64,000 nt of DNA from Alphaproteobacteria bacterium (GTDB taxonomy: Bacteria > Pseudomonadota > Alphaproteobacteria > SHVV01): NCBI GenBank assembly GCA_965261735.1, contig OZ253470.1, positions 736,001 through 800,000 on the forward strand, read 5' to 3'. Below are positions 1-64,000 of this stretch, piece after piece. Both the position numbers and the translations under genes were made by a program. The number at the start of each line of letters is the position of its first letter. Within the stretch, counting starts at the first letter, position 1. The notes under the pieces were generated by a model. It was given only the letters and a program-made list of their open reading frames with translations. It was not told the DNA's origin and searched no databases.

Positions 1-229
1 GGCCCGCGTCCAGGATCACCCCGATGTGGCTCGCCTGGCCCGGCCCCAGCGACTCGTCGAGCAGCTTGGCCAGCATGTTGGCGAATCCGAGCACCGCACC
101 GACGGGCGTTCCGTCGCTGCGCGACAGCGGCGGCAGGGCGTGGTAGGCGCGGAAGATGTAGCCCGAGCCATCGATCAGGAAGACGCGCCGGACCTGCTTC
201 GCCGGGTCCGTGGTGTGCGCGACGCTCAT
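1..229 (-). CDS. polA: DNA polymerase I, 5' end (partial, runs off window)
   Basis: Not in ORF track. Hand translation MSVAHTTDPAKQVRRVFLIDGSGYIFRAYHALPPLSRSDGTPVGAVLGFANMLAKLL is the typical PolI 5'-3' exonuclease N-terminus. Confidence 0.92.
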   Translation of the reverse strand, partial: MSVAHTTDPAKQVRRVFLIDGSGYIFRAYHALPPLSRSDGTPVGAVLGFANMLAKLLDESLGPGQASHIGVILDAG

Positions 230-284
230 GGCCGCACTATGGCACGGCGAAAGGCTCGAGTCCCGGATGCGTGGCCGGCGCGCG

Positions 285-461
285 TCAACCGCCGGCGGGC
301 GGCCTTTGCAGCACGAAGCGGCGATCGCAATAGGGGCACTCGACCTCGCCCTTGTCGCCGAGATTGAGGTAGACGAGCGGGTGGCCGAGTGCGCCGCCGC
401 CGTCGCAACCGACGGTGGTCTGCTCGACGATCACCGTTTCCGGCGCTTCGGGATTGGACAT
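285..461 (-). CDS. Small zinc-finger (zf-CHCC-like) protein
   Basis: MSNPEAPETV..VGCDGGGGALGHPLVYLNL..VECPYCDRRF; C-H-C-C motif. Confidence 0.85.
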   Translation of the reverse strand: MSNPEAPETVIVEQTTVGCDGGGALGHPLVYLNLGDKGEVECPYCDRRFVLQRPPAGG

Positions 462-565
462 CGTGGGCCTCGCTTGGCGGCCCGCGGTTGACCGGCGGGC
501 GCCGCGAATGATACCCATTGGCGCCACCCTTTCAACTCCCCGGTCACGGATTCTTTCGCGAGTCG

Positions 566-1543
<978 letters not shown>

Positions 1544-1640
1544 TCCGGCCCATCCCGCGACCCCGAGCGCGCGAATCGCCGTCCCGGACAGCACGAAGTT
1601 GCTGGACCTCCGAAGGGCGAATCCCCTCTCTTGGCGAGAG

Positions 1641-1759
1641 GTCCCCCTCCCCCTACCCCCTCCCACCAGGGGAGGGGGGTTATGGCGCGATGTCGGTTTC
1701 CCAACCCTCCCCCTTGATGGGGGAGGGTTGGGTGGGGGTGACGCGCGGAACGCACAAGC
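1641..1759 (+). repeat. Double-hairpin palindromic repeat element, copy A
   Basis: CCCCCTCCC-acca-GGGGAGGGGG, spacer ATGGCGCGATGTCGGTTTC, CCCAACCCTCCCCC-ttgat-GGGGGAGGGTTGGG; similar to 3211-3364 (reverse) and 47551-47669. Confidence 0.85.
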
Positions 1760-1778
1760 CGATGCTTGCGGCGCGAGA

Positions 1779-2647
1779 CTAGTCGGCGAAGCCCCAGGCG
1801 TCGCCGGCGCGCTCGATGGTGCCCACCGTCGGCGTCGCGAAATGGGCCGGCAGGACGCGGGTGCCGGTCTCGGCGTAGCGGTCGAGAAACGCGCGCCGGG
1901 TGCTGCGCGCCTCCTCGGCGTCGATGCAGAAGCCGCTGTTCCAATCGGGCTCGGCGTACTGCACCGGGTGGTGGACGACGTCGCCGCTGATCACCGCGGC
2001 AGCCCCGCGCGAGGCCACGCGGATGCACACGTGGCCGGGCGTGTGGCCCGGCGTCGGCTCGAGCCACAGCGTATCGTCCATGGCGTAATCGGTGTCGATC
2101 ATGACGGCCTGGCCCGCCTCGACGACGGGCAGCACGCTGTCGGCGAAGCCGCCGAGGTCGGCTTCGGGGCGCTCGCGCGCCTCGATGCGCGCATGGTCGA
2201 ATTCGGTGCGCGCGATCAGGTACTTGGCGTTGGGAAACGTCGGCACCCAGCGGCCCTCGACGAGGCGGGTGTTCCAGCCCACGTGATCGACGTGCAGGTG
2301 GGTACAGAGCACGAAGTCGACCTCCTCGGGCGCCGCGCCTCCGGCCGCGAGCTGGGCGAGCCAGTCGGTCTTGCGCATGTGGACGTTGGGGTGGCCCTCG
2401 CGGCTCTTGTCGTTGCCGATGCAGGTATCGACGATGACAGTGTGGTGCGGGGTTTTGACGAGGAACCCCTGCGCGCTCGCGACCAGGCGCTCGGCAGCGA
2501 GGTCGTAGAAGCGCGGCGCGAGGTGGCCGCGATGCGGCGCCATGGCCTCCGGCACCGCATCGGGGGACAGGAAGGCCGGGTCGTAGATCGGCCCTCGATA
2601 TCGACGAGCCGGGCGATCGAAATATCGCCGATGGTGATGGTTTTCAT
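1779..2647 (-). pseudogene. MBL-fold metallo-hydrolase, 1-nt frameshift near 2590
   Basis: THLHVDHVG and TPGHTPGH motifs. N-terminus MKTITIGDISIARLVDIEG lies in another frame; adding one base gives EGPIYDPAFLSPDAVPEAM. Confidence 0.8.
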
Positions 2648-2770
2648 CGCAGCCCCTCCTCAGTGTCGCCGCCGCGCCGCGCCGGAGCGACGCCGCACGG
2701 GCGGGCGCGGCCGTGCCGCCGTCAACCGCCGGGCGTCCTGGTCGGCGTCAGCACGCTCGCCAGCGCCTCA

Positions 2771-3163
2771 TCAATCACCCGGCACTTTCGGCGACGATAA
2801 AACGCTCGCCAGCGCCTCCTTGGCATCGTCCGCGCCCACGTTCTCGGCGACGAGCGCCAGGCCCCGCCGCGCCATGGAGCGCCGCAGCCAGGCGTTGCCG
2901 GTAAACCCGAGCCAGGCCTGGATGATCAGGGTCGGCGCGATAAAGGCGAGGCCGTAGCCGTCCGTTCCGAGCTTCATCGGTTCGCCCACGACCCAAACCA
3001 CCAGGGCGAGCGCGAGATAGGCGCCGCACAGCGCCGCCCCAAGCCCATAGAGCCGGTGCGCGAACGCCCACGCGAAGGAGAGAAGGACACCCGGCAGGCA
3101 GAAACCCGTCGGAACCGCCGCAACCTCTTCGGCCTCACTCCTGTAAACGCTGAAATACCTCAA
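2771..3163 (-). CDS. DUF2628-like small membrane protein
   Basis: AVPTGFCLPGVLLSFAWAFAHRLY..GFTGNAWLRRSMARRG; TTG start assumed. Confidence 0.65.
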   Translation of the reverse strand: MRYFSVYRSEAEEVAAVPTGFCLPGVLLSFAWAFAHRLYGLGAALCGAYLALALVVWVVGEPMKLGTDGYGLAFIAPTLIIQAWLGFTGNAWLRRSMARRGLALVAENVGADDAKEALASVLSSPKVPGD

Positions 3164-3210
3164 CTCGACCCGCCCGCCTCGATGACACCCGACGGTCGAG
3201 GCTAGCACAT

Positions 3211-3364
3211 GCTCGCGCAAGTCCGCGCGTCACCCCCACCCTGCCCTCCCCCATCAAGGGGGAAGGTCAAGAACTGGCCACTGCGCCATGGTACCCCCTC
3301 CCTTGATGGGAGGGAGCGTCGTAAGTCCCCCTCCCCTAGTGGGAGGGGGCAGGGGGAGGGGGAC
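3211..3364 (-). repeat. Double-hairpin palindromic repeat element, copy B (inverted, extra internal hairpin)
   Basis: Reverse complement matches copies A and C, with an added CCCTCCC-atcaa-GGGAGGG hairpin. Confidence 0.85.
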
Positions 3365-3439
3365 GGACAAAGAGGAGGAGAAGGCCCCGGGTGGCGCGTT
3401 TGCGCCCGCCTCACCCCTTCGCGTAGAGTGACGTCGGAG

Positions 3440-3516
3440 GCGCCCGTAGCTCAGTTGGATAGAGCGCTGGCCTCCGAAGCCAGAGGTCGTGAGTTCGAAT
3501 CTCGCCGGGCGCGCCA
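3440..3516 (+). tRNA. tRNA-Arg (CCG)
   Basis: GCGCCCGTAGCTCAGTTGGATAGAGC..CTGGC-CTCCGAA-GCCAG..GTTCGAATC..CGGGCGCGCCA; 77 nt, encoded CCA. Confidence 0.97.
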
Positions 3517-3580
3517 ATTTCCCACGCACTTGGGCTCCAATCCGTTTCGTGCCAGTAGCCACAAATCAGAGCGCACGGCC

Positions 3581-5281
3581 ATGACGGAGATTGAGTCGAC
3601 AAGCGAAGCCGTGCCCGAGGGCGCGCGCGACTTTGTCCGGGCGCTGATCAGCGCCGATCCGCGCAGCGCCCGCGGGGAGGTGGTGACGCGGTTTCCGCCG
3701 GAGCCTAATGGGTATCTCCATATCGGGCACGCGAAGTCGATCTGCCTCAATTTCGGGATCGCGGACGAGTTCGGGGGGCGCTGCTATTTGCGCTTCGACG
3801 ACACCAATCCGACCAAGGAGGAGCAGGAGTACATCGAGGCGATCGAGCGTGACGTGCGCTGGCTCGGCTTCGACTGGGGCGCGCGGGCGACGTTTGCGTC
3901 GGACTATTTCGAGCAACTCTACGAATGGGCGGAGCACCTGATCCGCGCGGGCAAAGCGTATGTCGACGACCTCTCGGCGGACGAGGTGCGAGACATGCGC
4001 GGCACGCTCACCGAGCCCGGGCGCGACAGCCCGTACCGCGAGCGCTCCGTGGACGAGAACCTGGATCTCTTCCGGCGCATGCGTGCGGGCGAGTTCGCGG
4101 ACGGCGGGCGCACCTTGCGGGCGCGGATCGATATGGCGGCGGGCAACATCAATTTGCGCGACCCCACGCTCTACCGCATCCTGCATACGCCGCATCCGCG
4201 CACGCACGACGACTGGTGCATCTACCCGACCTACGATTTCGCGCACGGCCAGTGCGACGCCATCGAGGGCATCACCCACTCGCTGTGCACGCTCGAGTTC
4301 GAGGACCACCGCCCGCTCTATGATTGGCTGATCGAGAACCTGCCGGTGCCGAACCGGCCGCGCCAGTACGAGTTCGCGCGGCTCGTGCTGACGCACACGG
4401 TGCTTTCGAAGCGCAAGCTCACCCGGCTCGTCGCCGAGGGGCACGTTGCCGGCTGGGACGATCCGCGCCTGCCGACGCTCGCAGGGCTCGCGCGGCGCGG
4501 CGTGCCGGCGGCTGCGATCCGCGACTTCGTGGGCCGCATCGGCGTGACCCGGGCCGCGGCGGTGGTCGAGGCCGCACTACTCGAGCATTGCACGCGCGAG
4601 CTCCTGAACAAATCCGCGCCCCGGCGCATGGCGGTGCTGCGCCCGCTCAAGGTGGTCATCGAGAACTACGACGACGCGCACGAGGAGCTCGAAGCGGTCA
4701 ACAACCCCGAGGACGAGTCCGCGGGCACACGCAGCGTCCCGTTCTCGCGCGAGCTCTACATCGAGCGCGAGGACTTCATGGAGGAGCCGCGAGCCAAGTT
4801 CTTCCGCTTATCGCCGGGGCGCGAGGTGCGCCTGCGCTACGCCTACTTCATCACCTGCCGCGAGGCGGTCAAGGACGCGGCCGGCGAGGTCGTGGGTCTG
4901 CGCTGCACTTACGATCCGGCGAGCCGCGGCGGGCGCTCACCCGACGGGCGCAAGGTCAAGGCGACGCTGCACTGGGTGTCGGCGGCGCACGCGGTTCCGG
5001 CCGAGGTCCGGCTCTATGAGCCCCTGTTCGCGTGCGCCGATCCCGGCGCGGAAGGCGACCTCATCGACGACCTCAACCCGGAGTCGCTCACCGTGCTCGA
5101 TGGTTGCATGCTCGAGCCGGGGCTCGCCGGGGCGAACGCCTCGGAGACGCTCCAGTTCGAGCGCCTCGGCTATTTCCGCGCCGATCCCGATTCGACGCCG
5201 GCTCGGCCTGTCTTCAACCGCACGGTATCCTTGCGCGATAGTTGGGCCAGGGTCCAGGCCAAGGGCGACGCCAAGACTTAG
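3581..5281 (+). CDS. glnS: Glutamine--tRNA ligase
   Basis: [60 protein letters not shown]. Confidence 0.95.
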
Positions 5282-5293
5282 CGTGCGCGGCCC

Positions 5294-6090
5294 TCAGGCG
5301 GGCCGGCGCGCCGTCGTGACGATGGCCTGAAGGGGCGTGCGCAGCGGCGCATCGCCGAGCGCCTGCGTGAGCGCTTGCGCCACCGCATCGACGACCTCCT
5401 CGACCGGGACCGTCGCGCGCTCGCGGATCTCGTGGATGATGGGGCTGCCCTCGACGAAGCCGATCGCGGCGTGCCGCGCCGAGGGGCGTTCGGCCACCGT
5501 GGCGACCTCGCTGAGCTCGATCTCGTCGAAGCCCGCCTCGCCCAGCAGGGCCTCGATCGCACCCCGGTCGTGGTAGCTGAAGGGGAGGAGCAGGAACGTC
5601 GGCGGATCCTCGGAGAAGAAGCTCGTGATCGCCTCGTGGGCGATGCCGACCACCGGGTTTTCCGCGTGCGAGCGCCAGACGTTGAAGGCGAGCAGCCCGC
5701 CGGGCTTGAGCACGCGCAAGGCCTCGCGCATGCCGGCCGGCTTGTCGGGCAGGAACATCAGCCCGAACTGGCAGACGAGCGCATCGAAGCTCGAATCCTC
5801 GAAGGGCAGATCGGCAGCATCGGCCCGAGATCGCCGTTTTTCGCGCCCGCGAATTCGAGCATGGCCTCGTTGAGGTCGGTGGCCACGATCTCGACGCCGC
5901 CGGGCAGGGCAGCGCGCAGGGCACGCGTGGAAATGCCGGTGCCGCAGGACGTATCGAGGACCCGGCCGCCATCGGCGACCGCAACGCGGTTCGCGAGGTC
6001 AGCGGCGTAATACTCGAACAGCAGCGGCCCGAGATGGGCGTCGTACTTCTCGGGGATCGAGCCGACGAATTGCGCGTGCGTACTACTCAT
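5294..6090 (-). pseudogene. Class I SAM-dependent methyltransferase, frameshifting deletion near 5825
   Basis: VLDTSCGTG motif in the 5' ORF; ADAADLPFEDSSFDALVCQFGLMF..RVLKPGG continues in another frame. Confidence 0.8.
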
Positions 6091-8560
6091 GATCTGAATT
6101 CCTCCCTGCCGGTCGGGGCTGCCGCCAGTCTAACCCCATTCCGATTTGGCGCAGGATAGCCGGGTTGGCAACCGGCCCGGCCTCGGTTGCCGCGCCCCGG
6201 AAACCGCAATAAGCTTGCGCCATGGCCGATCGCGCGCCGCCATCGATCGGGCCGAGGACACCACGGGGACAGCCGTATGAAGTGCACCGGCTGCGGCTTT
6301 GATGCGCCGCCCGACTTCGCCTTCTGCCCCAAGTGCGGGGCGAAGTTGGCGAGCCTGTGCCCGGGCTGCGGCTTTGCCGCCGCGCCCGACTTCGCCTTCT
6401 GCCCGAAATGCGGCACGGGGCTCGGCACCGCGCCAGGCGCGCCTGCCGCGCCCGCACCGGCCGTCGTCGCCGAGGCGCGGCCGCCGCCCGGGCGGGCGGC
6501 GCGCGGCGCGCCGGCTGAGGAGTCCGACCGGCGCACGGTGACCGTTCTGTTCGCCGATCTGTGCGGCTTCACGGGCTTGAGCGAACGCCTCGATCCCGAG
6601 GAAATCCGCGCCCTGCAGGACGACATGTTCGCCGAGCTCACGGTCGCGGTCGAACGCTTCGATGGCTTCGTCGACAAGTTCGTCGGCGATGCGCTGCTCG
6701 CCCTGTTCGGCGCCCCCATCGCCCACGAGGACGACCCCGAGCGCGCCCTCGGCGCCGCGCTTGCCATGGGCGAGTGCATCGCCGCGGTGAGCGAGCGCTG
6801 GCAGCGCCGCCTCGGCGAACCGCTGGCGCTCCATATCGGCATCAACACGGGCCCGGTCGTTGCCGGCGGCCAGGGCGCGAGCGGCGCCAGCGCCTATTCG
6901 GTCACCGGCGATACGGTGAACACCGCCTCCAGGCTGCAAACGACGGCCGAGCCCGGAGACATCCTGGTCGGCCCGGTGACCCACCGGCTGACCCGCCACG
7001 CCTTCGCCTTCGACGCGTTCGGGGAGCTCACGCTGAAGGGTCGAGCGCGGCCGCTGGCCGCCCATCGGCTGCTCGGCGCCCTCGATACGGCGAGACCGGC
7101 GCGCGGGCTCGAGCCGCTCGGCCTCGAGGCACCGCTCGTCGGCCGCGAGGACGAGCTCGGCCAAATGATGGCCGCGTTCGAGCGCACGCTCGGTGGCCAG
7201 GCCCAGGTCGTGCGCCTGATCGGCGAGGCCGGCGCGGGCAAGTCGCGGCTGCTCACCGAGTTCCTGGCGCGGCTCGAGGCCGAGGGCCGGCTCGAGGGCG
7301 TGGCAGTGCGCCGGGTTCAGTGCTCCTCTCTCGGCGAGCAGCCTTACGGGGTGCTGGCGAGCGCCGTGCGCGACGCCTACGGCGTGGCGCCGGACGACCC
7401 CCTCGTGGTGGCCCAGCACAAGCTCATCTCGGGCCTCAAGGGCATTGGCGCCGACGAGGAAGACATCGCGCGCATCGCGCCGAGCCTGGGCTATCTGCTC
7501 GGCATCGACTCGGGCGATCTCGGCCTCGAGCACCTCGACCCCGAGCAGCTCAAGCGCCAAATCGCCCTTGCCCTGCGCACGATGGTCGAGCGCCGGCTTC
7601 AGGTCGGGCCTCTCGTGTGGGCCGTCGAGGACCTGCACTGGGCCGATGCGGCGTCAATCGAGGCCATGCGATTCCTGGTCGAGCGGGTCCCGGATCGGGC
7701 GTTCATGCTGATCGTAGTCCAGCGCCCGGACTTCGATGCGGGGGCGCTCGCGACCCAGCGCGCCACCCAGACCGCCATGCGCCTCGCGCGCCTCACCGAG
7801 GACGAGAGCGAGGCGCTGCTCAGCGCCCTGCTCGGCGTCCCGGCCGCGCGCCTGCCGCCGCACCTGCGCGAACTCATCGTCGCACGCACCGGCGGCAACC
7901 CATTCTATATCGAAGAGATCGTGCGCGGCCTCATCGAGACCGGCGCGCTGGTGCGCGATGGCGCCGGCTGGACCTGTCCCCCCGATACCCAGGCAGCCGA
8001 CATACCGCTCAACATTCAGGGTCTGCTGCTCGCCCGCCTCGACCGTATGCCGCGCGCCGCCCGCCAGCTCGCCCAGAACGCGGCCATCCTCGGCTCGACG
8101 TTCGATGCTGGTATGCTGCGCCGCATCGCCGGCGGGGGGGCGGCCGTCGATGACGGCCTCGACCTGCTGTGCGACGCCGAAATGCTCGAGGAAGTCCCGC
8201 GTGCGGCGGGCGGCGACGAGCAGCTCTTCCGATTCACGCAGACGCTGGTGCAGGAGGTGGTCTATCAGAACCTGCGGCGCAACGAGCTCCACGGCGAGGT
8301 CGGGCGGGTGCTCGAAGAGCTGTACGGCGGCAAGCCCGAGCGCCTCGAGGAGGTCGAGGCGCTGGGCCACCACTTCAGTCTGAGCGAGGATCGCCCCAAG
8401 GGCGCACGCTACATGGTCGCAGCGGGCGACTGGGCGCGCCGCATCTACGCCAACGACGACGCCATGCGCCACTACGAGCGAGCGCTGGCCACTCTCGAGG
8501 ATTGCGGCACCGGCGGCGAGGAGAGGCTCAACGTGTGCGAGCGGCTCGCCGACCTGCTAG

Positions 8561-10207
8561 GAGCGTGCGCCGTAGAAGTTTTGATGTTGGGCGATTGGCG
8601 CGCGGCCGCCGGAGAGGTGGGATTTTGGCCCGAGTGTGGATATCTGGCCCGCCCGACTCTGGGATGGAAATCCCAGACCGGAAGGCCGGAAGGGAAGAGA
8701 TTCGCGTTTCATACGCGGTCGATGGGCACTGCGCGCCCCGGATCAAGTGCGTTGGCAGGCCAGCACCTGCCTCAGCACGTGGCCACCGTCCCCATCCGCT
8801 TGATGTTCAACGCCAAGCACACGAGGTCCCACTCGCCGCGCACCTTCGCCAAGCCTCGCAGGCTGAATCGTCGGAATCCGAGCACCTCCTTGATCCACCC
8901 GTTCGGCGCCTCCGAGAGCCACTTGCGTTGCGCGTACCGGGCTTTGCCCGCGGGGCTCGCCAGTTTCTCACCCATGCGGTGCGTGGCAGGGAGCCGGGCC
9001 GGGTCGACCGCCACCTGGGACTTGCCTTCACGCCCCAGCGCTACGTGCGCGTCGATGCCGCGATCTTCCAGCTCCAACAGATCCGGCTCGTTGCAGTAGC
9101 CCGCATCGGCCAGTACCACCGCAGGCTCGACCCCAAACGTCTCGTTGATCTCGTCGAGCATCCCCACCAGCTGACCCTGGTCGCTGGCCTGTGGCCCCAC
9201 CTGAGTCGCGACGATGATCTGGTGCTCCCCATCGACCGCCATCTGCGCGTTGTAGCACTGCTGGAACCCCTCGCTGCTGGTCTTCATGATCTGGCTCTCG
9301 GGATCGGTGAAATTGCTCTGCGCCTTCGGCTCGGGCTCGCCGTAGGCCCGCTTGTAAGGCCGCCCGCCCCGGGGATTGCGGTCCTGCCCCGGCTCGCGCC
9401 CGCGCTCATCGTCGCGCCCGCGTTGCGCCGCCTCCAAACGCGCTTTGGCTGCCTGGATCGCCGCCAGGCGCTTCTCCCTGCGTTGCAACTCCTCGGGCAA
9501 CTCGTCGCCCCGGAAATCCTCGCCCCAACGCTCGTCTTCTTCGGCGTCCACCATCCCCGCCGTCGTCAGCAGCGCCTCGATCTCCGCCTGCAAGCGAGCC
9601 GCCTCTTTGCCCATCCGCTCATAGCTCATCGCCTTGCGCTTGCTCGCGTTCGCTCGCACCTTCGTCCCGTCGACCGAGAGCTTGCCGAACCGCGCCAGTC
9701 CCATCTCGCGCGCCACCTGCACCACCCCCACAAACAGCTCGCTGAACTCCGCCAGATGTCGGCGTCGGAACTCACATACCGTGCGATGTTGCGGGAAGTT
9801 GCCCGCCGCGAGCATCCTAAACGCTACATCCTCCTCCAGCTTCCTCGCCACCGCGCGCGAGGAGAATGTGCCCGTCGCGTAGGCATAGATCAGCACCTTG
9901 ACCATCATCGACGGCTCGTAGGGGGCGTTGCGTCGACCGTCCCCCTCGTAGGGCGCATAGAACGCCGTCAAGTCCAGTGCATCGACCACATCGCTGACGT
10001 GATGAGCCAGGTGCCCTGGGGAAACCCACTCCTGCAAGTCCGGCGGCAAAAGCAAGGGTTGGTCCGGCTGGTAGGCACGAAACGTGGTCGGCATCGGGAG
10101 TTCCCACACGCAACTGGCGTATCGGATCATACTTCCCCCTGCGCAAATCCACCCACAACCCGTCCGCTATCAACTTTGCCGCGCGGACCTTTCTGCGGCG
10201 CACGCTC
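8561..10207 (-). mobile_element. IS1182-family insertion sequence
   Basis: TIRs GAGCGTGCGCCGTAGAA (8561-8577) and TTCTGCGGCGCACGCTC (10191-10207); CTAG duplicated at 8557-8560 and 10208-10211. Confidence 0.93.
8772..10094 (-). CDS. IS1182-family transposase
   Basis: LLLPPDLQEW, MMVKVLIYAYATGTFSSR, VDGTKVRANASK, NFTDPESQIMK, LADAGY, GFRRFSLRGL. Confidence 0.92.
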   Translation of the reverse strand: MPTTFRAYQPDQPLLLPPDLQEWVSPGHLAHHVSDVVDALDLTAFYAPYEGDGRRNAPYEPSMMVKVLIYAYATGTFSSRAVARKLEEDVAFRMLAAGNFPQHRTVCEFRRRHLAEFSELFVGVVQVAREMGLARFGKLSVDGTKVRANASKRKAMSYERMGKEAARLQAEIEALLTTAGMVDAEEDERWGEDFRGDELPEELQRREKRLAAIQAAKARLEAAQRGRDDERGREPGQDRNPRGGRPYKRAYGEPEPKAQSNFTDPESQIMKTSSEGFQQCYNAQMAVDGEHQIIVATQVGPQASDQGQLVGMLDEINETFGVEPAVVLADAGYCNEPDLLELEDRGIDAHVALGREGKSQVAVDPARLPATHRMGEKLASPAGKARYAQRKWLSEAPNGWIKEVLGFRRFSLRGLAKVRGEWDLVCLALNIKRMGTVATC

Positions 10208-11279
10208 CTAGGGCCTAGCGGGCGCCGCGACCAGGCCTTGGAGCACTATCAGGCGATCCTGAGCGCGTTCGAGGCGGCCCAGGCGCGCGTGCTGCGCAAG
10301 ATGGGGGCGCTGCAGTGGGCCGCAGGCGAGCGTGAGCAGGCTACGGCCCGGCATCGCGCCGCCCTCGCCCTGCTCGACGGTGAGGTGGAGCACATCGAGC
10401 TCGCCCACCTGTACGAAGAGATGGGGCGTATCGCCTTTCGCAGCGGCGATGCGCCGGGTGCGGTCGAGTGGGCGCGGCGGGCGCTCGAACAGGCCGAGAA
10501 GCTGATCGCGGCCGCCGGTCCGACGACGAAGGACGAGGCTTGGCGCAAGGAGACGGCGACGGTGATCAGCTACGCCTACAACACCATGGGCGTGGCGCTG
10601 GCGCGGATGGGCAAGCTCAAACCGGCGGTCGGCCACGTCGAGCGCAGCGTCGCCGTCGCCGAGGCCGAGACGCTGTGGCACGCCGCCTGCCGCGGCTACA
10701 CCAATCTCGGCGTCCTTTACAGCACACTCGACCCGGGCCGTGCGATCGAGACCTGCGTCAACGGCCTCGACGTCGCCAAGAGAATCGGCGATTTCGGCTT
10801 CCAGTCACGCCTCTACGCCAATCTGGCCGTCGCCTATTGCACCTATACCGACCGCTGCGAGAGCGAGGGCATCGCCGCCGCGTTGGCCGCGATCGACCTC
10901 GACAGGCAGCTCGACCAGCGCGATCACATCGCGGTGCCACTTACCGTGCTCGGCCAGATCTATCAGTGCCACGGCCAACCCGAACGCGCGCTCGAGTACT
11001 ACACGGAGGCGCAAGGCATCGCCGAGGACATCGCCGAGGCGCAGCTCCTCTTCCCGTGCTACGACGGCCTGGCCACGCTGTACCTCGACATGGACGACGA
11101 AGCCCGGGCCGAGGAGTACATGCTGAAGGCCCAGGCGATCTGCGAGCAGGCCGCGATCGACCCGGATTCCTTCATCATGCTGCCGTTTCTCGATTGAGGC
11201 TGACCGACCCTCGCACCTCCCATGCTATATGTTGGGCTTGCGGCCAACATGAAGTCGAGGCGGCTATGCCGAGGAGGGC

Positions 11280-11962
11280 ATGATGACCGACGAGGCGGCG
11301 CGCCGCTTGGTGCAACCGGGCGATCCGGCGCCGAACTTTACGCTTCCGGCGGTCAATCGCGAGGGCTCGGTGGCACTCCAGGACTATCGCGGTAAGGTCC
11401 GGTGCTGGTCGGGCTGTTCCGAGGGCTCCACTGCCCGTTCTGCCGCCGCCACCTCACGACGATGAATATCGTCGACGAGGAGTTGCGCGCCATGGGCGTG
11501 GAGACGCTCGCCATCGTCGCCACTGAGCCCGAGCGCGCCAAGCTCTATTTTCGCCACCGCCCGGCGCGCGTGCTGCTGGCCGCCGACCCCGCGCAGGTAA
11601 CCCACGCGGCGTTCGGGTTGCCGACGATGGAGTTCACGGAATCCCCGACCGCTTGGGCCAACAAGAAGGTGTCGATGGCCGACATGATGACCATGCGCTT
11701 CAACCCGACCGGCGAATTGCCGGAGCCGCTTCCCGGGTTGGAGGCGGGCGAGGCCCTCACCGCCCTCGACGGCTTCGAGATGACGCCCGTGGACCAGCAG
11801 ATCATGGGGGGCTTTTCCACGGTCTTGATCGGCCAATTCCTGGTCGATCGCGAGGGTATCGTTCGCGAGACCTTCCTCGAGGCCAAGGACGACCCGGCCG
11901 ACTTCGGCAAGTTTCCCAACGTCGACGAGTTCGTCGCCGCCGCGGCTCGCCTGCGGGCCTGA
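11280..11962 (+). pseudogene. Peroxiredoxin-like (AhpC/TSA) redoxin, 1-nt frameshift near 11397
   Basis: RBS GAGGAGG; PGDPAPNFTLP..LQDYRGK, then (S)PVLVGLFRGLHCPFCRRHL in another frame. Confidence 0.8.
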
Positions 11963-11993
11963 ACCCTGCCGCCAGGCATGGCGGCATCAGGTC

Positions 11994-12173
11994 CTAGGCG
12001 GGGGCGGCGTTGGCGCCGTGGGGGTCGTGCTCGAGAAGCTCGCCCATGGTTTCGCATTTGCGGGCGTACTTCTCCAGATCCTCCGAGAAGTGCGGATTCT
12101 GGGTGCTGATGATGCGGTAGAAGCCGGCCGCGTCGCGGAGTGTTTTCGCCGCCAGTACCGTGTTCGTCGCCAT
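11994..12173 (-). CDS. Small hypothetical protein (59 aa)
   Basis: Below the ORF-track cutoff; AAGGGGG RBS; MATNTVLAAKTLRDAAGFYRIISTQNPHFSEDLEKYARKCETMGELLEHDPHGANAAPA; GC3-rich codons. Confidence 0.75.
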   Translation of the reverse strand: MATNTVLAAKTLRDAAGFYRIISTQNPHFSEDLEKYARKCETMGELLEHDPHGANAAPA

Positions 12174-12347
12174 GATGGCCCCCTTATCCGAAGGAACGAT
12201 GGCTCGCCCTCGCGGGCGCCTGTTGCAATCTAGCGCCGCCGGTGTGGCGGCCCTATGACGGCGGTCACAGGGGCGCTCGATTGGCGCGGAACTCCTGGCC
12301 GCGACCGTTTCTGTTATCCTCGCTGACCCACCAGCGGGAGCTCACGC

Positions 12348-13115
12348 ATGGCCGCGACACGCAGGATCGATCTTACGGGCGAGGTCGCGCTGATCACCGG
12401 CGCGGGCCAGGGACTGGGCCGCGGCATCGCGCAGGCATTCACCGCCTGGGGCGCGAAAGTCGCCCTTGCCGACATCGACGCGACGGCAGCGGCGGCAACG
12501 CTGCATGATATCGAGGCCGCCGGAGGCACCGGCGAGGCCTATCCGCTCGACGTCACCCGAGCCGACGAGGTGCGCCAGGTCGTCGCCTCGGTAGCCGACG
12601 ACCTCGGCGGGCTCAACCTGGCCGTGAACTGCGCCGGCGTCCATTCGGTGGCCCCCGTGGTCGACCTCGACCCCGCCGAATGGCGGCGCGTGCTGGAGGT
12701 CAATGCCACCGGCGTCTTCCTGGTCAGCCAAGCGGCGGCACGGCTGATGATCGCCCGCGGCGGCCCCGGCTCCATCGTATCCATCGCCTCGACCTCGGCC
12801 AAGAGCGGCCGTGCCGGCGCGGCCCACTACGCGGCCTCGAAATTTGCCGTCGTCGGCTTCACCCAGGCGCTGGCCAAGGAGCTGGCGGAGCACGACATCC
12901 TCGTCAACGCGGTCTGTCCGGGGAGCGTCGCAACCCCGATGTTCGACCGCCTCATCGCCGAGCGCGGCGTCACCACGGCCGACATACACGCCAATCAGCT
13001 CCTGAAGCGCTTTCAAACCGGCGAGGACATTGCCTACGCGGTGGCGTTCCTCCACACTTCGCGCGCCATGACCGGGCAGGCGATCAACACCGACGGCGGC
13101 AGCGTGTTCCACTAG
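12348..13115 (+). CDS. SDR family oxidoreductase
   Basis: TGAGQGLG, NCAGV, YAASK. Confidence 0.92.
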   Translation: MAATRRIDLTGEVALITGAGQGLGRGIAQAFTAWGAKVALADIDATAAAATLHDIEAAGGTGEAYPLDVTRADEVRQVVASVADDLGGLNLAVNCAGVHSVAPVVDLDPAEWRRVLEVNATGVFLVSQAAARLMIARGGPGSIVSIASTSAKSGRAGAAHYAASKFAVVGFTQALAKELAEHDILVNAVCPGSVATPMFDRLIAERGVTTADIHANQLLKRFQTGEDIAYAVAFLHTSRAMTGQAINTDGGSVFH

Positions 13116-13133
13116 CGAGGCGCGAGAGCGGCA

Positions 13134-13841
13134 ATGACCGAAACGACCGAGTTCGAAGGCTTTCCGCGCGGGCTGGTGGACTTTCTGGCCGCGCTCCAGG
13201 CCAACAACAACGCGACCTGGTTCAAGGCGCACCGCGGCGACTACGAGTCGCTCATGGTGGCGCCGGCACGCGCCTTCGTGGTCGCGATAGGTGCGCGCCT
13301 CGGCGCCATCTCCCGCGGCATCCGGGCCGACCCGCGGAGCGGCGGCTCGCTCATGCGCGTCAACCGCGATACCCGCTTCAGCCGCGACAAGACGCCGTAC
13401 AAATCATGGCTCGACCTGTGGTTCTGGGAGGGCGAAAAGCGCTCGCGCGAGTGCCCCGGCCTGTTCTTCCGCCTGCGCCCCGACATGCTGACCCTGGGCG
13501 CCGGCATGCACATGTTCGGCAAGCCCGAGCTCGAGACCTATCGCGCCGCGGTGGTCGATCCCAAGCTCGGTCGAGCGCTGCGCTCTGCGATCACGGAAGT
13601 CCGCAGCGCCGGCGAGGTCGAACTCGGCGGCCGCCAGTACAAGCGGGTGCCCGCCGGATTCGATGCGGCGCACGAGAACGCCGAACTCCTCTTGCACAAC
13701 GGCCTTTACGCCGGGGCCGACATGGCACCCGTGCCGGACGTGATGTTCGCGGCCGGCGCCGTCGATTATTGCTTGGAGGGCTTCCGGCGCTGGGCGCCGA
13801 TCCAGCAGTGGCTGGTCAAAGCGTTGGCGACGGTGCCCTAG
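13134..13841 (+). CDS. DUF2461 family protein
   Basis: FLAALQANNNATWFKAHRGDYE, RVNRDTRFSRDKTPYK. Confidence 0.88.
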   Translation: MTETTEFEGFPRGLVDFLAALQANNNATWFKAHRGDYESLMVAPARAFVVAIGARLGAISRGIRADPRSGGSLMRVNRDTRFSRDKTPYKSWLDLWFWEGEKRSRECPGLFFRLRPDMLTLGAGMHMFGKPELETYRAAVVDPKLGRALRSAITEVRSAGEVELGGRQYKRVPAGFDAAHENAELLLHNGLYAGADMAPVPDVMFAAGAVDYCLEGFRRWAPIQQWLVKALATVP

Positions 13842-13876
13842 GGGCGAGGCGGCTGCGGGTGGCCAGGGGTTCGGGC

Positions 13877-14155
13877 ATGGTGCGCAGGCGACAGCCGGGC
13901 CGTGATTGGCCACTCGCGCGGCTCAAGAACATCGGACCCGTGAGCGCCCAGCACCTCGCCGCCGCGGGAATCGAGACGGAGGCCGACTTGCGCGCGCTCG
14001 GTGCGGCTGCCGCCTACCGCCGCGTCAAGCACCGTGAGCCGCGCCACACGAGCGTGGTGTTGCTCTATGCCCTAGAGGGCGCCTTGGGGGGCCTCCACTG
14101 GAACGCCCTTCCCGCCGCGACCAAGGCGAGGCTCCGCCGCGAGGTGGGCGCTTAG
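13877..14155 (+). CDS. TfoX C-terminal-like HhH protein
   Basis: LKNIGPVSAQHLAAAGIET..LRALGAAAAY..LLYALEGALGGLHW. Confidence 0.82.
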   Translation: MVRRRQPGRDWPLARLKNIGPVSAQHLAAAGIETEADLRALGAAAAYRRVKHREPRHTSVVLLYALEGALGGLHWNALPAATKARLRREVGA

Positions 14156-15459
14156 GTCTTGATTTCGAGTGTCGGCCCGTCCGGGCAAGCCTCTTCGCTC
14201 GGCGCCAGCGTGAACAGCTCCTGGGGCTTGCGCACGCCGCGCAGCGCATAGCGGCCGAGCGAGACGAGCCGCCTCTTGCACTGACCGGCCGCCGCAGCGA
14301 AGGCCGAGGAGATCACGAGATCCTGATCGAGCGAGGCGCACATCGCCACGATCCGGCTGACCTCGTTGACCGCGGGGCCAACGACCGTGAAATCGAGGCG
14401 GTCGCGGGCACCGATATTCCCGTACATTACGTTGCCGAGGTGCAGCGCCAGATACATCTCGGCGACCGGAAGCCCGGCCGCACGGCGCTCGGTATTGAGG
14501 GCCGCCACCCGCGCCTGGGCTTCCTCGGCAGCATCGAGCGCGCTCGGGCAAACATCGGCGCGCGCATCATCATCGAGCTTGAAGATCGCCAGCAAGCCGT
14601 CACCGAGGAACTTCAGCACCTGGCCGCCGTGTTCCTGCACCGGCTCGACCATGCACTCGAAATACTCGTTGAGCATGGTAATGAGCTGCTCCTGCGGTGC
14701 ACGGTCGGCGATCCGGGTGAAGCCCTGGAGGTCGCAGTACCACAACACGGCGCGGATGGTTTCCACCGAGCCGCGACTGATTTCGCCGCTGAGCACCCGC
14801 TCGCCAGCGTCCCGACCAAGATAGGTGCCCACGACATCGTGGGCGATACGGCGGGTGGAGGCGGCCTTGAAGGCGAGCGCAAAGACCGGCAACAGCTGCT
14901 CGACCGAGAAGATGTCGTCGTCGCTGAAGCCGCCAGGTTGGTCCGACGTCCACGACGAGACGATGCCGTCGGGCTTGGCATCCGCGCGATCCGTTCTGCG
15001 GCCGAAAGGGGTCATCACCGCGAGGTAATCCGTGGCCCCCTTCTCACGAAGCTCGTCGAGCAGGGGGAATTCGGAGCGGACGTTGGTCGCCTCGAGCCGC
15101 CGGCGCATCTTCATGGTGCCGGTCGTGGCCATGTGCTGGAACGGGCTCGTCTCCCATGCCTTGCCGTCTTCGACATCGGTGCGGTCCCAGCCCTGTTGCT
15201 TGACCTCGGTCTCACCACGGTTCCACTCGAAGGTGTGGCCGGCATAGATCGGGTGCAGCGTGCGCTGACCCATATAGGCGCGCTTGAGCGGGACTCCACT
15301 TGCGATAATGCGCTCGCAGAATCCTTGCACCAAGCTAGCCTCGGACGCGCCGCCCAACCCCTCGGCAACGATCCACTCGGCGATCTCGAGGGTATCCTGG
15401 AGGTCCATCTTGCCGGCAAGCACCGGAGCCTTTGTAACCGCGCTGTCCATCCCCACCAT
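14152..15459 (-). CDS. Adenylate/guanylate cyclase domain protein (alphaproteobacterial N-terminal sensor-like domain)
   Basis: WYCDLQGFT, LKFLGDGLLA, GARDRLDFTVVGPAVNEVSR. Confidence 0.9.
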   Translation of the reverse strand: MVGMDSAVTKAPVLAGKMDLQDTLEIAEWIVAEGLGGASEASLVQGFCERIIASGVPLKRAYMGQRTLHPIYAGHTFEWNRGETEVKQQGWDRTDVEDGKAWETSPFQHMATTGTMKMRRRLEATNVRSEFPLLDELREKGATDYLAVMTPFGRRTDRADAKPDGIVSSWTSDQPGGFSDDDIFSVEQLLPVFALAFKAASTRRIAHDVVGTYLGRDAGERVLSGEISRGSVETIRAVLWYCDLQGFTRIADRAPQEQLITMLNEYFECMVEPVQEHGGQVLKFLGDGLLAIFKLDDDARADVCPSALDAAEEAQARVAALNTERRAAGLPVAEMYLALHLGNVMYGNIGARDRLDFTVVGPAVNEVSRIVAMCASLDQDLVISSAFAAAAGQCKRRLVSLGRYALRGVRKPQELFTLAPSEEACPDGPTLEIKT

Positions 15460-15597
15460 CGCTTCCCTAAGGGCGGGCCGTGCCGCTACGGCGCGGCCCC
15501 GTTCCGACAATTCATAAATGGGTGCGCGGGCCGCGTTTTGCCACCAAAAAGGGCTGTAATATGGGGTTATGTGGGCGCGGTGCGCGAAAGACGGAAC

Positions 15598-16062
15598 ATG
15601 AAGGCGGAGCTCGAACTCGACCTCCACGGCCGGCGCCGCCCGGAGCGCGACGCGGGCCCGCTCGCACGCGGTGTCGGCCGCTTGTTCGGCCATATGGGCT
15701 ACGGCGTGCTCGCCGAGTTTCGGCTTAGCTCGGGGCGCCGCGTCGACCTCATCGGCCTCAACCGCAGGGGCGAGGTCGTGATCGCCGAGATCAAGTCCTC
15801 GGTTGCCGATTTCCGCGCCGACCACAAATGGCCCGAATATCTGGCGCACTGCGACAGGTTCTACTTCGCCGTCGCCGAGGATTTCCCGCGCGACCTGGCG
15901 CCGGCCGAAGTAGGGCTCATCATCGCCGACCGCTTCGTCGCCGAGGTCGTGCGCGCGGCGCCAACCCATCCCATGGCGGGCACGCTGCGCAGCAAGGAAA
16001 CCCGCCGCTTCGCCCTCTACGCCGCCAACCGCCTACGCCACCTCCAGGACCCGGAACCCTGA
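15598..16062 (+). CDS. mmcB: MmcB family DNA repair protein
   Basis: SGRRVDLIGL..IAEIKSSVADFRADHKWPEYLAHCDRFYFAV. Confidence 0.88.
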   Translation: MKAELELDLHGRRRPERDAGPLARGVGRLFGHMGYGVLAEFRLSSGRRVDLIGLNRRGEVVIAEIKSSVADFRADHKWPEYLAHCDRFYFAVAEDFPRDLAPAEVGLIIADRFVAEVVRAAPTHPMAGTLRSKETRRFALYAANRLRHLQDPEP

Positions 16063-16072
16063 CAGGGGGCGG

Positions 16073-17059
16073 CTAGCGATACGGGTCGGCGGTGCTTAGA
16101 TACTCGCGCACGTAAGCTTCGACGCCTGCTTCCAGCGTTGTGAGGGGCGCGGCGTAGCCGGCGGCGCGTAGGCGCTCGATGCGGGCTTGCGTGAAGTACT
16201 GGTAGCGCGGCCGCAGGTCCTCGGGGGTATTGACGTAATCGACCGCCGCGCCCGCCGGGAGCGCCGCACCCACCGCCGCCGCGAGATCGGCGAAGCTGCG
16301 CGCGCCTCCGGTGCCGACGTTGAACAGGCCGCACACGCCCGCGTTGTCGAGCAGCCACAGCACCACGCCCACGCAGTCGTCGACGTAGACGAAATCCCGG
16401 AGCTGGCCGCCGTCGGCGTAGTCCGGGTGGTGCGACTTGAAGAGTCGGATGGGCCGGCCCGCGGCTGCCGCCTCGTAAGCCTGGTGGACGACGCTGCGCA
16501 TCGCGCCCTTGTGGTACTCGTTGGGACCGTAGGCGTTGAAGAACTTGAGGCCCGCCCACTGTGGCGGCAGCGCAGCGCCCGCCGCCACCAGCCTGGCGAC
16601 GCGGCGATCGAACAGGTGCTTGCTCCAGCCATATAGGTTGAGGGGCCGGAGCTCGGCCAGCGCGGCGATCGCAGCGTCATCGTCGAAGCCCCGGCTGCCG
16701 TCGCCGTAAGTAGCGGCGGAGGAGGCGTAGATGAAGCGCGTTTCATGGCCCGCGCACCATGCCCACAGGTTGAGCGAGAAGGCAAAGTTCTGCGCCACCA
16801 CGAGATCGGCATCGCGCTCGGTGGTCGAGCTCACCGCGCCCATGTGGATGATCGCCTCGACGCGGCCCGCGTGGTCGTCGAGATAGCCGGCCAGCGCCGG
16901 CGGCGCGACGAGGGCGGCGACCTCGTGCTTGGCGAGGTTGCGCCATTTGTCGCCGCTGCCGAGCACGTCGCACACCACGACGTCGCCGTGTTCGCGCGCC
17001 GAAAGGGCGGCGACGATATTGGAGCCGATAAAACCGGCCCCTCCGGTAACGACGATCAT
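16073..17059 (-). CDS. hldD: ADP-L-glycero-D-manno-heptose 6-epimerase
   Basis: MIVVTGGAGFIGSN, YASSAATYG, PLNLYGWSK, YGPNEYHKG, YQYFTQA. Confidence 0.93.
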   Translation of the reverse strand: MIVVTGGAGFIGSNIVAALSAREHGDVVVCDVLGSGDKWRNLAKHEVAALVAPPALAGYLDDHAGRVEAIIHMGAVSSTTERDADLVVAQNFAFSLNLWAWCAGHETRFIYASSAATYGDGSRGFDDDAAIAALAELRPLNLYGWSKHLFDRRVARLVAAGAALPPQWAGLKFFNAYGPNEYHKGAMRSVVHQAYEAAAAGRPIRLFKSHHPDYADGGQLRDFVYVDDCVGVVLWLLDNAGVCGLFNVGTGGARSFADLAAAVGAALPAGAAVDYVNTPEDLRPRYQYFTQARIERLRAAGYAAPLTTLEAGVEAYVREYLSTADPYR

Positions 17060-17069
17060 CGCGCCCGCA

Positions 17070-18542
17070 CTACCGGGCGAGCTTGGCCAGCGTGTCGGTG
17101 GTGCTGTAGCCGGGCTTCACGGTCGCGAGCAGCACCTGGCCGCCGTAGTCACGGACGAACGCGCCCCCGACCACTTCGTCCAACGCGTAGTCGGCGCCTT
17201 TGACGAGGACGTCCGGGCGCAGCGCCTCGATCAGGCCCATCGGCGTGTCGTCGTCGAACGGCACTAGGAGATCGACCGTGCCGTGCGAGGCGAGCAGGAC
17301 CGCGCGCTCGCGCTCCTTGTTGAAGGGCCGGCCGGCGCCCTTGAGGCGGCGGGTCGAGGCGTCCGAGTTGAGGCCCACGACGAGTCGGTCGCAGGCGGCG
17401 CGCGCCTGCTCGAGCAGGGAGACGTGGCCCGGGTGAAGCAGGTCGAAGCAGCCGTTGGTGAAGCCGATGCGCAAGCCCCGGCGGCGCCATTCGGCGGCGC
17501 GTGCGAGCGCCGCCTCGAGGGAGTCGATCTTGGCCTCGCTAGTCGAGACCTGGGCGTGGTGAAGCGCCGCCGAGATTTCTCGCGGGTAGGCGGCCGCGGT
17601 TCCCGACTTGCCGACCACGATGGCCGCCGCGTAGTTGGCGAGCGCGGCCGCCTCCACAAGGGGTGCCCCCGCCGCGGTCGCGACGGCCACCGCGGCGATC
17701 ACCGTGTCGCCGGCACCGGAGACGTCGAAGACCGCGCGCGCGCGTACGGGGAGGTGGGCGACCGCGCCGCCGGCCTCGACCAGCGTCATGCCGCGCTCGC
17801 CGCGGGTGACCAGCACCGCTGCGATAGCGCACAATTCGATGATCGAGCCGGCCGCGGCCGCCACGTCGTCGTCGCTCTCGAGAGTCCGGCCCACGGCCGC
17901 CGCGAGCTCGCGCTGGTTGGGAGTGATGAGGTCGGCGCCGCCATAGCGTGCGAAATCGCGGGCCTTGGGATCGACGAGGACGGGAGCTCCGGCGGCCTTG
18001 GCGCGACCCAGGATTTCGCGCACGAGGTCCTCGCTCAACACGCCCTTGCCGTAGTCGGACAGCACGACCGGGGTCGGCGGGCTCGCCGCGCTCACCGCAT
18101 TATCGAAGGCGGCGAGCAGGGTTCGCACACGGGCCGGGGCGAGCGGCAAGGTATGCTCGCGGTCGGCGCGCAACAGCTGTTGGATGCCGGCCACGTAGCG
18201 CGTTTTCACGGTGGTGCGGCCCCGCGCCTCGACACACAGCGTCGCCTGCACCCGGGGCTCGCGCTTGAGGAGCCGTTCGAGCTCGGCGCCGGCGGTGTCC
18301 TTGCCGCGCCGCGCGAGCAGCGTTGCGCACGCACCCAAGGCGACGATGTTGCGCACGACGTTGGCGGCGCCGCCCGGCATTGCCTCCTCGCGATCGACGC
18401 GCACGATCGGGATCGGCGCCTCGGGCGAAACCCGGTCGACGCTCCCGTAGACGTAGCGATCGAGCATGACGTCCCCGATGCACACGACGTGACGGCCCGG
18501 AATGCGGTCGAGCCAGCGCTGCAGTGCATGCGGTTGGGTCAT
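17070..18542 (-). CDS. hldE: Bifunctional heptose-7-phosphate kinase / heptose-1-phosphate adenylyltransferase
   Basis: GDVMLDRY, RVSPEAPIP, SDYGKG, DVSGAGDT, FTNGCFDLLHPGH. Confidence 0.95.
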   Translation of the reverse strand: MTQPHALQRWLDRIPGRHVVCIGDVMLDRYVYGSVDRVSPEAPIPIVRVDREEAMPGGAANVVRNIVALGACATLLARRGKDTAGAELERLLKREPRVQATLCVEARGRTTVKTRYVAGIQQLLRADREHTLPLAPARVRTLLAAFDNAVSAASPPTPVVLSDYGKGVLSEDLVREILGRAKAAGAPVLVDPKARDFARYGGADLITPNQRELAAAVGRTLESDDDVAAAAGSIIELCAIAAVLVTRGERGMTLVEAGGAVAHLPVRARAVFDVSGAGDTVIAAVAVATAAGAPLVEAAALANYAAAIVVGKSGTAAAYPREISAALHHAQVSTSEAKIDSLEAALARAAEWRRRGLRIGFTNGCFDLLHPGHVSLLEQARAACDRLVVGLNSDASTRRLKGAGRPFNKERERAVLLASHGTVDLLVPFDDDTPMGLIEALRPDVLVKGADYALDEVVGGAFVRDYGGQVLLATVKPGYSTTDTLAKLAR

Positions 18543-18555
18543 GGAGGAGACATCG

Positions 18556-19134
18556 TCAGACGAGCCCCAGTTCCGCTTCCAGCGCGCCGCACAGCATCTG
18601 GCCGAGGGTGATGTGCATCTCCTGAATCCGGGCGGTCGTTGTCGAGGGCACGAGAATCAAGGGATCGGCAAGGCCCGGCAGCCTGCCCCCCGTGCCCCCC
18701 GAGAGCGCCGCCGCCACGGCGCCGATCTCGCGCGCGGCCTCGAGCCCGAGAATCACGTTGCGGCTGTTGCCCGAGGTGGTGAGCGCGATCGCGACATCGC
18801 CGGCGCCGCACAACGCGCGCACCTGCCGGGCGAACAGCTCGTCGAACCCGAGGTCGTTGCCGATGGCGGTCAGGGCCGAGGTGTCCGTGGTCAGCGCCAG
18901 CGCCGCGATCGCTGCGCGGTTGCGGCGGTAGCGCACGACGAGCTCGGCCGCCAAATGCTGCGCGTCCGCGGCACTGCCGCCGTTGCCGAAGAACACGAGC
19001 TTGTGGCCCGCGCGCGCGGCGCCGACGGCGGCCTCGACGAGGCGCAGGAACGGCGCCCGCGCGGCGCCCGCGGTGGCTTCGGCCACCGCCCGATGCTCGG
19101 CAAACTCGGCGTCGTAGAAGCTATCGAGGTCCAT
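18556..19134 (-). CDS. gmhA: Phosphoheptose (sedoheptulose-7-P) isomerase
   Basis: GNGGSAADAQH, TAIGND, TSGNS, ARIQEMH. Confidence 0.95.
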   Translation of the reverse strand: MDLDSFYDAEFAEHRAVAEATAGAARAPFLRLVEAAVGAARAGHKLVFFGNGGSAADAQHLAAELVVRYRRNRAAIAALALTTDTSALTAIGNDLGFDELFARQVRALCGAGDVAIALTTSGNSRNVILGLEAAREIGAVAAALSGGTGGRLPGLADPLILVPSTTTARIQEMHITLGQMLCGALEAELGLV

Positions 19135-19215
19135 GGCCCGCGATCGTCTCGTGGCGCCACCTTGTATCGGAAAATCGCCGCCCGCGCCACGCGCGCGGGT
19201 GCGCGGGTGCGCGCC

Positions 19216-19959
19216 TCAGGTCGAGAGCACCCGTATGCCCGTGCCTTCGAGGATGAGGCACGACAGGCAGCCCGAGGCAAAGGCGCCGGTATCGACGCCG
19301 ATGCGGTTGTCACGTACCACGACATGCTGCGAGATCGAGTGGCCGTGCACGACGCGCACACCGTGATCGGCTTCCGCCTCGAGGAACTCGCTCCGGATCC
19401 ACATCAGGTCCTCGCCGCGCTGCTCGTCGAGGGCGACACCGGGGCGGATGCCGGCATGCACGAACAGGTAGTCGCCGATCCTGTGAGTCAGCCCCAAGCC
19501 GTCGAGAAACGCGCGGTGGCGGGCCGGTAGCTGCTCGTTGAGGGCGCGCCGGGCCGCCTCGAAATCATGGCGGGTGACCCCAGCGAGCTCGACCTCATAG
19601 CTTCGTACCGTCGCCCCGGCGCCGTTGAGGAACCAGGACTCGCCGAACCTCGAATCCTCGAGGAAGCTCAGCATCAGGTCCTCGTGGTTGCCCTTGAGGT
19701 GAACCGCGGTGAACCCGGGCAGCGAAGGGGAGAGCAGGCGGTCGATGACGCCGCGGACGGCGAAGCCGCGATCGACGTAGTCGCCGAGGTAGACGATCGA
19801 CTTCGCCAACTCCCCAGCGCCGAGGGCATCGATATGAATGGCTTCGTGGAGCTCGTCGAGGAGATCGGCGCGGCCATGGATGTCGCCAATGGCATAGACA
19901 CGCTGCCCCTCGGGCACGCGCGACGCAGACCCTTCTTGCCGTTCGACTCCTGGCTGCAT
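19216..19959 (-). CDS. Metallophosphoesterase (Ser/Thr phosphatase-like)
   Basis: IGDIHG, LGDYVDRG, KGNHE, FVHAG, VHGH; start uncertain. Confidence 0.88.
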   Translation of the reverse strand: MQPGVERQEGSASRVPEGQRVYAIGDIHGRADLLDELHEAIHIDALGAGELAKSIVYLGDYVDRGFAVRGVIDRLLSPSLPGFTAVHLKGNHEDLMLSFLEDSRFGESWFLNGAGATVRSYEVELAGVTRHDFEAARRALNEQLPARHRAFLDGLGLTHRIGDYLFVHAGIRPGVALDEQRGEDLMWIRSEFLEAEADHGVRVVHGHSISQHVVVRDNRIGVDTGAFASGCLSCLILEGTGIRVLST

Positions 19960-20113
19960 GTCGGCGATGAGAGGCTCCCCGCGCGCACGATGCGCGACCC
20001 CGGCGCCACTATGCGGCAATCACCCGGACGGCGCAAAGGGGGCCGCCGCCCGCGCGAAGCGCGCACGCTCGCGATCCTTTCGCGGGGACCCCATTTCACG
20101 CCATAGTGGCGCC

Positions 20114-20869
20114 ATGAGCGATGCTGCGATCGAGGTCGAGTCGCTAACCAAGCGCTACGGCGAGGTTCTTGCCGTCGACGCCATAACGTTCGCCATTCCG
20201 GCGGGCGCCTCGGTCGGACTCCTGGGCGGCAACGGCGCCGGCAAGACGACGACGATCGCCATGCTGCTCGGCGTCATCATACCGACCGCCGGTCGCATCA
20301 AGATGCTCGGCGAGGACATCCTGCGGCATCGCTTTCGCGTGCTGCCGAGGACCAACTTCTCCTCGCCGTACGTCGATCTGCCGAAGCGCCTCACGGTCGA
20401 GCAAAACCTGCGCGTGTACGCCCGGCTCTACGGCGTGCGCGGGGCGGCGGCAAAGATCGCCGAGCTCGCGGTCGCGCTCGATGTCGCCGACTTCCTGAAG
20501 CGCCCCTTCGGCAGCCTGTCGTCGGGCCAAAAGACCCGCGTCGCGCTCGCCAAGGCACTCATCAACGACCCCGTGCTGCTGCTGTTGGACGAGCCCACCG
20601 CGTCGCTCGATCCCGACACCGCGGACTGGGTGCGGACCTACCTCAAGGACTACCAGACCCGAACCGGTGCCACGATCGTGCTGGCCTCGCACAACATGCT
20701 CGAGGTCGAGCGCATCTGCAACGACGTGCTGGTACTCAAGACGGGCCGCATCGTCGACCGTGGCTCGCCCACCTACCTGATCGACAAGTACGGGCGCCAA
20801 ACCCTCGAGGAGGTGTTCCTCGACATTGCCCGCGGCAGCGCCGGCACCGTAAGGACGGCGGCACAGTGA
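20114..20869 (+). CDS. ABC transporter ATP-binding protein
   Basis: GGNGAGKTT, LSSGQ, LLLDEPT. Confidence 0.92.
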   Translation: MSDAAIEVESLTKRYGEVLAVDAITFAIPAGASVGLLGGNGAGKTTTIAMLLGVIIPTAGRIKMLGEDILRHRFRVLPRTNFSSPYVDLPKRLTVEQNLRVYARLYGVRGAAAKIAELAVALDVADFLKRPFGSLSSGQKTRVALAKALINDPVLLLLDEPTASLDPDTADWVRTYLKDYQTRTGATIVLASHNMLEVERICNDVLVLKTGRIVDRGSPTYLIDKYGRQTLEEVFLDIARGSAGTVRTAAQ

Positions 20870-21702
20870 GCGCGCCCAGCGCCGAGCGATCGACCGCCAG
20901 CGGGCCGCGGCTCGCCGCCGGCCGCATCGGCGCTCTCGTACTGCGCTACACCTACCTGATCTACGGCTCCTGGCCGCGCCTCATCGAGATGGCGTACTGG
21001 CCGACCGTGCAGATCATCCTGTGGGGCTTCATCAGCCAGTTCCTGATTGCCCACTCGAGCTACTTGGCGCAGGCCTTCGGCGTTCTGCTGGCGGCGGTGA
21101 TGCTGTGGGACGTGATGTTCCGCAGCCAGCTCGGCGTGTCGATCTCGTTCCTCGAGGAGATCTGGTCGCGCAACCTCGGCCACCTGTTCGTGAGCCCCTT
21201 ACGACCCTATGAGTTCGCTATCGCGCTGATGGTGATGAGCCTCATTCGCACGCTGTTCGGTCTCCTGCCTGCGGCCCTTCTCGCCATGGCCTTCTTCGGC
21301 TTCAACGTCTTCGAGCTTGGCCTGTCGCTGATCGGCTTCTTCTTCAATCTTGTCGTCATGGGGTGGAGCATCGCCCTCGTCATCTGCGGCCTCATCCTGC
21401 GGTTCGGGCTCGGCGCCGAGAGTCTCGCCTGGGCGTTCATGTTCGGGCTCGCGCCGCTGTGCGGCATCTACTACCCGGTCTCGGTGCTGCCCGACTGGCT
21501 ACAGCCGGTGGCCTACGCCCTGCCGGCGAGCCACGTGTTCGAGGGCATGCGCGCGGTCGTCATCGACAACGTGGTGCGCACCGACCTCTTGCTCAACGCC
21601 CTCGCTCTCAACGTCGTTTTCCTCGCCGTCGGGACCGTAGTGTTCGCGATCTTCTTCCGGGTCGCGCGACTGCGCGGCCAGCTCTTCCAGCTCGGCGAAT
21701 GA
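20866..21702 (+). CDS. ABC-2 type transporter permease
   Basis: About six TM segments, YYPVSVLPDWLQ; GTGA overlap with the ATPase gene. Confidence 0.9.
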   Translation: MSAPSAERSTASGPRLAAGRIGALVLRYTYLIYGSWPRLIEMAYWPTVQIILWGFISQFLIAHSSYLAQAFGVLLAAVMLWDVMFRSQLGVSISFLEEIWSRNLGHLFVSPLRPYEFAIALMVMSLIRTLFGLLPAALLAMAFFGFNVFELGLSLIGFFFNLVVMGWSIALVICGLILRFGLGAESLAWAFMFGLAPLCGIYYPVSVLPDWLQPVAYALPASHVFEGMRAVVIDNVVRTDLLLNALALNVVFLAVGTVVFAIFFRVARLRGQLFQLGE

Positions 21703-21706
21703 AGCC

Positions 21707-22339
21707 ATGCCGCAACAAGTGACCCGCTGGTGGTGGGTGCGCCACGCACCCGTCGTCGGCCACGACGGCCGCATTTACGGCAACAACGACGTGCCGGCCG
21801 ACGTGTCCGACCGCGAGGCCTTCAGCCGGCTCGCGGCCGGCCTGCCGCGCGACGCCGTCTGGGTCAGCAGCCATTTGCAGCGCGCGCGCCACACGCTGGC
21901 GGCGATCACCGAGCACGCGGCGACGGCCGAGCCGGGCGCCGAGGCGCTCGTCGAGTCCGACCTCGCCGAGCAGAGTTTCGGGGACTGGCAAGGCATGACC
22001 TGGGAGGAGGTCCAGGCCCAAGGCTCGGCCGAGGTGCGCCACAAGTTCTGGATTGCGCCTGCGGCCACGCGGCCCCCGGGCGGCGAGCGCTTCGTCGACG
22101 TCATCGCGCGCGTGGCCGCCGTCGTCGAGCGCCTGACCGTGGCCCACGCCGGCCGCGACATCGTCGCGGTGACGCACGGAGGCACCATCCGCGCCGCCCT
22201 CGCCATCGCCCTCGACCTTGACCCCGAACTGGCGCTCGGGTTCGCCACCGAGAACCTGTCGACCACGCGCATCGACCATGTCAGCGGCCCCGGGCACGGC
22301 GGCAACTGGCGGGTCGGCTTCGTGAACCTGCGCCCGTAA
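21707..22339 (+). CDS. Histidine phosphatase family protein (CobC-like)
   Basis: WVRHAP, SSHLQRARHT, EQSFGDWQG, THGGTIR. Confidence 0.88.
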   Translation: MPQQVTRWWWVRHAPVVGHDGRIYGNNDVPADVSDREAFSRLAAGLPRDAVWVSSHLQRARHTLAAITEHAATAEPGAEALVESDLAEQSFGDWQGMTWEEVQAQGSAEVRHKFWIAPAATRPPGGERFVDVIARVAAVVERLTVAHAGRDIVAVTHGGTIRAALAIALDLDPELALGFATENLSTTRIDHVSGPGHGGNWRVGFVNLRP

Positions 22340-22413
22340 GCCGCGCCGTTGGCGGCGCCCGCCGGGACTGATAGGTTCGACCACCATCGGGACGAATGCC
22401 GAAAGGACGAGCC

Positions 22414-23112
22414 ATGATCGAGCGTCGCCATTCACGCCGAGGAAGATGGGCCTACGCGGGTCTTGCGGTATTTGCGATAGCGTTGACCGCGAGCGTGGGC
22501 GCGCGCGCCGCCGAGCCCGAGGCGCTGGTCGATGCGGCGCGCCACACGGTCGAGGCGCTGGCCGCCGATCCCGACATGGCCTCGATGCGCAACCTCCTCA
22601 AGGACGCCAAGGGCGTGCTCGTCATACCGCAGCTGCTCAAGGCCGGCTTCATCATCGGCGGCTCGGGCGGCAGCGGGGTTCTGCTCGCCAGCGGCGATAG
22701 CTGGAGCGACCCCGCGTTCTTCACGCTGGGCGCGGGCTCGATCGGCTTCCAGTTCGGCGGCCAGGCGTCCGAAGTGGTGCTGCTCCTGATGACGTCGCGG
22801 GCGCTGGATGCGGTCATCCACAACCAGATCAAGCTCGGCGCCGACCTCAGCGTTGCCGCGGGACCGGTGGGCCGCGGCATGGAGGCGGCGACGACCACCA
22901 ACCTCGGCGCCGACATCTACTCGTTTGCGCGGGCCAAGGGCCTGTTCGCCGGGGTCTCGTTCGAGGGTGCCTTCATCAAGGCGCGCGAGGACTGGAATCG
23001 GATGTTCTACGGCCGCCCGGCGACGGCGCGCCAGATCGTCATCCTGCGCCAGGTCACCGGGGTCAAGGCCGATGCGCTGAAGTCGGCGCTCGTCGCGGCG
23101 GCCAGCGGTTGA
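22414..23112 (+). CDS. Ysc84/SYLF lipid-binding domain secreted protein
   Basis: Signal peptide; KAGFIIGGSGGSGVL, GSIGFQFGGQ, KGLFAGVSFEG. Confidence 0.88.
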   Translation: MIERRHSRRGRWAYAGLAVFAIALTASVGARAAEPEALVDAARHTVEALAADPDMASMRNLLKDAKGVLVIPQLLKAGFIIGGSGGSGVLLASGDSWSDPAFFTLGAGSIGFQFGGQASEVVLLLMTSRALDAVIHNQIKLGADLSVAAGPVGRGMEAATTTNLGADIYSFARAKGLFAGVSFEGAFIKAREDWNRMFYGRPATARQIVILRQVTGVKADALKSALVAAASG

Positions 23113-23115
23113 ACG

Positions 23116-24085
23116 CTAGAGGCCGAGGCGTAGCATCGCGAACAACGCGAGCGCGCCGAGATTGACGAGGCCGGCCACGGCGCAGAGATAAAGCGCGCGT
23201 GCGAGTCCGCCGCCGAGTAGCGCCGGCGTCGTCCGCCAATTGTCGACGGCGAGGCCAAAGGCGCCGAACGCCGCCGCCACGGGCCAGCCCCGGCTCAATG
23301 GCCTGGGTGCGGCCCGCGCCAGCGCCGTGAGCGCGCGCGTGGGGTTGGCGCCGGGCACGACGATCGCGGCGATGGTCAGCGCCAGGCCGGCGAGAAGCGC
23401 CGGCACGGCGCACGCGACCTCGTTCAGCCGGGAAGCGGGCGAAGCCGAAGTTGACGAAGCGCGCTTGGTCGTCGCTGAGCCGGTGGGCGAGGATGTTGAC
23501 AGCACGATAGGCGGCCAAGCCGGGCAGTCCGAGGAAGACGAACCAGAAGCCGCCGGCGATGAGGCCCTCGTTGAACCGAACGACGAGGGCCGCCGCGACG
23601 CGACCGCCGAGCGCATGTCGGTCCGGCGGTGCCGCGTCCCCCAGCAGCCCCGCGGCCGCGCGACGGGCCGCGCCGATATCGCCGCCATCGAGCGCGCGCG
23701 AGACGTCCCAGGCGAGCGCAAAGGGGCGGCGTTGATCGATCAGGCCGAGGACGAGCAGGAAGCCGGCGATCCAGCCGAGCGGCACTTGAGCCCACAGCGC
23801 CGCCCCTACCTGTCCGGCGAGGTAGCCGAGCGCGGCTACGAACACGACCAGGAGCAAGCCCCGGATGAGGCGTGTCGCGGCGCCGCGCTGTTCACGGTTG
23901 AGGCGGCGATCGAGGGCATCGATGAGGGGCGCGAGCACCTGGGGGGCGAGCCCCGCGGGTGGGCCGTTTCGTCGGCGAACGGCGCCCAGCACCACATCCA
24001 CCAGCAGCACGAGCAACAGCAGTATGATGGGGTCCGGCCCGAAGGCGAGCGCGGCAAAGCTCAGGTCCAACCGGTCGCCGGCCAT
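23116..24085 (-). pseudogene. CobD/CbiB-like membrane protein, frameshift near 23440
   Basis: LDRRLNR..RLIRG, GLPGLAAYRAVN..FGFA, then SRLNEVACAVPA..GWPVAAAFGAFG in another frame. Confidence 0.7.
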
Positions 24086-24243
24086 TGCCGCAGCATGCGC
24101 ACGCCCCGCCGGCGCGTCAATCCGCAAGCGCGTGCGGGTGCATCCGGCGCGCGGCGCCGGCGGGCACCGGGCGCGGGGTGCGTGCTTGCCAGCGCCTGAT
24201 TTCGCCTATACGACTCGGGCGCGGCAACGATACGGAAGCACCC

Positions 24244-24711
24244 ATGACCGATCGGCCCTTCTGGCGGACCAAGCGGCTCGAGGACATGACTTCCAGCGAG
24301 TGGGAGGCGCTGTGCGACGGCTGCGGCAAGTGCTGCCTGCTCAAGGCCGAGGACGAGAATACCGGTGAGGTCCTGTATACGGAGGTCGCCTGCCGGCTAC
24401 TCGATCTCGAGAGCTGCCGCTGCACCGACTATCGCCACCGCAAGCGCCACGTCCCCGACTGCGTGCAGCTGACGCCACATGGGGTACGCACCATCCCCTG
24501 GCTGCCGGCGACCTGCGCTTACCGCCTCGTCGACGAGGGCCATGATCTCTACTGGTGGCACCACCTGATCTCGAGCGATCCGGAGACGGTGCACCTGGCT
24601 GGCATCTCGGTGAAGGGCCGCGCGCTGCCCGAGGGCGATGTCGGCGATCCCCTCTCCCACCTCGCCGCATGGCCGGCAGAGGGCGCGGCGCCCGAGGCGG
24701 ACGGCACGTGA
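24244..24711 (+). CDS. YcgN (UPF0260) family cysteine cluster protein
   Basis: [24 protein letters not shown]. Confidence 0.92.
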
Positions 24712-25631
24712 GCGCACCGCACCCCACGCCGCCGAAGGGCGTGTTTGCCGCGGCGCTTACACCACTCGACGAAAACCTCGCCCCCGACCATGGGGCGCTC
24801 GTCGCGCACTGCCGCTGGCTCCTGGCCAACGGCTGCGACGGCCTCGCGGTGCTCGGGACCACCGGCGAGGCCAACTCGTTCTCGGTCGCCGAGCGCATCG
24901 CCCTCCTCGAGGCACTGGTCGGCGCCGGCGTACCGGGCGCGGCGCTGCTCCCCGGAACCGGCTGCTGCGCCATCCCCGACACGGTGACGCTGAGCCGCGC
25001 CGCCCTCGACCTCGGCGTCGCCGGCGTCGTCACGCTGCCGCCGTTCTACTACAAGGGGGTGAGCGAGGACGGCCTGTTCGCGGCCTACGCGGAAATCATC
25101 GAGCGCGTCGGCGATGACCGGCTGCGGATCTATCTCTACCACTTCCCGCGGATGTCGGGCGTCCCGCTCAGCCTCGGGTTGATCGAACGCCTGCGCAAGG
25201 CCTACCCGGACGCGATCGCCGGCATCAAGGACTCGAGCGGCGATGCCGCTAACATGGAAGCGATGATCCGCAATTTCCCGGGATTTCGCGTGTTTCCGGG
25301 GACCGAGAAGCTGCTTCTCGACATGCTGCGCAAGGGCGCCGCCGGCTGCATCTCGGCCACGGTCAACGTCACCAGCCCGCTCGCCGCCGAGGTCTATCGT
25401 AAGTGGGATGGCCCGTCGGCCGAAAGCTTGCAGGGACGGCTGGCGGCAATACGCGAGTCGATCGAGGCCTATCCCCTGATACCGGCGCTGAAGGCGATCA
25501 TGGAGCGCCACAGTGGCCGGGCCGGCTGGCGCCACATGCGGCCACCGAACATGCCTCTCAGCGAATCGGCGAAGGAGGCGCTGTTCGCCGCCATTGACGC
25601 CACCGGCGTCGCGCTCGCCAACGCCGCATGA
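24708..25631 (+). CDS. Dihydrodipicolinate synthase family protein
   Basis: LGTTGEA, PPFYYK, YLYHFP, GIKDSSG. Confidence 0.9.
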
Positions 25632-25715
25632 GGGCCGCGTCCTCGCGGCCGCTGCGCGAGTCGGCGCGGTAGGCCCGCGGCCGCCGCGCCCCTTACCCTG
25701 CAACGTCCAACCCTA

Positions 25716-26924
25716 GTGCGCCCGAACACGCTCGCTCTCGCGCTGCTGATGGCGGCCCTGATGACATTCGGGCCCATCTCGACGGACATGTACCTCGCGT
25801 CGCTGCCGGCGCTGGCCGAGGTCTTCGCGACCGAGGCCGGCACCGCACAGCTCACCCTGTCGGTGTATTTCGCCGGCATCGCGGTGGCTCAGCTCTTCAT
25901 CGGCACCCTGTCCGATCGATTCGGGCGCCGGCCCATACTGATCGGAGGGCTCGTCTTGTTCGTCGCCACGAGCACCGCGTGCGCGCTCGCGACCTCGATC
26001 GAGGTGCTCATAGGCCTGCGCTTCTGCCAGGCCTTCGGCGCCGCCTCGGCGACCGTTCTCTCGCGCGCGATCGTACGCGACCTGCACGAGCGTGCCGGCG
26101 CGGCGCACATGCTCGCACGTGTCGGCTCGATCATGGGTATCTCGCCGGTGCTGGCGCCGATTCTCGGCAGCTATCTCTTCGTATGGTTCGGCTGGCAGGC
26201 CAATTTCTGGGCCATGGCCGTCTATGGCGCCGGGGCGATGGTCTTCGTCGTGCTACTGCTCGGCGAAACACTCGCGCGCGGCGAACGCGCGCCGCTGAGA
26301 TTTGCCGCCGTGGCGTTCAGCTTCGCGCGGCTTGTGCGCCACCGCATCTTTCTCGGCTATGCGCTCCCCTACCTGTTCGTCTATGCCGGCATGTTCGCCT
26401 TCTTTACCGGCTTTCCCTTTATCGTCATTAACCTGCTGGGCCAGCCGGCCGAGTATTTCGGTTATTTTTTCGCGGCTGTCGTCATCGGCTTCCCGATCGG
26501 CACGTTCATCGCCGGGCGCTTGACCCGGCACTTCTCGATCGATGACGTGCTCCGGGTCGCGGTCAGCCTCTCCGCCCTGTCGGCGCTCGTCGTCGCGGCG
26601 TTTGCCTGGGCTGGCGTTACCCATCTGCTCGCGGTCATGGTGCCGATGCTGGCCTATCAGGTCACCGTCGGGATGATCAATCCGCTCGCCCAGGCTTCGG
26701 CTCTCGCGCCGTTTCCCGAGATCGCGGGTAAGGCCGCCGCAGTGATGGGGGCTGGGCAGATGGGCGCGGCCTCGCTCGCGAGCTACCTCGTGGGCGCGAC
26801 GCACGACGGCACGGCCATTCCGCAGCTCACGCTGGTCGCCCTTTTCGGCGTCGGCGTGTTCGCGAGCTATCGGCTTCTGGTGTGGAAGCGGCCGCTGGCC
26901 GCCGACGATGCGCGGGCCGCCTGA
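25716..26924 (+). CDS. Bcr/CflA family MFS efflux transporter
   Basis: STDMYLASLP, GTLSDRFGRRP, RAIVRDL. Confidence 0.9.
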   Translation: MRPNTLALALLMAALMTFGPISTDMYLASLPALAEVFATEAGTAQLTLSVYFAGIAVAQLFIGTLSDRFGRRPILIGGLVLFVATSTACALATSIEVLIGLRFCQAFGAASATVLSRAIVRDLHERAGAAHMLARVGSIMGISPVLAPILGSYLFVWFGWQANFWAMAVYGAGAMVFVVLLLGETLARGERAPLRFAAVAFSFARLVRHRIFLGYALPYLFVYAGMFAFFTGFPFIVINLLGQPAEYFGYFFAAVVIGFPIGTFIAGRLTRHFSIDDVLRVAVSLSALSALVVAAFAWAGVTHLLAVMVPMLAYQVTVGMINPLAQASALAPFPEIAGKAAAVMGAGQMGAASLASYLVGATHDGTAIPQLTLVALFGVGVFASYRLLVWKRPLAADDARAA

Positions 26925-26970
26925 CCGGACACGACCGTCACCGAGCCCGGGCGCTGACCAGCGGCCGCGC

Positions 26971-28788
26971 CTACAGCCCTTCGTGCGCCGCCGTCATGAA
27001 GCGGCGCCATATCTCGGCCGGCAGGCCGCCTCCGGTGACGCCGCGGGTGGGCGATCCGTCATCGTTGCCGACCCACACACCGGCGGTGAGATCGGCGGTG
27101 AAGCCGATGAACCAGGCGTCACGATGATCGCCGCTGGTGCCGGTCTTGCCGGCGGCGGGGCGGCCAAGCGCGGCCGCCTTGCCGGTGCCCTCGGCGACGA
27201 CAGCACGGAGTAAGTCGGTGAGCGCGCGCGCACGCGGCGCGGCGACGACTTGGCCTGGGCCGGCACCCTGCCGGCGGTAGAGCCGCGCCCCGGCGCGATC
27301 TCGAATCTCTCTGATGCCATAGGCGAACACGCCGCGGCCGCCATTGGCGAGGACAGCGTAGGCGGTCGTCAGCTCGAGAAGCGTGACGTCGACGGCGCCG
27401 AGGGCGATGGAGGGATGCGCCGCCATCGGGCTGGTCACGCCGAGCCGTATTGCGGCGTCCCTCACCTTAGCCCGGCCGACATGTTCGCTGACCCTGACGG
27501 CCACGGTATTGATCGAGCGGGCGAAGGCCTCGCGCAAGGTCACCGCGCCGACGAAACCTGCGTCGTAGTTGCCCGGCCGCCAGCCGCCGACATCGACCGG
27601 TTCGTCGCGCATCACACTTTCGGGTGAGAGGCCGGCCTCGAGACCGGCGAGATAAACAAACAGCTTGAACGCCGAGCCCGGCTGGCGGCGGGCGTTGGCC
27701 GCGCGGTTGAAGGGGCTCCGCCCAAAGTCCCGGCCGCCGACCATGGCCCTGACGGCGCCGTCGCGATCGAGCGCGACCAGGGCCGCCTGAGAGACGCGAA
27801 AGCGCGCCCCGCTCCGCGCCAGCGCCTCCTCCACGGCGCGCGCGGCGGCCGCCTGCATGGTGGGATCGAGTGTCGTGGCGATTTCGAGGTCGGCGACCGC
27901 GGGGCCGGCGAAATCCGGCACCTGGGCCATCACCCAGTCGGCGAAATAGCGGCCCCGCGAGCTCCCTTCGGCGCGAGGTACGAGGACCGGGCGATCGGTT
28001 CGCGCCGCGCGCCGCGCCGCTGGTGTGATGGTGCCCGCCGCGACCATCGCATCGAGCACGGTGCGCGCGCGCGCCCACGCCCCTTCGGGGTCGGCGGACG
28101 GGGCATAGCGCGAGGGCGCCTTCAACAGGCCCGCCAGCATCGCCGCCTCGGCCAGCGACACCGACCGGGCCGATTTGCCGAAATAGCGCCGCGCCGCGGC
28201 CTCGACGCCGTAGGTGCCGGCGCCGAGATAGACGCGATTGAGGTACAGGGTAAGGATCTCCTCCTTGCTCAGGGCGCGTTCGAGCCACAGCGCGAGCAGG
28301 GCTTCGCGGGCCTTGCGCGTCCAGCTGCGCTCGTGCGTGAGGAACAGGTTCTTGGCCAGTTGCTGGGTGATGGTGCTGCCGCCCTGGCGGATCGCGCCCG
28401 CGCGCAGGTTGGTGAACGCGGCGCGGCCGATGCTGCGCAGATCGATCCCTGAATGCTCCCAGAAGCGGCGGTCCTCGGTGGCGATCACCGCATCCAGGAG
28501 GGCGCGAGGCAGCGCCTCGAGACCGACGGGCGCCGCATGGGAGCCGCCGAGCGTGGCCAGCGGCGTGCCGTCGGCGGCGCGCAGGTGCAGCGCCGGCTGC
28601 GCCGCCACGACGCTGGCATGGATGTCGGGAAGCCCGTAGGCGAACCAGGCGAGGGCGGCACCGCCGGCGACCCCAGCCCAGATAAGGGCGATCGCGGACC
28701 CGCGGGCTAGCCGACCGAGGAGGCCCCGCCTTCGGCGCGGGTGGCCCCCATGGGTGCCGGCGTTCCTGGACTTCCCGCGCTTGGACAT
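26971..28788 (-). CDS. Class A penicillin-binding protein (PBP1A family)
   Basis: EDRRFWEH, GGSTITQQL, RKAREA, QPGSAFK, SIN, GKTGT. Confidence 0.93.
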   Translation of the reverse strand: MSKRGKSRNAGTHGGHPRRRRGLLGRLARGSAIALIWAGVAGGAALAWFAYGLPDIHASVVAAQPALHLRAADGTPLATLGGSHAAPVGLEALPRALLDAVIATEDRRFWEHSGIDLRSIGRAAFTNLRAGAIRQGGSTITQQLAKNLFLTHERSWTRKAREALLALWLERALSKEEILTLYLNRVYLGAGTYGVEAAARRYFGKSARSVSLAEAAMLAGLLKAPSRYAPSADPEGAWARARTVLDAMVAAGTITPAARRAARTDRPVLVPRAEGSSRGRYFADWVMAQVPDFAGPAVADLEIATTLDPTMQAAAARAVEEALARSGARFRVSQAALVALDRDGAVRAMVGGRDFGRSPFNRAANARRQPGSAFKLFVYLAGLEAGLSPESVMRDEPVDVGGWRPGNYDAGFVGAVTLREAFARSINTVAVRVSEHVGRAKVRDAAIRLGVTSPMAAHPSIALGAVDVTLLELTTAYAVLANGGRGVFAYGIREIRDRAGARLYRRQGAGPGQVVAAPRARALTDLLRAVVAEGTGKAAALGRPAAGKTGTSGDHRDAWFIGFTADLTAGVWVGNDDGSPTRGVTGGGLPAEIWRRFMTAAHEGL

Positions 28789-28809
28789 GCCCGTGGCCCG
28801 GTCCCGGCG

Positions 28810-32438
<3,629 letters not shown>

Positions 32439-32445
32439 TCGCGCC

Positions 32446-33573
32446 TCACACGCGCATCGGCATGAGCACGAACAGCGCCGCCGAATCGCCCTGGTCCTCG
32501 ACGATCGTCGGCGAGACGGAATCGGCAAGCGAGAAGCGGGCGGTATCACCCTCCATCTGGGCCGTCATATCGAGCAGATAGCGGGAGTTGAAGCCGATTT
32601 CGAGCGGCTCGGCACCGTATTTCGCCGCCAGCTCCTCGGTCGCGCTGCCGCTGTCGGGACTGGTCGCCGAAAGCGTCAAGCGGTCGGATTCGACCTTGAG
32701 CTTCACGGCCCGCGACTTCTCGGTCGAGATGGTCGAGACCCGATCGACCGCGTCGGCGAAGGTCTCGCGGTCGACCTCCAGCATCTTGTCGTTGCCGACC
32801 GGGATAACGCGCTCATACTCGGGGAAGGTGCCGTCGATCAGCTTGGTGGTCAGCACCGTGTCCTCGATCGTGAAGCGAATCTTGGTCGCCGAGAGCGCGA
32901 TATCGATCGCCGCATCGCTGTGCTCGATGAGCTTCCTGACCTCGGCCACGGCCTTGCGCGGCACGATGATTCCCTGGGCCTCCTGCATGCCGGTCGCACC
33001 CTCGGGTAGCGGTGTGTCGACCCGGGCCAGCCGATGGCCGTCGGTGGCGACGGCGCGGAGCAGCGCGACACCGTTGTCCGAGCGCGCCTGAAGGTAGATT
33101 CCGTTGAGGTAGTAGCGCGCTTCCTCCGTGGAGACCGCGAAGCGGGTCTTGTCGATGAGCCGCCGGAGCTCGGCGGCGCCGAGCGAGAAGCGGATCGGCA
33201 GCTCATCCTCGGCGAAGACGGGAAAGTCCTCGCGCGGTAGGCACGGGAGAACGAACTCCGAGCGGCCCGCGCGCACCAGGAGCCGGCTCTCGTCGTCGCC
33301 GCGCGTGAGCACAACCTGGGCGCCGTCGGGCAGCTTGCGCACGATGTCGTACAGCGTGTGCGCCGGCGTTGTCGTCGCGCCCGGTTGGCCTATCTCCGCC
33401 GCGACCGCGGCAACCACCGCGAGGTCGAGGTCCGTCGCGAGCAGACTGACCGTGCCATCCTCGGCGGCGAGCAGGACGTGCGCCAGAATGGGAATGGTGT
33501 TGCGGCGCTCGACCACGCTTTGCACGTGCCCGAGCGAGGTCAGGAGAGTGGCGCGTTCAACGGTAATCTTCAT
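32446..33573 (-). CDS. dnaN: DNA polymerase III beta clamp
   Basis: VERRNTIPIL, ATDGHRL, GFNSRY, VLMPMRV. Confidence 0.97.
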   Translation of the reverse strand: MKITVERATLLTSLGHVQSVVERRNTIPILAHVLLAAEDGTVSLLATDLDLAVVAAVAAEIGQPGATTTPAHTLYDIVRKLPDGAQVVLTRGDDESRLLVRAGRSEFVLPCLPREDFPVFAEDELPIRFSLGAAELRRLIDKTRFAVSTEEARYYLNGIYLQARSDNGVALLRAVATDGHRLARVDTPLPEGATGMQEAQGIIVPRKAVAEVRKLIEHSDAAIDIALSATKIRFTIEDTVLTTKLIDGTFPEYERVIPVGNDKMLEVDRETFADAVDRVSTISTEKSRAVKLKVESDRLTLSATSPDSGSATEELAAKYGAEPLEIGFNSRYLLDMTAQMEGDTARFSLADSVSPTIVEDQGDSAALFVLMPMRV

Positions 33574-33813
33574 TTTGCAGCAAACACTTCGATGGGGCCG
33601 ACGGGCGGCCGTGGGCCCGCCTTTTTAGGCCCCTGAGGGGCCTATTTCCGACCGCTCCTACGGACCATGCGGACCGCTCACCGAGTATATCAGAGGACCC
33701 CAAAAAAAACACCGCGATAAGGGGCTTGTGGCGCCCGCGCAGCGCCCTCCGGGACGTTGGAGATAACGGGCCGCGACCGGCCCGGCGCGGGCGGCGCAGG
33801 GTAACGCGGTGGC

Positions 33814-35226
33814 TCAGTATTCGAGCATCCGGCGCAGCAGGTCGAGGTCCTCGGCGATCGCTCCCTCGCTCACGCGCAGCTCCTCAACCCGCCTCACCGC
33901 GTGCATCACGGTGGTATGGTCACGGCCGCCGAACTTGCGGCCGATTTCGGGCAGCGAGCGCGTCGTCAGCTGCTTGGCGAGATACATGGCGATCTGACGC
34001 GGGCGCGCCACGGCCCTCGCCCGGCGCGGGCTGTGCATGTCGGCGAACCGGATATTGTAGTGCTCGGCGACGCGCTTCTGAATGTCCTCGATAGTGATGC
34101 GGCGGTCGTTGGCACGCAGCAGGTCTTTCAGCACCTCCTGCGTCGTCTCCACCGTCGGCGCCCGGCCGACCAGGTCCGCATACGCCAGCACCCGGTTGAG
34201 CGCGCCCTCGAGCTCGCGCACGTTCGAGGTGATGCGGTGAGCGAGGAACTCGAGCACCCGCAGCGGCACCTCCTTGGCGCCCGCCTGCTCGGCCTTCGAC
34301 TGCAGGATGCCAACCCGGAGCTCGTAGTCGGTCGCGTGCAGGTCGGCGACCAGGCCCCAGCCGAGCCGGGAGCGCATCCGCTCCTCCAGCCCTTCGAGGT
34401 CGGACGGCGAGCGGTCGCCGGAGATGACGAGTTGGCGGCTTTGATCGACGAGCGCGTTGAAGGTGTGGAAGAACTCCTCCTGCGTCGATTCCTTGCCGCC
34501 GATGAACTGGACGTCGTCGATCATCAGCACGTCGACCGAGCGACATTGCTGCTTGAAGTCCATGACGTCCTTGTAGCGCAGCGCCCGAATGAACTGGTAC
34601 ATGAACTTCTCGGCCGACAGGTACACGACTTTGCGGCCGGGATCGCGCTCGCGGATGTGCCAGGCGATGGCGTGCATCAGGTGCGTCTTGCCGAGACCGA
34701 CGCCGCCATAGAGGAACAGCGGGTTGAAGGGCACCGTCGGCGAGTCGGCGACGCGCCTCGCGGCGGCGTAGGCGAGCTCGTTGGGCCGGCCGGTAACGAA
34801 GTTGGCGAAGGTGAATCGTCGGTCGAGCGGCGCGCCGATGTCGGGCCGGTGGGCGACGGCCTCGTTCGCGGTCGCCGGTACGATCGCGCGAGCTTCGGCG
34901 GCGGTCGATTCGGGACAGTCCAGGCGCGCTCCGGCGCCGACCCCATTGCCGCCAGTCCTCTGCTTCACGCTGATGTCGAACGTGGAGAGATTCCGGTTTT
35001 CGGCACGCCACAGGTCGCCGATACGCGCCGCATGGTGGGAGACGACCCAGTCCCTGAGGAAGCGGCTCGGCGCGACCAACCTAACCTGATCGCCGTCGAC
35101 GCCCTCGAGGGCGAGCGGCTTCAACCAGCTGTTGAAGGTCGCGTCGCCGAGCTCCACGCGCAGTCGTGCACGAACATTGTCCCACTGCTCGCGAACCTCC
35201 GCGCTGATCTCCCTCTCGTCGGCCAT
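33814..35226 (-). CDS. dnaA: Chromosomal replication initiator
   Basis: GGVGLGKTHL, IDDVQF, QEEFFHTFN, RPRQIAMYL, GGRDHTTV. Confidence 0.98.
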   Translation of the reverse strand: MADEREISAEVREQWDNVRARLRVELGDATFNSWLKPLALEGVDGDQVRLVAPSRFLRDWVVSHHAARIGDLWRAENRNLSTFDISVKQRTGGNGVGAGARLDCPESTAAEARAIVPATANEAVAHRPDIGAPLDRRFTFANFVTGRPNELAYAAARRVADSPTVPFNPLFLYGGVGLGKTHLMHAIAWHIRERDPGRKVVYLSAEKFMYQFIRALRYKDVMDFKQQCRSVDVLMIDDVQFIGGKESTQEEFFHTFNALVDQSRQLVISGDRSPSDLEGLEERMRSRLGWGLVADLHATDYELRVGILQSKAEQAGAKEVPLRVLEFLAHRITSNVRELEGALNRVLAYADLVGRAPTVETTQEVLKDLLRANDRRITIEDIQKRVAEHYNIRFADMHSPRRARAVARPRQIAMYLAKQLTTRSLPEIGRKFGGRDHTTVMHAVRRVEELRVSEGAIAEDLDLLRRMLEY

Positions 35227-35808
35227 GGGCCACCCCCCGATCGAGCCGGACTGACGACCATCGAATCTCGTCGCGCTTGCGCGGGCGCCGCTCGGCCGCG
35301 GCCGAGCGTCGCGATGCGATGGCTCTACGCCTTCACAGGAAGCGAAAAACGCGCTGACCGGTCGACGTTAGGGACTGATCGACACGCCATGATGCGCCCC
35401 CCCTTGAGTACCAGAATGCAGCGTCTTTTATTCAGAGATCGACGTGGTTTACTCGAAAAACAATGCCTCCCGCGACGATCCTAAAGAAATAAAGAAGGTA
35501 AAGTAAAACGAACGTACTCCACGCGCCTGCCGAAACGGCAGCCCAAACCCGATTCATAAGTATTTCTCGTGTGATCAACTTTGCGGAGGGCGGATCGAGC
35601 ACCCATCCAAGCGCTAGGGTAATGCGCGCCGGCGCGGCTGACAACGGGATCGAAAAGAGAACGTCGAAAAAATTCCGCCGCCTTTGCGACTCACCGAGTC
35701 AGGCCATACAACATCTGCTACCCGCGGCCGGCGACCCTCTATCGCCGCGCTACGGGCAAGAAAAAACGCCCCTCGCGAGGGGCGCTCCGGCGGTGCCGGG
35801 AGACGGGT

Positions 35809-36075
35809 TCACGTGGCCATCGCCTTGATACGGGCCGATAGGCGGGAGAGCTTGCGGGCGGCCGTGTTCTTGGGCACGACGCCCTTCCTGGCGCCGCGCA
35901 GCAGCTCCGGCTGCATCGCCCGGAAGGCCGCCGCCGCGGCTTCCTTCTCGCCACCGCCAATCGCGACCTCGACCCTCTTGATGAAGGTGCGAATGCGGCC
36001 CAGTCGGGCGCGATTGATAGCGGTACGCCGTCCCGTCCGACGCAGGCGCTTGAGCGCCGACTTGTGCTGGGGCAT
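35809..36075 (-). CDS. rpsT: 30S ribosomal protein S20
   Basis: [26 protein letters not shown]; GGAGAG RBS. Confidence 0.95.
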
Positions 36076-36158
36076 GCTCTCTCCTTGCTCTCCAGCCGGC
36101 CATATATCGTTGGCGGCCACCCGCAGTCAACTCTCGAGTGCCGATACGCGCGCGCGGC

Positions 36159-36935
36159 CTACCGGTTGCGGAAACGGGGCGGCCGCTTTTCGACGAAGGC
36201 GGCCATGCCTTCGGCCTTGTCCTCGGCGCCGAACGCGGCGTGGAACAGCCGGCGCTCGAAGCGCACCCCTTCGGCGAGTGTGGTCTCGTAGGCCCGGTTG
36301 ACCGCCTCCTTGGCCATCATGACGATGGGCAAGGACAGGGACGCAATCTCGCCGGCGACCTTCATGGCCTCGTCGACCAGGTCGTCGGCCGGGACGACAC
36401 GGCTCACCAATCCGGCGCTCTCGGCCTCGGCGGCGCTCATCATCCGCCCGGTGAGGCACATCTCCATGGCTTTGGGCTTGCCGATCAGACGGGTGAGACG
36501 CTGCGTGCCGCCGGCCCCGGGGATGATGCCGAGTTTGATCTCGGGCTGGCCGAACCTCGCGGTCTCGGCCGCCAGGACGATGTCGCACATCATCGCCACC
36601 TCGCAGCCACCGCCCAGGGCGAAGCCGGCGACCGCGGCGACGACCGGCTTACGACAGCGCGCGAGCCGCTCCCACTCGGCGGTGACGAAGTCCTCCTTGT
36701 AGACGTCCATGAAGGACTTGGCCTGCATCTCCTTGATGTCGGCGCCGGCGGCGAAGGCCTTGTCGCTGCCGGTCAACACGATCGCGCCGATCGCTTCGTC
36801 GCCCTCGAAGGCATCGAGGGCCGCGCCGAGCTCGCGCATGAGTGCGGTGTTCAGCGCATTGAGCGCGTCGGGCCGGTTGAGGCGAATGAGGCCCACCCGA
36901 CCGTGCGTCTCGACGACGATGTTCTCGAAGGCCAT
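36159..36935 (-). CDS. Enoyl-CoA hydratase
   Basis: [26 protein letters not shown]. Confidence 0.93.
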
Positions 36936-36965
36936 GGGTTGCTCCTATTGGTTGGCGCTAGCACG

Positions 36966-37328
36966 TTAGCGCGGCGAGATCGAGTAGCGCACCGTGAGCA
37001 AAGAGCCCTCGCTCACCAATTCGAGCGCGAGGACCTCACCCTCGCGGGTCCAGCGTAGCGGCGCGGTCTTGACCCAGCCGAGCTGAGGCAGCGTCGCGTC
37101 ATAAAAACGGGCGACCGCCGAGGCCGCCACCCGCCCCCGGGCCGCGGCCTCGACAATGCGCCCATCGGGCTTGTCGAACACCACGCTCAATCCCGGCACC
37201 TCGGCGAGCTCCGCCATCAGCGGCAGATCGACGACCCCGGCGACGAAGGCTTCCTCGGCCGCGGCGGTATCGGTGAGGGCGGCGACGGCGGCGAGCAGCG
37301 CGGCCGCGGCTAGCGGAGAGCGGGGCAT
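36966..37328 (-). CDS. Secreted hypothetical protein
   Basis: Signal peptide MPRSPLAAAALLAAV..AAA; DLPLM..VFDKPDGRIVE..FYDATLPQLGW. Confidence 0.75.
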   Translation of the reverse strand: MPRSPLAAAALLAAVAALTDTAAAEEAFVAGVVDLPLMAELAEVPGLSVVFDKPDGRIVEAAARGRVAASAVARFYDATLPQLGWVKTAPLRWTREGEVLALELVSEGSLLTVRYSISPR

Positions 37329-37350
37329 GGCGGCGCGGGCGCGCTCGACC

Positions 37351-38175
37351 TCACCGCTGCCGCCGCGGGCAGTAGAACGTCGAGCGCCCGCTCTGAACGA
37401 TGCGCGCGATACCGCCGGCGCAATCGCAGCCCGGGCATGGTGCGCCTTCGCGGTCGTACACGGCGAAGCGGTGCTGGAAGTAGCCGAGGTCGCCCGACAC
37501 GTGAACGTAGTCGCGCAGGCTCGACCCGCCGGCGGCGATGGCCTCCTCGAGCACCGCGCGAATGGCCTCGGCGAGCCGTCGGGCGCGGCCGCCGACGACC
37601 GACGCGGCTTGGCGGCGCGGCGAGATGCCGGCATGGAACAGGCTCTCGCAGGCATAGATGTTGCCGAGCCCGGCGATCAGGCGCTGGTTGAGCAGCGCGG
37701 CCTTCACCGGCGTCCGCCGGCCGCGCATCAGGGCTGCGAGCCGGGCGCCGTCGAAGCCGTCCTCGAGCGGCTCGGGGCCGAGGTCACGGAGTAGATCATG
37801 GTGTTCAAGCTCGGCCGCGCCAGCCAGCGCCATCAAGCCGAAGCGGCGCGGGTCGCGAAAGGTGAGCACCTGGCCGTCGTCGAGCGTTACGACCACATGG
37901 TCGTGCGGCCCCGGCGCCGCGGCGGCACCCAACACGAGCCGCCCCGACATGCCGAGATGGGTGATGAGGACCGCGCCGTCGTCGAGATGAACGAGAATGA
38001 ACTTGGCGCGCCGGCCGATGCCGACGACGCGGCGCCCCGCCAGCTGCTCCGCGAAGCGGGCCGGCAACGGGAGGCGCAAGTCCGGCCGGCGCGCTTGGGC
38101 GCGACGTATGGTGCGCCCGACAAGGCCCGCGCGTAGACCCCGGCACACCGTCTCGACCTCTGGCAACTCGGGCAT
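37351..38175 (-). CDS. mutM: Formamidopyrimidine-DNA glycosylase
   Basis: [26 protein letters not shown]-terminal zinc finger. Confidence 0.97.
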
Positions 38176-38186
38176 GGCGGCGTAAC

Positions 38187-39269
38187 CTAATGGATTGATT
38201 CCAACGTTTGGAACCCTCTGTTTCGTGCGGCGATGATATGATCGGGGTCGGCTTTCCAGATGAAGGGTTTTGGGTTTGCGTCATTGTATTCGCGGACAAA
38301 TCGGTTGATGGCGGCCTGAAGGTCGACGACGGATTGGAAGACGCCGTATTTGAGCCTGCGCCGCGTTAGTTTGGCGAAGAAGCCCTCGACGGCATTGAGC
38401 CACGAGCACGAGGTTGGCGTGAAGTGGAAGGTCCAGCGTGGATGGCGGGCGAGCCAGGCGCGGACCTTGTCCTTCTTGTGCGCGGCGTAGTTGTCGAGGA
38501 TGACGTGGACGGCCTTGTCCGTCGGCACCTCGCGCTCGATGCGGTTGAGGAAGCGGATGAACTCCTGATGGCGGTGGCGCTGCATGTTCTGTGCGATGAC
38601 CGTACCGTCCAGCACGTTGAGCGCGGCGAACAGCGTCGTCGTGCCATGCCGTTTGTAATCATAGGTCATCGTACCGGCGCGGCCCTTCTTCATCGGCAAG
38701 CCGGGTTGGGTGCGGTCGAGCGCCTGGGTCTGTGATTTCTCATCAACCGACAGCACCACGGCATGGGCCGGCGGATCGACATACAAGCCGACGATATCTG
38801 TGAGCTTCTCGGCGAAGGCGGGATCATTGGAGAGCTTGAAGTGCCGCCAGCGGTGCGGGCTGAGGCCATGGGCCTTCCAGATCGCTTGGACCGTCGACGC
38901 CGCGACGCCAGCAACCTTCGCCATCGCGCGCAGCGTCCAGTGGGTCGCCTCGTGCGGCGGCGCTTGCTGGGTCAGGCGGACGATCTCGGCGACGCGCTCC
39001 GGCGGGATCGGCGCTTTGCCAGGCGGACGGGACCTGTCGCGAAGCAAGCCGTTGACACCCTCGTGCATGAACCGCTCCTGCCAGCGCCAGACACAGGTCT
39101 TGGACTTGCCGGTCTCGGCCATGATCGACGAGTTCCCGAGCCCCTCGTCGCTCTTCAGGATGATCCGCGCCCGCCAGACATGTTTCTGCGAGCTCTTCGG
39201 GTCCGCGACGATAGCTTGCAATCGCTGACGGTCGCCAGACGTGACAGTAAAATGGATGCCGGTGCGCAT
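38187..39269 (-). CDS. IS630-family transposase
   Basis: [39 protein letters not shown]; its TAG stop is formed by the target site. Confidence 0.93.
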
Positions 39270-39338
39270 AGCACAGACTCGCATGACACCGCACAATACG
39301 GAATCTCAAATCGGACTCTTTCGTTCCGATCAATCCAC
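38190..39338 (-). mobile_element. IS630-family insertion sequence
   Basis: Ends ATGGATTGAT.. and ..ATCAATCCAC; TA duplicated at 38188-38189 and 39339-39340 within a C-TA-G target. Confidence 0.92.
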
Positions 39339-39375
39339 TAGCGCGGGATTCGACGCTGCGCTATGGTCGGGCGCG

Positions 39376-40143
39376 ATGGCCGCCGAGCGAGAGAGCACGT
39401 TCACCCAATTCGGCCGCCGCCGCGTCAGGACGGCGGACAAGGGGGCCCTGGTCAGGGGCGTCTTCGACGGCGTCGCCGAACGCTACGACCTGATGAACGA
39501 CTTGATGTCGCTCGGCATCCATCGCCTCTGGAAGCGGGCGATGGTCGAGTGGCTGAACCCGCGGCCCGGGACACGCGTGGTCGACGTCGCCGGGGGCACG
39601 GGCGATATCGCGTTTCGTATCCTCGAGCGCACGGCCTCGGCCGGCGCGCCGGCGCGGATCAGCGTCGTCGACGCGAACGAGGCGATGCTGCGAATCGGGC
39701 GCGATCGCGCCCTCGACCGCGGGCTCGTGCGCGGCATCGACTGGCTGTGCGGGGACGCCGAATCTCTACCGCTCGCCGACGGCGCGGCCGACGCCCTCAC
39801 CATCGCCTTCGGCATCCGCAACGTGACCCGCCTGGAAGCGGCGCTCGGCGAGGCGCGGCGCGTTCTCAAGCCGGGCGGGCGCTTCCTGTGCCTGGAGTTC
39901 TCGCGCACCGTCCTGCCCGGCCTCGGCCGCCTCTACGATGCCTGGTCGTTCGCCGTCCTGCCGGTCATGGGCGCCGCGGTGACCGGGCGCGCCGATGCCT
40001 ACGAGTATCTCGTCGAGAGCATTCGCCGCTTTCCCGACCAGCCGAAATTTGCCGGCCTCATCGCCGAGGCCGGCCTCGGCAACGTCAAGTGGCGCAACCT
40101 GTCGGGCGGCATCGTGGCGCTCCACTCGGCCTGGCGCCTGTAG
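39376..40143 (+). CDS. ubiE: Ubiquinone/menaquinone C-methyltransferase
   Basis: YDLMNDLMSLGIHRLWK, DVAGGTGD, AFGIRNV, YLVESIRRFP. Confidence 0.95.
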   Translation: MAAERESTFTQFGRRRVRTADKGALVRGVFDGVAERYDLMNDLMSLGIHRLWKRAMVEWLNPRPGTRVVDVAGGTGDIAFRILERTASAGAPARISVVDANEAMLRIGRDRALDRGLVRGIDWLCGDAESLPLADGAADALTIAFGIRNVTRLEAALGEARRVLKPGGRFLCLEFSRTVLPGLGRLYDAWSFAVLPVMGAAVTGRADAYEYLVESIRRFPDQPKFAGLIAEAGLGNVKWRNLSGGIVALHSAWRL

Positions 40144-40153
40144 GGCGCACGAG

Positions 40154-41695
40154 GTGCTGCGCAGCGCGCGTCATCTGTGGCGGCTCGCCGGTATCGCGCG
40201 CACGCTTGCACGCCACGATGCGTTCGCCGCGGTCGAGGGGCTCGACGTCGCGCCTCTGCTCGTCGGCATCGGCCGCGTCTTCGCCCGGCGCGCCGCCGGA
40301 GGGCGGCCCGGGCAGCGTCTCGTCGCCGCACTGCAGGAGCTCGGCCCTAGCTTCATCAAGTTCGGCCAAGCGCTGTCGACGCGCGCCGACTTGGTGGGCA
40401 CCGGCATGGCGGCCGACCTCGGCGAGCTGCGCGACCGCCTGCCGCCGTTCGCGACGGCAGAAGCCCGCGCCACCCTCGCGGCCGAGCTCGGCAAACCGGT
40501 GGAAGCCGCGTTCTCCGACTTCAGCGACATCCCGATCGCGGCGGCCTCGATCGCCCAGGTCCACCACGCAACGACGGGCGATGGCCGCGAAGTCGCGGTC
40601 AAGGTACTGAGGCCGGGGATCGAGGCGGCCTTTCAGCGCGACCTCGACCTGTTCCATTGGCTCGCCGAACTCGTCGAACGCACGCGGCCGGGCGCGCGGC
40701 GTCTACGCCCGGTCGCCGTCGTCGAGACCTTTCGGGCCGCGGTGGCGCTAGAGATGGACCTGCGGCTCGAGGCGGCGGCGGCCTCGGAGCTGGCGGAGAA
40801 CTTTGCCGGCGATGCGACCTTCCGCGTGCCCAAGGTGGACTGGGAGCGCACCGCGCGGCGGGTGCTCACGCTCGAGCGCATGGACGGCATCGCCATCGAC
40901 GAGCGCGAGCGGCTGATCGCTGCCGGGCGCGACCTCGATCGGGTGGTCCAGAATCTGTTTCGCGCCTTTCTCAACCAGGCCTTCCGCGACGGCTTCTTTC
41001 ACGCCGACCTGCACCCGGGTAACCTTTTCGTCGATGCCGAAGATGCGATCCTCGCCGTCGATTTCGGCATCATGGGCCGGCTCGATGGCGCCACCAGGCG
41101 CTACGTCGCCGAGCTGCTGCTCGCCTTCCTCACCGGCGACTACAAGCGCGCCGCCGAGGTCCACTTCGAGGCCGGCTATGTGCCCCCATCGCAGTCGCCC
41201 GAGCTGTTCGCGCAGGCCTGTCGCTCGATCGGCGAGCCGATCTTCGGCCGTGACGCCCACGAGATCTCGATAGGCCGGCTGCTGGCCCAGCTCTTCCGCA
41301 TTACCGAGACCTTCGCCATGGAGACGCAGCCCCAGCTCCTGCTGCTGCAAAAGACCCTGGTCGTCGTCGAGGGCGTGATCCGCGGCCTCGTGCCGGACGC
41401 CAACATGTGGCGCATCGCCGAGCCGCAGCTCGCCGCCCTCGTCCAGGACAGCCTCGGCCCCGAGGCGCGGCTGCGCGAGGGCCTCGAGGAGGCGGGCGGC
41501 ATCGCTCGGCGCTTTCCGCGCCTCATCGAGAAGGCCGAGCTCGCCGCCACCATGCTCGCCGGCGAGGGCCTGCGCCTGCATCCCGACAGCGCCCGCGCCA
41601 TCGCCGCCGAGCAGGACCGGCGCCGCCGTCCGACCCGTGTCCTCCTGTGGATCGCCGCCGGACTGCTGGTGGCTCTGCTGGCGACGCAGATTTAG
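40154..41695 (+). CDS. ubiB: Ubiquinone biosynthesis kinase-like protein
   Basis: LGPSFIKFGQ, AASIAQVH, VAVKV, FFHADLHPGN, DFGIMG. Confidence 0.95.
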   Translation: MLRSARHLWRLAGIARTLARHDAFAAVEGLDVAPLLVGIGRVFARRAAGGRPGQRLVAALQELGPSFIKFGQALSTRADLVGTGMAADLGELRDRLPPFATAEARATLAAELGKPVEAAFSDFSDIPIAAASIAQVHHATTGDGREVAVKVLRPGIEAAFQRDLDLFHWLAELVERTRPGARRLRPVAVVETFRAAVALEMDLRLEAAAASELAENFAGDATFRVPKVDWERTARRVLTLERMDGIAIDERERLIAAGRDLDRVVQNLFRAFLNQAFRDGFFHADLHPGNLFVDAEDAILAVDFGIMGRLDGATRRYVAELLLAFLTGDYKRAAEVHFEAGYVPPSQSPELFAQACRSIGEPIFGRDAHEISIGRLLAQLFRITETFAMETQPQLLLLQKTLVVVEGVIRGLVPDANMWRIAEPQLAALVQDSLGPEARLREGLEEAGGIARRFPRLIEKAELAATMLAGEGLRLHPDSARAIAAEQDRRRRPTRVLLWIAAGLLVALLATQI

Positions 41696-41781
41696 CTCAG
41701 AGCACGAACCGCGCGGCCTTCCTTTCGCCCCATTTACACGTCAGGGTTTAGAGTGGACTGGTCTGCAGGCGAGGAACCGGC

Positions 41782-42672
41782 ATGCGCAGGGTCATCGGTT
41801 GGGCATTCGCGGTCGCCCTGATCGGCGGCGGGGCGGTGCCCGGCAGCGGCCACGCTGGCGAAACCTACCCCATGTGGTGGGCGCCGGAGCTTGGGCTTGC
41901 GAGCCTCAATGAGATCGACGCCAAGCTCGCGGAGCCGTTCCCCGGGGGCAAGCGGGCGGTGTTCCACAAGTTAGGCCGCCACATGATCGGCACGGGCGAG
42001 ACCGCCTACGTCGGCGAGTGGGGGTCGCTCGATGCGCGGCCCATCGACAACTGCTCCGCTTATCTGAAATGGACCGACGAGGGGTACCGGCACGACAACA
42101 GCGACGAAGATTCCCACTGGGTATATCGAATGAAGGGCGGGTACTGTTTAGCCTTGCGCGCGCTGAAACGGGCGCGCCCCGCCAAGACGAGCCATGTGCA
42201 CGACTTCGGCTTTACGCGGCATGTGTTGGATTACTTCCCGGCGCTCATGGATGCCGCCGGCTGCAAATTCCTGAGGGCCGAGATCGTCGCCAACCGTGAG
42301 GGGGTGCCGTGGAGCCAATTCGTCCATCCCGCCTTTGGGCCACCGAAGTATTTTGCCAACCTGGTCGTTCCGGACCCCGAGCATTTCGTCCACGAAGCGT
42401 GGAGCTCGTCCGAGATGACGCAAAAGTACAATGAGTGGGCCTTTGCCATCATCGGTCGTGGCGATCTCGACGGGGACGGCCTGAACGATCTGCTGGTAAG
42501 GCGGGATTTCCTCGGATTCTTTGGGGACAAACCCAGGGGTCTGCCGACAACGGTCCTGTTCCTGCTAACGCGCGATCGCGAGGGCGCCGTGCTCCGGGTG
42601 ATCGACGCGCACGGGTATCGCGGGGACAACAGTAAGTCGTGCCTCAATGCAAAAATCCTGAGCCACTATTAG
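41782..42672 (+). CDS. Secreted hypothetical protein, copy 1 (candidate muramidase immunity protein)
   Basis: Signal peptide ending GHA|GETYP; four Cys; FG-GAP-like GDLDGDGLNDLLV; intact ORF; function inferred only. Confidence 0.8.
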   Translation: MRRVIGWAFAVALIGGGAVPGSGHAGETYPMWWAPELGLASLNEIDAKLAEPFPGGKRAVFHKLGRHMIGTGETAYVGEWGSLDARPIDNCSAYLKWTDEGYRHDNSDEDSHWVYRMKGGYCLALRALKRARPAKTSHVHDFGFTRHVLDYFPALMDAAGCKFLRAEIVANREGVPWSQFVHPAFGPPKYFANLVVPDPEHFVHEAWSSSEMTQKYNEWAFAIIGRGDLDGDGLNDLLVRRDFLGFFGDKPRGLPTTVLFLLTRDREGAVLRVIDAHGYRGDNSKSCLNAKILSHY

Positions 42673-42842
42673 CGACCGCGGCTGTGGAGGGTCTTCAGGG
42701 GTTTCTTGCAGGTCGGGTGGACGAAAAACGGCTCCTGCTTCAGCGTCTTCTCGAACATCTCCCGCACCGCCCGGTTGCGCTCCTCGCTCGGTTGTAGGCG
42801 GTGCGATTGCGCGGCCGCCACCTTCCAGTCACGGTGCTGCAC
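42669..42842 (-). pseudogene. Orphan 57-codon C-terminal fragment of a second muramidase allele
   Basis: VQHRDWKVAAAQSHRLQPSEERNRAVREMFEKTLKQEPFFVHPTCKKPLKTLHSRGR*, 49/57 identical to the reconstructed C-terminus at 45348-45250 + 43872-43798. Confidence 0.88.
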
Positions 42843-42912
42843 GGTAGTCCTTTCTTTCGCCCCAATCGCACGTCATGGTAGATATCCTGGTCCAAACAGG
42901 CGGGGAACCTTG

Positions 42913-43801
42913 GTGAGTAAAGCAGCCGGATGGGCAGCGGCTCTAGGTTTGTTTCTCGGCGGCGGGGCGGCGCTCGGTGGCGCCAGCGGCGGTGAAACCT
43001 ACCCAGTGTGGTGGGCGCCCGAGCTTGGGCTTGAAAACCTCGACGAGATCGACGCGGCGCTCGCCCGCCCGTTTCCCGAGGGCAAGCGCGCGGTGTTCCA
43101 CAAGTTCGGCCGGCACATGATCGGCGAGGGCGACACCGCCTATCCGGGCGAGTGGGGCTCGCTCGATGCGCAGCCCATCGACAACTGCCTCGCCTACCTG
43201 AAATGGACCGACGAGGGGTACCAGCCCGAAAACGAGGACGAGGATTCTTATTGGGTCTATGAAACCAGAGCCGGGTACTGCCTAGCCTTGCGTGCGCTCA
43301 AGCGGGCGCGCCCCGCCACAACGAGCTATCTGCGCGACTTCGGCTTCACGCACGAATCGTTGGATTACCTTCCGGCGCTGCTAAACGCCGCCGGCTGCAA
43401 GCATCTACCACCCGAACTCCTGGCCAATCGGAACGGGGTGCCGTGGAGCAAATTCGTTCATCCCGCCTTCGGGCCACGGAAGCACTTCGCCAATCTGGTC
43501 GTTCGAGACCTGGAGCACTTCGTGTACGAAGCCTGGAGCTCGTCTGAAATGACGGAAAAACGAGGATGCTTTTTCCATAATCGGGCGCGGCGATCTCGAT
43601 GGGAACGGCCTGGACGATCTCTTAGTGAGGCGGGATTTTCTTGGGTTTTCTTATGGCAAACTCAGGGGGCCGCCTGAAACGGTGCTGTTCCTCCTCTCGC
43701 GCGACCGAGAGGGCGCCGTGCTTCGCGTCATCGACGCGCATGGCTATCGCGGCGGCGGCGGCAGGTCGTGCCTCAACGCCGAAATCCTGAGCTACTATTA
43801 G
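42913..43801 (+). pseudogene. Secreted hypothetical protein, copy 2, frameshifted near 43560
   Basis: Paralogue of 41782-42672. After MTEK a ~5-nt deletion shifts frame; IIGRGDLDGNGLDDLLV..RSCLNAEILSYY* continues in another frame. Confidence 0.85.
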
Positions 43802-43946
43802 CGACCGCGGCCGTGGAGCGTCTTCAGGCCTTTCTTGCACGTGGGGTGGACGAAGAAGGGTTCCTGCTTTAGCAGGCTGCTGAAAAAGTCCTCGCCTTTG
43901 CAGTTGTGACATGATTCTGTGATTCCTTCGAGTGATGGAGGATGGC

Positions 43947-45068
43947 ATGCGGGGTCGAGATCAAAGCAGTGGCAATTTATTCAGCTACGTAGACTTGGAA
44001 GAGCGTGTTCCGGATGATCATCCGCTGCGTCTGATCCGTGAGATCGTGAACGACGTATTGGGGTCTCTATCTTCGGAGTTCGAGACGCTTTATTCCCACA
44101 TGGGTTGCCCATCGATCCCGCCGGAGAGGCTTCTTCGAGCGTTACTGTTGCAAGCGTTTTATTCGATCCGCTCGGAGCGTCAGCTGATGGAGCAGCTAAA
44201 CTTCAACATGCTGTTTTGCTGGTTTGTGGGGCTTGGGCTGGACGATGGCGTGTGGGACGCCAGCGCGTTCTGCCACAACCGGGACCGTCTTCTGGAGGCG
44301 GAGGTTTCGGGGCAGCTGCTTGCGGGGGTTATCCAGCACCACAAGGTAGGGGGACTATTGAGCCGGGATCATTTTTCGGTAGACGGAACATTGATCGAGG
44401 CCTGGGCGTCGATGAAGAGCTTTCGTCCCAAAGGTGAGGACGATGGCGACGGGGGATCGGGGCGCAACGCCGCGCGGGATTTTCATGGCGAGAAACGCTC
44501 GAACGCGACCCATGCAAGCACCACTGATCCGGACGCCCGGCTTTATCGCAAGGGTAATGGCCGGGAAAGCAAGCTGTGTTACATGGGCCATGCGCTGACG
44601 GAGAACCGCCATGGTCTGGCAGTCGGCGGCGGCGTGACCATTGCGTCGGGCACGGCGGAACGCGAAGCCGCCCTTTATCTGATCGACAGGCATCGCCCGG
44701 TGGAGAGTAGAGGCGGGCGGCGTCGGATCACGGTGGGCGGGGACAAGGGTTTTGACGTCGCGGATTTTGTCGAGGAACTGCGGCACCGCAAGGTGACCCC
44801 CCATATCGCCGTCCAGGACCACGTCACCAAGACCGGCAAGCGGCGCAAGACCAAGATAGACGGGCGCACGACGCGCCATCCCGGTTACGGCGTCAGCCAA
44901 CGTTGCCGCAAGCGCATCGAGGAGGTCTTCGGCTGGGTCAAGACGAGCGCGGGATTGAGCAAGACCAAATTCCGGGGCCGCCACCGGGTCGACGCTTCGT
45001 TCACCCTGGCCTTGGCCGCCTACAACCTCGTCCGACTACCCAGACTGCTGGCGGAGGCGCCAACATGA
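43947..45068 (+). CDS. IS5-family transposase
   Basis: LFSYVDLEERVPDDHPLR, SVDGTLIEAWAS, TTDPDARL, GDKGFD, RKRIEEVFGW. Confidence 0.93.
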   Translation: MRGRDQSSGNLFSYVDLEERVPDDHPLRLIREIVNDVLGSLSSEFETLYSHMGCPSIPPERLLRALLLQAFYSIRSERQLMEQLNFNMLFCWFVGLGLDDGVWDASAFCHNRDRLLEAEVSGQLLAGVIQHHKVGGLLSRDHFSVDGTLIEAWASMKSFRPKGEDDGDGGSGRNAARDFHGEKRSNATHASTTDPDARLYRKGNGRESKLCYMGHALTENRHGLAVGGGVTIASGTAEREAALYLIDRHRPVESRGGRRRITVGGDKGFDVADFVEELRHRKVTPHIAVQDHVTKTGKRRKTKIDGRTTRHPGYGVSQRCRKRIEEVFGWVKTSAGLSKTKFRGRHRVDASFTLALAAYNLVRLPRLLAEAPT

Positions 45069-45226
45069 CGGGCGATGCCGGCACGCCGCTGACCGCAAAG
45101 TGGCAGATCATCGAACTGGACGAAGCCCAGGGCATCGGATCGGTCGAGATTGAAGACGGTTTCACCCTAAGACACGAAATCTCATTTCATTTCGGCGATG
45201 AATCCGAGTTCAAGGCCCGGCAATGA
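45065..45226 (+). CDS. Small passenger ORF inside IS5 (53 aa, possibly internally deleted)
   Basis: ATGA overlap with the transposase stop; MTGDAGTPLTAKWQIIELDEAQGIGSVEIEDGFTLRHEISFHFGDESEFKARQ ends just before the right TIR. Confidence 0.5.
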   Translation: MTGDAGTPLTAKWQIIELDEAQGIGSVEIEDGFTLRHEISFHFGDESEFKARQ

Positions 45227-46278
45227 TGACTTTTTCAGCAGCCTGTTAGTGCCTTCTCGAACATCTCTTGCACCGCCCGGTTGCGCTCCTCGTTCGGCTG
45301 TAGGCGGTGCGATTCCGCCGCCGCCACCTTCCAGTTGCGCCACTGCACAGCGGGGGTAAATTTCTCGAACACTTTGATAAGGTTCGGTACGCCTAAGTTG
45401 TATCCCATGTCATAGAGGCCGAGCTGGGCCGAACGGGGATAGGTCGCCATCTTGGGGAAACGCTCGGAGTCCCGCAACTCGTTGCGGACGTTTTCGATAT
45501 CCCTCATCGCTAGTGTCCAAATCTCGGCGTCCGACAGGTCGAGGCGCGTCAAATCCTTGAACTTGGTGTGGTCGCTTCCCTTGAGGTCCTGACGTTGGAA
45601 CACGGCACGCCAGGCCTGCCGCTTCTCGTATGCGTCCGCGTACACCAGCGGCTTCATGTCGCCCATCGGGATGCGCCGATGGAAGGGCAGCGCCACGACA
45701 TCGGATTCGTCGGCAATCTGGGTGACCCATGCCGACGGTGACCTTGCCCTCGGTATCGAGGTACATGTGCGACACCCACCCCTCATGTTTGTGCAGGTGC
45801 TGGTACACCGTGTCCTCCTCGACCGTCCAGGTAAGGGGCCGATTCATCTGCTTGCTGACCCGCTACAGTTTCGCATCGCGATAAACGCAGCCCGTGCCGC
45901 GCTGGACCAGCACGCCCTTCTTGGTCCCGATGGCGTTCCAGTCGTAAGCCCAGCCCGCTTCCTCTTTCATTTGACGTCCCGCCTTTCTTTCAGCGATCGC
46001 GACACGGGCGGGGAAATTCGCCCCTGCCCGGGGTCGCAGTGAGGTCGAAGATTTGTTGCTCGAGTTTTCTCAGCTCGGTATCGAACATGAGCATTGCGCT
46101 TCCTCTACGATGTGTATCGTTATGTATCGTAACAGCTCTCTTCGTATCATGTCAAAGCATTGGGACGTTCATGCAGCGATACTTCGCGTTCGCGGGATTT
46201 GGCCGACGGCTTGCGCTGCGGCCGCGCGCCAGCTATGTTATTTACAGCCACGCAACGTAGTTTCCGGGTAAATACGCG

Positions 46279-47514
46279 ATGCTGGACGGCAAACGGATCC
46301 TGCTGATCGTTTCGGGCGGGATCGCGGCCTACAAGGGGCTCGACCTCATCCGCCGGCTGCGCGAGCGCGGTGCCGCGGTGCGCTGCGTGCTCACCCGCGC
46401 AGGCGCCGAGTTCGTCACGCCGCTGTCGCTCGCGGCGCTCAGCGGCGACAAGGTCTACGGCGATCTGTTCTCGCTCACGGACGAGAGCGAGATGGGCCAC
46501 ATCCGGCTATCGCGCGAGGCGGACCTCGTCGTCGTCGCGCCGGCCACCGCGAATATCATCGCCAAGATGGCCGCCGGCATCGCCGACGATCTCGCGTCCA
46601 CCACCCTGCTGGCTGCCGACAAGCGCGTGTTGATCGCGCCCGCGATGAACGTGCGCATGTGGGAGCACCCGGCGACGCGGCGCAACCTCGCGAAGCTCGC
46701 GGCCGACGGCGTGCTCGCTTGCGGTCCAGCCACGGGCGCGCTCGCCGACGGCGAGTTCGGCGCCGGGCGCCTGGCCGAGATCGACGACATCATCGACGCC
46801 ATCGAGGCGGCGCTCGGCGCGCAGCCCGCGGCACGCGCGCTCAGCGGGCGCCGGGCGCTCGTCACCTCGGGCCCGACGCTCGAGGCGATCGACCCCGTGC
46901 GCTTCATCTCCAACCGTTCCTCGGGCAAGCAGGGCCACGCCATCGCCGCCGCGCTCGCCCGCCACGGCGCCGAGACGACGCTTGTAGCCGGGCCGACCAG
47001 CGAGCCCGAGCCCGAGGGCGTCGGCGTGAGGGCGGTCGAATCGGCGGCGCAGATGCTCGAGGCCTGCCTGGAGGCGCTGCCCGTCGATGTAGCGGTGTGC
47101 GCCGCCGCGGTCGCCGACTGGCGCGTCGATGCCCGTAACGCCAAGCTCAAGAAGACCGGCAACGGCGCACCCAAGCTCGCGCTCGTCGAGAACCCCGACA
47201 TCCTCGCCACCTTGAGTCGGCGCACGAACGACCGCCCGCGCCTCATGGTCGGCTTTGCCGCCGAGACCGAGGACCTGGTCGAGAACGCGCGCGCCAAGCG
47301 GCTGCGCAAGGGCTGCGATTGGATTCTGGCCAACGACGTCTCGCACGACAGCTCGGTCTTCGGCAGCGACGACAACGAGGTGCACTTCATCGCCCAGAGT
47401 GCGAGCGAGGCTTGGGCGAGGATGAGCAAGCCCGCGCTCGCCGAGAAGCTGGCCCTGCGGATCGGTGAGTTCTTCGCCGGCGCGCCGGGGCCCGGCCCGG
47501 CCGAGCCCGGTTAG
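46279..47514 (+). CDS. coaBC: Phosphopantothenoylcysteine decarboxylase/synthase
   Basis: GGIAAYK, APATAN, APAMN, DPVRFISNRSSGKQG, GFAAET. Confidence 0.96.
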   Translation: MLDGKRILLIVSGGIAAYKGLDLIRRLRERGAAVRCVLTRAGAEFVTPLSLAALSGDKVYGDLFSLTDESEMGHIRLSREADLVVVAPATANIIAKMAAGIADDLASTTLLAADKRVLIAPAMNVRMWEHPATRRNLAKLAADGVLACGPATGALADGEFGAGRLAEIDDIIDAIEAALGAQPAARALSGRRALVTSGPTLEAIDPVRFISNRSSGKQGHAIAAALARHGAETTLVAGPTSEPEPEGVGVRAVESAAQMLEACLEALPVDVAVCAAAVADWRVDARNAKLKKTGNGAPKLALVENPDILATLSRRTNDRPRLMVGFAAETEDLVENARAKRLRKGCDWILANDVSHDSSVFGSDDNEVHFIAQSASEAWARMSKPALAEKLALRIGEFFAGAPGPGPAEPG

Positions 47515-47550
47515 TCCTTGGTGGCAAAGACTAAAGTGACTCATTACTCG

Positions 47551-47684
47551 GCCCCCTCCCCCTACCCCCTCCCACCAAGGGAGGGGGACTCATGGCGCGA
47601 TGTCCAGTTCCTGACCCTCCCCCCTGATGGGGGAGGGTTGGGTGAGGATGACACCCGGACCTACACAAGCCGGACCTACACAAG
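47551..47684 (+). repeat. Double-hairpin palindromic repeat element, copy C, with a 15-bp tandem duplication at its tail
   Basis: Matches copy A, including spacer ATGGCGCGATGTC; CCGGACCTACACAAG repeated at 47655-47669 and 47670-47684. Confidence 0.85.
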
Positions 47685-47698
47685 TAAGTACTAGCGCC

Positions 47699-48154
47699 AT
47701 GCTTCAGCCCCCGAAAAAGCTTCTCTTTGCGCTCGAGGCGGTGGTCGACATCGCCTATCAGGCCGGCCCCGATCCGGTGCAGAGCCGCGAGATCACCGAG
47801 CGCCAGGGCATCCCTCAGCGCTACCTCGAGCAGGTCATGCAGCGGCTGGTGCGGGCTCAGATTCTCAAGGGAACGCGCGGCCCGCGCGGCGGCTATCGGC
47901 TGGCGCGCGAGCGCCGGCGCATCAGCGTCGGCGAGATCGCCCGCGTGGTCGCGGCCCTCGACAATAACGGGGACGAGGCCGGCGACGGCGACGGCTCGCC
48001 GCTGGGGCGCGCCTCGGTGCGGCCGATGTGGCAGGAGCTGCAGAGCGACCTGATGGCCAGGCTCGACGGCATTTCGATCGAGGATCTGTGCCGGCGCGCG
48101 CACGAGCAGGGCATCGCCAGGGAAGCCGGCCGCCGACTCGATTTCAACATCTGA
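47699..48154 (+). CDS. Rrf2 family transcriptional regulator
   Basis: [27 protein letters not shown]; C-terminal DFNI (CysK-binding-like tail). Confidence 0.9.
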
Positions 48155-48188
48155 TCCGGACCCACCACAGGAAAGTACCTATCCGGCC

Positions 48189-49172
48189 ATGCCCTCGTCC
48201 GTCTCCCCCCTGCCGCTCGCCGATGCGGCCGCGCCGCGCGAGCGCATCCATGACAGCATCGTCGAGACCATCGGCAACACGCCGCTGGTGCGCGTCGGCA
48301 AATTGGCGCAGGCCGCCGGCGCGGTCGCGGAAGTCCTCGCCAAGCTCGAGTTCTTCAACCCGCTCGGGTCGGTCAAGGACCGCATCGGCCTGGCCATGAT
48401 CGAGGCCGCCGAGGCCGAGGGCCGCATGCGCCCGGGCACCGTCATCGTCGAACCGACCTCGGGCAATACGGGAATCGCGCTCGCCTTCGTGTGCGCGGCC
48501 AAGGGCTACCAGCTGGTGCTCTTCATGCCCGACAGCATGTCGATGGAGCGGCGCAAGATGCTGCGCCTGCTCGGGGCCGAGCTGCGCCTGACGGCGGCCT
48601 CCCACGGCATGCAAGGTGCCATCGCCGAGGCCGAGGCGCTGATCGCCGCCCTGCCCGATGCACTCATGCTGCAACAGTTCGACAACCCGGCCAATCCAGC
48701 GATCCACCGGACGACGACGGCCGAGGAGATTTGGCGCGACACCGGCGGCCGCCTCGATGCCATCGTGCTCGGCGTCGGTACGGGCGGTACGCTCACCGGG
48801 GTGGGCGAGGTCCTCAAGAGCCGCCTGCCCGCGCTTCGGATCATCGCGGTCGAGCCCGAGGACAGCCCCGTGCTCTCCGGCGGCATGCCGGGTCCGCACA
48901 AGATTCAAGGTATCGGCGCGGGGTTCATTCCGAACAACCTGGAGCTCAGCCTCGTCGACGAGGTGCTGACCATCGCTAACGAGACCGCGCTCGACACGGC
49001 GCGGCGCGCTGCCCGGCTCGAGGGCCTGCCCGTCGGCATCTCCTCGGGCGCGGCGCTCGCGGCGGCGCTCGAGGTCGGCTGCCGCCAGGACATGGCTGGC
49101 CAGCGCATCGTCACCGTGCTGCCCTCGTTCGCCGAACGCTACCTGTCGACGGCGCTGTTCGACGATTTGTGA
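48189..49172 (+). CDS. cysK: Cysteine synthase A
   Basis: [41 protein letters not shown]. Confidence 0.95.
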
Positions 49173-49966
49173 TGGACTTCTCCGACGAGCAGATCGAGCG
49201 CTACGCGCGCCACATCGTGCTACCCGAGATCGGCGGAACGGGCCAGGCGCGCCTCCTGCAATCGAAGGTGCTGGTGATCGGGGCGGGCGGCCTCGGCTCG
49301 CCGCTGCTGATGTACCTCGCGGCCGCCGGGGTCGGCACGCTCGGCGTCGTCGACGACGACACCGTGAGCCTATCGAACCTGCAACGCCAGATCGCCCACA
49401 CCACGGACCGCGTGGGCGCGCCCAAGACCGAGAGCGCGCGCCGCACCGTTGCCGCGCTCAACCCCGAGGTGCGCATCGAGGCGCACCAGGAACGGCTCCA
49501 TGCCGGCAACGCGCACCGCCTCATCGCGCCCTACGATCTTGTCGCCGATGGCAGCGACAATTTCGCCACCCGCTTCCTCGTCAACGACGCCTGCTACCTC
49601 GCGCGCAAGACGCTGGTCTCGGCGGCGGTGCTACGTTTCGATGCCCAATTGTCGACCTTCAAGGCCTACCTCGGTGGCGAACATCCCTGCTATCGCTGCA
49701 TCTTTCGCGAGGCGCCGCCCGAGGGGCTGATCCCCTCCTGCGCCGAGGGCGGGGTGCTCGGCGCGCTCGTCGGCGCCGTGGGCTCGCTGCAGGCGGTCGA
49801 AGTGGTCAAGGAGCTGCTCGGCATCGGCGAGGGCCTGTCGGGCCGGCTCATCGTCTATGACGGCCTCGCCGGTACCTTCCGCAAGGTCCGGGTGCTCCCC
49901 GATCCTGCATGCCCCCTGTGCGGCGGCGACGCCGTGATCCACGACCTGTCGGCACACGCGGCGTAG
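49172..49966 (+). CDS. moeB: MoeB/ThiF family adenylyltransferase
   Basis: RYARHI, GAGGLG, SNLQRQ, PCYRC, CPLC. Confidence 0.9.
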   Translation: MDFSDEQIERYARHIVLPEIGGTGQARLLQSKVLVIGAGGLGSPLLMYLAAAGVGTLGVVDDDTVSLSNLQRQIAHTTDRVGAPKTESARRTVAALNPEVRIEAHQERLHAGNAHRLIAPYDLVADGSDNFATRFLVNDACYLARKTLVSAAVLRFDAQLSTFKAYLGGEHPCYRCIFREAPPEGLIPSCAEGGVLGALVGAVGSLQAVEVVKELLGIGEGLSGRLIVYDGLAGTFRKVRVLPDPACPLCGGDAVIHDLSAHAA

Positions 49967-50067
49967 GAGCCCATGAGAGTGGCCGCTGGGCTACTAGATG
50001 TTGTAGCGGCGGGCTCATCGGGCGATACATCTTGACCACGAGCGACGCTGGCGTCATAACGGGCGGC

Positions 50068-50601
50068 ATGGTGGATCATCGCGGCCTGGAGCGGCCCGCT
50101 CGACCGGCAGGGTTGCGCGGGCCGCTCGGCGCGGCTGTTGCCGGCGTGTTCGCCCTGGCCCTTCTCGCCCCGCAATGCGCCGCCGCCGCAACGGACCTGC
50201 CGACCCCGCGCTTCGTCTCCCTGCGCGCCGACAAGGTGAACGTGCGCACCGGTCCCGGTGTGCGCTATCCGATCGTGTGGGTGTTCCAGCGCCGCGGCCA
50301 GCCGGTCGAGGTCACCGCGGAATACGACCTGTGGCGCCGTATTCGCGACGTCGATGGCGCCTTCGGCTGGGTGCACACGAGCCTCCTCTCGGGCGAGCGC
50401 TCGGTCGTGGTCGCCGGATTGAGCACGCTGTACCGCCGGCCCGATGAGGGCTCGGTGCCAGTCGCCCGCGCCGAGCCTGGGGTCCTGGGGCGCGTGCTCG
50501 CCTGCTCGGGCGCCTGGTGCCGGCTCGCGCTCGGGAGCTTGCGGGGCTGGACCCGGCGGACCAACCTCTGGGGCATCTACCCGGGCGAGGAGTTCGACTA
50601 G
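50068..50601 (+). CDS. Bacterial SH3 domain protein
   Basis: PRFVSL..VNVRTGPG..WRRIRD..GWVH..LWGIYPGE. Confidence 0.88.
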   Translation: MVDHRGLERPARPAGLRGPLGAAVAGVFALALLAPQCAAAATDLPTPRFVSLRADKVNVRTGPGVRYPIVWVFQRRGQPVEVTAEYDLWRRIRDVDGAFGWVHTSLLSGERSVVVAGLSTLYRRPDEGSVPVARAEPGVLGRVLACSGAWCRLALGSLRGWTRRTNLWGIYPGEEFD

Positions 50602-50635
50602 CTTGCGCAACGGCCATGCCGCCTTCGGAGCCTGG

Positions 50636-51365
50636 ATGAAGTTCGAGAATAAAGTCGCCCTCGTCACCGGCGCGTCGAAGGGAATCGGCCGCGCCATCGC
50701 CCTGGCTTTTGCGCGAGAGGGTCACCGCCCGCTCGCATGGGGCGCTCGAAGCTCTCGCGGGCGAGATCGGTGAGATGGGCCGCGAAGCCCTGCCCATCAC
50801 CGCGGATCTCGGTATCGAAGAGGAGGTCGCGCGCATCGTGCCGGAGACCCTGGAGCGCTTCGGCAGGATCGATATCCTCGTCAACAACGCGGGCCTCATC
50901 CACGCCAGCGCCAACCTCGTCGACTTCGACCCGGCGCTGTGGAGAACGGTGATCGATGTGAACCTGATCGCCCCGGCCCTGCTGATCAAGGCCGTGCTGC
51001 CGCCGATGATCGCCAGCGGCGGCGGCACGATCATTAACATCTCGAGCATCGGCGGGCGCCGAGGGGGCGCCGGGCGGAGCGCCTACCGCGCGAGCAAGGC
51101 CGCGCTCATCAGCCTGACCGAGAGCGTGGCCGCGGAGGCTCGTCCACACGGCATCAACGCCGTCTGCATCTGCCCGGGAGGCGTGGACACCGAGGGCGTC
51201 CGCGCGGCGTTCTACGCCCACGGGCGCGCGCTCAACCCCAACCTCATGCGCCCCGAAGAGATCGCCGACGTCGCCCTGTTTCTCGCCTCCGACGCAGCGA
51301 GCGCGATCACCGGCACCGCCGTCGACGCCTTCGGCGCCACCAACCCCCTCTTCCGCGCCGGATAG
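50636..51365 (+). pseudogene. SDR family oxidoreductase, frameshifting deletion near 50720
   Basis: MKFENKVALVTGASKGIGRAIALAFAREG, then VTARS..NNAG..YRASK in another frame. Confidence 0.8.
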
Positions 51366-51470
51366 GGCCGTCGCCTCTGGCGCCCGGCGAACGAGTGACG
51401 CATGGCGTGTTGCGCCGGGCGGCGACCCTGCCCTTCGAGGACCCGTCGCCGCTCGAGGAGAACCTCGACC

Positions 51471-52575
51471 CTTGCCTATCCGGTTTACACCCACACCCAC
51501 TAGGGCTAGAATGGGCGCAACCCGGATATAGGGGAGCGCGCCATGGATGTTCTCGACCGCGCCGATCTCCCATTCCCGCATTCGCTACCCGAGTTCCAGC
51601 GACTTTTCCCCGATGATGCGGCCTGCGCCACCTACCTGGAGAAAGCCCGCTGGGGAGACGGCTTTGCCTGCCCGCACTGCGGCACGGCGGGAGAGCCGTT
51701 CCACTTTGAAAACCGCCCTGGCGTCCTGCGCTACCGCAAGTGCCGCCAGAACACCGGGCTGACGGTGGGAACAGTGATGGAGCGTAGCCACACTCCGCTG
51801 AACGTCTGGTTCTGGGCCGCTTATCTGGTCGCCAGTCAGACGCCCGGCATGTCCGCCGTGCAGTTTCAGCGGCAACTTGGTCTTTCGCGCTACGAGACGG
51901 CCTTTCAAATTCTCCACAAGCTCCGCTCGGGCATGGTGCGGCCCAACCAAGACAGGATCGGTGGACAGCCCAAGAACCATGTTGAGGTGGACGAAACCTG
52001 GGTTGGCGGGCGAACGCGTGGGGAAGGCCGTGGTGTTCACCACAAGGTTCCCGTCTCCTGTGCCATCGAGGTGCGTCATCGAAAGCCGGGCACCAAGCTC
52101 GACAACCGGAAAGACGGACGCTATGCCGGACGCGTTCGGCTCGCCGTCGTGCTCGACCGTAGCGCCGAGTCGCTCTGTGGGTTCGTCGAGAGCACCGTCG
52201 CGCCGCGATCGCTGATCGTTACTGACGATTGGAGCGGCTATGCTGGCCTCGGTAAGCGCGGCTATGAGCACTTCGCTGTTGCCGAGTGTGGTGATCCAGA
52301 GGTTGCCGAGCAATACCTGCCGATCATCCATCTGGTTTTCGCCAACCTGAAGACGTGGCTGATCGGTATCCACCACGGCGTTAGCCACCAGCACCTACAA
52401 GCCTACCTCAACGAGTTCACCTTCCGCTTCAACAGGCGGTTCTACCCGTTCAACGCCTTCCGCTCATTGCTCGGCATCGCGGGCGACACCTCTGCTCCAA
52501 CCTATGCCGAGCTTTACTCGGGAGAGTGGTGGCACCCTACATGTAGCGGTCATGGGCGTTAACCGGATAGGCAAG
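51471..52575 (+). mobile_element. IS1595-family insertion sequence (ISSod11-like ends)
   Basis: TIRs CTTGCCTATCCGGTTTACACCCA (51471-51493) and TGGGCGTTAACCGGATAGGCAAG (52553-52575), 21/23 match; no target duplication. Confidence 0.9.
51543..52562 (+). CDS. IS1595-family transposase
   Basis: CPHC ribbon, VEVDETWVGG, TDDWSGY, YLNEFTFRFNRR. Confidence 0.92.
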   Translation: MDVLDRADLPFPHSLPEFQRLFPDDAACATYLEKARWGDGFACPHCGTAGEPFHFENRPGVLRYRKCRQNTGLTVGTVMERSHTPLNVWFWAAYLVASQTPGMSAVQFQRQLGLSRYETAFQILHKLRSGMVRPNQDRIGGQPKNHVEVDETWVGGRTRGEGRGVHHKVPVSCAIEVRHRKPGTKLDNRKDGRYAGRVRLAVVLDRSAESLCGFVESTVAPRSLIVTDDWSGYAGLGKRGYEHFAVAECGDPEVAEQYLPIIHLVFANLKTWLIGIHHGVSHQHLQAYLNEFTFRFNRRFYPFNAFRSLLGIAGDTSAPTYAELYSGEWWHPTCSGHGR

Positions 52576-52932
52576 AACGAACGCCTTCGCGAGGAAGGAG
52601 ATGAGCAGCAGGTGATTCTCGTGATCCAGGAAGGACGGGTGCGGATCGAACGAAGCAATGGCGGGAGCATCGCCCGAATCACCACTCTAGGGCCGAACGA
52701 GGTCGCTGGCGAAATGTCCTTTGTTCAGGCAAAGAGTGCGAGCGCCTCGGTCGTCGCCGAAACCGACGTGACGGCCGTCGTGATCCAAGCGCCGGACGTT
52801 TACGCGCTATTGGCATCCGACCCTGGGTTTGCGACCCGCTTCTACCTCTGTCTGGCGCGAACGCTAGCGGCCCGCCTGGAGAGCACCACGGCGGGGTTGA
52901 TCGATTCGGCGGCAAGCGCCAACGCTCGCTGA
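52576..52932 (+). pseudogene. Cyclic-nucleotide-binding domain protein, 5' end lost at the IS1595 junction
   Basis: EEGD..VIQEGRVRI..LGPNEVAGEMSFV..ASASVVA. Confidence 0.75.
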
Positions 52933-52953
52933 ACCACACAGCGAGCGCGCGAC

Positions 52954-53547
52954 TCAATCCAGATCGGCGGCGAGGGCGGCGCGCACGCGCTCGGGAATGA
53001 TGGCCATGTGGGCGTAGGCGGCGTGGCGGATGGCCAGCGTCACCTGCGCGCCAGGTGCGCGAAAAGCGTCGGCCTGAGCGTCGTCGAGGGGAAAGCGCAG
53101 GAAATGCACCGCGGAGGCCTTGCCCGCCTCGTTGGTGCGGGCCGTGTCGCCCTCGGGAACGGCGGCGAGGGTCCTGCCGGCGAACTCCAAGCGCACGGAG
53201 TGCTCGACGCCGCCGAGGCCAGCGAGGAGGCGGGACCTGCGCGCCGGCTCCTCGATCTCGAACATCAGGGCGGTTACCAATTCCCGACCCTTGGGAATAA
53301 GCGGATTGTAGGCCGCGAGCTCGCCCTCGATCTGGGCCTCGCCACCCTTCTCGATGTAGAGCATCTCGTGGACCTGGTGCCACATGGTTTCGTAGTTCTC
53401 GAAATAGAAGGTGGCGAACGGGCCGACTTCGACACGGCGGTCGCGCTTGAGGGCCGCTACCGCGCGCCGCCTCTCCTTACGGATTCGCGCGTATTCCTCG
53501 CTCGGCAGGATGTCGGCCCGCGTCAGCTCGCGCGCGGCGGCGCTCAT
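52954..53547 (-). CDS. DUF3501 family protein
   Basis: FENYETMWHQVHEMLYIEKG..AYNPLIP..SAVHFLRF. Confidence 0.9.
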   Translation of the reverse strand: MSAAARELTRADILPSEEYARIRKERRRAVAALKRDRRVEVGPFATFYFENYETMWHQVHEMLYIEKGGEAQIEGELAAYNPLIPKGRELVTALMFEIEEPARRSRLLAGLGGVEHSVRLEFAGRTLAAVPEGDTARTNEAGKASAVHFLRFPLDDAQADAFRAPGAQVTLAIRHAAYAHMAIIPERVRAALAADLD

Positions 53548-53550
53548 GCG

Positions 53551-54903
53551 CTAGACGCTGATCCCATAGGCTCGGGCGAACAGCTCGATGGGATGGTGGG
53601 AGCGCCCGGGGACCGCTGAGCCGTCGCCGAGGCGCTCCATGCCCTGGCGGATGTGCTCGGCCGCAAGCGGACACTCCGACGCGAGAAAGGCGGCGCCGCC
53701 CTCGGCTGCACTGCGGGCCACGGGCTTTCCGACCTTGAGAGCCGTATCGAAATTGTCCTTCATCACGCCCCACGATCCGCCATGCCCCGAGCAGCGCTCG
53801 ATCGTCTTGACCTCGGTGTCGGGAATGAGGCGCAGCAGGTCGGCGCCCTTGGGTCCCATGTTCTGGGCGCGTGCATGGCAGGCGAGATGGACGGCGACGC
53901 TGCCGGGCAACGCGGACAACCCATCCGCCAGGCCCTCTTTACGAGCGATGTCGACCACATACTCGGTGACATCGTGCGTCGACTGCGACAGCCGTCGCAC
54001 GGCGGCATCGTCGGGCAGGATCAGCGGCCACTCGAACTTGATCATCAGGGCGCACGAGGGCACCAGCGCGATGACTTCGTAGCCCTTATCGAGCCAGGGC
54101 TCGAGCGTGGCCGTGATGTCCCGGGCGCGCGCCTCGACCTCGGCAAGAGCGCCCCGCTCGAGCTGCGGCATGCCGCAGCAGGTGGGGTAGACGACCTCGG
54201 TCTCGACGCCGTTTCGCGCCAACACGGCGCGGGCGGCCGCGCCGATGCCTGGGTTGTTGTAGTTGACGAAGCAGGTCGCGTAGAGGACGGCTTTGCGGCC
54301 GGCCGCCGGCGCCTCGCGGTTGACCTCGGGCGCGGCCTGGCCCGCGGCCCGCACGAAGGTCTTGCGGTGAAACTTGGGCAGCGCCGCCTCGCGGTGAACG
54401 CCGGTGATGCCTTCGAGGATCGGGCGCGTGATCCGGTTCCTGGCGTCGCTCGCCCAATTCGCCAACGGCGCCACGGCGCCTGCCAGAGTGCCGTTGCGGT
54501 CGGTCCGCGCGAGCTGGCCCTGCCAGAAGCCAGCCTTGCCGGCTCGCTCCTCCGCGGCACGCGCGCGCAGCATCAGGTGCGGGAAATCGAGGTTGAACTC
54601 GTGCGGAGGGACGTAGGGGCACTTCGTCATGAAGCACATGTCGCACAGCGTGCAGGCATCGACCACCGGTTTGAACCCGGCGCTCGCCACCGAATCGAGC
54701 TCGCCTGTTTCGGACTCGTCGATCAGGTCGAACAGCCGCGGGAACGAATCGCAGAGATTGAAGCAGCGGCGGCACCCATGACAGATGTCGAAAACCCGCC
54801 CCATTTCGGCGTCGATCTTGGCGGCATCGAAAAAGTCAGGATCGCGCCAGGCCAACGCGTGGCGTATCGGCGCCTCGGTGCTGCCTTCCTTGACCGTGAC
54901 CAT
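53551..54903 (-). CDS. Fe-S oxidoreductase (GlpC/heterodisulfide-reductase-like, CCG domains)
   Basis: CHGCRRCFNLC, CTLCDMC..CP, TCCGMP, CSGHGG. Confidence 0.9.
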   Translation of the reverse strand: MVTVKEGSTEAPIRHALAWRDPDFFDAAKIDAEMGRVFDICHGCRRCFNLCDSFPRLFDLIDESETGELDSVASAGFKPVVDACTLCDMCFMTKCPYVPPHEFNLDFPHLMLRARAAEERAGKAGFWQGQLARTDRNGTLAGAVAPLANWASDARNRITRPILEGITGVHREAALPKFHRKTFVRAAGQAAPEVNREAPAAGRKAVLYATCFVNYNNPGIGAAARAVLARNGVETEVVYPTCCGMPQLERGALAEVEARARDITATLEPWLDKGYEVIALVPSCALMIKFEWPLILPDDAAVRRLSQSTHDVTEYVVDIARKEGLADGLSALPGSVAVHLACHARAQNMGPKGADLLRLIPDTEVKTIERCSGHGGSWGVMKDNFDTALKVGKPVARSAAEGGAAFLASECPLAAEHIRQGMERLGDGSAVPGRSHHPIELFARAYGISV

Positions 54904-54986
54904 CGCGGCCCCTTTGGTGGGAGAATGCGAGGAGGGCCCGGACCGGGCCCTCCTCCATTGCGTAACGGCGCCCCGGGAGGCGTTGC

Positions 54987-55406
54987 CTAGTCGAGCGTGT
55001 CGAGCGCCTTCTGGAAGCGCCCCGCATGCGACTTCTCGGCCTTGGCGAGCGTTTCGAACCAATCGGCGATCTCGTCGAAACCCTCTTCCCGCGCGGTCCG
55101 CGCCATGCCCGGATACATGTCGGTGTATTCGTGGGTCTCGCCGGCAATGGACGCCTTCAGATTGTCGCCGGTGGCGCCGATCTTCACGCCCGTCGCCGGG
55201 TCGCCGGTCTCCTCCAGGTATTCGAGGTGGCCGTGGGCGTGGCCCGTCTCGCCCTCGGCCGTTGACCGAAACACGGTCGAGACGTCGTTGTAGCCCTCGA
55301 CGTCCGCCTTCTGGGCGAAATAGAGATAACGCCGGTTGGCTTGCGACTCGCCGGCGAACGCATCCTTCAGGTTTTGCTCGGTCTTAGTCCCCTTAAGAGA
55401 CGGCAT
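54987..55406 (-). CDS. Rubrerythrin (no rubredoxin domain)
   Basis: [34 protein letters not shown]. Confidence 0.95.
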
Positions 55407-55704
55407 TGGCTCCTCCTTGCCTGGCCGCTATTCGGCATAGGTTTTTTTTGGAAAACGCCCCAGGAAGGGGCCCCGCTCAGTCGTGAACGGCCTTGCGAAA
55501 CATCACTTTAGCACCAAATCTTTGGGAGGGCTCGGCATTCTCTGCGGTCCGGCGCGCGCTGGCGCACTTGATTCACCCGGCCGCGGGCCCAATTAGGAGC
55601 CGTTGGCGCGGAGCGGCCTCGCTCGCGCAGGCTCTTGTCCTCGGCGGCAGTTTCGATATAGTCGCCGAAGCACGAGCAGGAATCGAAAGCGGGCGACACG
55701 ACTG

Positions 55705-56235
55705 ATGCAGCATGCAGTGAAGCAACTGTTCACGAGGCAGCGCAAGGCGGCCTATAACCGCGAAGAGCTGATCGAGTGCGGGCATGGCCGCCTGTTCGGG
55801 CCCGGCAACGCGCGCTTGCCACTGCCGCCCCTGTTGATGCTGGATCGGATCATCCGCATCTCGGACACGGGTGGCGCCTATGGTAAGGGCGAGATCGTCG
55901 CTGAAATGGACATCAGCCCAGATCTCTGGTTCTTCGAATCCCACTTCAAGTCCGACCCGGTCATGCCGGGCGCCCTTGGGCTCGACGCGATGTGGCAGCT
56001 GGTCGGCTTCTTCCTCGGCTGGCTCGGCCTGCCCGGGCGCGGCCGCGCGCTCAGCACGGGCGCCGTCAAGTTCATCGGCGAGGTGCTGCCGAGCGCCAAG
56101 AAGATCACGTTCCACATCAACATCAAGAAGCTGATCAACCGCAAGCTCGCCATGGCCATCGCCGATGGCATCATGAACGTCGACGGCAAGAAGATTTGCG
56201 AAGCGCAGGACCTGCGCGTCGGCGTCTTCAACTGA
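55705..56235 (+). CDS. fabA: 3-hydroxydecanoyl-ACP dehydratase/isomerase
   Basis: [33 protein letters not shown]. Confidence 0.95.
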
Positions 56236-56260
56236 GCGGCTGAGGGATCGCGCAACCCCC

Positions 56261-57478
56261 ATGCGACGCGTCGTCGTCACCGGAATGGGGATCGTTAGCT
56301 CGATCGGCAACAACACGCAGGAAGTGCTCGCGGCACTGCGCGAGGGGCGCTCGGGAATCGAGTTCTGCGAGGACTATCGCGACCATAAGTTTCGCAGCCA
56401 GATACATGGCTCGCTGAAGATCGACCTCGAATCGAGTATCGACCGCAAGGTGCGCCGCTTCATGGGCGACGGCGCCGCGTTCAACTACCTGGCGATGGAG
56501 CAGGCGATCGTCGATTCGGGCCTGGGCGAGGATCTGGTCTCCAGTGAGCGCACGGGAATCGTCGTCGGCTCGGGCGGCCCGTCGATGAAGAACGAACTCC
56601 TGGCCTGCGACCTCGCGCGCGACAAGGGCGCCAAGCGCGTCGGCCCCTACATGGTGCCGCGCTGCATGTCGAGCACCAACTCCGCCTGTCTCGCGACCCA
56701 CTTTCGCATCAAGGGCGTCAACTACTCGATCAGCTCGGCCTGCGCGACCAGCGCCCACTGCATCGGCCACGCCGCCGAACTCATCCAACTCGGCAAGCAG
56801 GACATTGTCTTCGCCGGCGGCGGCGAGGAGCTGGATTGGACGCTATCGGTCCTGTTCGACGGCATGGGAGCGATGTCCTCGCACTTCAACGACACGCCCG
56901 ACAAGGCGTCCCGCCCCTACGACAGCGACCGCGACGGATTCGTCATTTCCGGCGGCGGCGGCCTGCTGGTGATGGAGGAGCTCGAGCACGCCAAGGCGCG
57001 CGGCGCTCGGGTGCTCGCCGAACTGGTCGGCTACGGGGCGACCTCGGACGGCTACGACATGGTCCAGCCCTCGAGCGAGGGCGCGGTACGCTGCATGCGC
57101 CAGGCGCTCGCCACCGTCGAGGTTCCGGTCGACTACATCAACACCCACGGCACCAGCACGCCGATCGGCGATGAGCGCGAGATCGGTGCCATCGCCGAGG
57201 TGTTCGACGGCAACATTCCGCCGCTCGGCTCGACCAAATCGCTGACGGGCCATTCGCTGGGGGCCGCCGGCGCCCACGAGGTCATCTACGCGCTGCTGAT
57301 GATGCACAACGACTTCATCGCCGCCTCGGCCAATATCGACAATCTCGACCCGAAATTTGAGAAGGCGCCGATTGTTCGCGAGCGGCGAGACGACGTGAAG
57401 CTCAACTGCGTGATGTCCAACAGCTTCGGCTTCGGGGGCACCAACGCGGCGCTCGTTTTCAGCCGGCCCGGTGGGTGA
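56261..57478 (+). CDS. fabB: Beta-ketoacyl-ACP synthase I
   Basis: [38 protein letters not shown]. Confidence 0.95.
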
Positions 57479-58387
57479 ATGGTGGACAACGCCGCGGGGG
57501 GGAGCGGAGCGGGTCCCGGAGGGGCCACGGCGGTACCCCTGCGCCCGGCGGCGCGGGCCAACGACCCGCAGCCGCTCATGGCGGGCAAGCGCGGCCTCAT
57601 CTTCGGGGTCGCCAACGACCATTCGATCGCCTGGGGGATGGCGCGCAGGCTGTACGGCCACGGCGCCGCGCTCGCCTTCACCTACCAGGATGAGGCCTTC
57701 CGCAAGCGCGTGGAGCCGCTCGCGCAATCGTTGGCGAGTCCGATCATTGCCGCGTGCGATGCGGAGGACGAGGACGCGCTCGATGCCGTCTTTGCCGCCG
57801 TCGAGCGCGAGTGGGGCGGGCTCGACTTCGTCATCCACGCCATCGCCTATTCCGATAAGGAGGAGCTGCGCGGGCGCTATCTCGATACCACGCGGGCGAA
57901 CTTCCGCCGCACGCTCCACGTCTCCTGCTTTACCTTTACCGACATCGCGCGGCGCGCCCATCGACTGATGTCGGACGGCGGAAGCCTGCTCACGCTGACC
58001 TATCTCGGTGCCGAGCGCGTGATGCCGAGCTACAACGTCATGGGCGTGGCCAAGGCGGCGCTGGAAGCGAGCGTGCGCTACCTGGCGGTCGATCTCGGCG
58101 GCGACGGCATCCGCGTCAACGCCATCTCGGCCGGGCCGATGCGCACCCTCGCGGGCTCGGCGATCGCCGATGCCCGCTATGTCTGGCACTACACCGGCGA
58201 ACACGCGCCGCTGCGGCGCAACCTAACGCTCGACGAGGTCGGCGATGCCGCCCTTTATCTACTGAGCGACCTCTCGCGCGGCGTCACCGGCGAGATCATG
58301 CACGTCGATTCCGGCTTCCACGCGGTCGGCATTCCCCCCAGCAACGGATCCCGGGACCGGGGCCCGCAGGGCGGCCGCCAGACCTGA
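57479..58387 (+). CDS. fabI: Enoyl-ACP reductase
   Basis: GVANDHSIAWG, YNVMGVAKAALE, ISAGPMRTLA; start could be the later M at 57578. Confidence 0.93.
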   Translation: MVDNAAGGSGAGPGGATAVPLRPAARANDPQPLMAGKRGLIFGVANDHSIAWGMARRLYGHGAALAFTYQDEAFRKRVEPLAQSLASPIIAACDAEDEDALDAVFAAVEREWGGLDFVIHAIAYSDKEELRGRYLDTTRANFRRTLHVSCFTFTDIARRAHRLMSDGGSLLTLTYLGAERVMPSYNVMGVAKAALEASVRYLAVDLGGDGIRVNAISAGPMRTLAGSAIADARYVWHYTGEHAPLRRNLTLDEVGDAALYLLSDLSRGVTGEIMHVDSGFHAVGIPPSNGSRDRGPQGGRQT

Positions 58388-58389
58388 CC

Positions 58390-60507
58390 CTACTCGCCGA
58401 CGCCGACCTGCTCGGGCGCCGGCTCCCCCTCCGCCTCGATCGCCTTGATGCTCAGGCGAACCTTGCCGCGGTCGTCGATGCCGAGCACCTTGACCCGGAC
58501 CTCATCGCCCTCGTTGACCACGTCGGTCACCTTGGCAACGCGGCGCGGCGCTAGCTCGCTGATGTGAACGAGGCCATCTCGATTGCCGATGAAGTTCACA
58601 AAGGCGCCGAAATCAACGACCTTGACCACCTTGCCGGTATAGATCACCCCGATCTCAGGCTCGGCCACGATGTCCTTGATCCAATCCATCGCCTTCTGTG
58701 ACGCTGCGACGTCGGCCGACGCGATCTTGATCGTGCCATCGTCGTTGATGTCGATCTTGGCGCCCGTGACCTCGCAGATCTCGCGCACGACCTTGCCCCC
58801 GGTGCCGATCACCTCGCGGATCTTTTCCCGCGGAATGGTGATGGTGGAGATGCGCGGCGCGTGATCCTTGACCGAATCGCGGGCCGCCGTCAGCGCCTTA
58901 CTCATTTCCCCGAGAATGTGCATCCGTCCGTCTCGCGCCTGGGCCAGCGCCGCGCTCATGATCTCCTCGGTGACGCCGGTGATCTTGATGTCCATCTGCA
59001 GCGCGGTCACGCCCTGGTCGGTGCCCGCGACCTTGAAGTCCATGTCGCCGAGATGGTCTTCGTCGCCCAGGATGTCGGATAAGATCGCATATTCCCCGTC
59101 ATCGAGGATGAGGCCCATGGCGATCCCCGCGCACGGCCGGCGCAGGGGCACGGCGGCGTCCATGAGCGACAGCGAAGCGCCGCACACGGTCGCCATCGAC
59201 GAGGAGCCGTTCGACTCGGTGATCTCGGAAACCACCCGGATGGTGTAGGGGAAGTCCTCGGGCGAGGGCATGAGCGCGTGCAACGCCCGCCAGGCGAGCT
59301 TGCCGTGGCCTATTTCGCGCCGCCCCGGACCGGTCATGAACTTGGTCTCGCCGGTCGAGTACGGCGGGAAGTTGTAGTGCAGCATGTAGTGCTGACGATA
59401 CTCACCCTCGAGCGCGTCGACGATCTGCTCGTCATCGCCCGTGCCCAGCGTGGTCACGACGATCGCTTGGGTCTCGCCGCGGGTGAACAGCGCCGCGCCG
59501 TGGGTGCGCGGCAGCACCCCGACTTCGGCCTGGATGGGTCTGACCGTCTTGGTATCGCGGCCGTCGATGCGCGTGCCGTTTTCGAGAATGGCGCGGCGCA
59601 CGATCCGTTTTTCGAGCTTCTTGAGCAGCGCCGTCACGGGCGCCGGGTCGTCGAACTCCGCCTCGAAGGCGGCCACCACGCGCTGGCGTACGGCATCGAG
59701 CTTGTCGCTCCGCGCCTGCTTGACCTGCTCGGCGTAGGCGGCGCGCAGGTCGGCTTCGGCCATCTCCGCGATGCGCGCGGCCAGGGCCTCCTCGCCGTCG
59801 TTGACGGGAACCACCCATGGCTCCTTGGCGCACGCCTCGGCCAGCCCGATGATGAGGTCGACGACCGGCTTGAAGCTTTCCTGGCCGAACGTCACCGCCC
59901 CCAGCATCACCTCCTCGGATAGCTCGCGGGCCTCGGACTCGACCATGAGCACAGCGTCGCCCGTGCCGGCGACCAACAGGTCTAGTTCGCTCGAGGCCAT
60001 TTCGTCGATCTGAGGATTGAGGACGTAGGCGCCATCGAAATAGCCGACGCGGGCGGCGGCGATGGGCCCGAGGAACGGGATCCCGGAGATCGTCAGCGCC
60101 GCCGACGCGCCGATCAGCGCCGGGATGTCGGGGTCGTTTTCGATGTCGTGCGACAGCACCGTGCAAATGACCTGGGTTTCGTTGCGAAAGCCCGCTGCGA
60201 AGAGCGGCCTGATCGGCCGGTCGATGAGGCGCGAGGTCAGCGTCTCCTTCTCCGTCGGTCGGCCTTCTCGCTTGAAGAAGCCGCCGGGTATCTTCCCGGC
60301 CGCGAAGGTCTTTTCCTGGTAGTTGACGGTGAGCGGAAAGAAATCGATGCCGGCGCGCGGCGTGCTTCGTGCCACCGCGGTGCAGAGCACGGTCGATTCG
60401 CCATAGCTCACCATGACCGCGCCATCTGCCTGGCGCGCCACCTTGCCGGTCTCGATCACGAGCCGGCGGCCGCCCCACTCCATCTCTCGTCTATGTACTT
60501 CGAACAT
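58390..60507 (-). CDS. pnp: Polyribonucleotide nucleotidyltransferase
   Basis: [37 protein letters not shown] and S1 domains. Confidence 0.98.
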
Positions 60508-60689
60508 TTCTCTTTCGTCCCTTCGTTTTTCCCCAGGGCAGCCCCGCCTTTCGGCGCTGCCCGGCGGCGTTATCATTGCCCCACGCCACCTCCGGGGCTT
60601 TCAAAGATCGATCGGTGAATTGACGCGATGCCGGAGGCCACGCGGCCCCGCGACCCGGCGCGCCGCCGGGTGAGTCGCGCCCTGTGCGC

Positions 60690-60959
60690 CTACTTGCGGA
60701 TCCCGAGGCGCTGGATGAGCGTCTTGTAGCGCTCGCTGTCCATGCGATCGAGGTAGTCGAGCAGGCGGCGGCGGCGGCTGACCATCATCAGCAGGCCGCG
60801 GCGCGAGTGGTTGTCCTTCTTGTGTGACCGGAAATGCTCGGTGAGGTTGTTGATGCGCTCGGTCAGGATGGCGACCTGCACCTCCGGCGACCCCGTGTCC
60901 CCGTTGGACCGACCGAACTCGCCAATGACCTCACTCTTGCGTTCCGCGGCAATCGACAT
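60690..60959 (-). CDS. rpsO: 30S ribosomal protein S15
   Basis: [22 protein letters not shown]. Confidence 0.97.
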
Positions 60960-60990
60960 CCGCACACCCCTTCTTCGATTGATCGTACGC

Positions 60991-61878
60991 TCACAAATTG
61001 AACACGCGCAACGGCCTCACCTCGCTTCCCGCGGCCCGTACCAGTGCCACCAGACGGCCTGCGGCCATCGCGCACACGGTGCCTTGTGGGATGCTCGAAA
61101 GCTCCACGGTGATGCCGTGGCTGAGGCGCTCGGCCTGGACCTGGGTCAGCTCCAGGGCGGGCATGCCCGATAGCGCGGCTTCCACCGGCAGCAGGGCCTT
61201 TGCGAGCGCCCGACTATGCCCCAGGGCCTCGAGATTATCCAGCGAAATCGCTTGCGCGGCCGTGAACGGGCCAACCCGCGTCCGCCTGAGCTCGCTGACG
61301 TAGGCGAGCGAGCCGAGACGGTGGGCGAGGTCGCGCGCCAGCGCCCGCACGTAGGTGCCCTTACCGCAGGCGACCTCGAACATGGCCCCGGCGGCGGTGC
61401 TCGCGACGCGCTCAATGCTGTGAATCTCGACGGTCCGCGGCGCGAGTTCGGGCGGGCGGCCGGCCCGGGCCAGGGCGTAGGCCCGCTCACCGCCCACCTT
61501 GAGCGCCGAATAGACGGGCGGCGTCTGCTCGATGCGGCCGACGAAGTGGGGTAGCGCGGCCGCGATCGCCAGATCCGTGGGACGCGCGGCCGACTCATCG
61601 GTCACCTCGCCGGTGCGATCGTCGGTCGCGCGTGATTGGCCCCAGACGACACTGAAACGGTACATTTTGCGGCCGTCGACGACGTGGGCCATGGTCTTCG
61701 TCGCTTCGCCCAGGGCGACGGGCAGCACGCCCGTGGCAAAGGGATCGAGCGTGCCGGCATGGCCCGCCTTGCGCGCGCCCATCAGGCGCTTGACCCGGGC
61801 GACGACGCGCGCCGATGTCGGACCTTCAGGCTTGTCGATGACGACCCAGCCGTGCACGGGCGCGGCGTCAGGAGGCAT
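60991..61878 (-). CDS. truB: tRNA pseudouridine-55 synthase
   Basis: [30 protein letters not shown]. Confidence 0.95.
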
Positions 61879-62293
61879 CCGAATCGCCCTGAGCCTCGGC
61901 GGCGGGCTCGGCCGGAAGGTCGCGCGCGATATCGGGTCGGCGCAACAACGCGTCGATGTGGGCGGCGGCCTCGAACCCGCGATCGAGCTCGAACTCGAGC
62001 TCGGGCATGCGTTTGAGCGCGAGCTGGTGTGCAAGCCGCATCCTGAGGTGGGGCGCGCTGCGGCGCAGCCCGCCCAGGATGCGCTCGCCCTCGGCGCCGG
62101 CGAGCGGCAGGACGAACGCCGTGGCGCGCCTCAAATCGGGGCTCACGCGAACCTCGCTGACGGTGATCGATGTCGCGGCCAGGTCGGGATCATGGAGGTC
62201 GGCGCGGGAAAAAATCTCGGCCAGCGCATGACGTAGCGCCTCGCCCACCCTCAAGGGCCTCTGCCCACCGCCGCGCTGCGCTCCCTTGACCAT
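61868..62293 (-). CDS. rbfA: Ribosome-binding factor A
   Basis: QRPLRVGE, TVSEVRVSPDL, PELEF.LD. Confidence 0.93.
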   Translation of the reverse strand: MVKGAQRGGGQRPLRVGEALRHALAEIFSRADLHDPDLAATSITVSEVRVSPDLRRATAFVLPLAGAEGERILGGLRRSAPHLRMRLAHQLALKRMPELEFELDRGFEAAAHIDALLRRPDIARDLPAEPAAEAQGDSDAS

Positions 62294-62328
62294 GGCATGC
62301 CTCCGACGATCCCTTGACCGCCGTCCAC

Positions 62329-64000
62329 CTAGAGCGTGCGCGCCGTTTCCTCTACCTCGAAGGCCTCGACGGTGTCGCCCACCTGGATGTCCTGGTAGTT
62401 CTCGAACGACATCCCGCACTCGGTGCCATCGCGCACCTCACGGACATCGTCCTTGAAACGTTTCAGGGTCCCGAGTTGCCCCTCGTGGACGACGACGCTG
62501 TCGCGCAGCAGCCGCACGCGGGCGCCCTGGCGCATCACCCCCTCGGTCACACGGCAGCCCGCGATCTTGCCCGCCTTGCTGACCTTGAAGACCTCGAGAA
62601 TTTCGGCGTTGCCGAGGAACTGCTCGCGCAGCAGCGGCTTTAGCATACCGGTTAGGATCTGCTTGAAGTCGTCGATGAGCTCGTAAATCACCGAGTAGTA
62701 GCGTAGATCGATCTTGTCGCGACGCGCGATCTCACGGGCTTGGGCGTCGGCGCGCACGTTGAACCCGATCACCAGGGCCTTGGAAGCCGCGGCGAGTACG
62801 ATATCGGATTCGTTGATCCCGCCGACCCCGGCATGCAACACCCTGACCGCGACCTCGTCGCCGCCGAGGTTGCCGACAGCCCCAAGAATCGCCTCGAGCG
62901 ACCCATGGACGTCGGTTTTGATGACCACCGGCAGCTCGCTGACCCCGCCTGATTCGATTTCCGAGAACATCTGCTCGAGCGTGCCCGGGCCGGTCGTGCT
63001 GGCGCGCGCGTCGCGGGTGCGCCCCTGGCGGAACTCAGCGACCTGGCGCGCGCGCGTGTCGCTGTCGGCGACGACGAACTCATCGCCCGCATCGGGTACG
63101 TGGTTGAGGCCCAGCACCTCCACCGGGCTCGACGGGCCGGTACTTTCCACACGGCGCCCGCGGTCGTCATTCACTGCCCGGACCCGGCCCCACTGATCGC
63201 CGGCAACGAGGATGTCACCAATGCGCAGGCTTCCGCGTTGCACCAACACGGTCGCGACCACGCCGCGCCCGCGGTCGAGCCGCGCTTCGATCACGACCCC
63301 CTCGGCCGAGCGCTCCGGATTGGCGCGCAGATCAAGGACTTCGGCCTGGAGCAGGATGATTTCCTCGAGCTTGTCGAGGTTGGTCTTCTCCTTGGCCGAC
63401 ACCTCGACCGACAGGACCTCGCCGCCGAGCTCCTCGAGCACGATCTCGTGCTGGAGCAACTCGCGCCGCACCCGATCGGGGTCGGCATCGGGGCGGTCCA
63501 TCTTGTTCACCGCGACGATGATGGGCACGTTCGCGGCCTTGGCGTGATTGATCGCCTCAACGGTCTGCGGCATCACTCCGTCGTCGGCGGCCACCACCAG
63601 GACGACAAGGTCGGTCACGTGGGCCCCGCGGGCGCGCATGGCCGTGAACGCCTCATGGCCCGGGGTATCGATGAAGGTGATCTTGCCGCCCGACGCGGCC
63701 TGGATCTGATAGGCGCCGATATGTTGGGTAATGCCGCCGCGCTCGCCCTTGACGACATCGGTCTCGCGGATCGCGTCGAGAAGTGAGGTCTTGCCGTGAT
63801 CGACGTGACCCATCACGGTCACGACGGGGGGGCGATGCTCCAGCGTGGACTCCTCGTCGGCCTCGCCCTTCAGTCCGATCTCGACGTCGGAATCGCTGAC
63901 ACGCCTGAGCCGGTGGCCGAATTCGCCAACCAGGAGCTCGGCCGTATCCGCGTCGATCGACTGGTTGATCGTCGCCATCACGCCCATGGTCATCAGCGCC
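62329..64000 (-). CDS. infB: Translation initiation factor IF-2 (3' part, 5' end outside window)
   Basis: [35 protein letters not shown]. Confidence 0.98.

Follow-up and report, generated by a model that had tools for sequence, protein, structure and literature searches.

The locus lies in a 64-kb stretch of DNA (the window), where 4583 bp (4.58 kb) separate the end of ubiB at 41695 from the start of coaBC at 46279. The size of this gap agrees with the insert of about 4.5 kb reported between these genes in a preliminary description of the same DNA. The GC content is 0.54-0.68 in the gap versus 0.68-0.75 in the flanks, the GC3 of the insert is 0.72-0.80 versus 0.87-0.93, and this island between two housekeeping genes is horizontally acquired. 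It contains a minus-strand gene of the GH24/T4-lysozyme type, an IS5 element within that gene, and two copies of a gene for a family of signal-peptide proteins convergent with the lysozyme, labelled SP. The features, with the basis of the assignment in brackets, are the following.

41717..41781, plus strand: left end of repeat unit 1, SP-A upstream region and GAGGA ribosome-binding site (DNA alignment)
41782..42672, plus strand: SP-A, intact secreted protein of 296 aa, candidate orphan immunity gene (ORF)
42669..42848, minus strand: orphan lysozyme 3' fragment, last ~58 codons and TAA (stop overlaps the SP-A stop)
42849-42912: copy of the SP-A upstream region and GAGGA site (DNA alignment)
42913..43801, plus strand: SP-B, paralogue of SP-A, pseudogene, GTG start (DNA alignment)
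43798..43872, minus strand: main lysozyme 3' end, 24 codons LKQEPFFVHPTCKKGLKTLHGRGR and TAA, severed by IS5 (translation)
43873..45245, plus strand: IS5-family insertion sequence, 1373 bp (inverted repeat I1)
43932-45068, plus strand: IS5 transposase (NF033581; Pfam DDE_Tnp_1 and DUF772)
45250..45970, minus strand: body of the GH24-like lysozyme pseudogene (HMM mapping, PDB and Pfam matches, relatives)
45724-45718, minus strand: lysozyme +1 frameshift in CACCCAG (same frameshift in P0183 and P0187; P0191 intact)
45784-45782, minus strand: catalytic Glu codon of the lysozyme
45865-45863, minus strand: in-frame TAG of the lysozyme (comparison with relatives)
45970-45968, minus strand: ATG of the lysozyme
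45971..46155, minus strand: degraded lysozyme 5' region (short ORF and promoter-like site)

The two units form a 1.13-kb tandem repeat of about 80% identity, in which each SP stop codon overlaps one lysozyme 3' end. The TTAG shared by the converging stop codons was found exactly at both sites where it had been noticed before, 43798-43801 and 42669-42672. Upstream of the SP genes the repetition is visible as direct repeat D7 (41717-41747 versus 42849-42879, 84%). The orphan cassette claimed earlier is real; tblastn placed residues 106-163 of the relative P0013 on 42845-42672 (84%), and this lysozyme fragment matched positions 251-305 of the family HMM with an E value of 1.7e-21.

The motif HEGWVSHMYLDTEGKVT (E-x8-D-x5-T) is present in the minus-strand lysozyme, as previously noted. 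Three lesions make this gene a pseudogene: the IS5 insertion, a +1 frameshift and a TAG within the reading frame. The insertion and the broken frame had both been recognised, but the TAG is an additional lesion, at a position occupied by Gln in the relatives P0018, P0190 and P0191. The IS5 transposase scored 261 bits against NF033581 (cut-off 140), and the target duplication TTAG is seen at 43869-72 and 45246-49. The severed 3' end maps to positions 279-304 of the family HMM, and the corresponding tail is uninterrupted in P0013 and P0183. Extension to 46094, towards the length of about 300 aa proposed for the repaired protein, is consistent in position with a family of roughly that size; however, the intact relative P0191 has 264 aa and begins with MKEE at the equivalent of 45970. 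The short ORF 46094-45993 (MLMFDTELRKLEQQ...), similar to the N-terminal end of the ~300-aa family, lies in a different frame, and its match to HMM positions 1-18 is not significant (E 1.6). The promoter-like site at 46155-46126 scored 10/12, one such site being found versus 0.9 expected by chance.

The family profile A7 matched T4 lysozyme in the PDB with an E value of 6e-12 over both lobes, with the catalytic Glu, Asp and Thr aligned, which upholds the earlier T4-lysozyme-like assignment including the C-lobe. The window lysozyme itself, when read through its lesions, matched the T4 gp5 lysozyme domain in two collinear stretches (E 1e-4), PF00959 was found in 23 of 40 relatives scanned, and across 30 sequences the alignment columns of the catalytic E, D and T were either invariant or conserved to 90% or more. 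Judging from these comparisons, the lysozyme is a T4L/GH24 relative at the profile level. A GH24- or pesticin-like result had been anticipated for this search; the former was obtained, but for pesticin, the plague bacteriocin, hhalign gave just an E value of 8.8e-4 and a probability of 23%. The Cys of the N-terminal module and the Cys of the C-terminal tail were both present in 16 sequences and both missing in 4, and in no case did one occur alone. This co-occurrence fits a disulfide and thus an action of the lysozyme outside the cytoplasm, and the covariation may reflect just one or two evolutionary events.

SP-A is 98% identical to the 296-aa cluster P0001, and other assemblies add further members of the same length. 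The preliminary description had assigned a signal peptide, conserved Cys residues and the GDLDGDGLNDLLV motif to a convergent gene. These features do hold for the 296-aa SP-A, which shows a hydrophobic, signal-like stretch at its N-terminus (by visual judgement), an FG-GAP-like loop with this motif and the conserved Cys residues of the family, C91 and C122 being invariant in 20 sequences. The gene ending at 43801, however, is SP-B, which is frameshifted by a 5-nt deletion near 43558/43559, as seen in the DNA alignment and from two tblastn pieces in different frames. P0003 is its intact orthologue and P0007 the window's own truncated SP-B ORF. The dN/dS values for SP-A versus SP-B were 0.29 and 0.17 (dS 0.6-0.8), and by this measure their divergence is under purifying selection. 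The proposed search with the 296-aa protein gave no above-threshold match to a family in Pfam or NCBIfam; its confident AlphaFold model (pLDDT 82.6) had no match at E 0.001 among the 49 Foldseek matches listed for the PDB, and no structural neighbour in BFVD.

The recurrence of convergent pairs in other genomes, also proposed as a check, could be confirmed. In all seven fetched loci of the full-length lysozyme class (L001-L007) an SP-profile match lies directly downstream in convergent orientation, with gaps of 18-123 nt, and three loci beyond these are also paired: L016 with a convergent SP-family gene (gap 0), and L008 and L084 with SP matches on the same strand (E 3e-18 using an HMM built without L008, and E 3e-22, respectively). 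As the lysozyme served as bait in fetching the loci, this count is one-directional; an SP-first scan for relatives and their neighbours found no relatives. From these neighbourhoods SP is a conserved partner of the lysozyme. A secreted partner is absent from most of the 80 lysozyme relatives, and in 32 of them a same-strand ORF of 504-557 aa follows, which was an M16 peptidase in 4/4 loci scanned; thus not every member of the lysozyme clade is a toxin. Other branches of the clade have an unrelated secreted protein or lipoprotein in the convergent position (L029, L044, L056, L061, L073, L078), and related lysozymes with a Gly-rich N-terminus, on enterobacterial plasmids of 4-8.6 kb, are also paired with convergent secreted proteins.

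The partner gene multiplies and persists. L004 has three SP genes in tandem, and fused SP proteins of two to three domains occur in L001, L003, L004 and L005. This lineage is represented by 12 SP clusters and 5 lysozyme clusters in 5.8 billion; its observed lysozyme ORFs are all truncated except P0191, with lesions that differ between assemblies, while intact 296-aa SP proteins persist. The arrays, the tandem fusions, the excess of SP clusters and the mostly truncated lysozymes support the view that SP behaves like an immunity gene. The lysozyme/immunity pair proposed in the preliminary description therefore stands as far as the conserved GH24 relative, its convergent partner and the immunity-like arrays are concerned, but the pair in the window is not a working one, since the toxin has three lesions and the adjacent SP-B is frameshifted.

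What remains in the insert probably derives from a pesticin/Pim-type antagonism module of two genes, for a muramidase toxin and a periplasmic immunity protein, now reduced to an orphan immunity gene. Relatives occur in antagonism contexts: besides L016 near tssB, tssC and tssK, L044 near DcrB/Eag and PAAR-Rhs, and L084 after genes for an Rhs protein and an SMI1 immunity protein, P0039 is fused to eCIS_core, and L020 and L024 are fused to Phage_Mu_F. The minus-strand gene would once have encoded a signal-less muramidase of ~264 aa, in which a divergent T4-lysozyme (GH24) domain is preceded by a small hairpin module (GW..VLVQRGTGC) at the N-terminus and followed by a C-terminal tail of the form EPFF...C.K, and this enzyme would kill a neighbouring cell by cleaving its peptidoglycan from the periplasmic side. 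SP would be exported by the Sec system and would block the muramidase by binding it in the periplasm of the producer. As SP lies on the opposite strand, it would have its own promoter, and protection would thus be independent of toxin expression. The second SP gene and the orphan lysozyme 3' tip would have arisen by a tandem duplication, one breakpoint of which fell within the lysozyme gene. Later the toxin was inactivated by the nonsense codon, the frameshift and IS5, and SP-B was broken by its 5-nt deletion, leaving SP-A as the sole survivor, probably an orphan immunity gene directed at the toxin of relatives in which it is still produced.

Two routes of delivery were considered for such a toxin, and neither the window nor the seven full-length loci showed secretion-system, lysis or receptor-related genes. 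Release as a colicin-like bacteriocin, with the N-terminal module serving in receptor binding and translocation as in pesticin, is a tentative possibility. The tail-to-tail layout was previously called atypical, a view that does not hold: on pPCP1, pst and its immunity gene converge with adjacent 3' ends and a 34-nt gap (NC_003132.1), and colicin M and the colicins that act on the plasma membrane are described as typically having opposite polarity (PMC6668396). The full-length pair is a stand-alone two-gene cassette with a different neighbourhood in each genome, the sister branch with the Gly-rich N-terminus is found on ColE1-type small plasmids, the L056 pair abuts a C39-ABC exporter and HlyD, and a lysozyme-like bacteriocin is reported for the alphaproteobacterium G. 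diazotrophicus (PMC2765452). Against this route, neither a TonB box nor a Gly-rich translocation region was recognisable in the full-length class, no lysis or release gene is present, and the hhalign score with pesticin is low. Moreover, engineered disulfides are described as blocking pesticin uptake (PMC3390615), yet the lysozyme family conserves a Cys pair.

Delivery as a cargo effector of a T6SS encoded elsewhere in the genome, in the manner of Tge/Tgi, is likewise a tentative possibility, if a slightly less likely one. The enzyme lacks a signal peptide, T6SS effectors with a pesticin domain are described in PMC9620997 and PMC9927483, and in L016 the lysozyme and its convergent SP gene come directly after tssK, near tssB and tssC. 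L044 adjoins DcrB/Eag and PAAR-Rhs, and L084 comes after an Rhs toxin. However, T6SS core genes were found in only 1 of the 22 Pfam-scanned loci, L016, which belongs to the shorter class lacking the N-terminal module, and in none of the seven full-length loci or the window; effector-immunity pairs are, in addition, described as bicistronic units and not as convergent ones (PMC9796082).

An autolysin for remodelling of the cell's own wall, kept in check by a periplasmic regulator or inhibitor, would involve no antagonism and is improbable. Periplasmic inhibitors of peptidoglycan hydrolases do exist and can serve self-protection, as described for Xanthomonas X-Tfi against cis-intoxication (PMC10933484), and in the lysozyme clade the Acidobacteriaceae members appear to be chromosomal and conserved, with M16 peptidases as neighbours. 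Nevertheless, the distribution is patchy and rare, the insert is low in GC and the neighbourhood changes from genome to genome, the enzyme has no export signal and decays repeatedly while its partner is retained, and some relatives lie within Rhs or T6SS islands.

GH24 is the classic endolysin fold, the lysozyme matched the PHROGs endolysin family phrog_7 (E 2e-5), L006 follows HK97 protease, capsid and connector genes, and L020 and L024 are fused to Phage_Mu_F, but a prophage or gene-transfer-agent lysis-cassette remnant, with the lysozyme as endolysin and SP as an accessory lysis or regulatory protein, is very improbable, given that neither the window nor six of the seven full-length loci showed Pfam phage-lysis domains (holin, spanin) or phage structural genes among ORFs of at least ~90-100 aa (a size below which most holins fall), that tblastn against 50,697 phage records gave one weak partial match for P0191 and none for SP-A, that the SP model has no BFVD neighbour, and that lysis cassettes are not characterised by SP-like arrays and tandem fusions. 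The earlier statement that no holin, phage or secretion genes lie nearby agrees with the lack of such Pfam domains in the 47 window ORFs of at least 100 aa.

Among known systems, the antagonism module proposed here most readily invites comparison with pesticin, which is likewise a signal-less protein with a C-terminal T4-lysozyme-like muramidase domain and extra N-terminal sequence, encoded convergently, tail-to-tail, with its immunity gene; the immunity protein Pim resides in the periplasm (PMC3390615). The window lysozyme is nevertheless closer to T4L itself, a TonB box or a FyuA-type receptor domain could not be recognised in it, SP (296 aa) shows no similarity to Pim (131 aa; probability 0.2%), and the locus is chromosomal, duplicated and decayed. 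Tge/Tgi, Tse3/Tsi3 and the pesticin-domain VgrG effectors also pair a peptidoglycan glycosidase that has no signal peptide with a cognate inhibitor that is secreted, the relative L016 lies inside a T6SS cluster, and orphan immunity arrays are described at T6SS effector-immunity loci (PMC9796082). In contrast to these bicistronic pairs, the window genes are convergent, with no T6SS genes near them or near 7/7 full-length relatives, and SP is unrelated to PDB entries in sequence or fold search (matches listed).

In the Xanthomonas T4SS pair X-Tfe(XAC2609)/X-Tfi(XAC2610), too, the effector is lysozyme-like and cytoplasmic and its inhibitor is periplasmic. X-Tfi is described as having a Ca-binding loop with the inhibitory loop close behind (PMC10933484), and in SP a variable loop comes after the FG-GAP-like DxDxDG loop, a likeness at motif level only; 4QTQ was not among the 49 Foldseek matches listed for the SP model. 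X-Tfe is described as a GH19 enzyme with an XVIPCD secretion signal (PMC10933484), unlike the GH24 enzyme here, in which no signal was recognised. Finally, the toxin and immunity families of the colicin operons differ from lysozyme and SP, but the arrangement is alike: in the account of PMC6668396 the immunity genes of the pore-formers, colicin M and colicin Z have opposite polarity, that of colicin Z lying downstream of the activity gene on the opposite strand, and the toxin acts outside the cytoplasm.

We consider it fairly probable that the 4583 bp between the end of ubiB (41695) and the start of coaBC (46279) harbor a muramidase toxin gene together with the gene of its periplasmic immunity protein, and that the locus has decayed in this genome to an orphan immunity gene. 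The immunity function would belong to a family of signal-peptide proteins (SP, with the copies SP-A and SP-B in the window), which may inhibit the convergently encoded lysozyme by binding. The following elements were distinguished in the insert:

41782-42672, plus strand: SP-A, 296 aa, intact
42669-42848, minus strand: orphan lysozyme 3' tip
42913-43801, plus strand: SP-B
43798-43872, minus strand: final 24 codons of the main lysozyme gene
43873-45245: IS5-family element with inverted repeats and TTAG target duplication (transposase 261 bits against NF033581)
45250-45970, minus strand: lysozyme body
extending to about 46155: degraded 5' region of the lysozyme

Both TTAG stop codon overlaps noticed in the preliminary description are exact in the window sequence. 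A tandem repeat of 1.13 kb and ~80% identity comprises SP-A with the orphan tip as one unit and SP-B with the main tip as the other; the boundaries are at 41717 and 42849. Since the genes are convergent, any duplication that has one breakpoint within the lysozyme gene must take the lysozyme 3' tip along with the SP gene. Additional copies of the SP or the lysozyme family were not found elsewhere in the window, and more paralogues are carried by the same 5.0-Mb contigs (P0002, P0006, P0008, P0011 and P0015). The GC content of the insert is 0.54-0.68 versus 0.68-0.75 in the flanks, and its GC3 is 0.72-0.80 versus 0.87-0.93 for ubiB and coaBC, which fits horizontal acquisition. The genes gyrB, dnaN and dnaA are clustered on the minus strand at 28810-35226, therefore the window represents the chromosomal replication-origin region; the insert lies ~6.5 kb away from dnaA. 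An IS630-type transposase gene (DDE_3 and HTH domains) is located on the minus strand at 38187-39296 between fpg and ubiE and overlaps the start of the longest ubiE ORF at 39241, and an IS1595-family transposase gene at 51543-52562 on the plus strand marks the third IS within 64 kb of otherwise core chromosome.

The window lysozyme sequence alone was a borderline GH24 match. With the Pfam model PF00959 (Phage_lysozyme) its read-through reached 19.1 bits and the intact 264-aa relative P0191 15.3 bits, both below the 22.3-bit cut-off, and the relative at locus L006 scored 31.5 bits. The window lysozyme also matched a PHROGs endolysin family (E 2e-5) and, in the PDB search, the T4 gp5 lysozyme domain in two collinear stretches (E 1e-4). 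The preliminary description had expected a GH24 or pesticin-like enzyme. The GH24 part was borne out by the 30-sequence family profile, which matched T4 lysozyme in the PDB with E 6e-12 over two collinear stretches, with the motif and the C-lobe aligned. The Pesticin domain PF16754 gave no match for the window lysozyme or P0191. This domain was recognised in two relatives, P0019 (E 3e-7) and the L008 lysozyme (E 1e-6), and hhalign of the family profile against pesticin gave E 8.8e-4 with a probability of 23%. The catalytic Glu-x8-Asp-x5-Thr of the N-lobe is present in the window (HEGWVSHMYLDTEGKVT). Over the 30 family sequences, conservation in the columns of these three residues is complete or no lower than 90%, and in the profile alignment with the PDB they fall on the T4 lysozyme residues E11, D20 and T26. 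The gene is thus GH24/T4-lysozyme-like at profile level, and muramidase activity is predicted for its product.

A profile search among 1.84 billion representative proteins yielded 535 lysozyme relatives at E ≤0.001. When 40 of these were scanned, PF00959 was found in 23, one carried a Pesticin domain additionally and one an eCIS_core N-terminus. The ~300-aa subclass and the window gene have in common a helical N-terminus, a GW.NDP...VLVE.GTGC module and a C-terminal EPFF...C.K tail; searches with the N-terminal module gave no match in Pfam, NCBIfam or Atlas. The Cys of the GTGC module and that of the C-tail occur together in 16 sequences of the family alignment, are both missing in 4 and never occur singly, a co-occurrence which may represent only one or two evolutionary events. 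It suggests a disulfide clasp joining the N-terminal module and the C-tail, and this putative disulfide in turn suggests that the lysozyme works outside the cytoplasm.

Three lesions make the lysozyme gene of the present genome a pseudogene. The first is an in-frame TAG at 45865-45863, where P0018, P0190 and P0191 have Gln. The second is a +1 frameshift in CACCCAG at 45724-45718, a point across which the relatives P0015, P0018 and P0191 read GMGHQIAEEAD, and the third is the IS5 element, inserted 24 codons ahead of the stop. The same frameshift, without the IS, was found in P0183 and P0187 from other assemblies of the lineage, a different premature stop was present in P0190 from another assembly, and P0191 is intact from MKEE to HSRGR. 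The frameshift is therefore a real shared mutation, and the decay is ongoing. The ~300-aa length first attributed to the window lysozyme comes from an extension to 46094. The short ORF added in this way is similar to the beginning of the ~300-aa relatives, at a non-significant E 1.6 and in a non-matching frame. In P0014, from another assembly, the lysozyme ORF passes into this IS, or one like it, close to the codon that is interrupted in the window, and does so through the other end of the element. The TTAG site may thus have received a separate insertion, or one in inverted orientation.

SP-B carries a 5-nt deletion near 43558/43559; P0003 is its intact orthologue and P0007 is the truncated ORF of the window itself. 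The dN/dS values between SP-A and SP-B were 0.29 (214 codons) and 0.17 (79 codons) with dS of 0.6-0.8, thus the two copies have diverged under purifying selection. For annotation of the present genome, the insert comes down to two pseudogenes, an IS element and a single intact gene, which is an orphan and immunity-like.

A search of 5.8 billion proteins yielded just 12 SP clusters, all of this lineage, and the Atlas matches for SP-A were only unnamed 'hypothetical protein' clusters. In Pfam the only match of SP was FG-GAP at the GDLDGDG loop, with 16 bits under the 22.1 cut-off; a single FG-GAP repeat passes the cut-off in three SP relatives. No match was obtained in NCBIfam, the PHROGs search gave one non-significant match (E 0.51), and the PDB profile search revealed no sequence relative. 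The AlphaFold model of SP-A computed from 11 close sequences was unusable (pLDDT 41.8), and that computed from an alignment of 20 sequences reached pLDDT 82.6 and pTM 0.80. In the latter model an alpha/beta part at the N-terminus is followed by a helical middle, and the beta-sheet at the C-terminus bears the DxDxDG loop. Foldseek placed nothing near it at E ≤0.001, either in the PDB, where the best probability was 0.25, or in BFVD, so that a new fold is a possibility, as judged from a predicted structure compared with these two collections. Likeness of SP to the inhibitors Ivy, MliC/PliC, PliI, PliG, LprI and X-Tfi was not detected by Pfam, NCBIfam, PDB profile or Foldseek searches. The locus scan with the SP alignment A1 returned 195 pattern matches and 0 relatives, which says nothing on the distribution of SP, and in the SP-first tblastn against plasmids the sole match was the Pseudoalteromonas record itself. 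Neither the SP family nor the lysozyme class of ~300 aa was described in the papers searched.

The convergent pair recurs in other genomes, as the preliminary description had proposed to check. The lysozyme alignment, used to scan one genome per species, delivered 80 loci, and the SP profile was run over all six-frame ORFs of these lysozyme-baited loci, so the pairing count is one-directional. In 7 of the 7 loci of the full-length class (L001-L007) the SP match is the ORF directly downstream of the lysozyme, adjacent and convergent. These loci come from Kiloniellales and further proteobacterial MAGs, and some from contigs that were binned as Nitrospira and Acidimicrobiia. L001-L003 adjoin a DinG-like helicase, L007 adjoins an M1 peptidase and L006 HK97-type head genes. 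Three SP genes stand in tandem in L004, and fused SP proteins of two or three domains are encoded in L001 (8925-10520), L003 (8960-10570), L004 (3698-5341) and L005 (785-3178), being in effect fused immunity arrays. At L016 an SP-family gene is convergent with the lysozyme with a gap of 0, at L008 it lies on the lysozyme's own strand, and a Pseudoalteromonas megaplasmid (L084) carries a lysozyme gene and an SP-family gene on one strand, preceded by genes for an Rhs toxin and an SMI1 immunity protein.

Among other lysozyme branches, unrelated secreted proteins or lipoproteins fill the convergent position (L029, L044, L056, L061, L073, L078). In the L056 locus of Pseudoalteromonas luteoviolacea (5435-10087), genes for a C39-peptidase ABC exporter and an HlyD protein lie next to those of the lysozyme and the secreted protein convergent with it; exporter and HlyD together recall a machinery for bacteriocin export. 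A same-strand ORF of 504-557 aa follows the lysozyme in 32 of the 80 loci; it is an M16 peptidase in all 4 such loci scanned, where the secreted partner is absent, which speaks against a general pairing. Apparently this is a conserved, different context, in which a short clade lysozyme of many Acidobacteriaceae (L027, L035, L042, L047 and ~28 more) lies directly 5' of an M16 peptidase gene pair.

Regarding delivery, a bacteriocin-like route is suggested by the convergent layout, by the occurrence of the pair as a stand-alone cassette and by the existence of a sister group carried on small plasmids. The 7 full-length loci contain no secretion genes, and T6SS genes (vgrG, hcp, PAAR, core) were detected neither among the 47 window ORFs nor among the 62 ORFs of L001-L007. 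A T6SS route is pointed to by the relative L016, the only one with T6SS linkage, which lies directly beside tssB, tssC and tssK, and by the Rhs islands near L044 and L084, L044 being located beside DcrB/Eag and PAAR-Rhs genes. A phage lysis cassette is improbable: the early remark that holin, phage and secretion genes are lacking nearby agrees with the 47 window ORFs scanned, holin, spanin and phage structural genes were found in L001-L007 only as the head genes beside L006 (the scan covered ORFs from about 90-100 aa upwards, so that a small holin could escape it), and the phage records searched gave 1 weak match for the P0191 lysozyme and 0 for SP-A.

The toxin/immunity reading concerns a known kind of system, and neither Pfam nor NCBIfam has an annotation for either of its protein families. 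If SP inhibits the lysozyme, it would represent a new, easily testable family of lysozyme inhibitors without a known structural relative, and Kiloniellales and other MAGs, Azoarcus, Pseudoalteromonas and an acidobacterial T6SS cluster would offer a natural set of toxin/immunity pairs. A more far-reaching joint reading is doubtful as a whole. It would have SP found a new immunity family with a fold absent from the PDB and, together with the ~264-310-aa lysozymes (with an N-terminal hairpin module disulfide-clasped to the C-tail), constitute a class of muramidase bacteriocins that is phylogenetically wide and has so far gone unrecognised; the genes would be fixed tail to tail, their 3' ends adjoining or overlapping, antisense read-through from the immunity gene might also throttle the toxin, and delivery would be neither by the classical TonB-box colicin pathway nor obligately by T6SS.

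The plasmid sister group came from tblastn of P0191, which matched 77 plasmid records, most of them 4-8.6-kb Enterobacteriaceae plasmids. In the two that were examined (NZ_CP019956.1, 3156-4610; NZ_AP026879.1, 1149-2557) a lysozyme of 253-260 aa, Gly-rich at its N-terminus, is encoded convergently to a secreted protein of ~200 aa, and both genes of each pair are annotated as hypothetical. Each pair resembles the toxin and immunity genes of a colicin-like muramidase bacteriocin that has not been described before; the group is so far annotated solely as hypothetical proteins. They could be ruled out as colicin Z, which according to PMC6668396 has 237 aa and an immunity protein with four transmembrane segments. 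For the alphaproteobacterium G. diazotrophicus, PMC2765452 mentions a 'lysozyme-like bacteriocin', for which GDI0415/0416 are the candidate genes.

A close comparison is offered by pesticin, a T4 lysozyme-like muramidase whose N-terminal part contains domains for translocation and receptor binding, and its periplasmic immunity protein Pim (PMC3390615). The tail-to-tail layout had been called atypical in the preliminary description. This had to be revised, since on pPCP1 the immunity gene (4385-4780, plus strand) and pst (4815-5888, minus strand) are convergent too, and PMC6668396 calls immunity genes of opposite polarity typical for plasma-membrane-acting colicins and colicin M. The layout is thus classical for toxins acting outside the cytoplasm, and the pesticin-style arrangement is a recurrent muramidase-toxin design usable for immunity-gene mining. 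A TonB-box-like pentapeptide was not recognised by eye in the lysozyme class of the window; the conserved VLV(E/Q) strand was weighed as a TonB box, a reading that was not supported. The likeness of SP to X-Tfi(XAC2610) is at the level of motifs, a Ca-binding loop and then an inhibitory loop, and is a lead rather than a result (PMC10933484). Homology of SP to Pim was not found (hhalign of the 20-sequence SP alignment against the pPCP1 immunity protein, probability 0.2%). As in the pesticin/Pim pair, the immunity-like gene of the window is convergent with the toxin gene, here with overlapping stop codons, and SP has a signal-like N-terminus as judged by eye.
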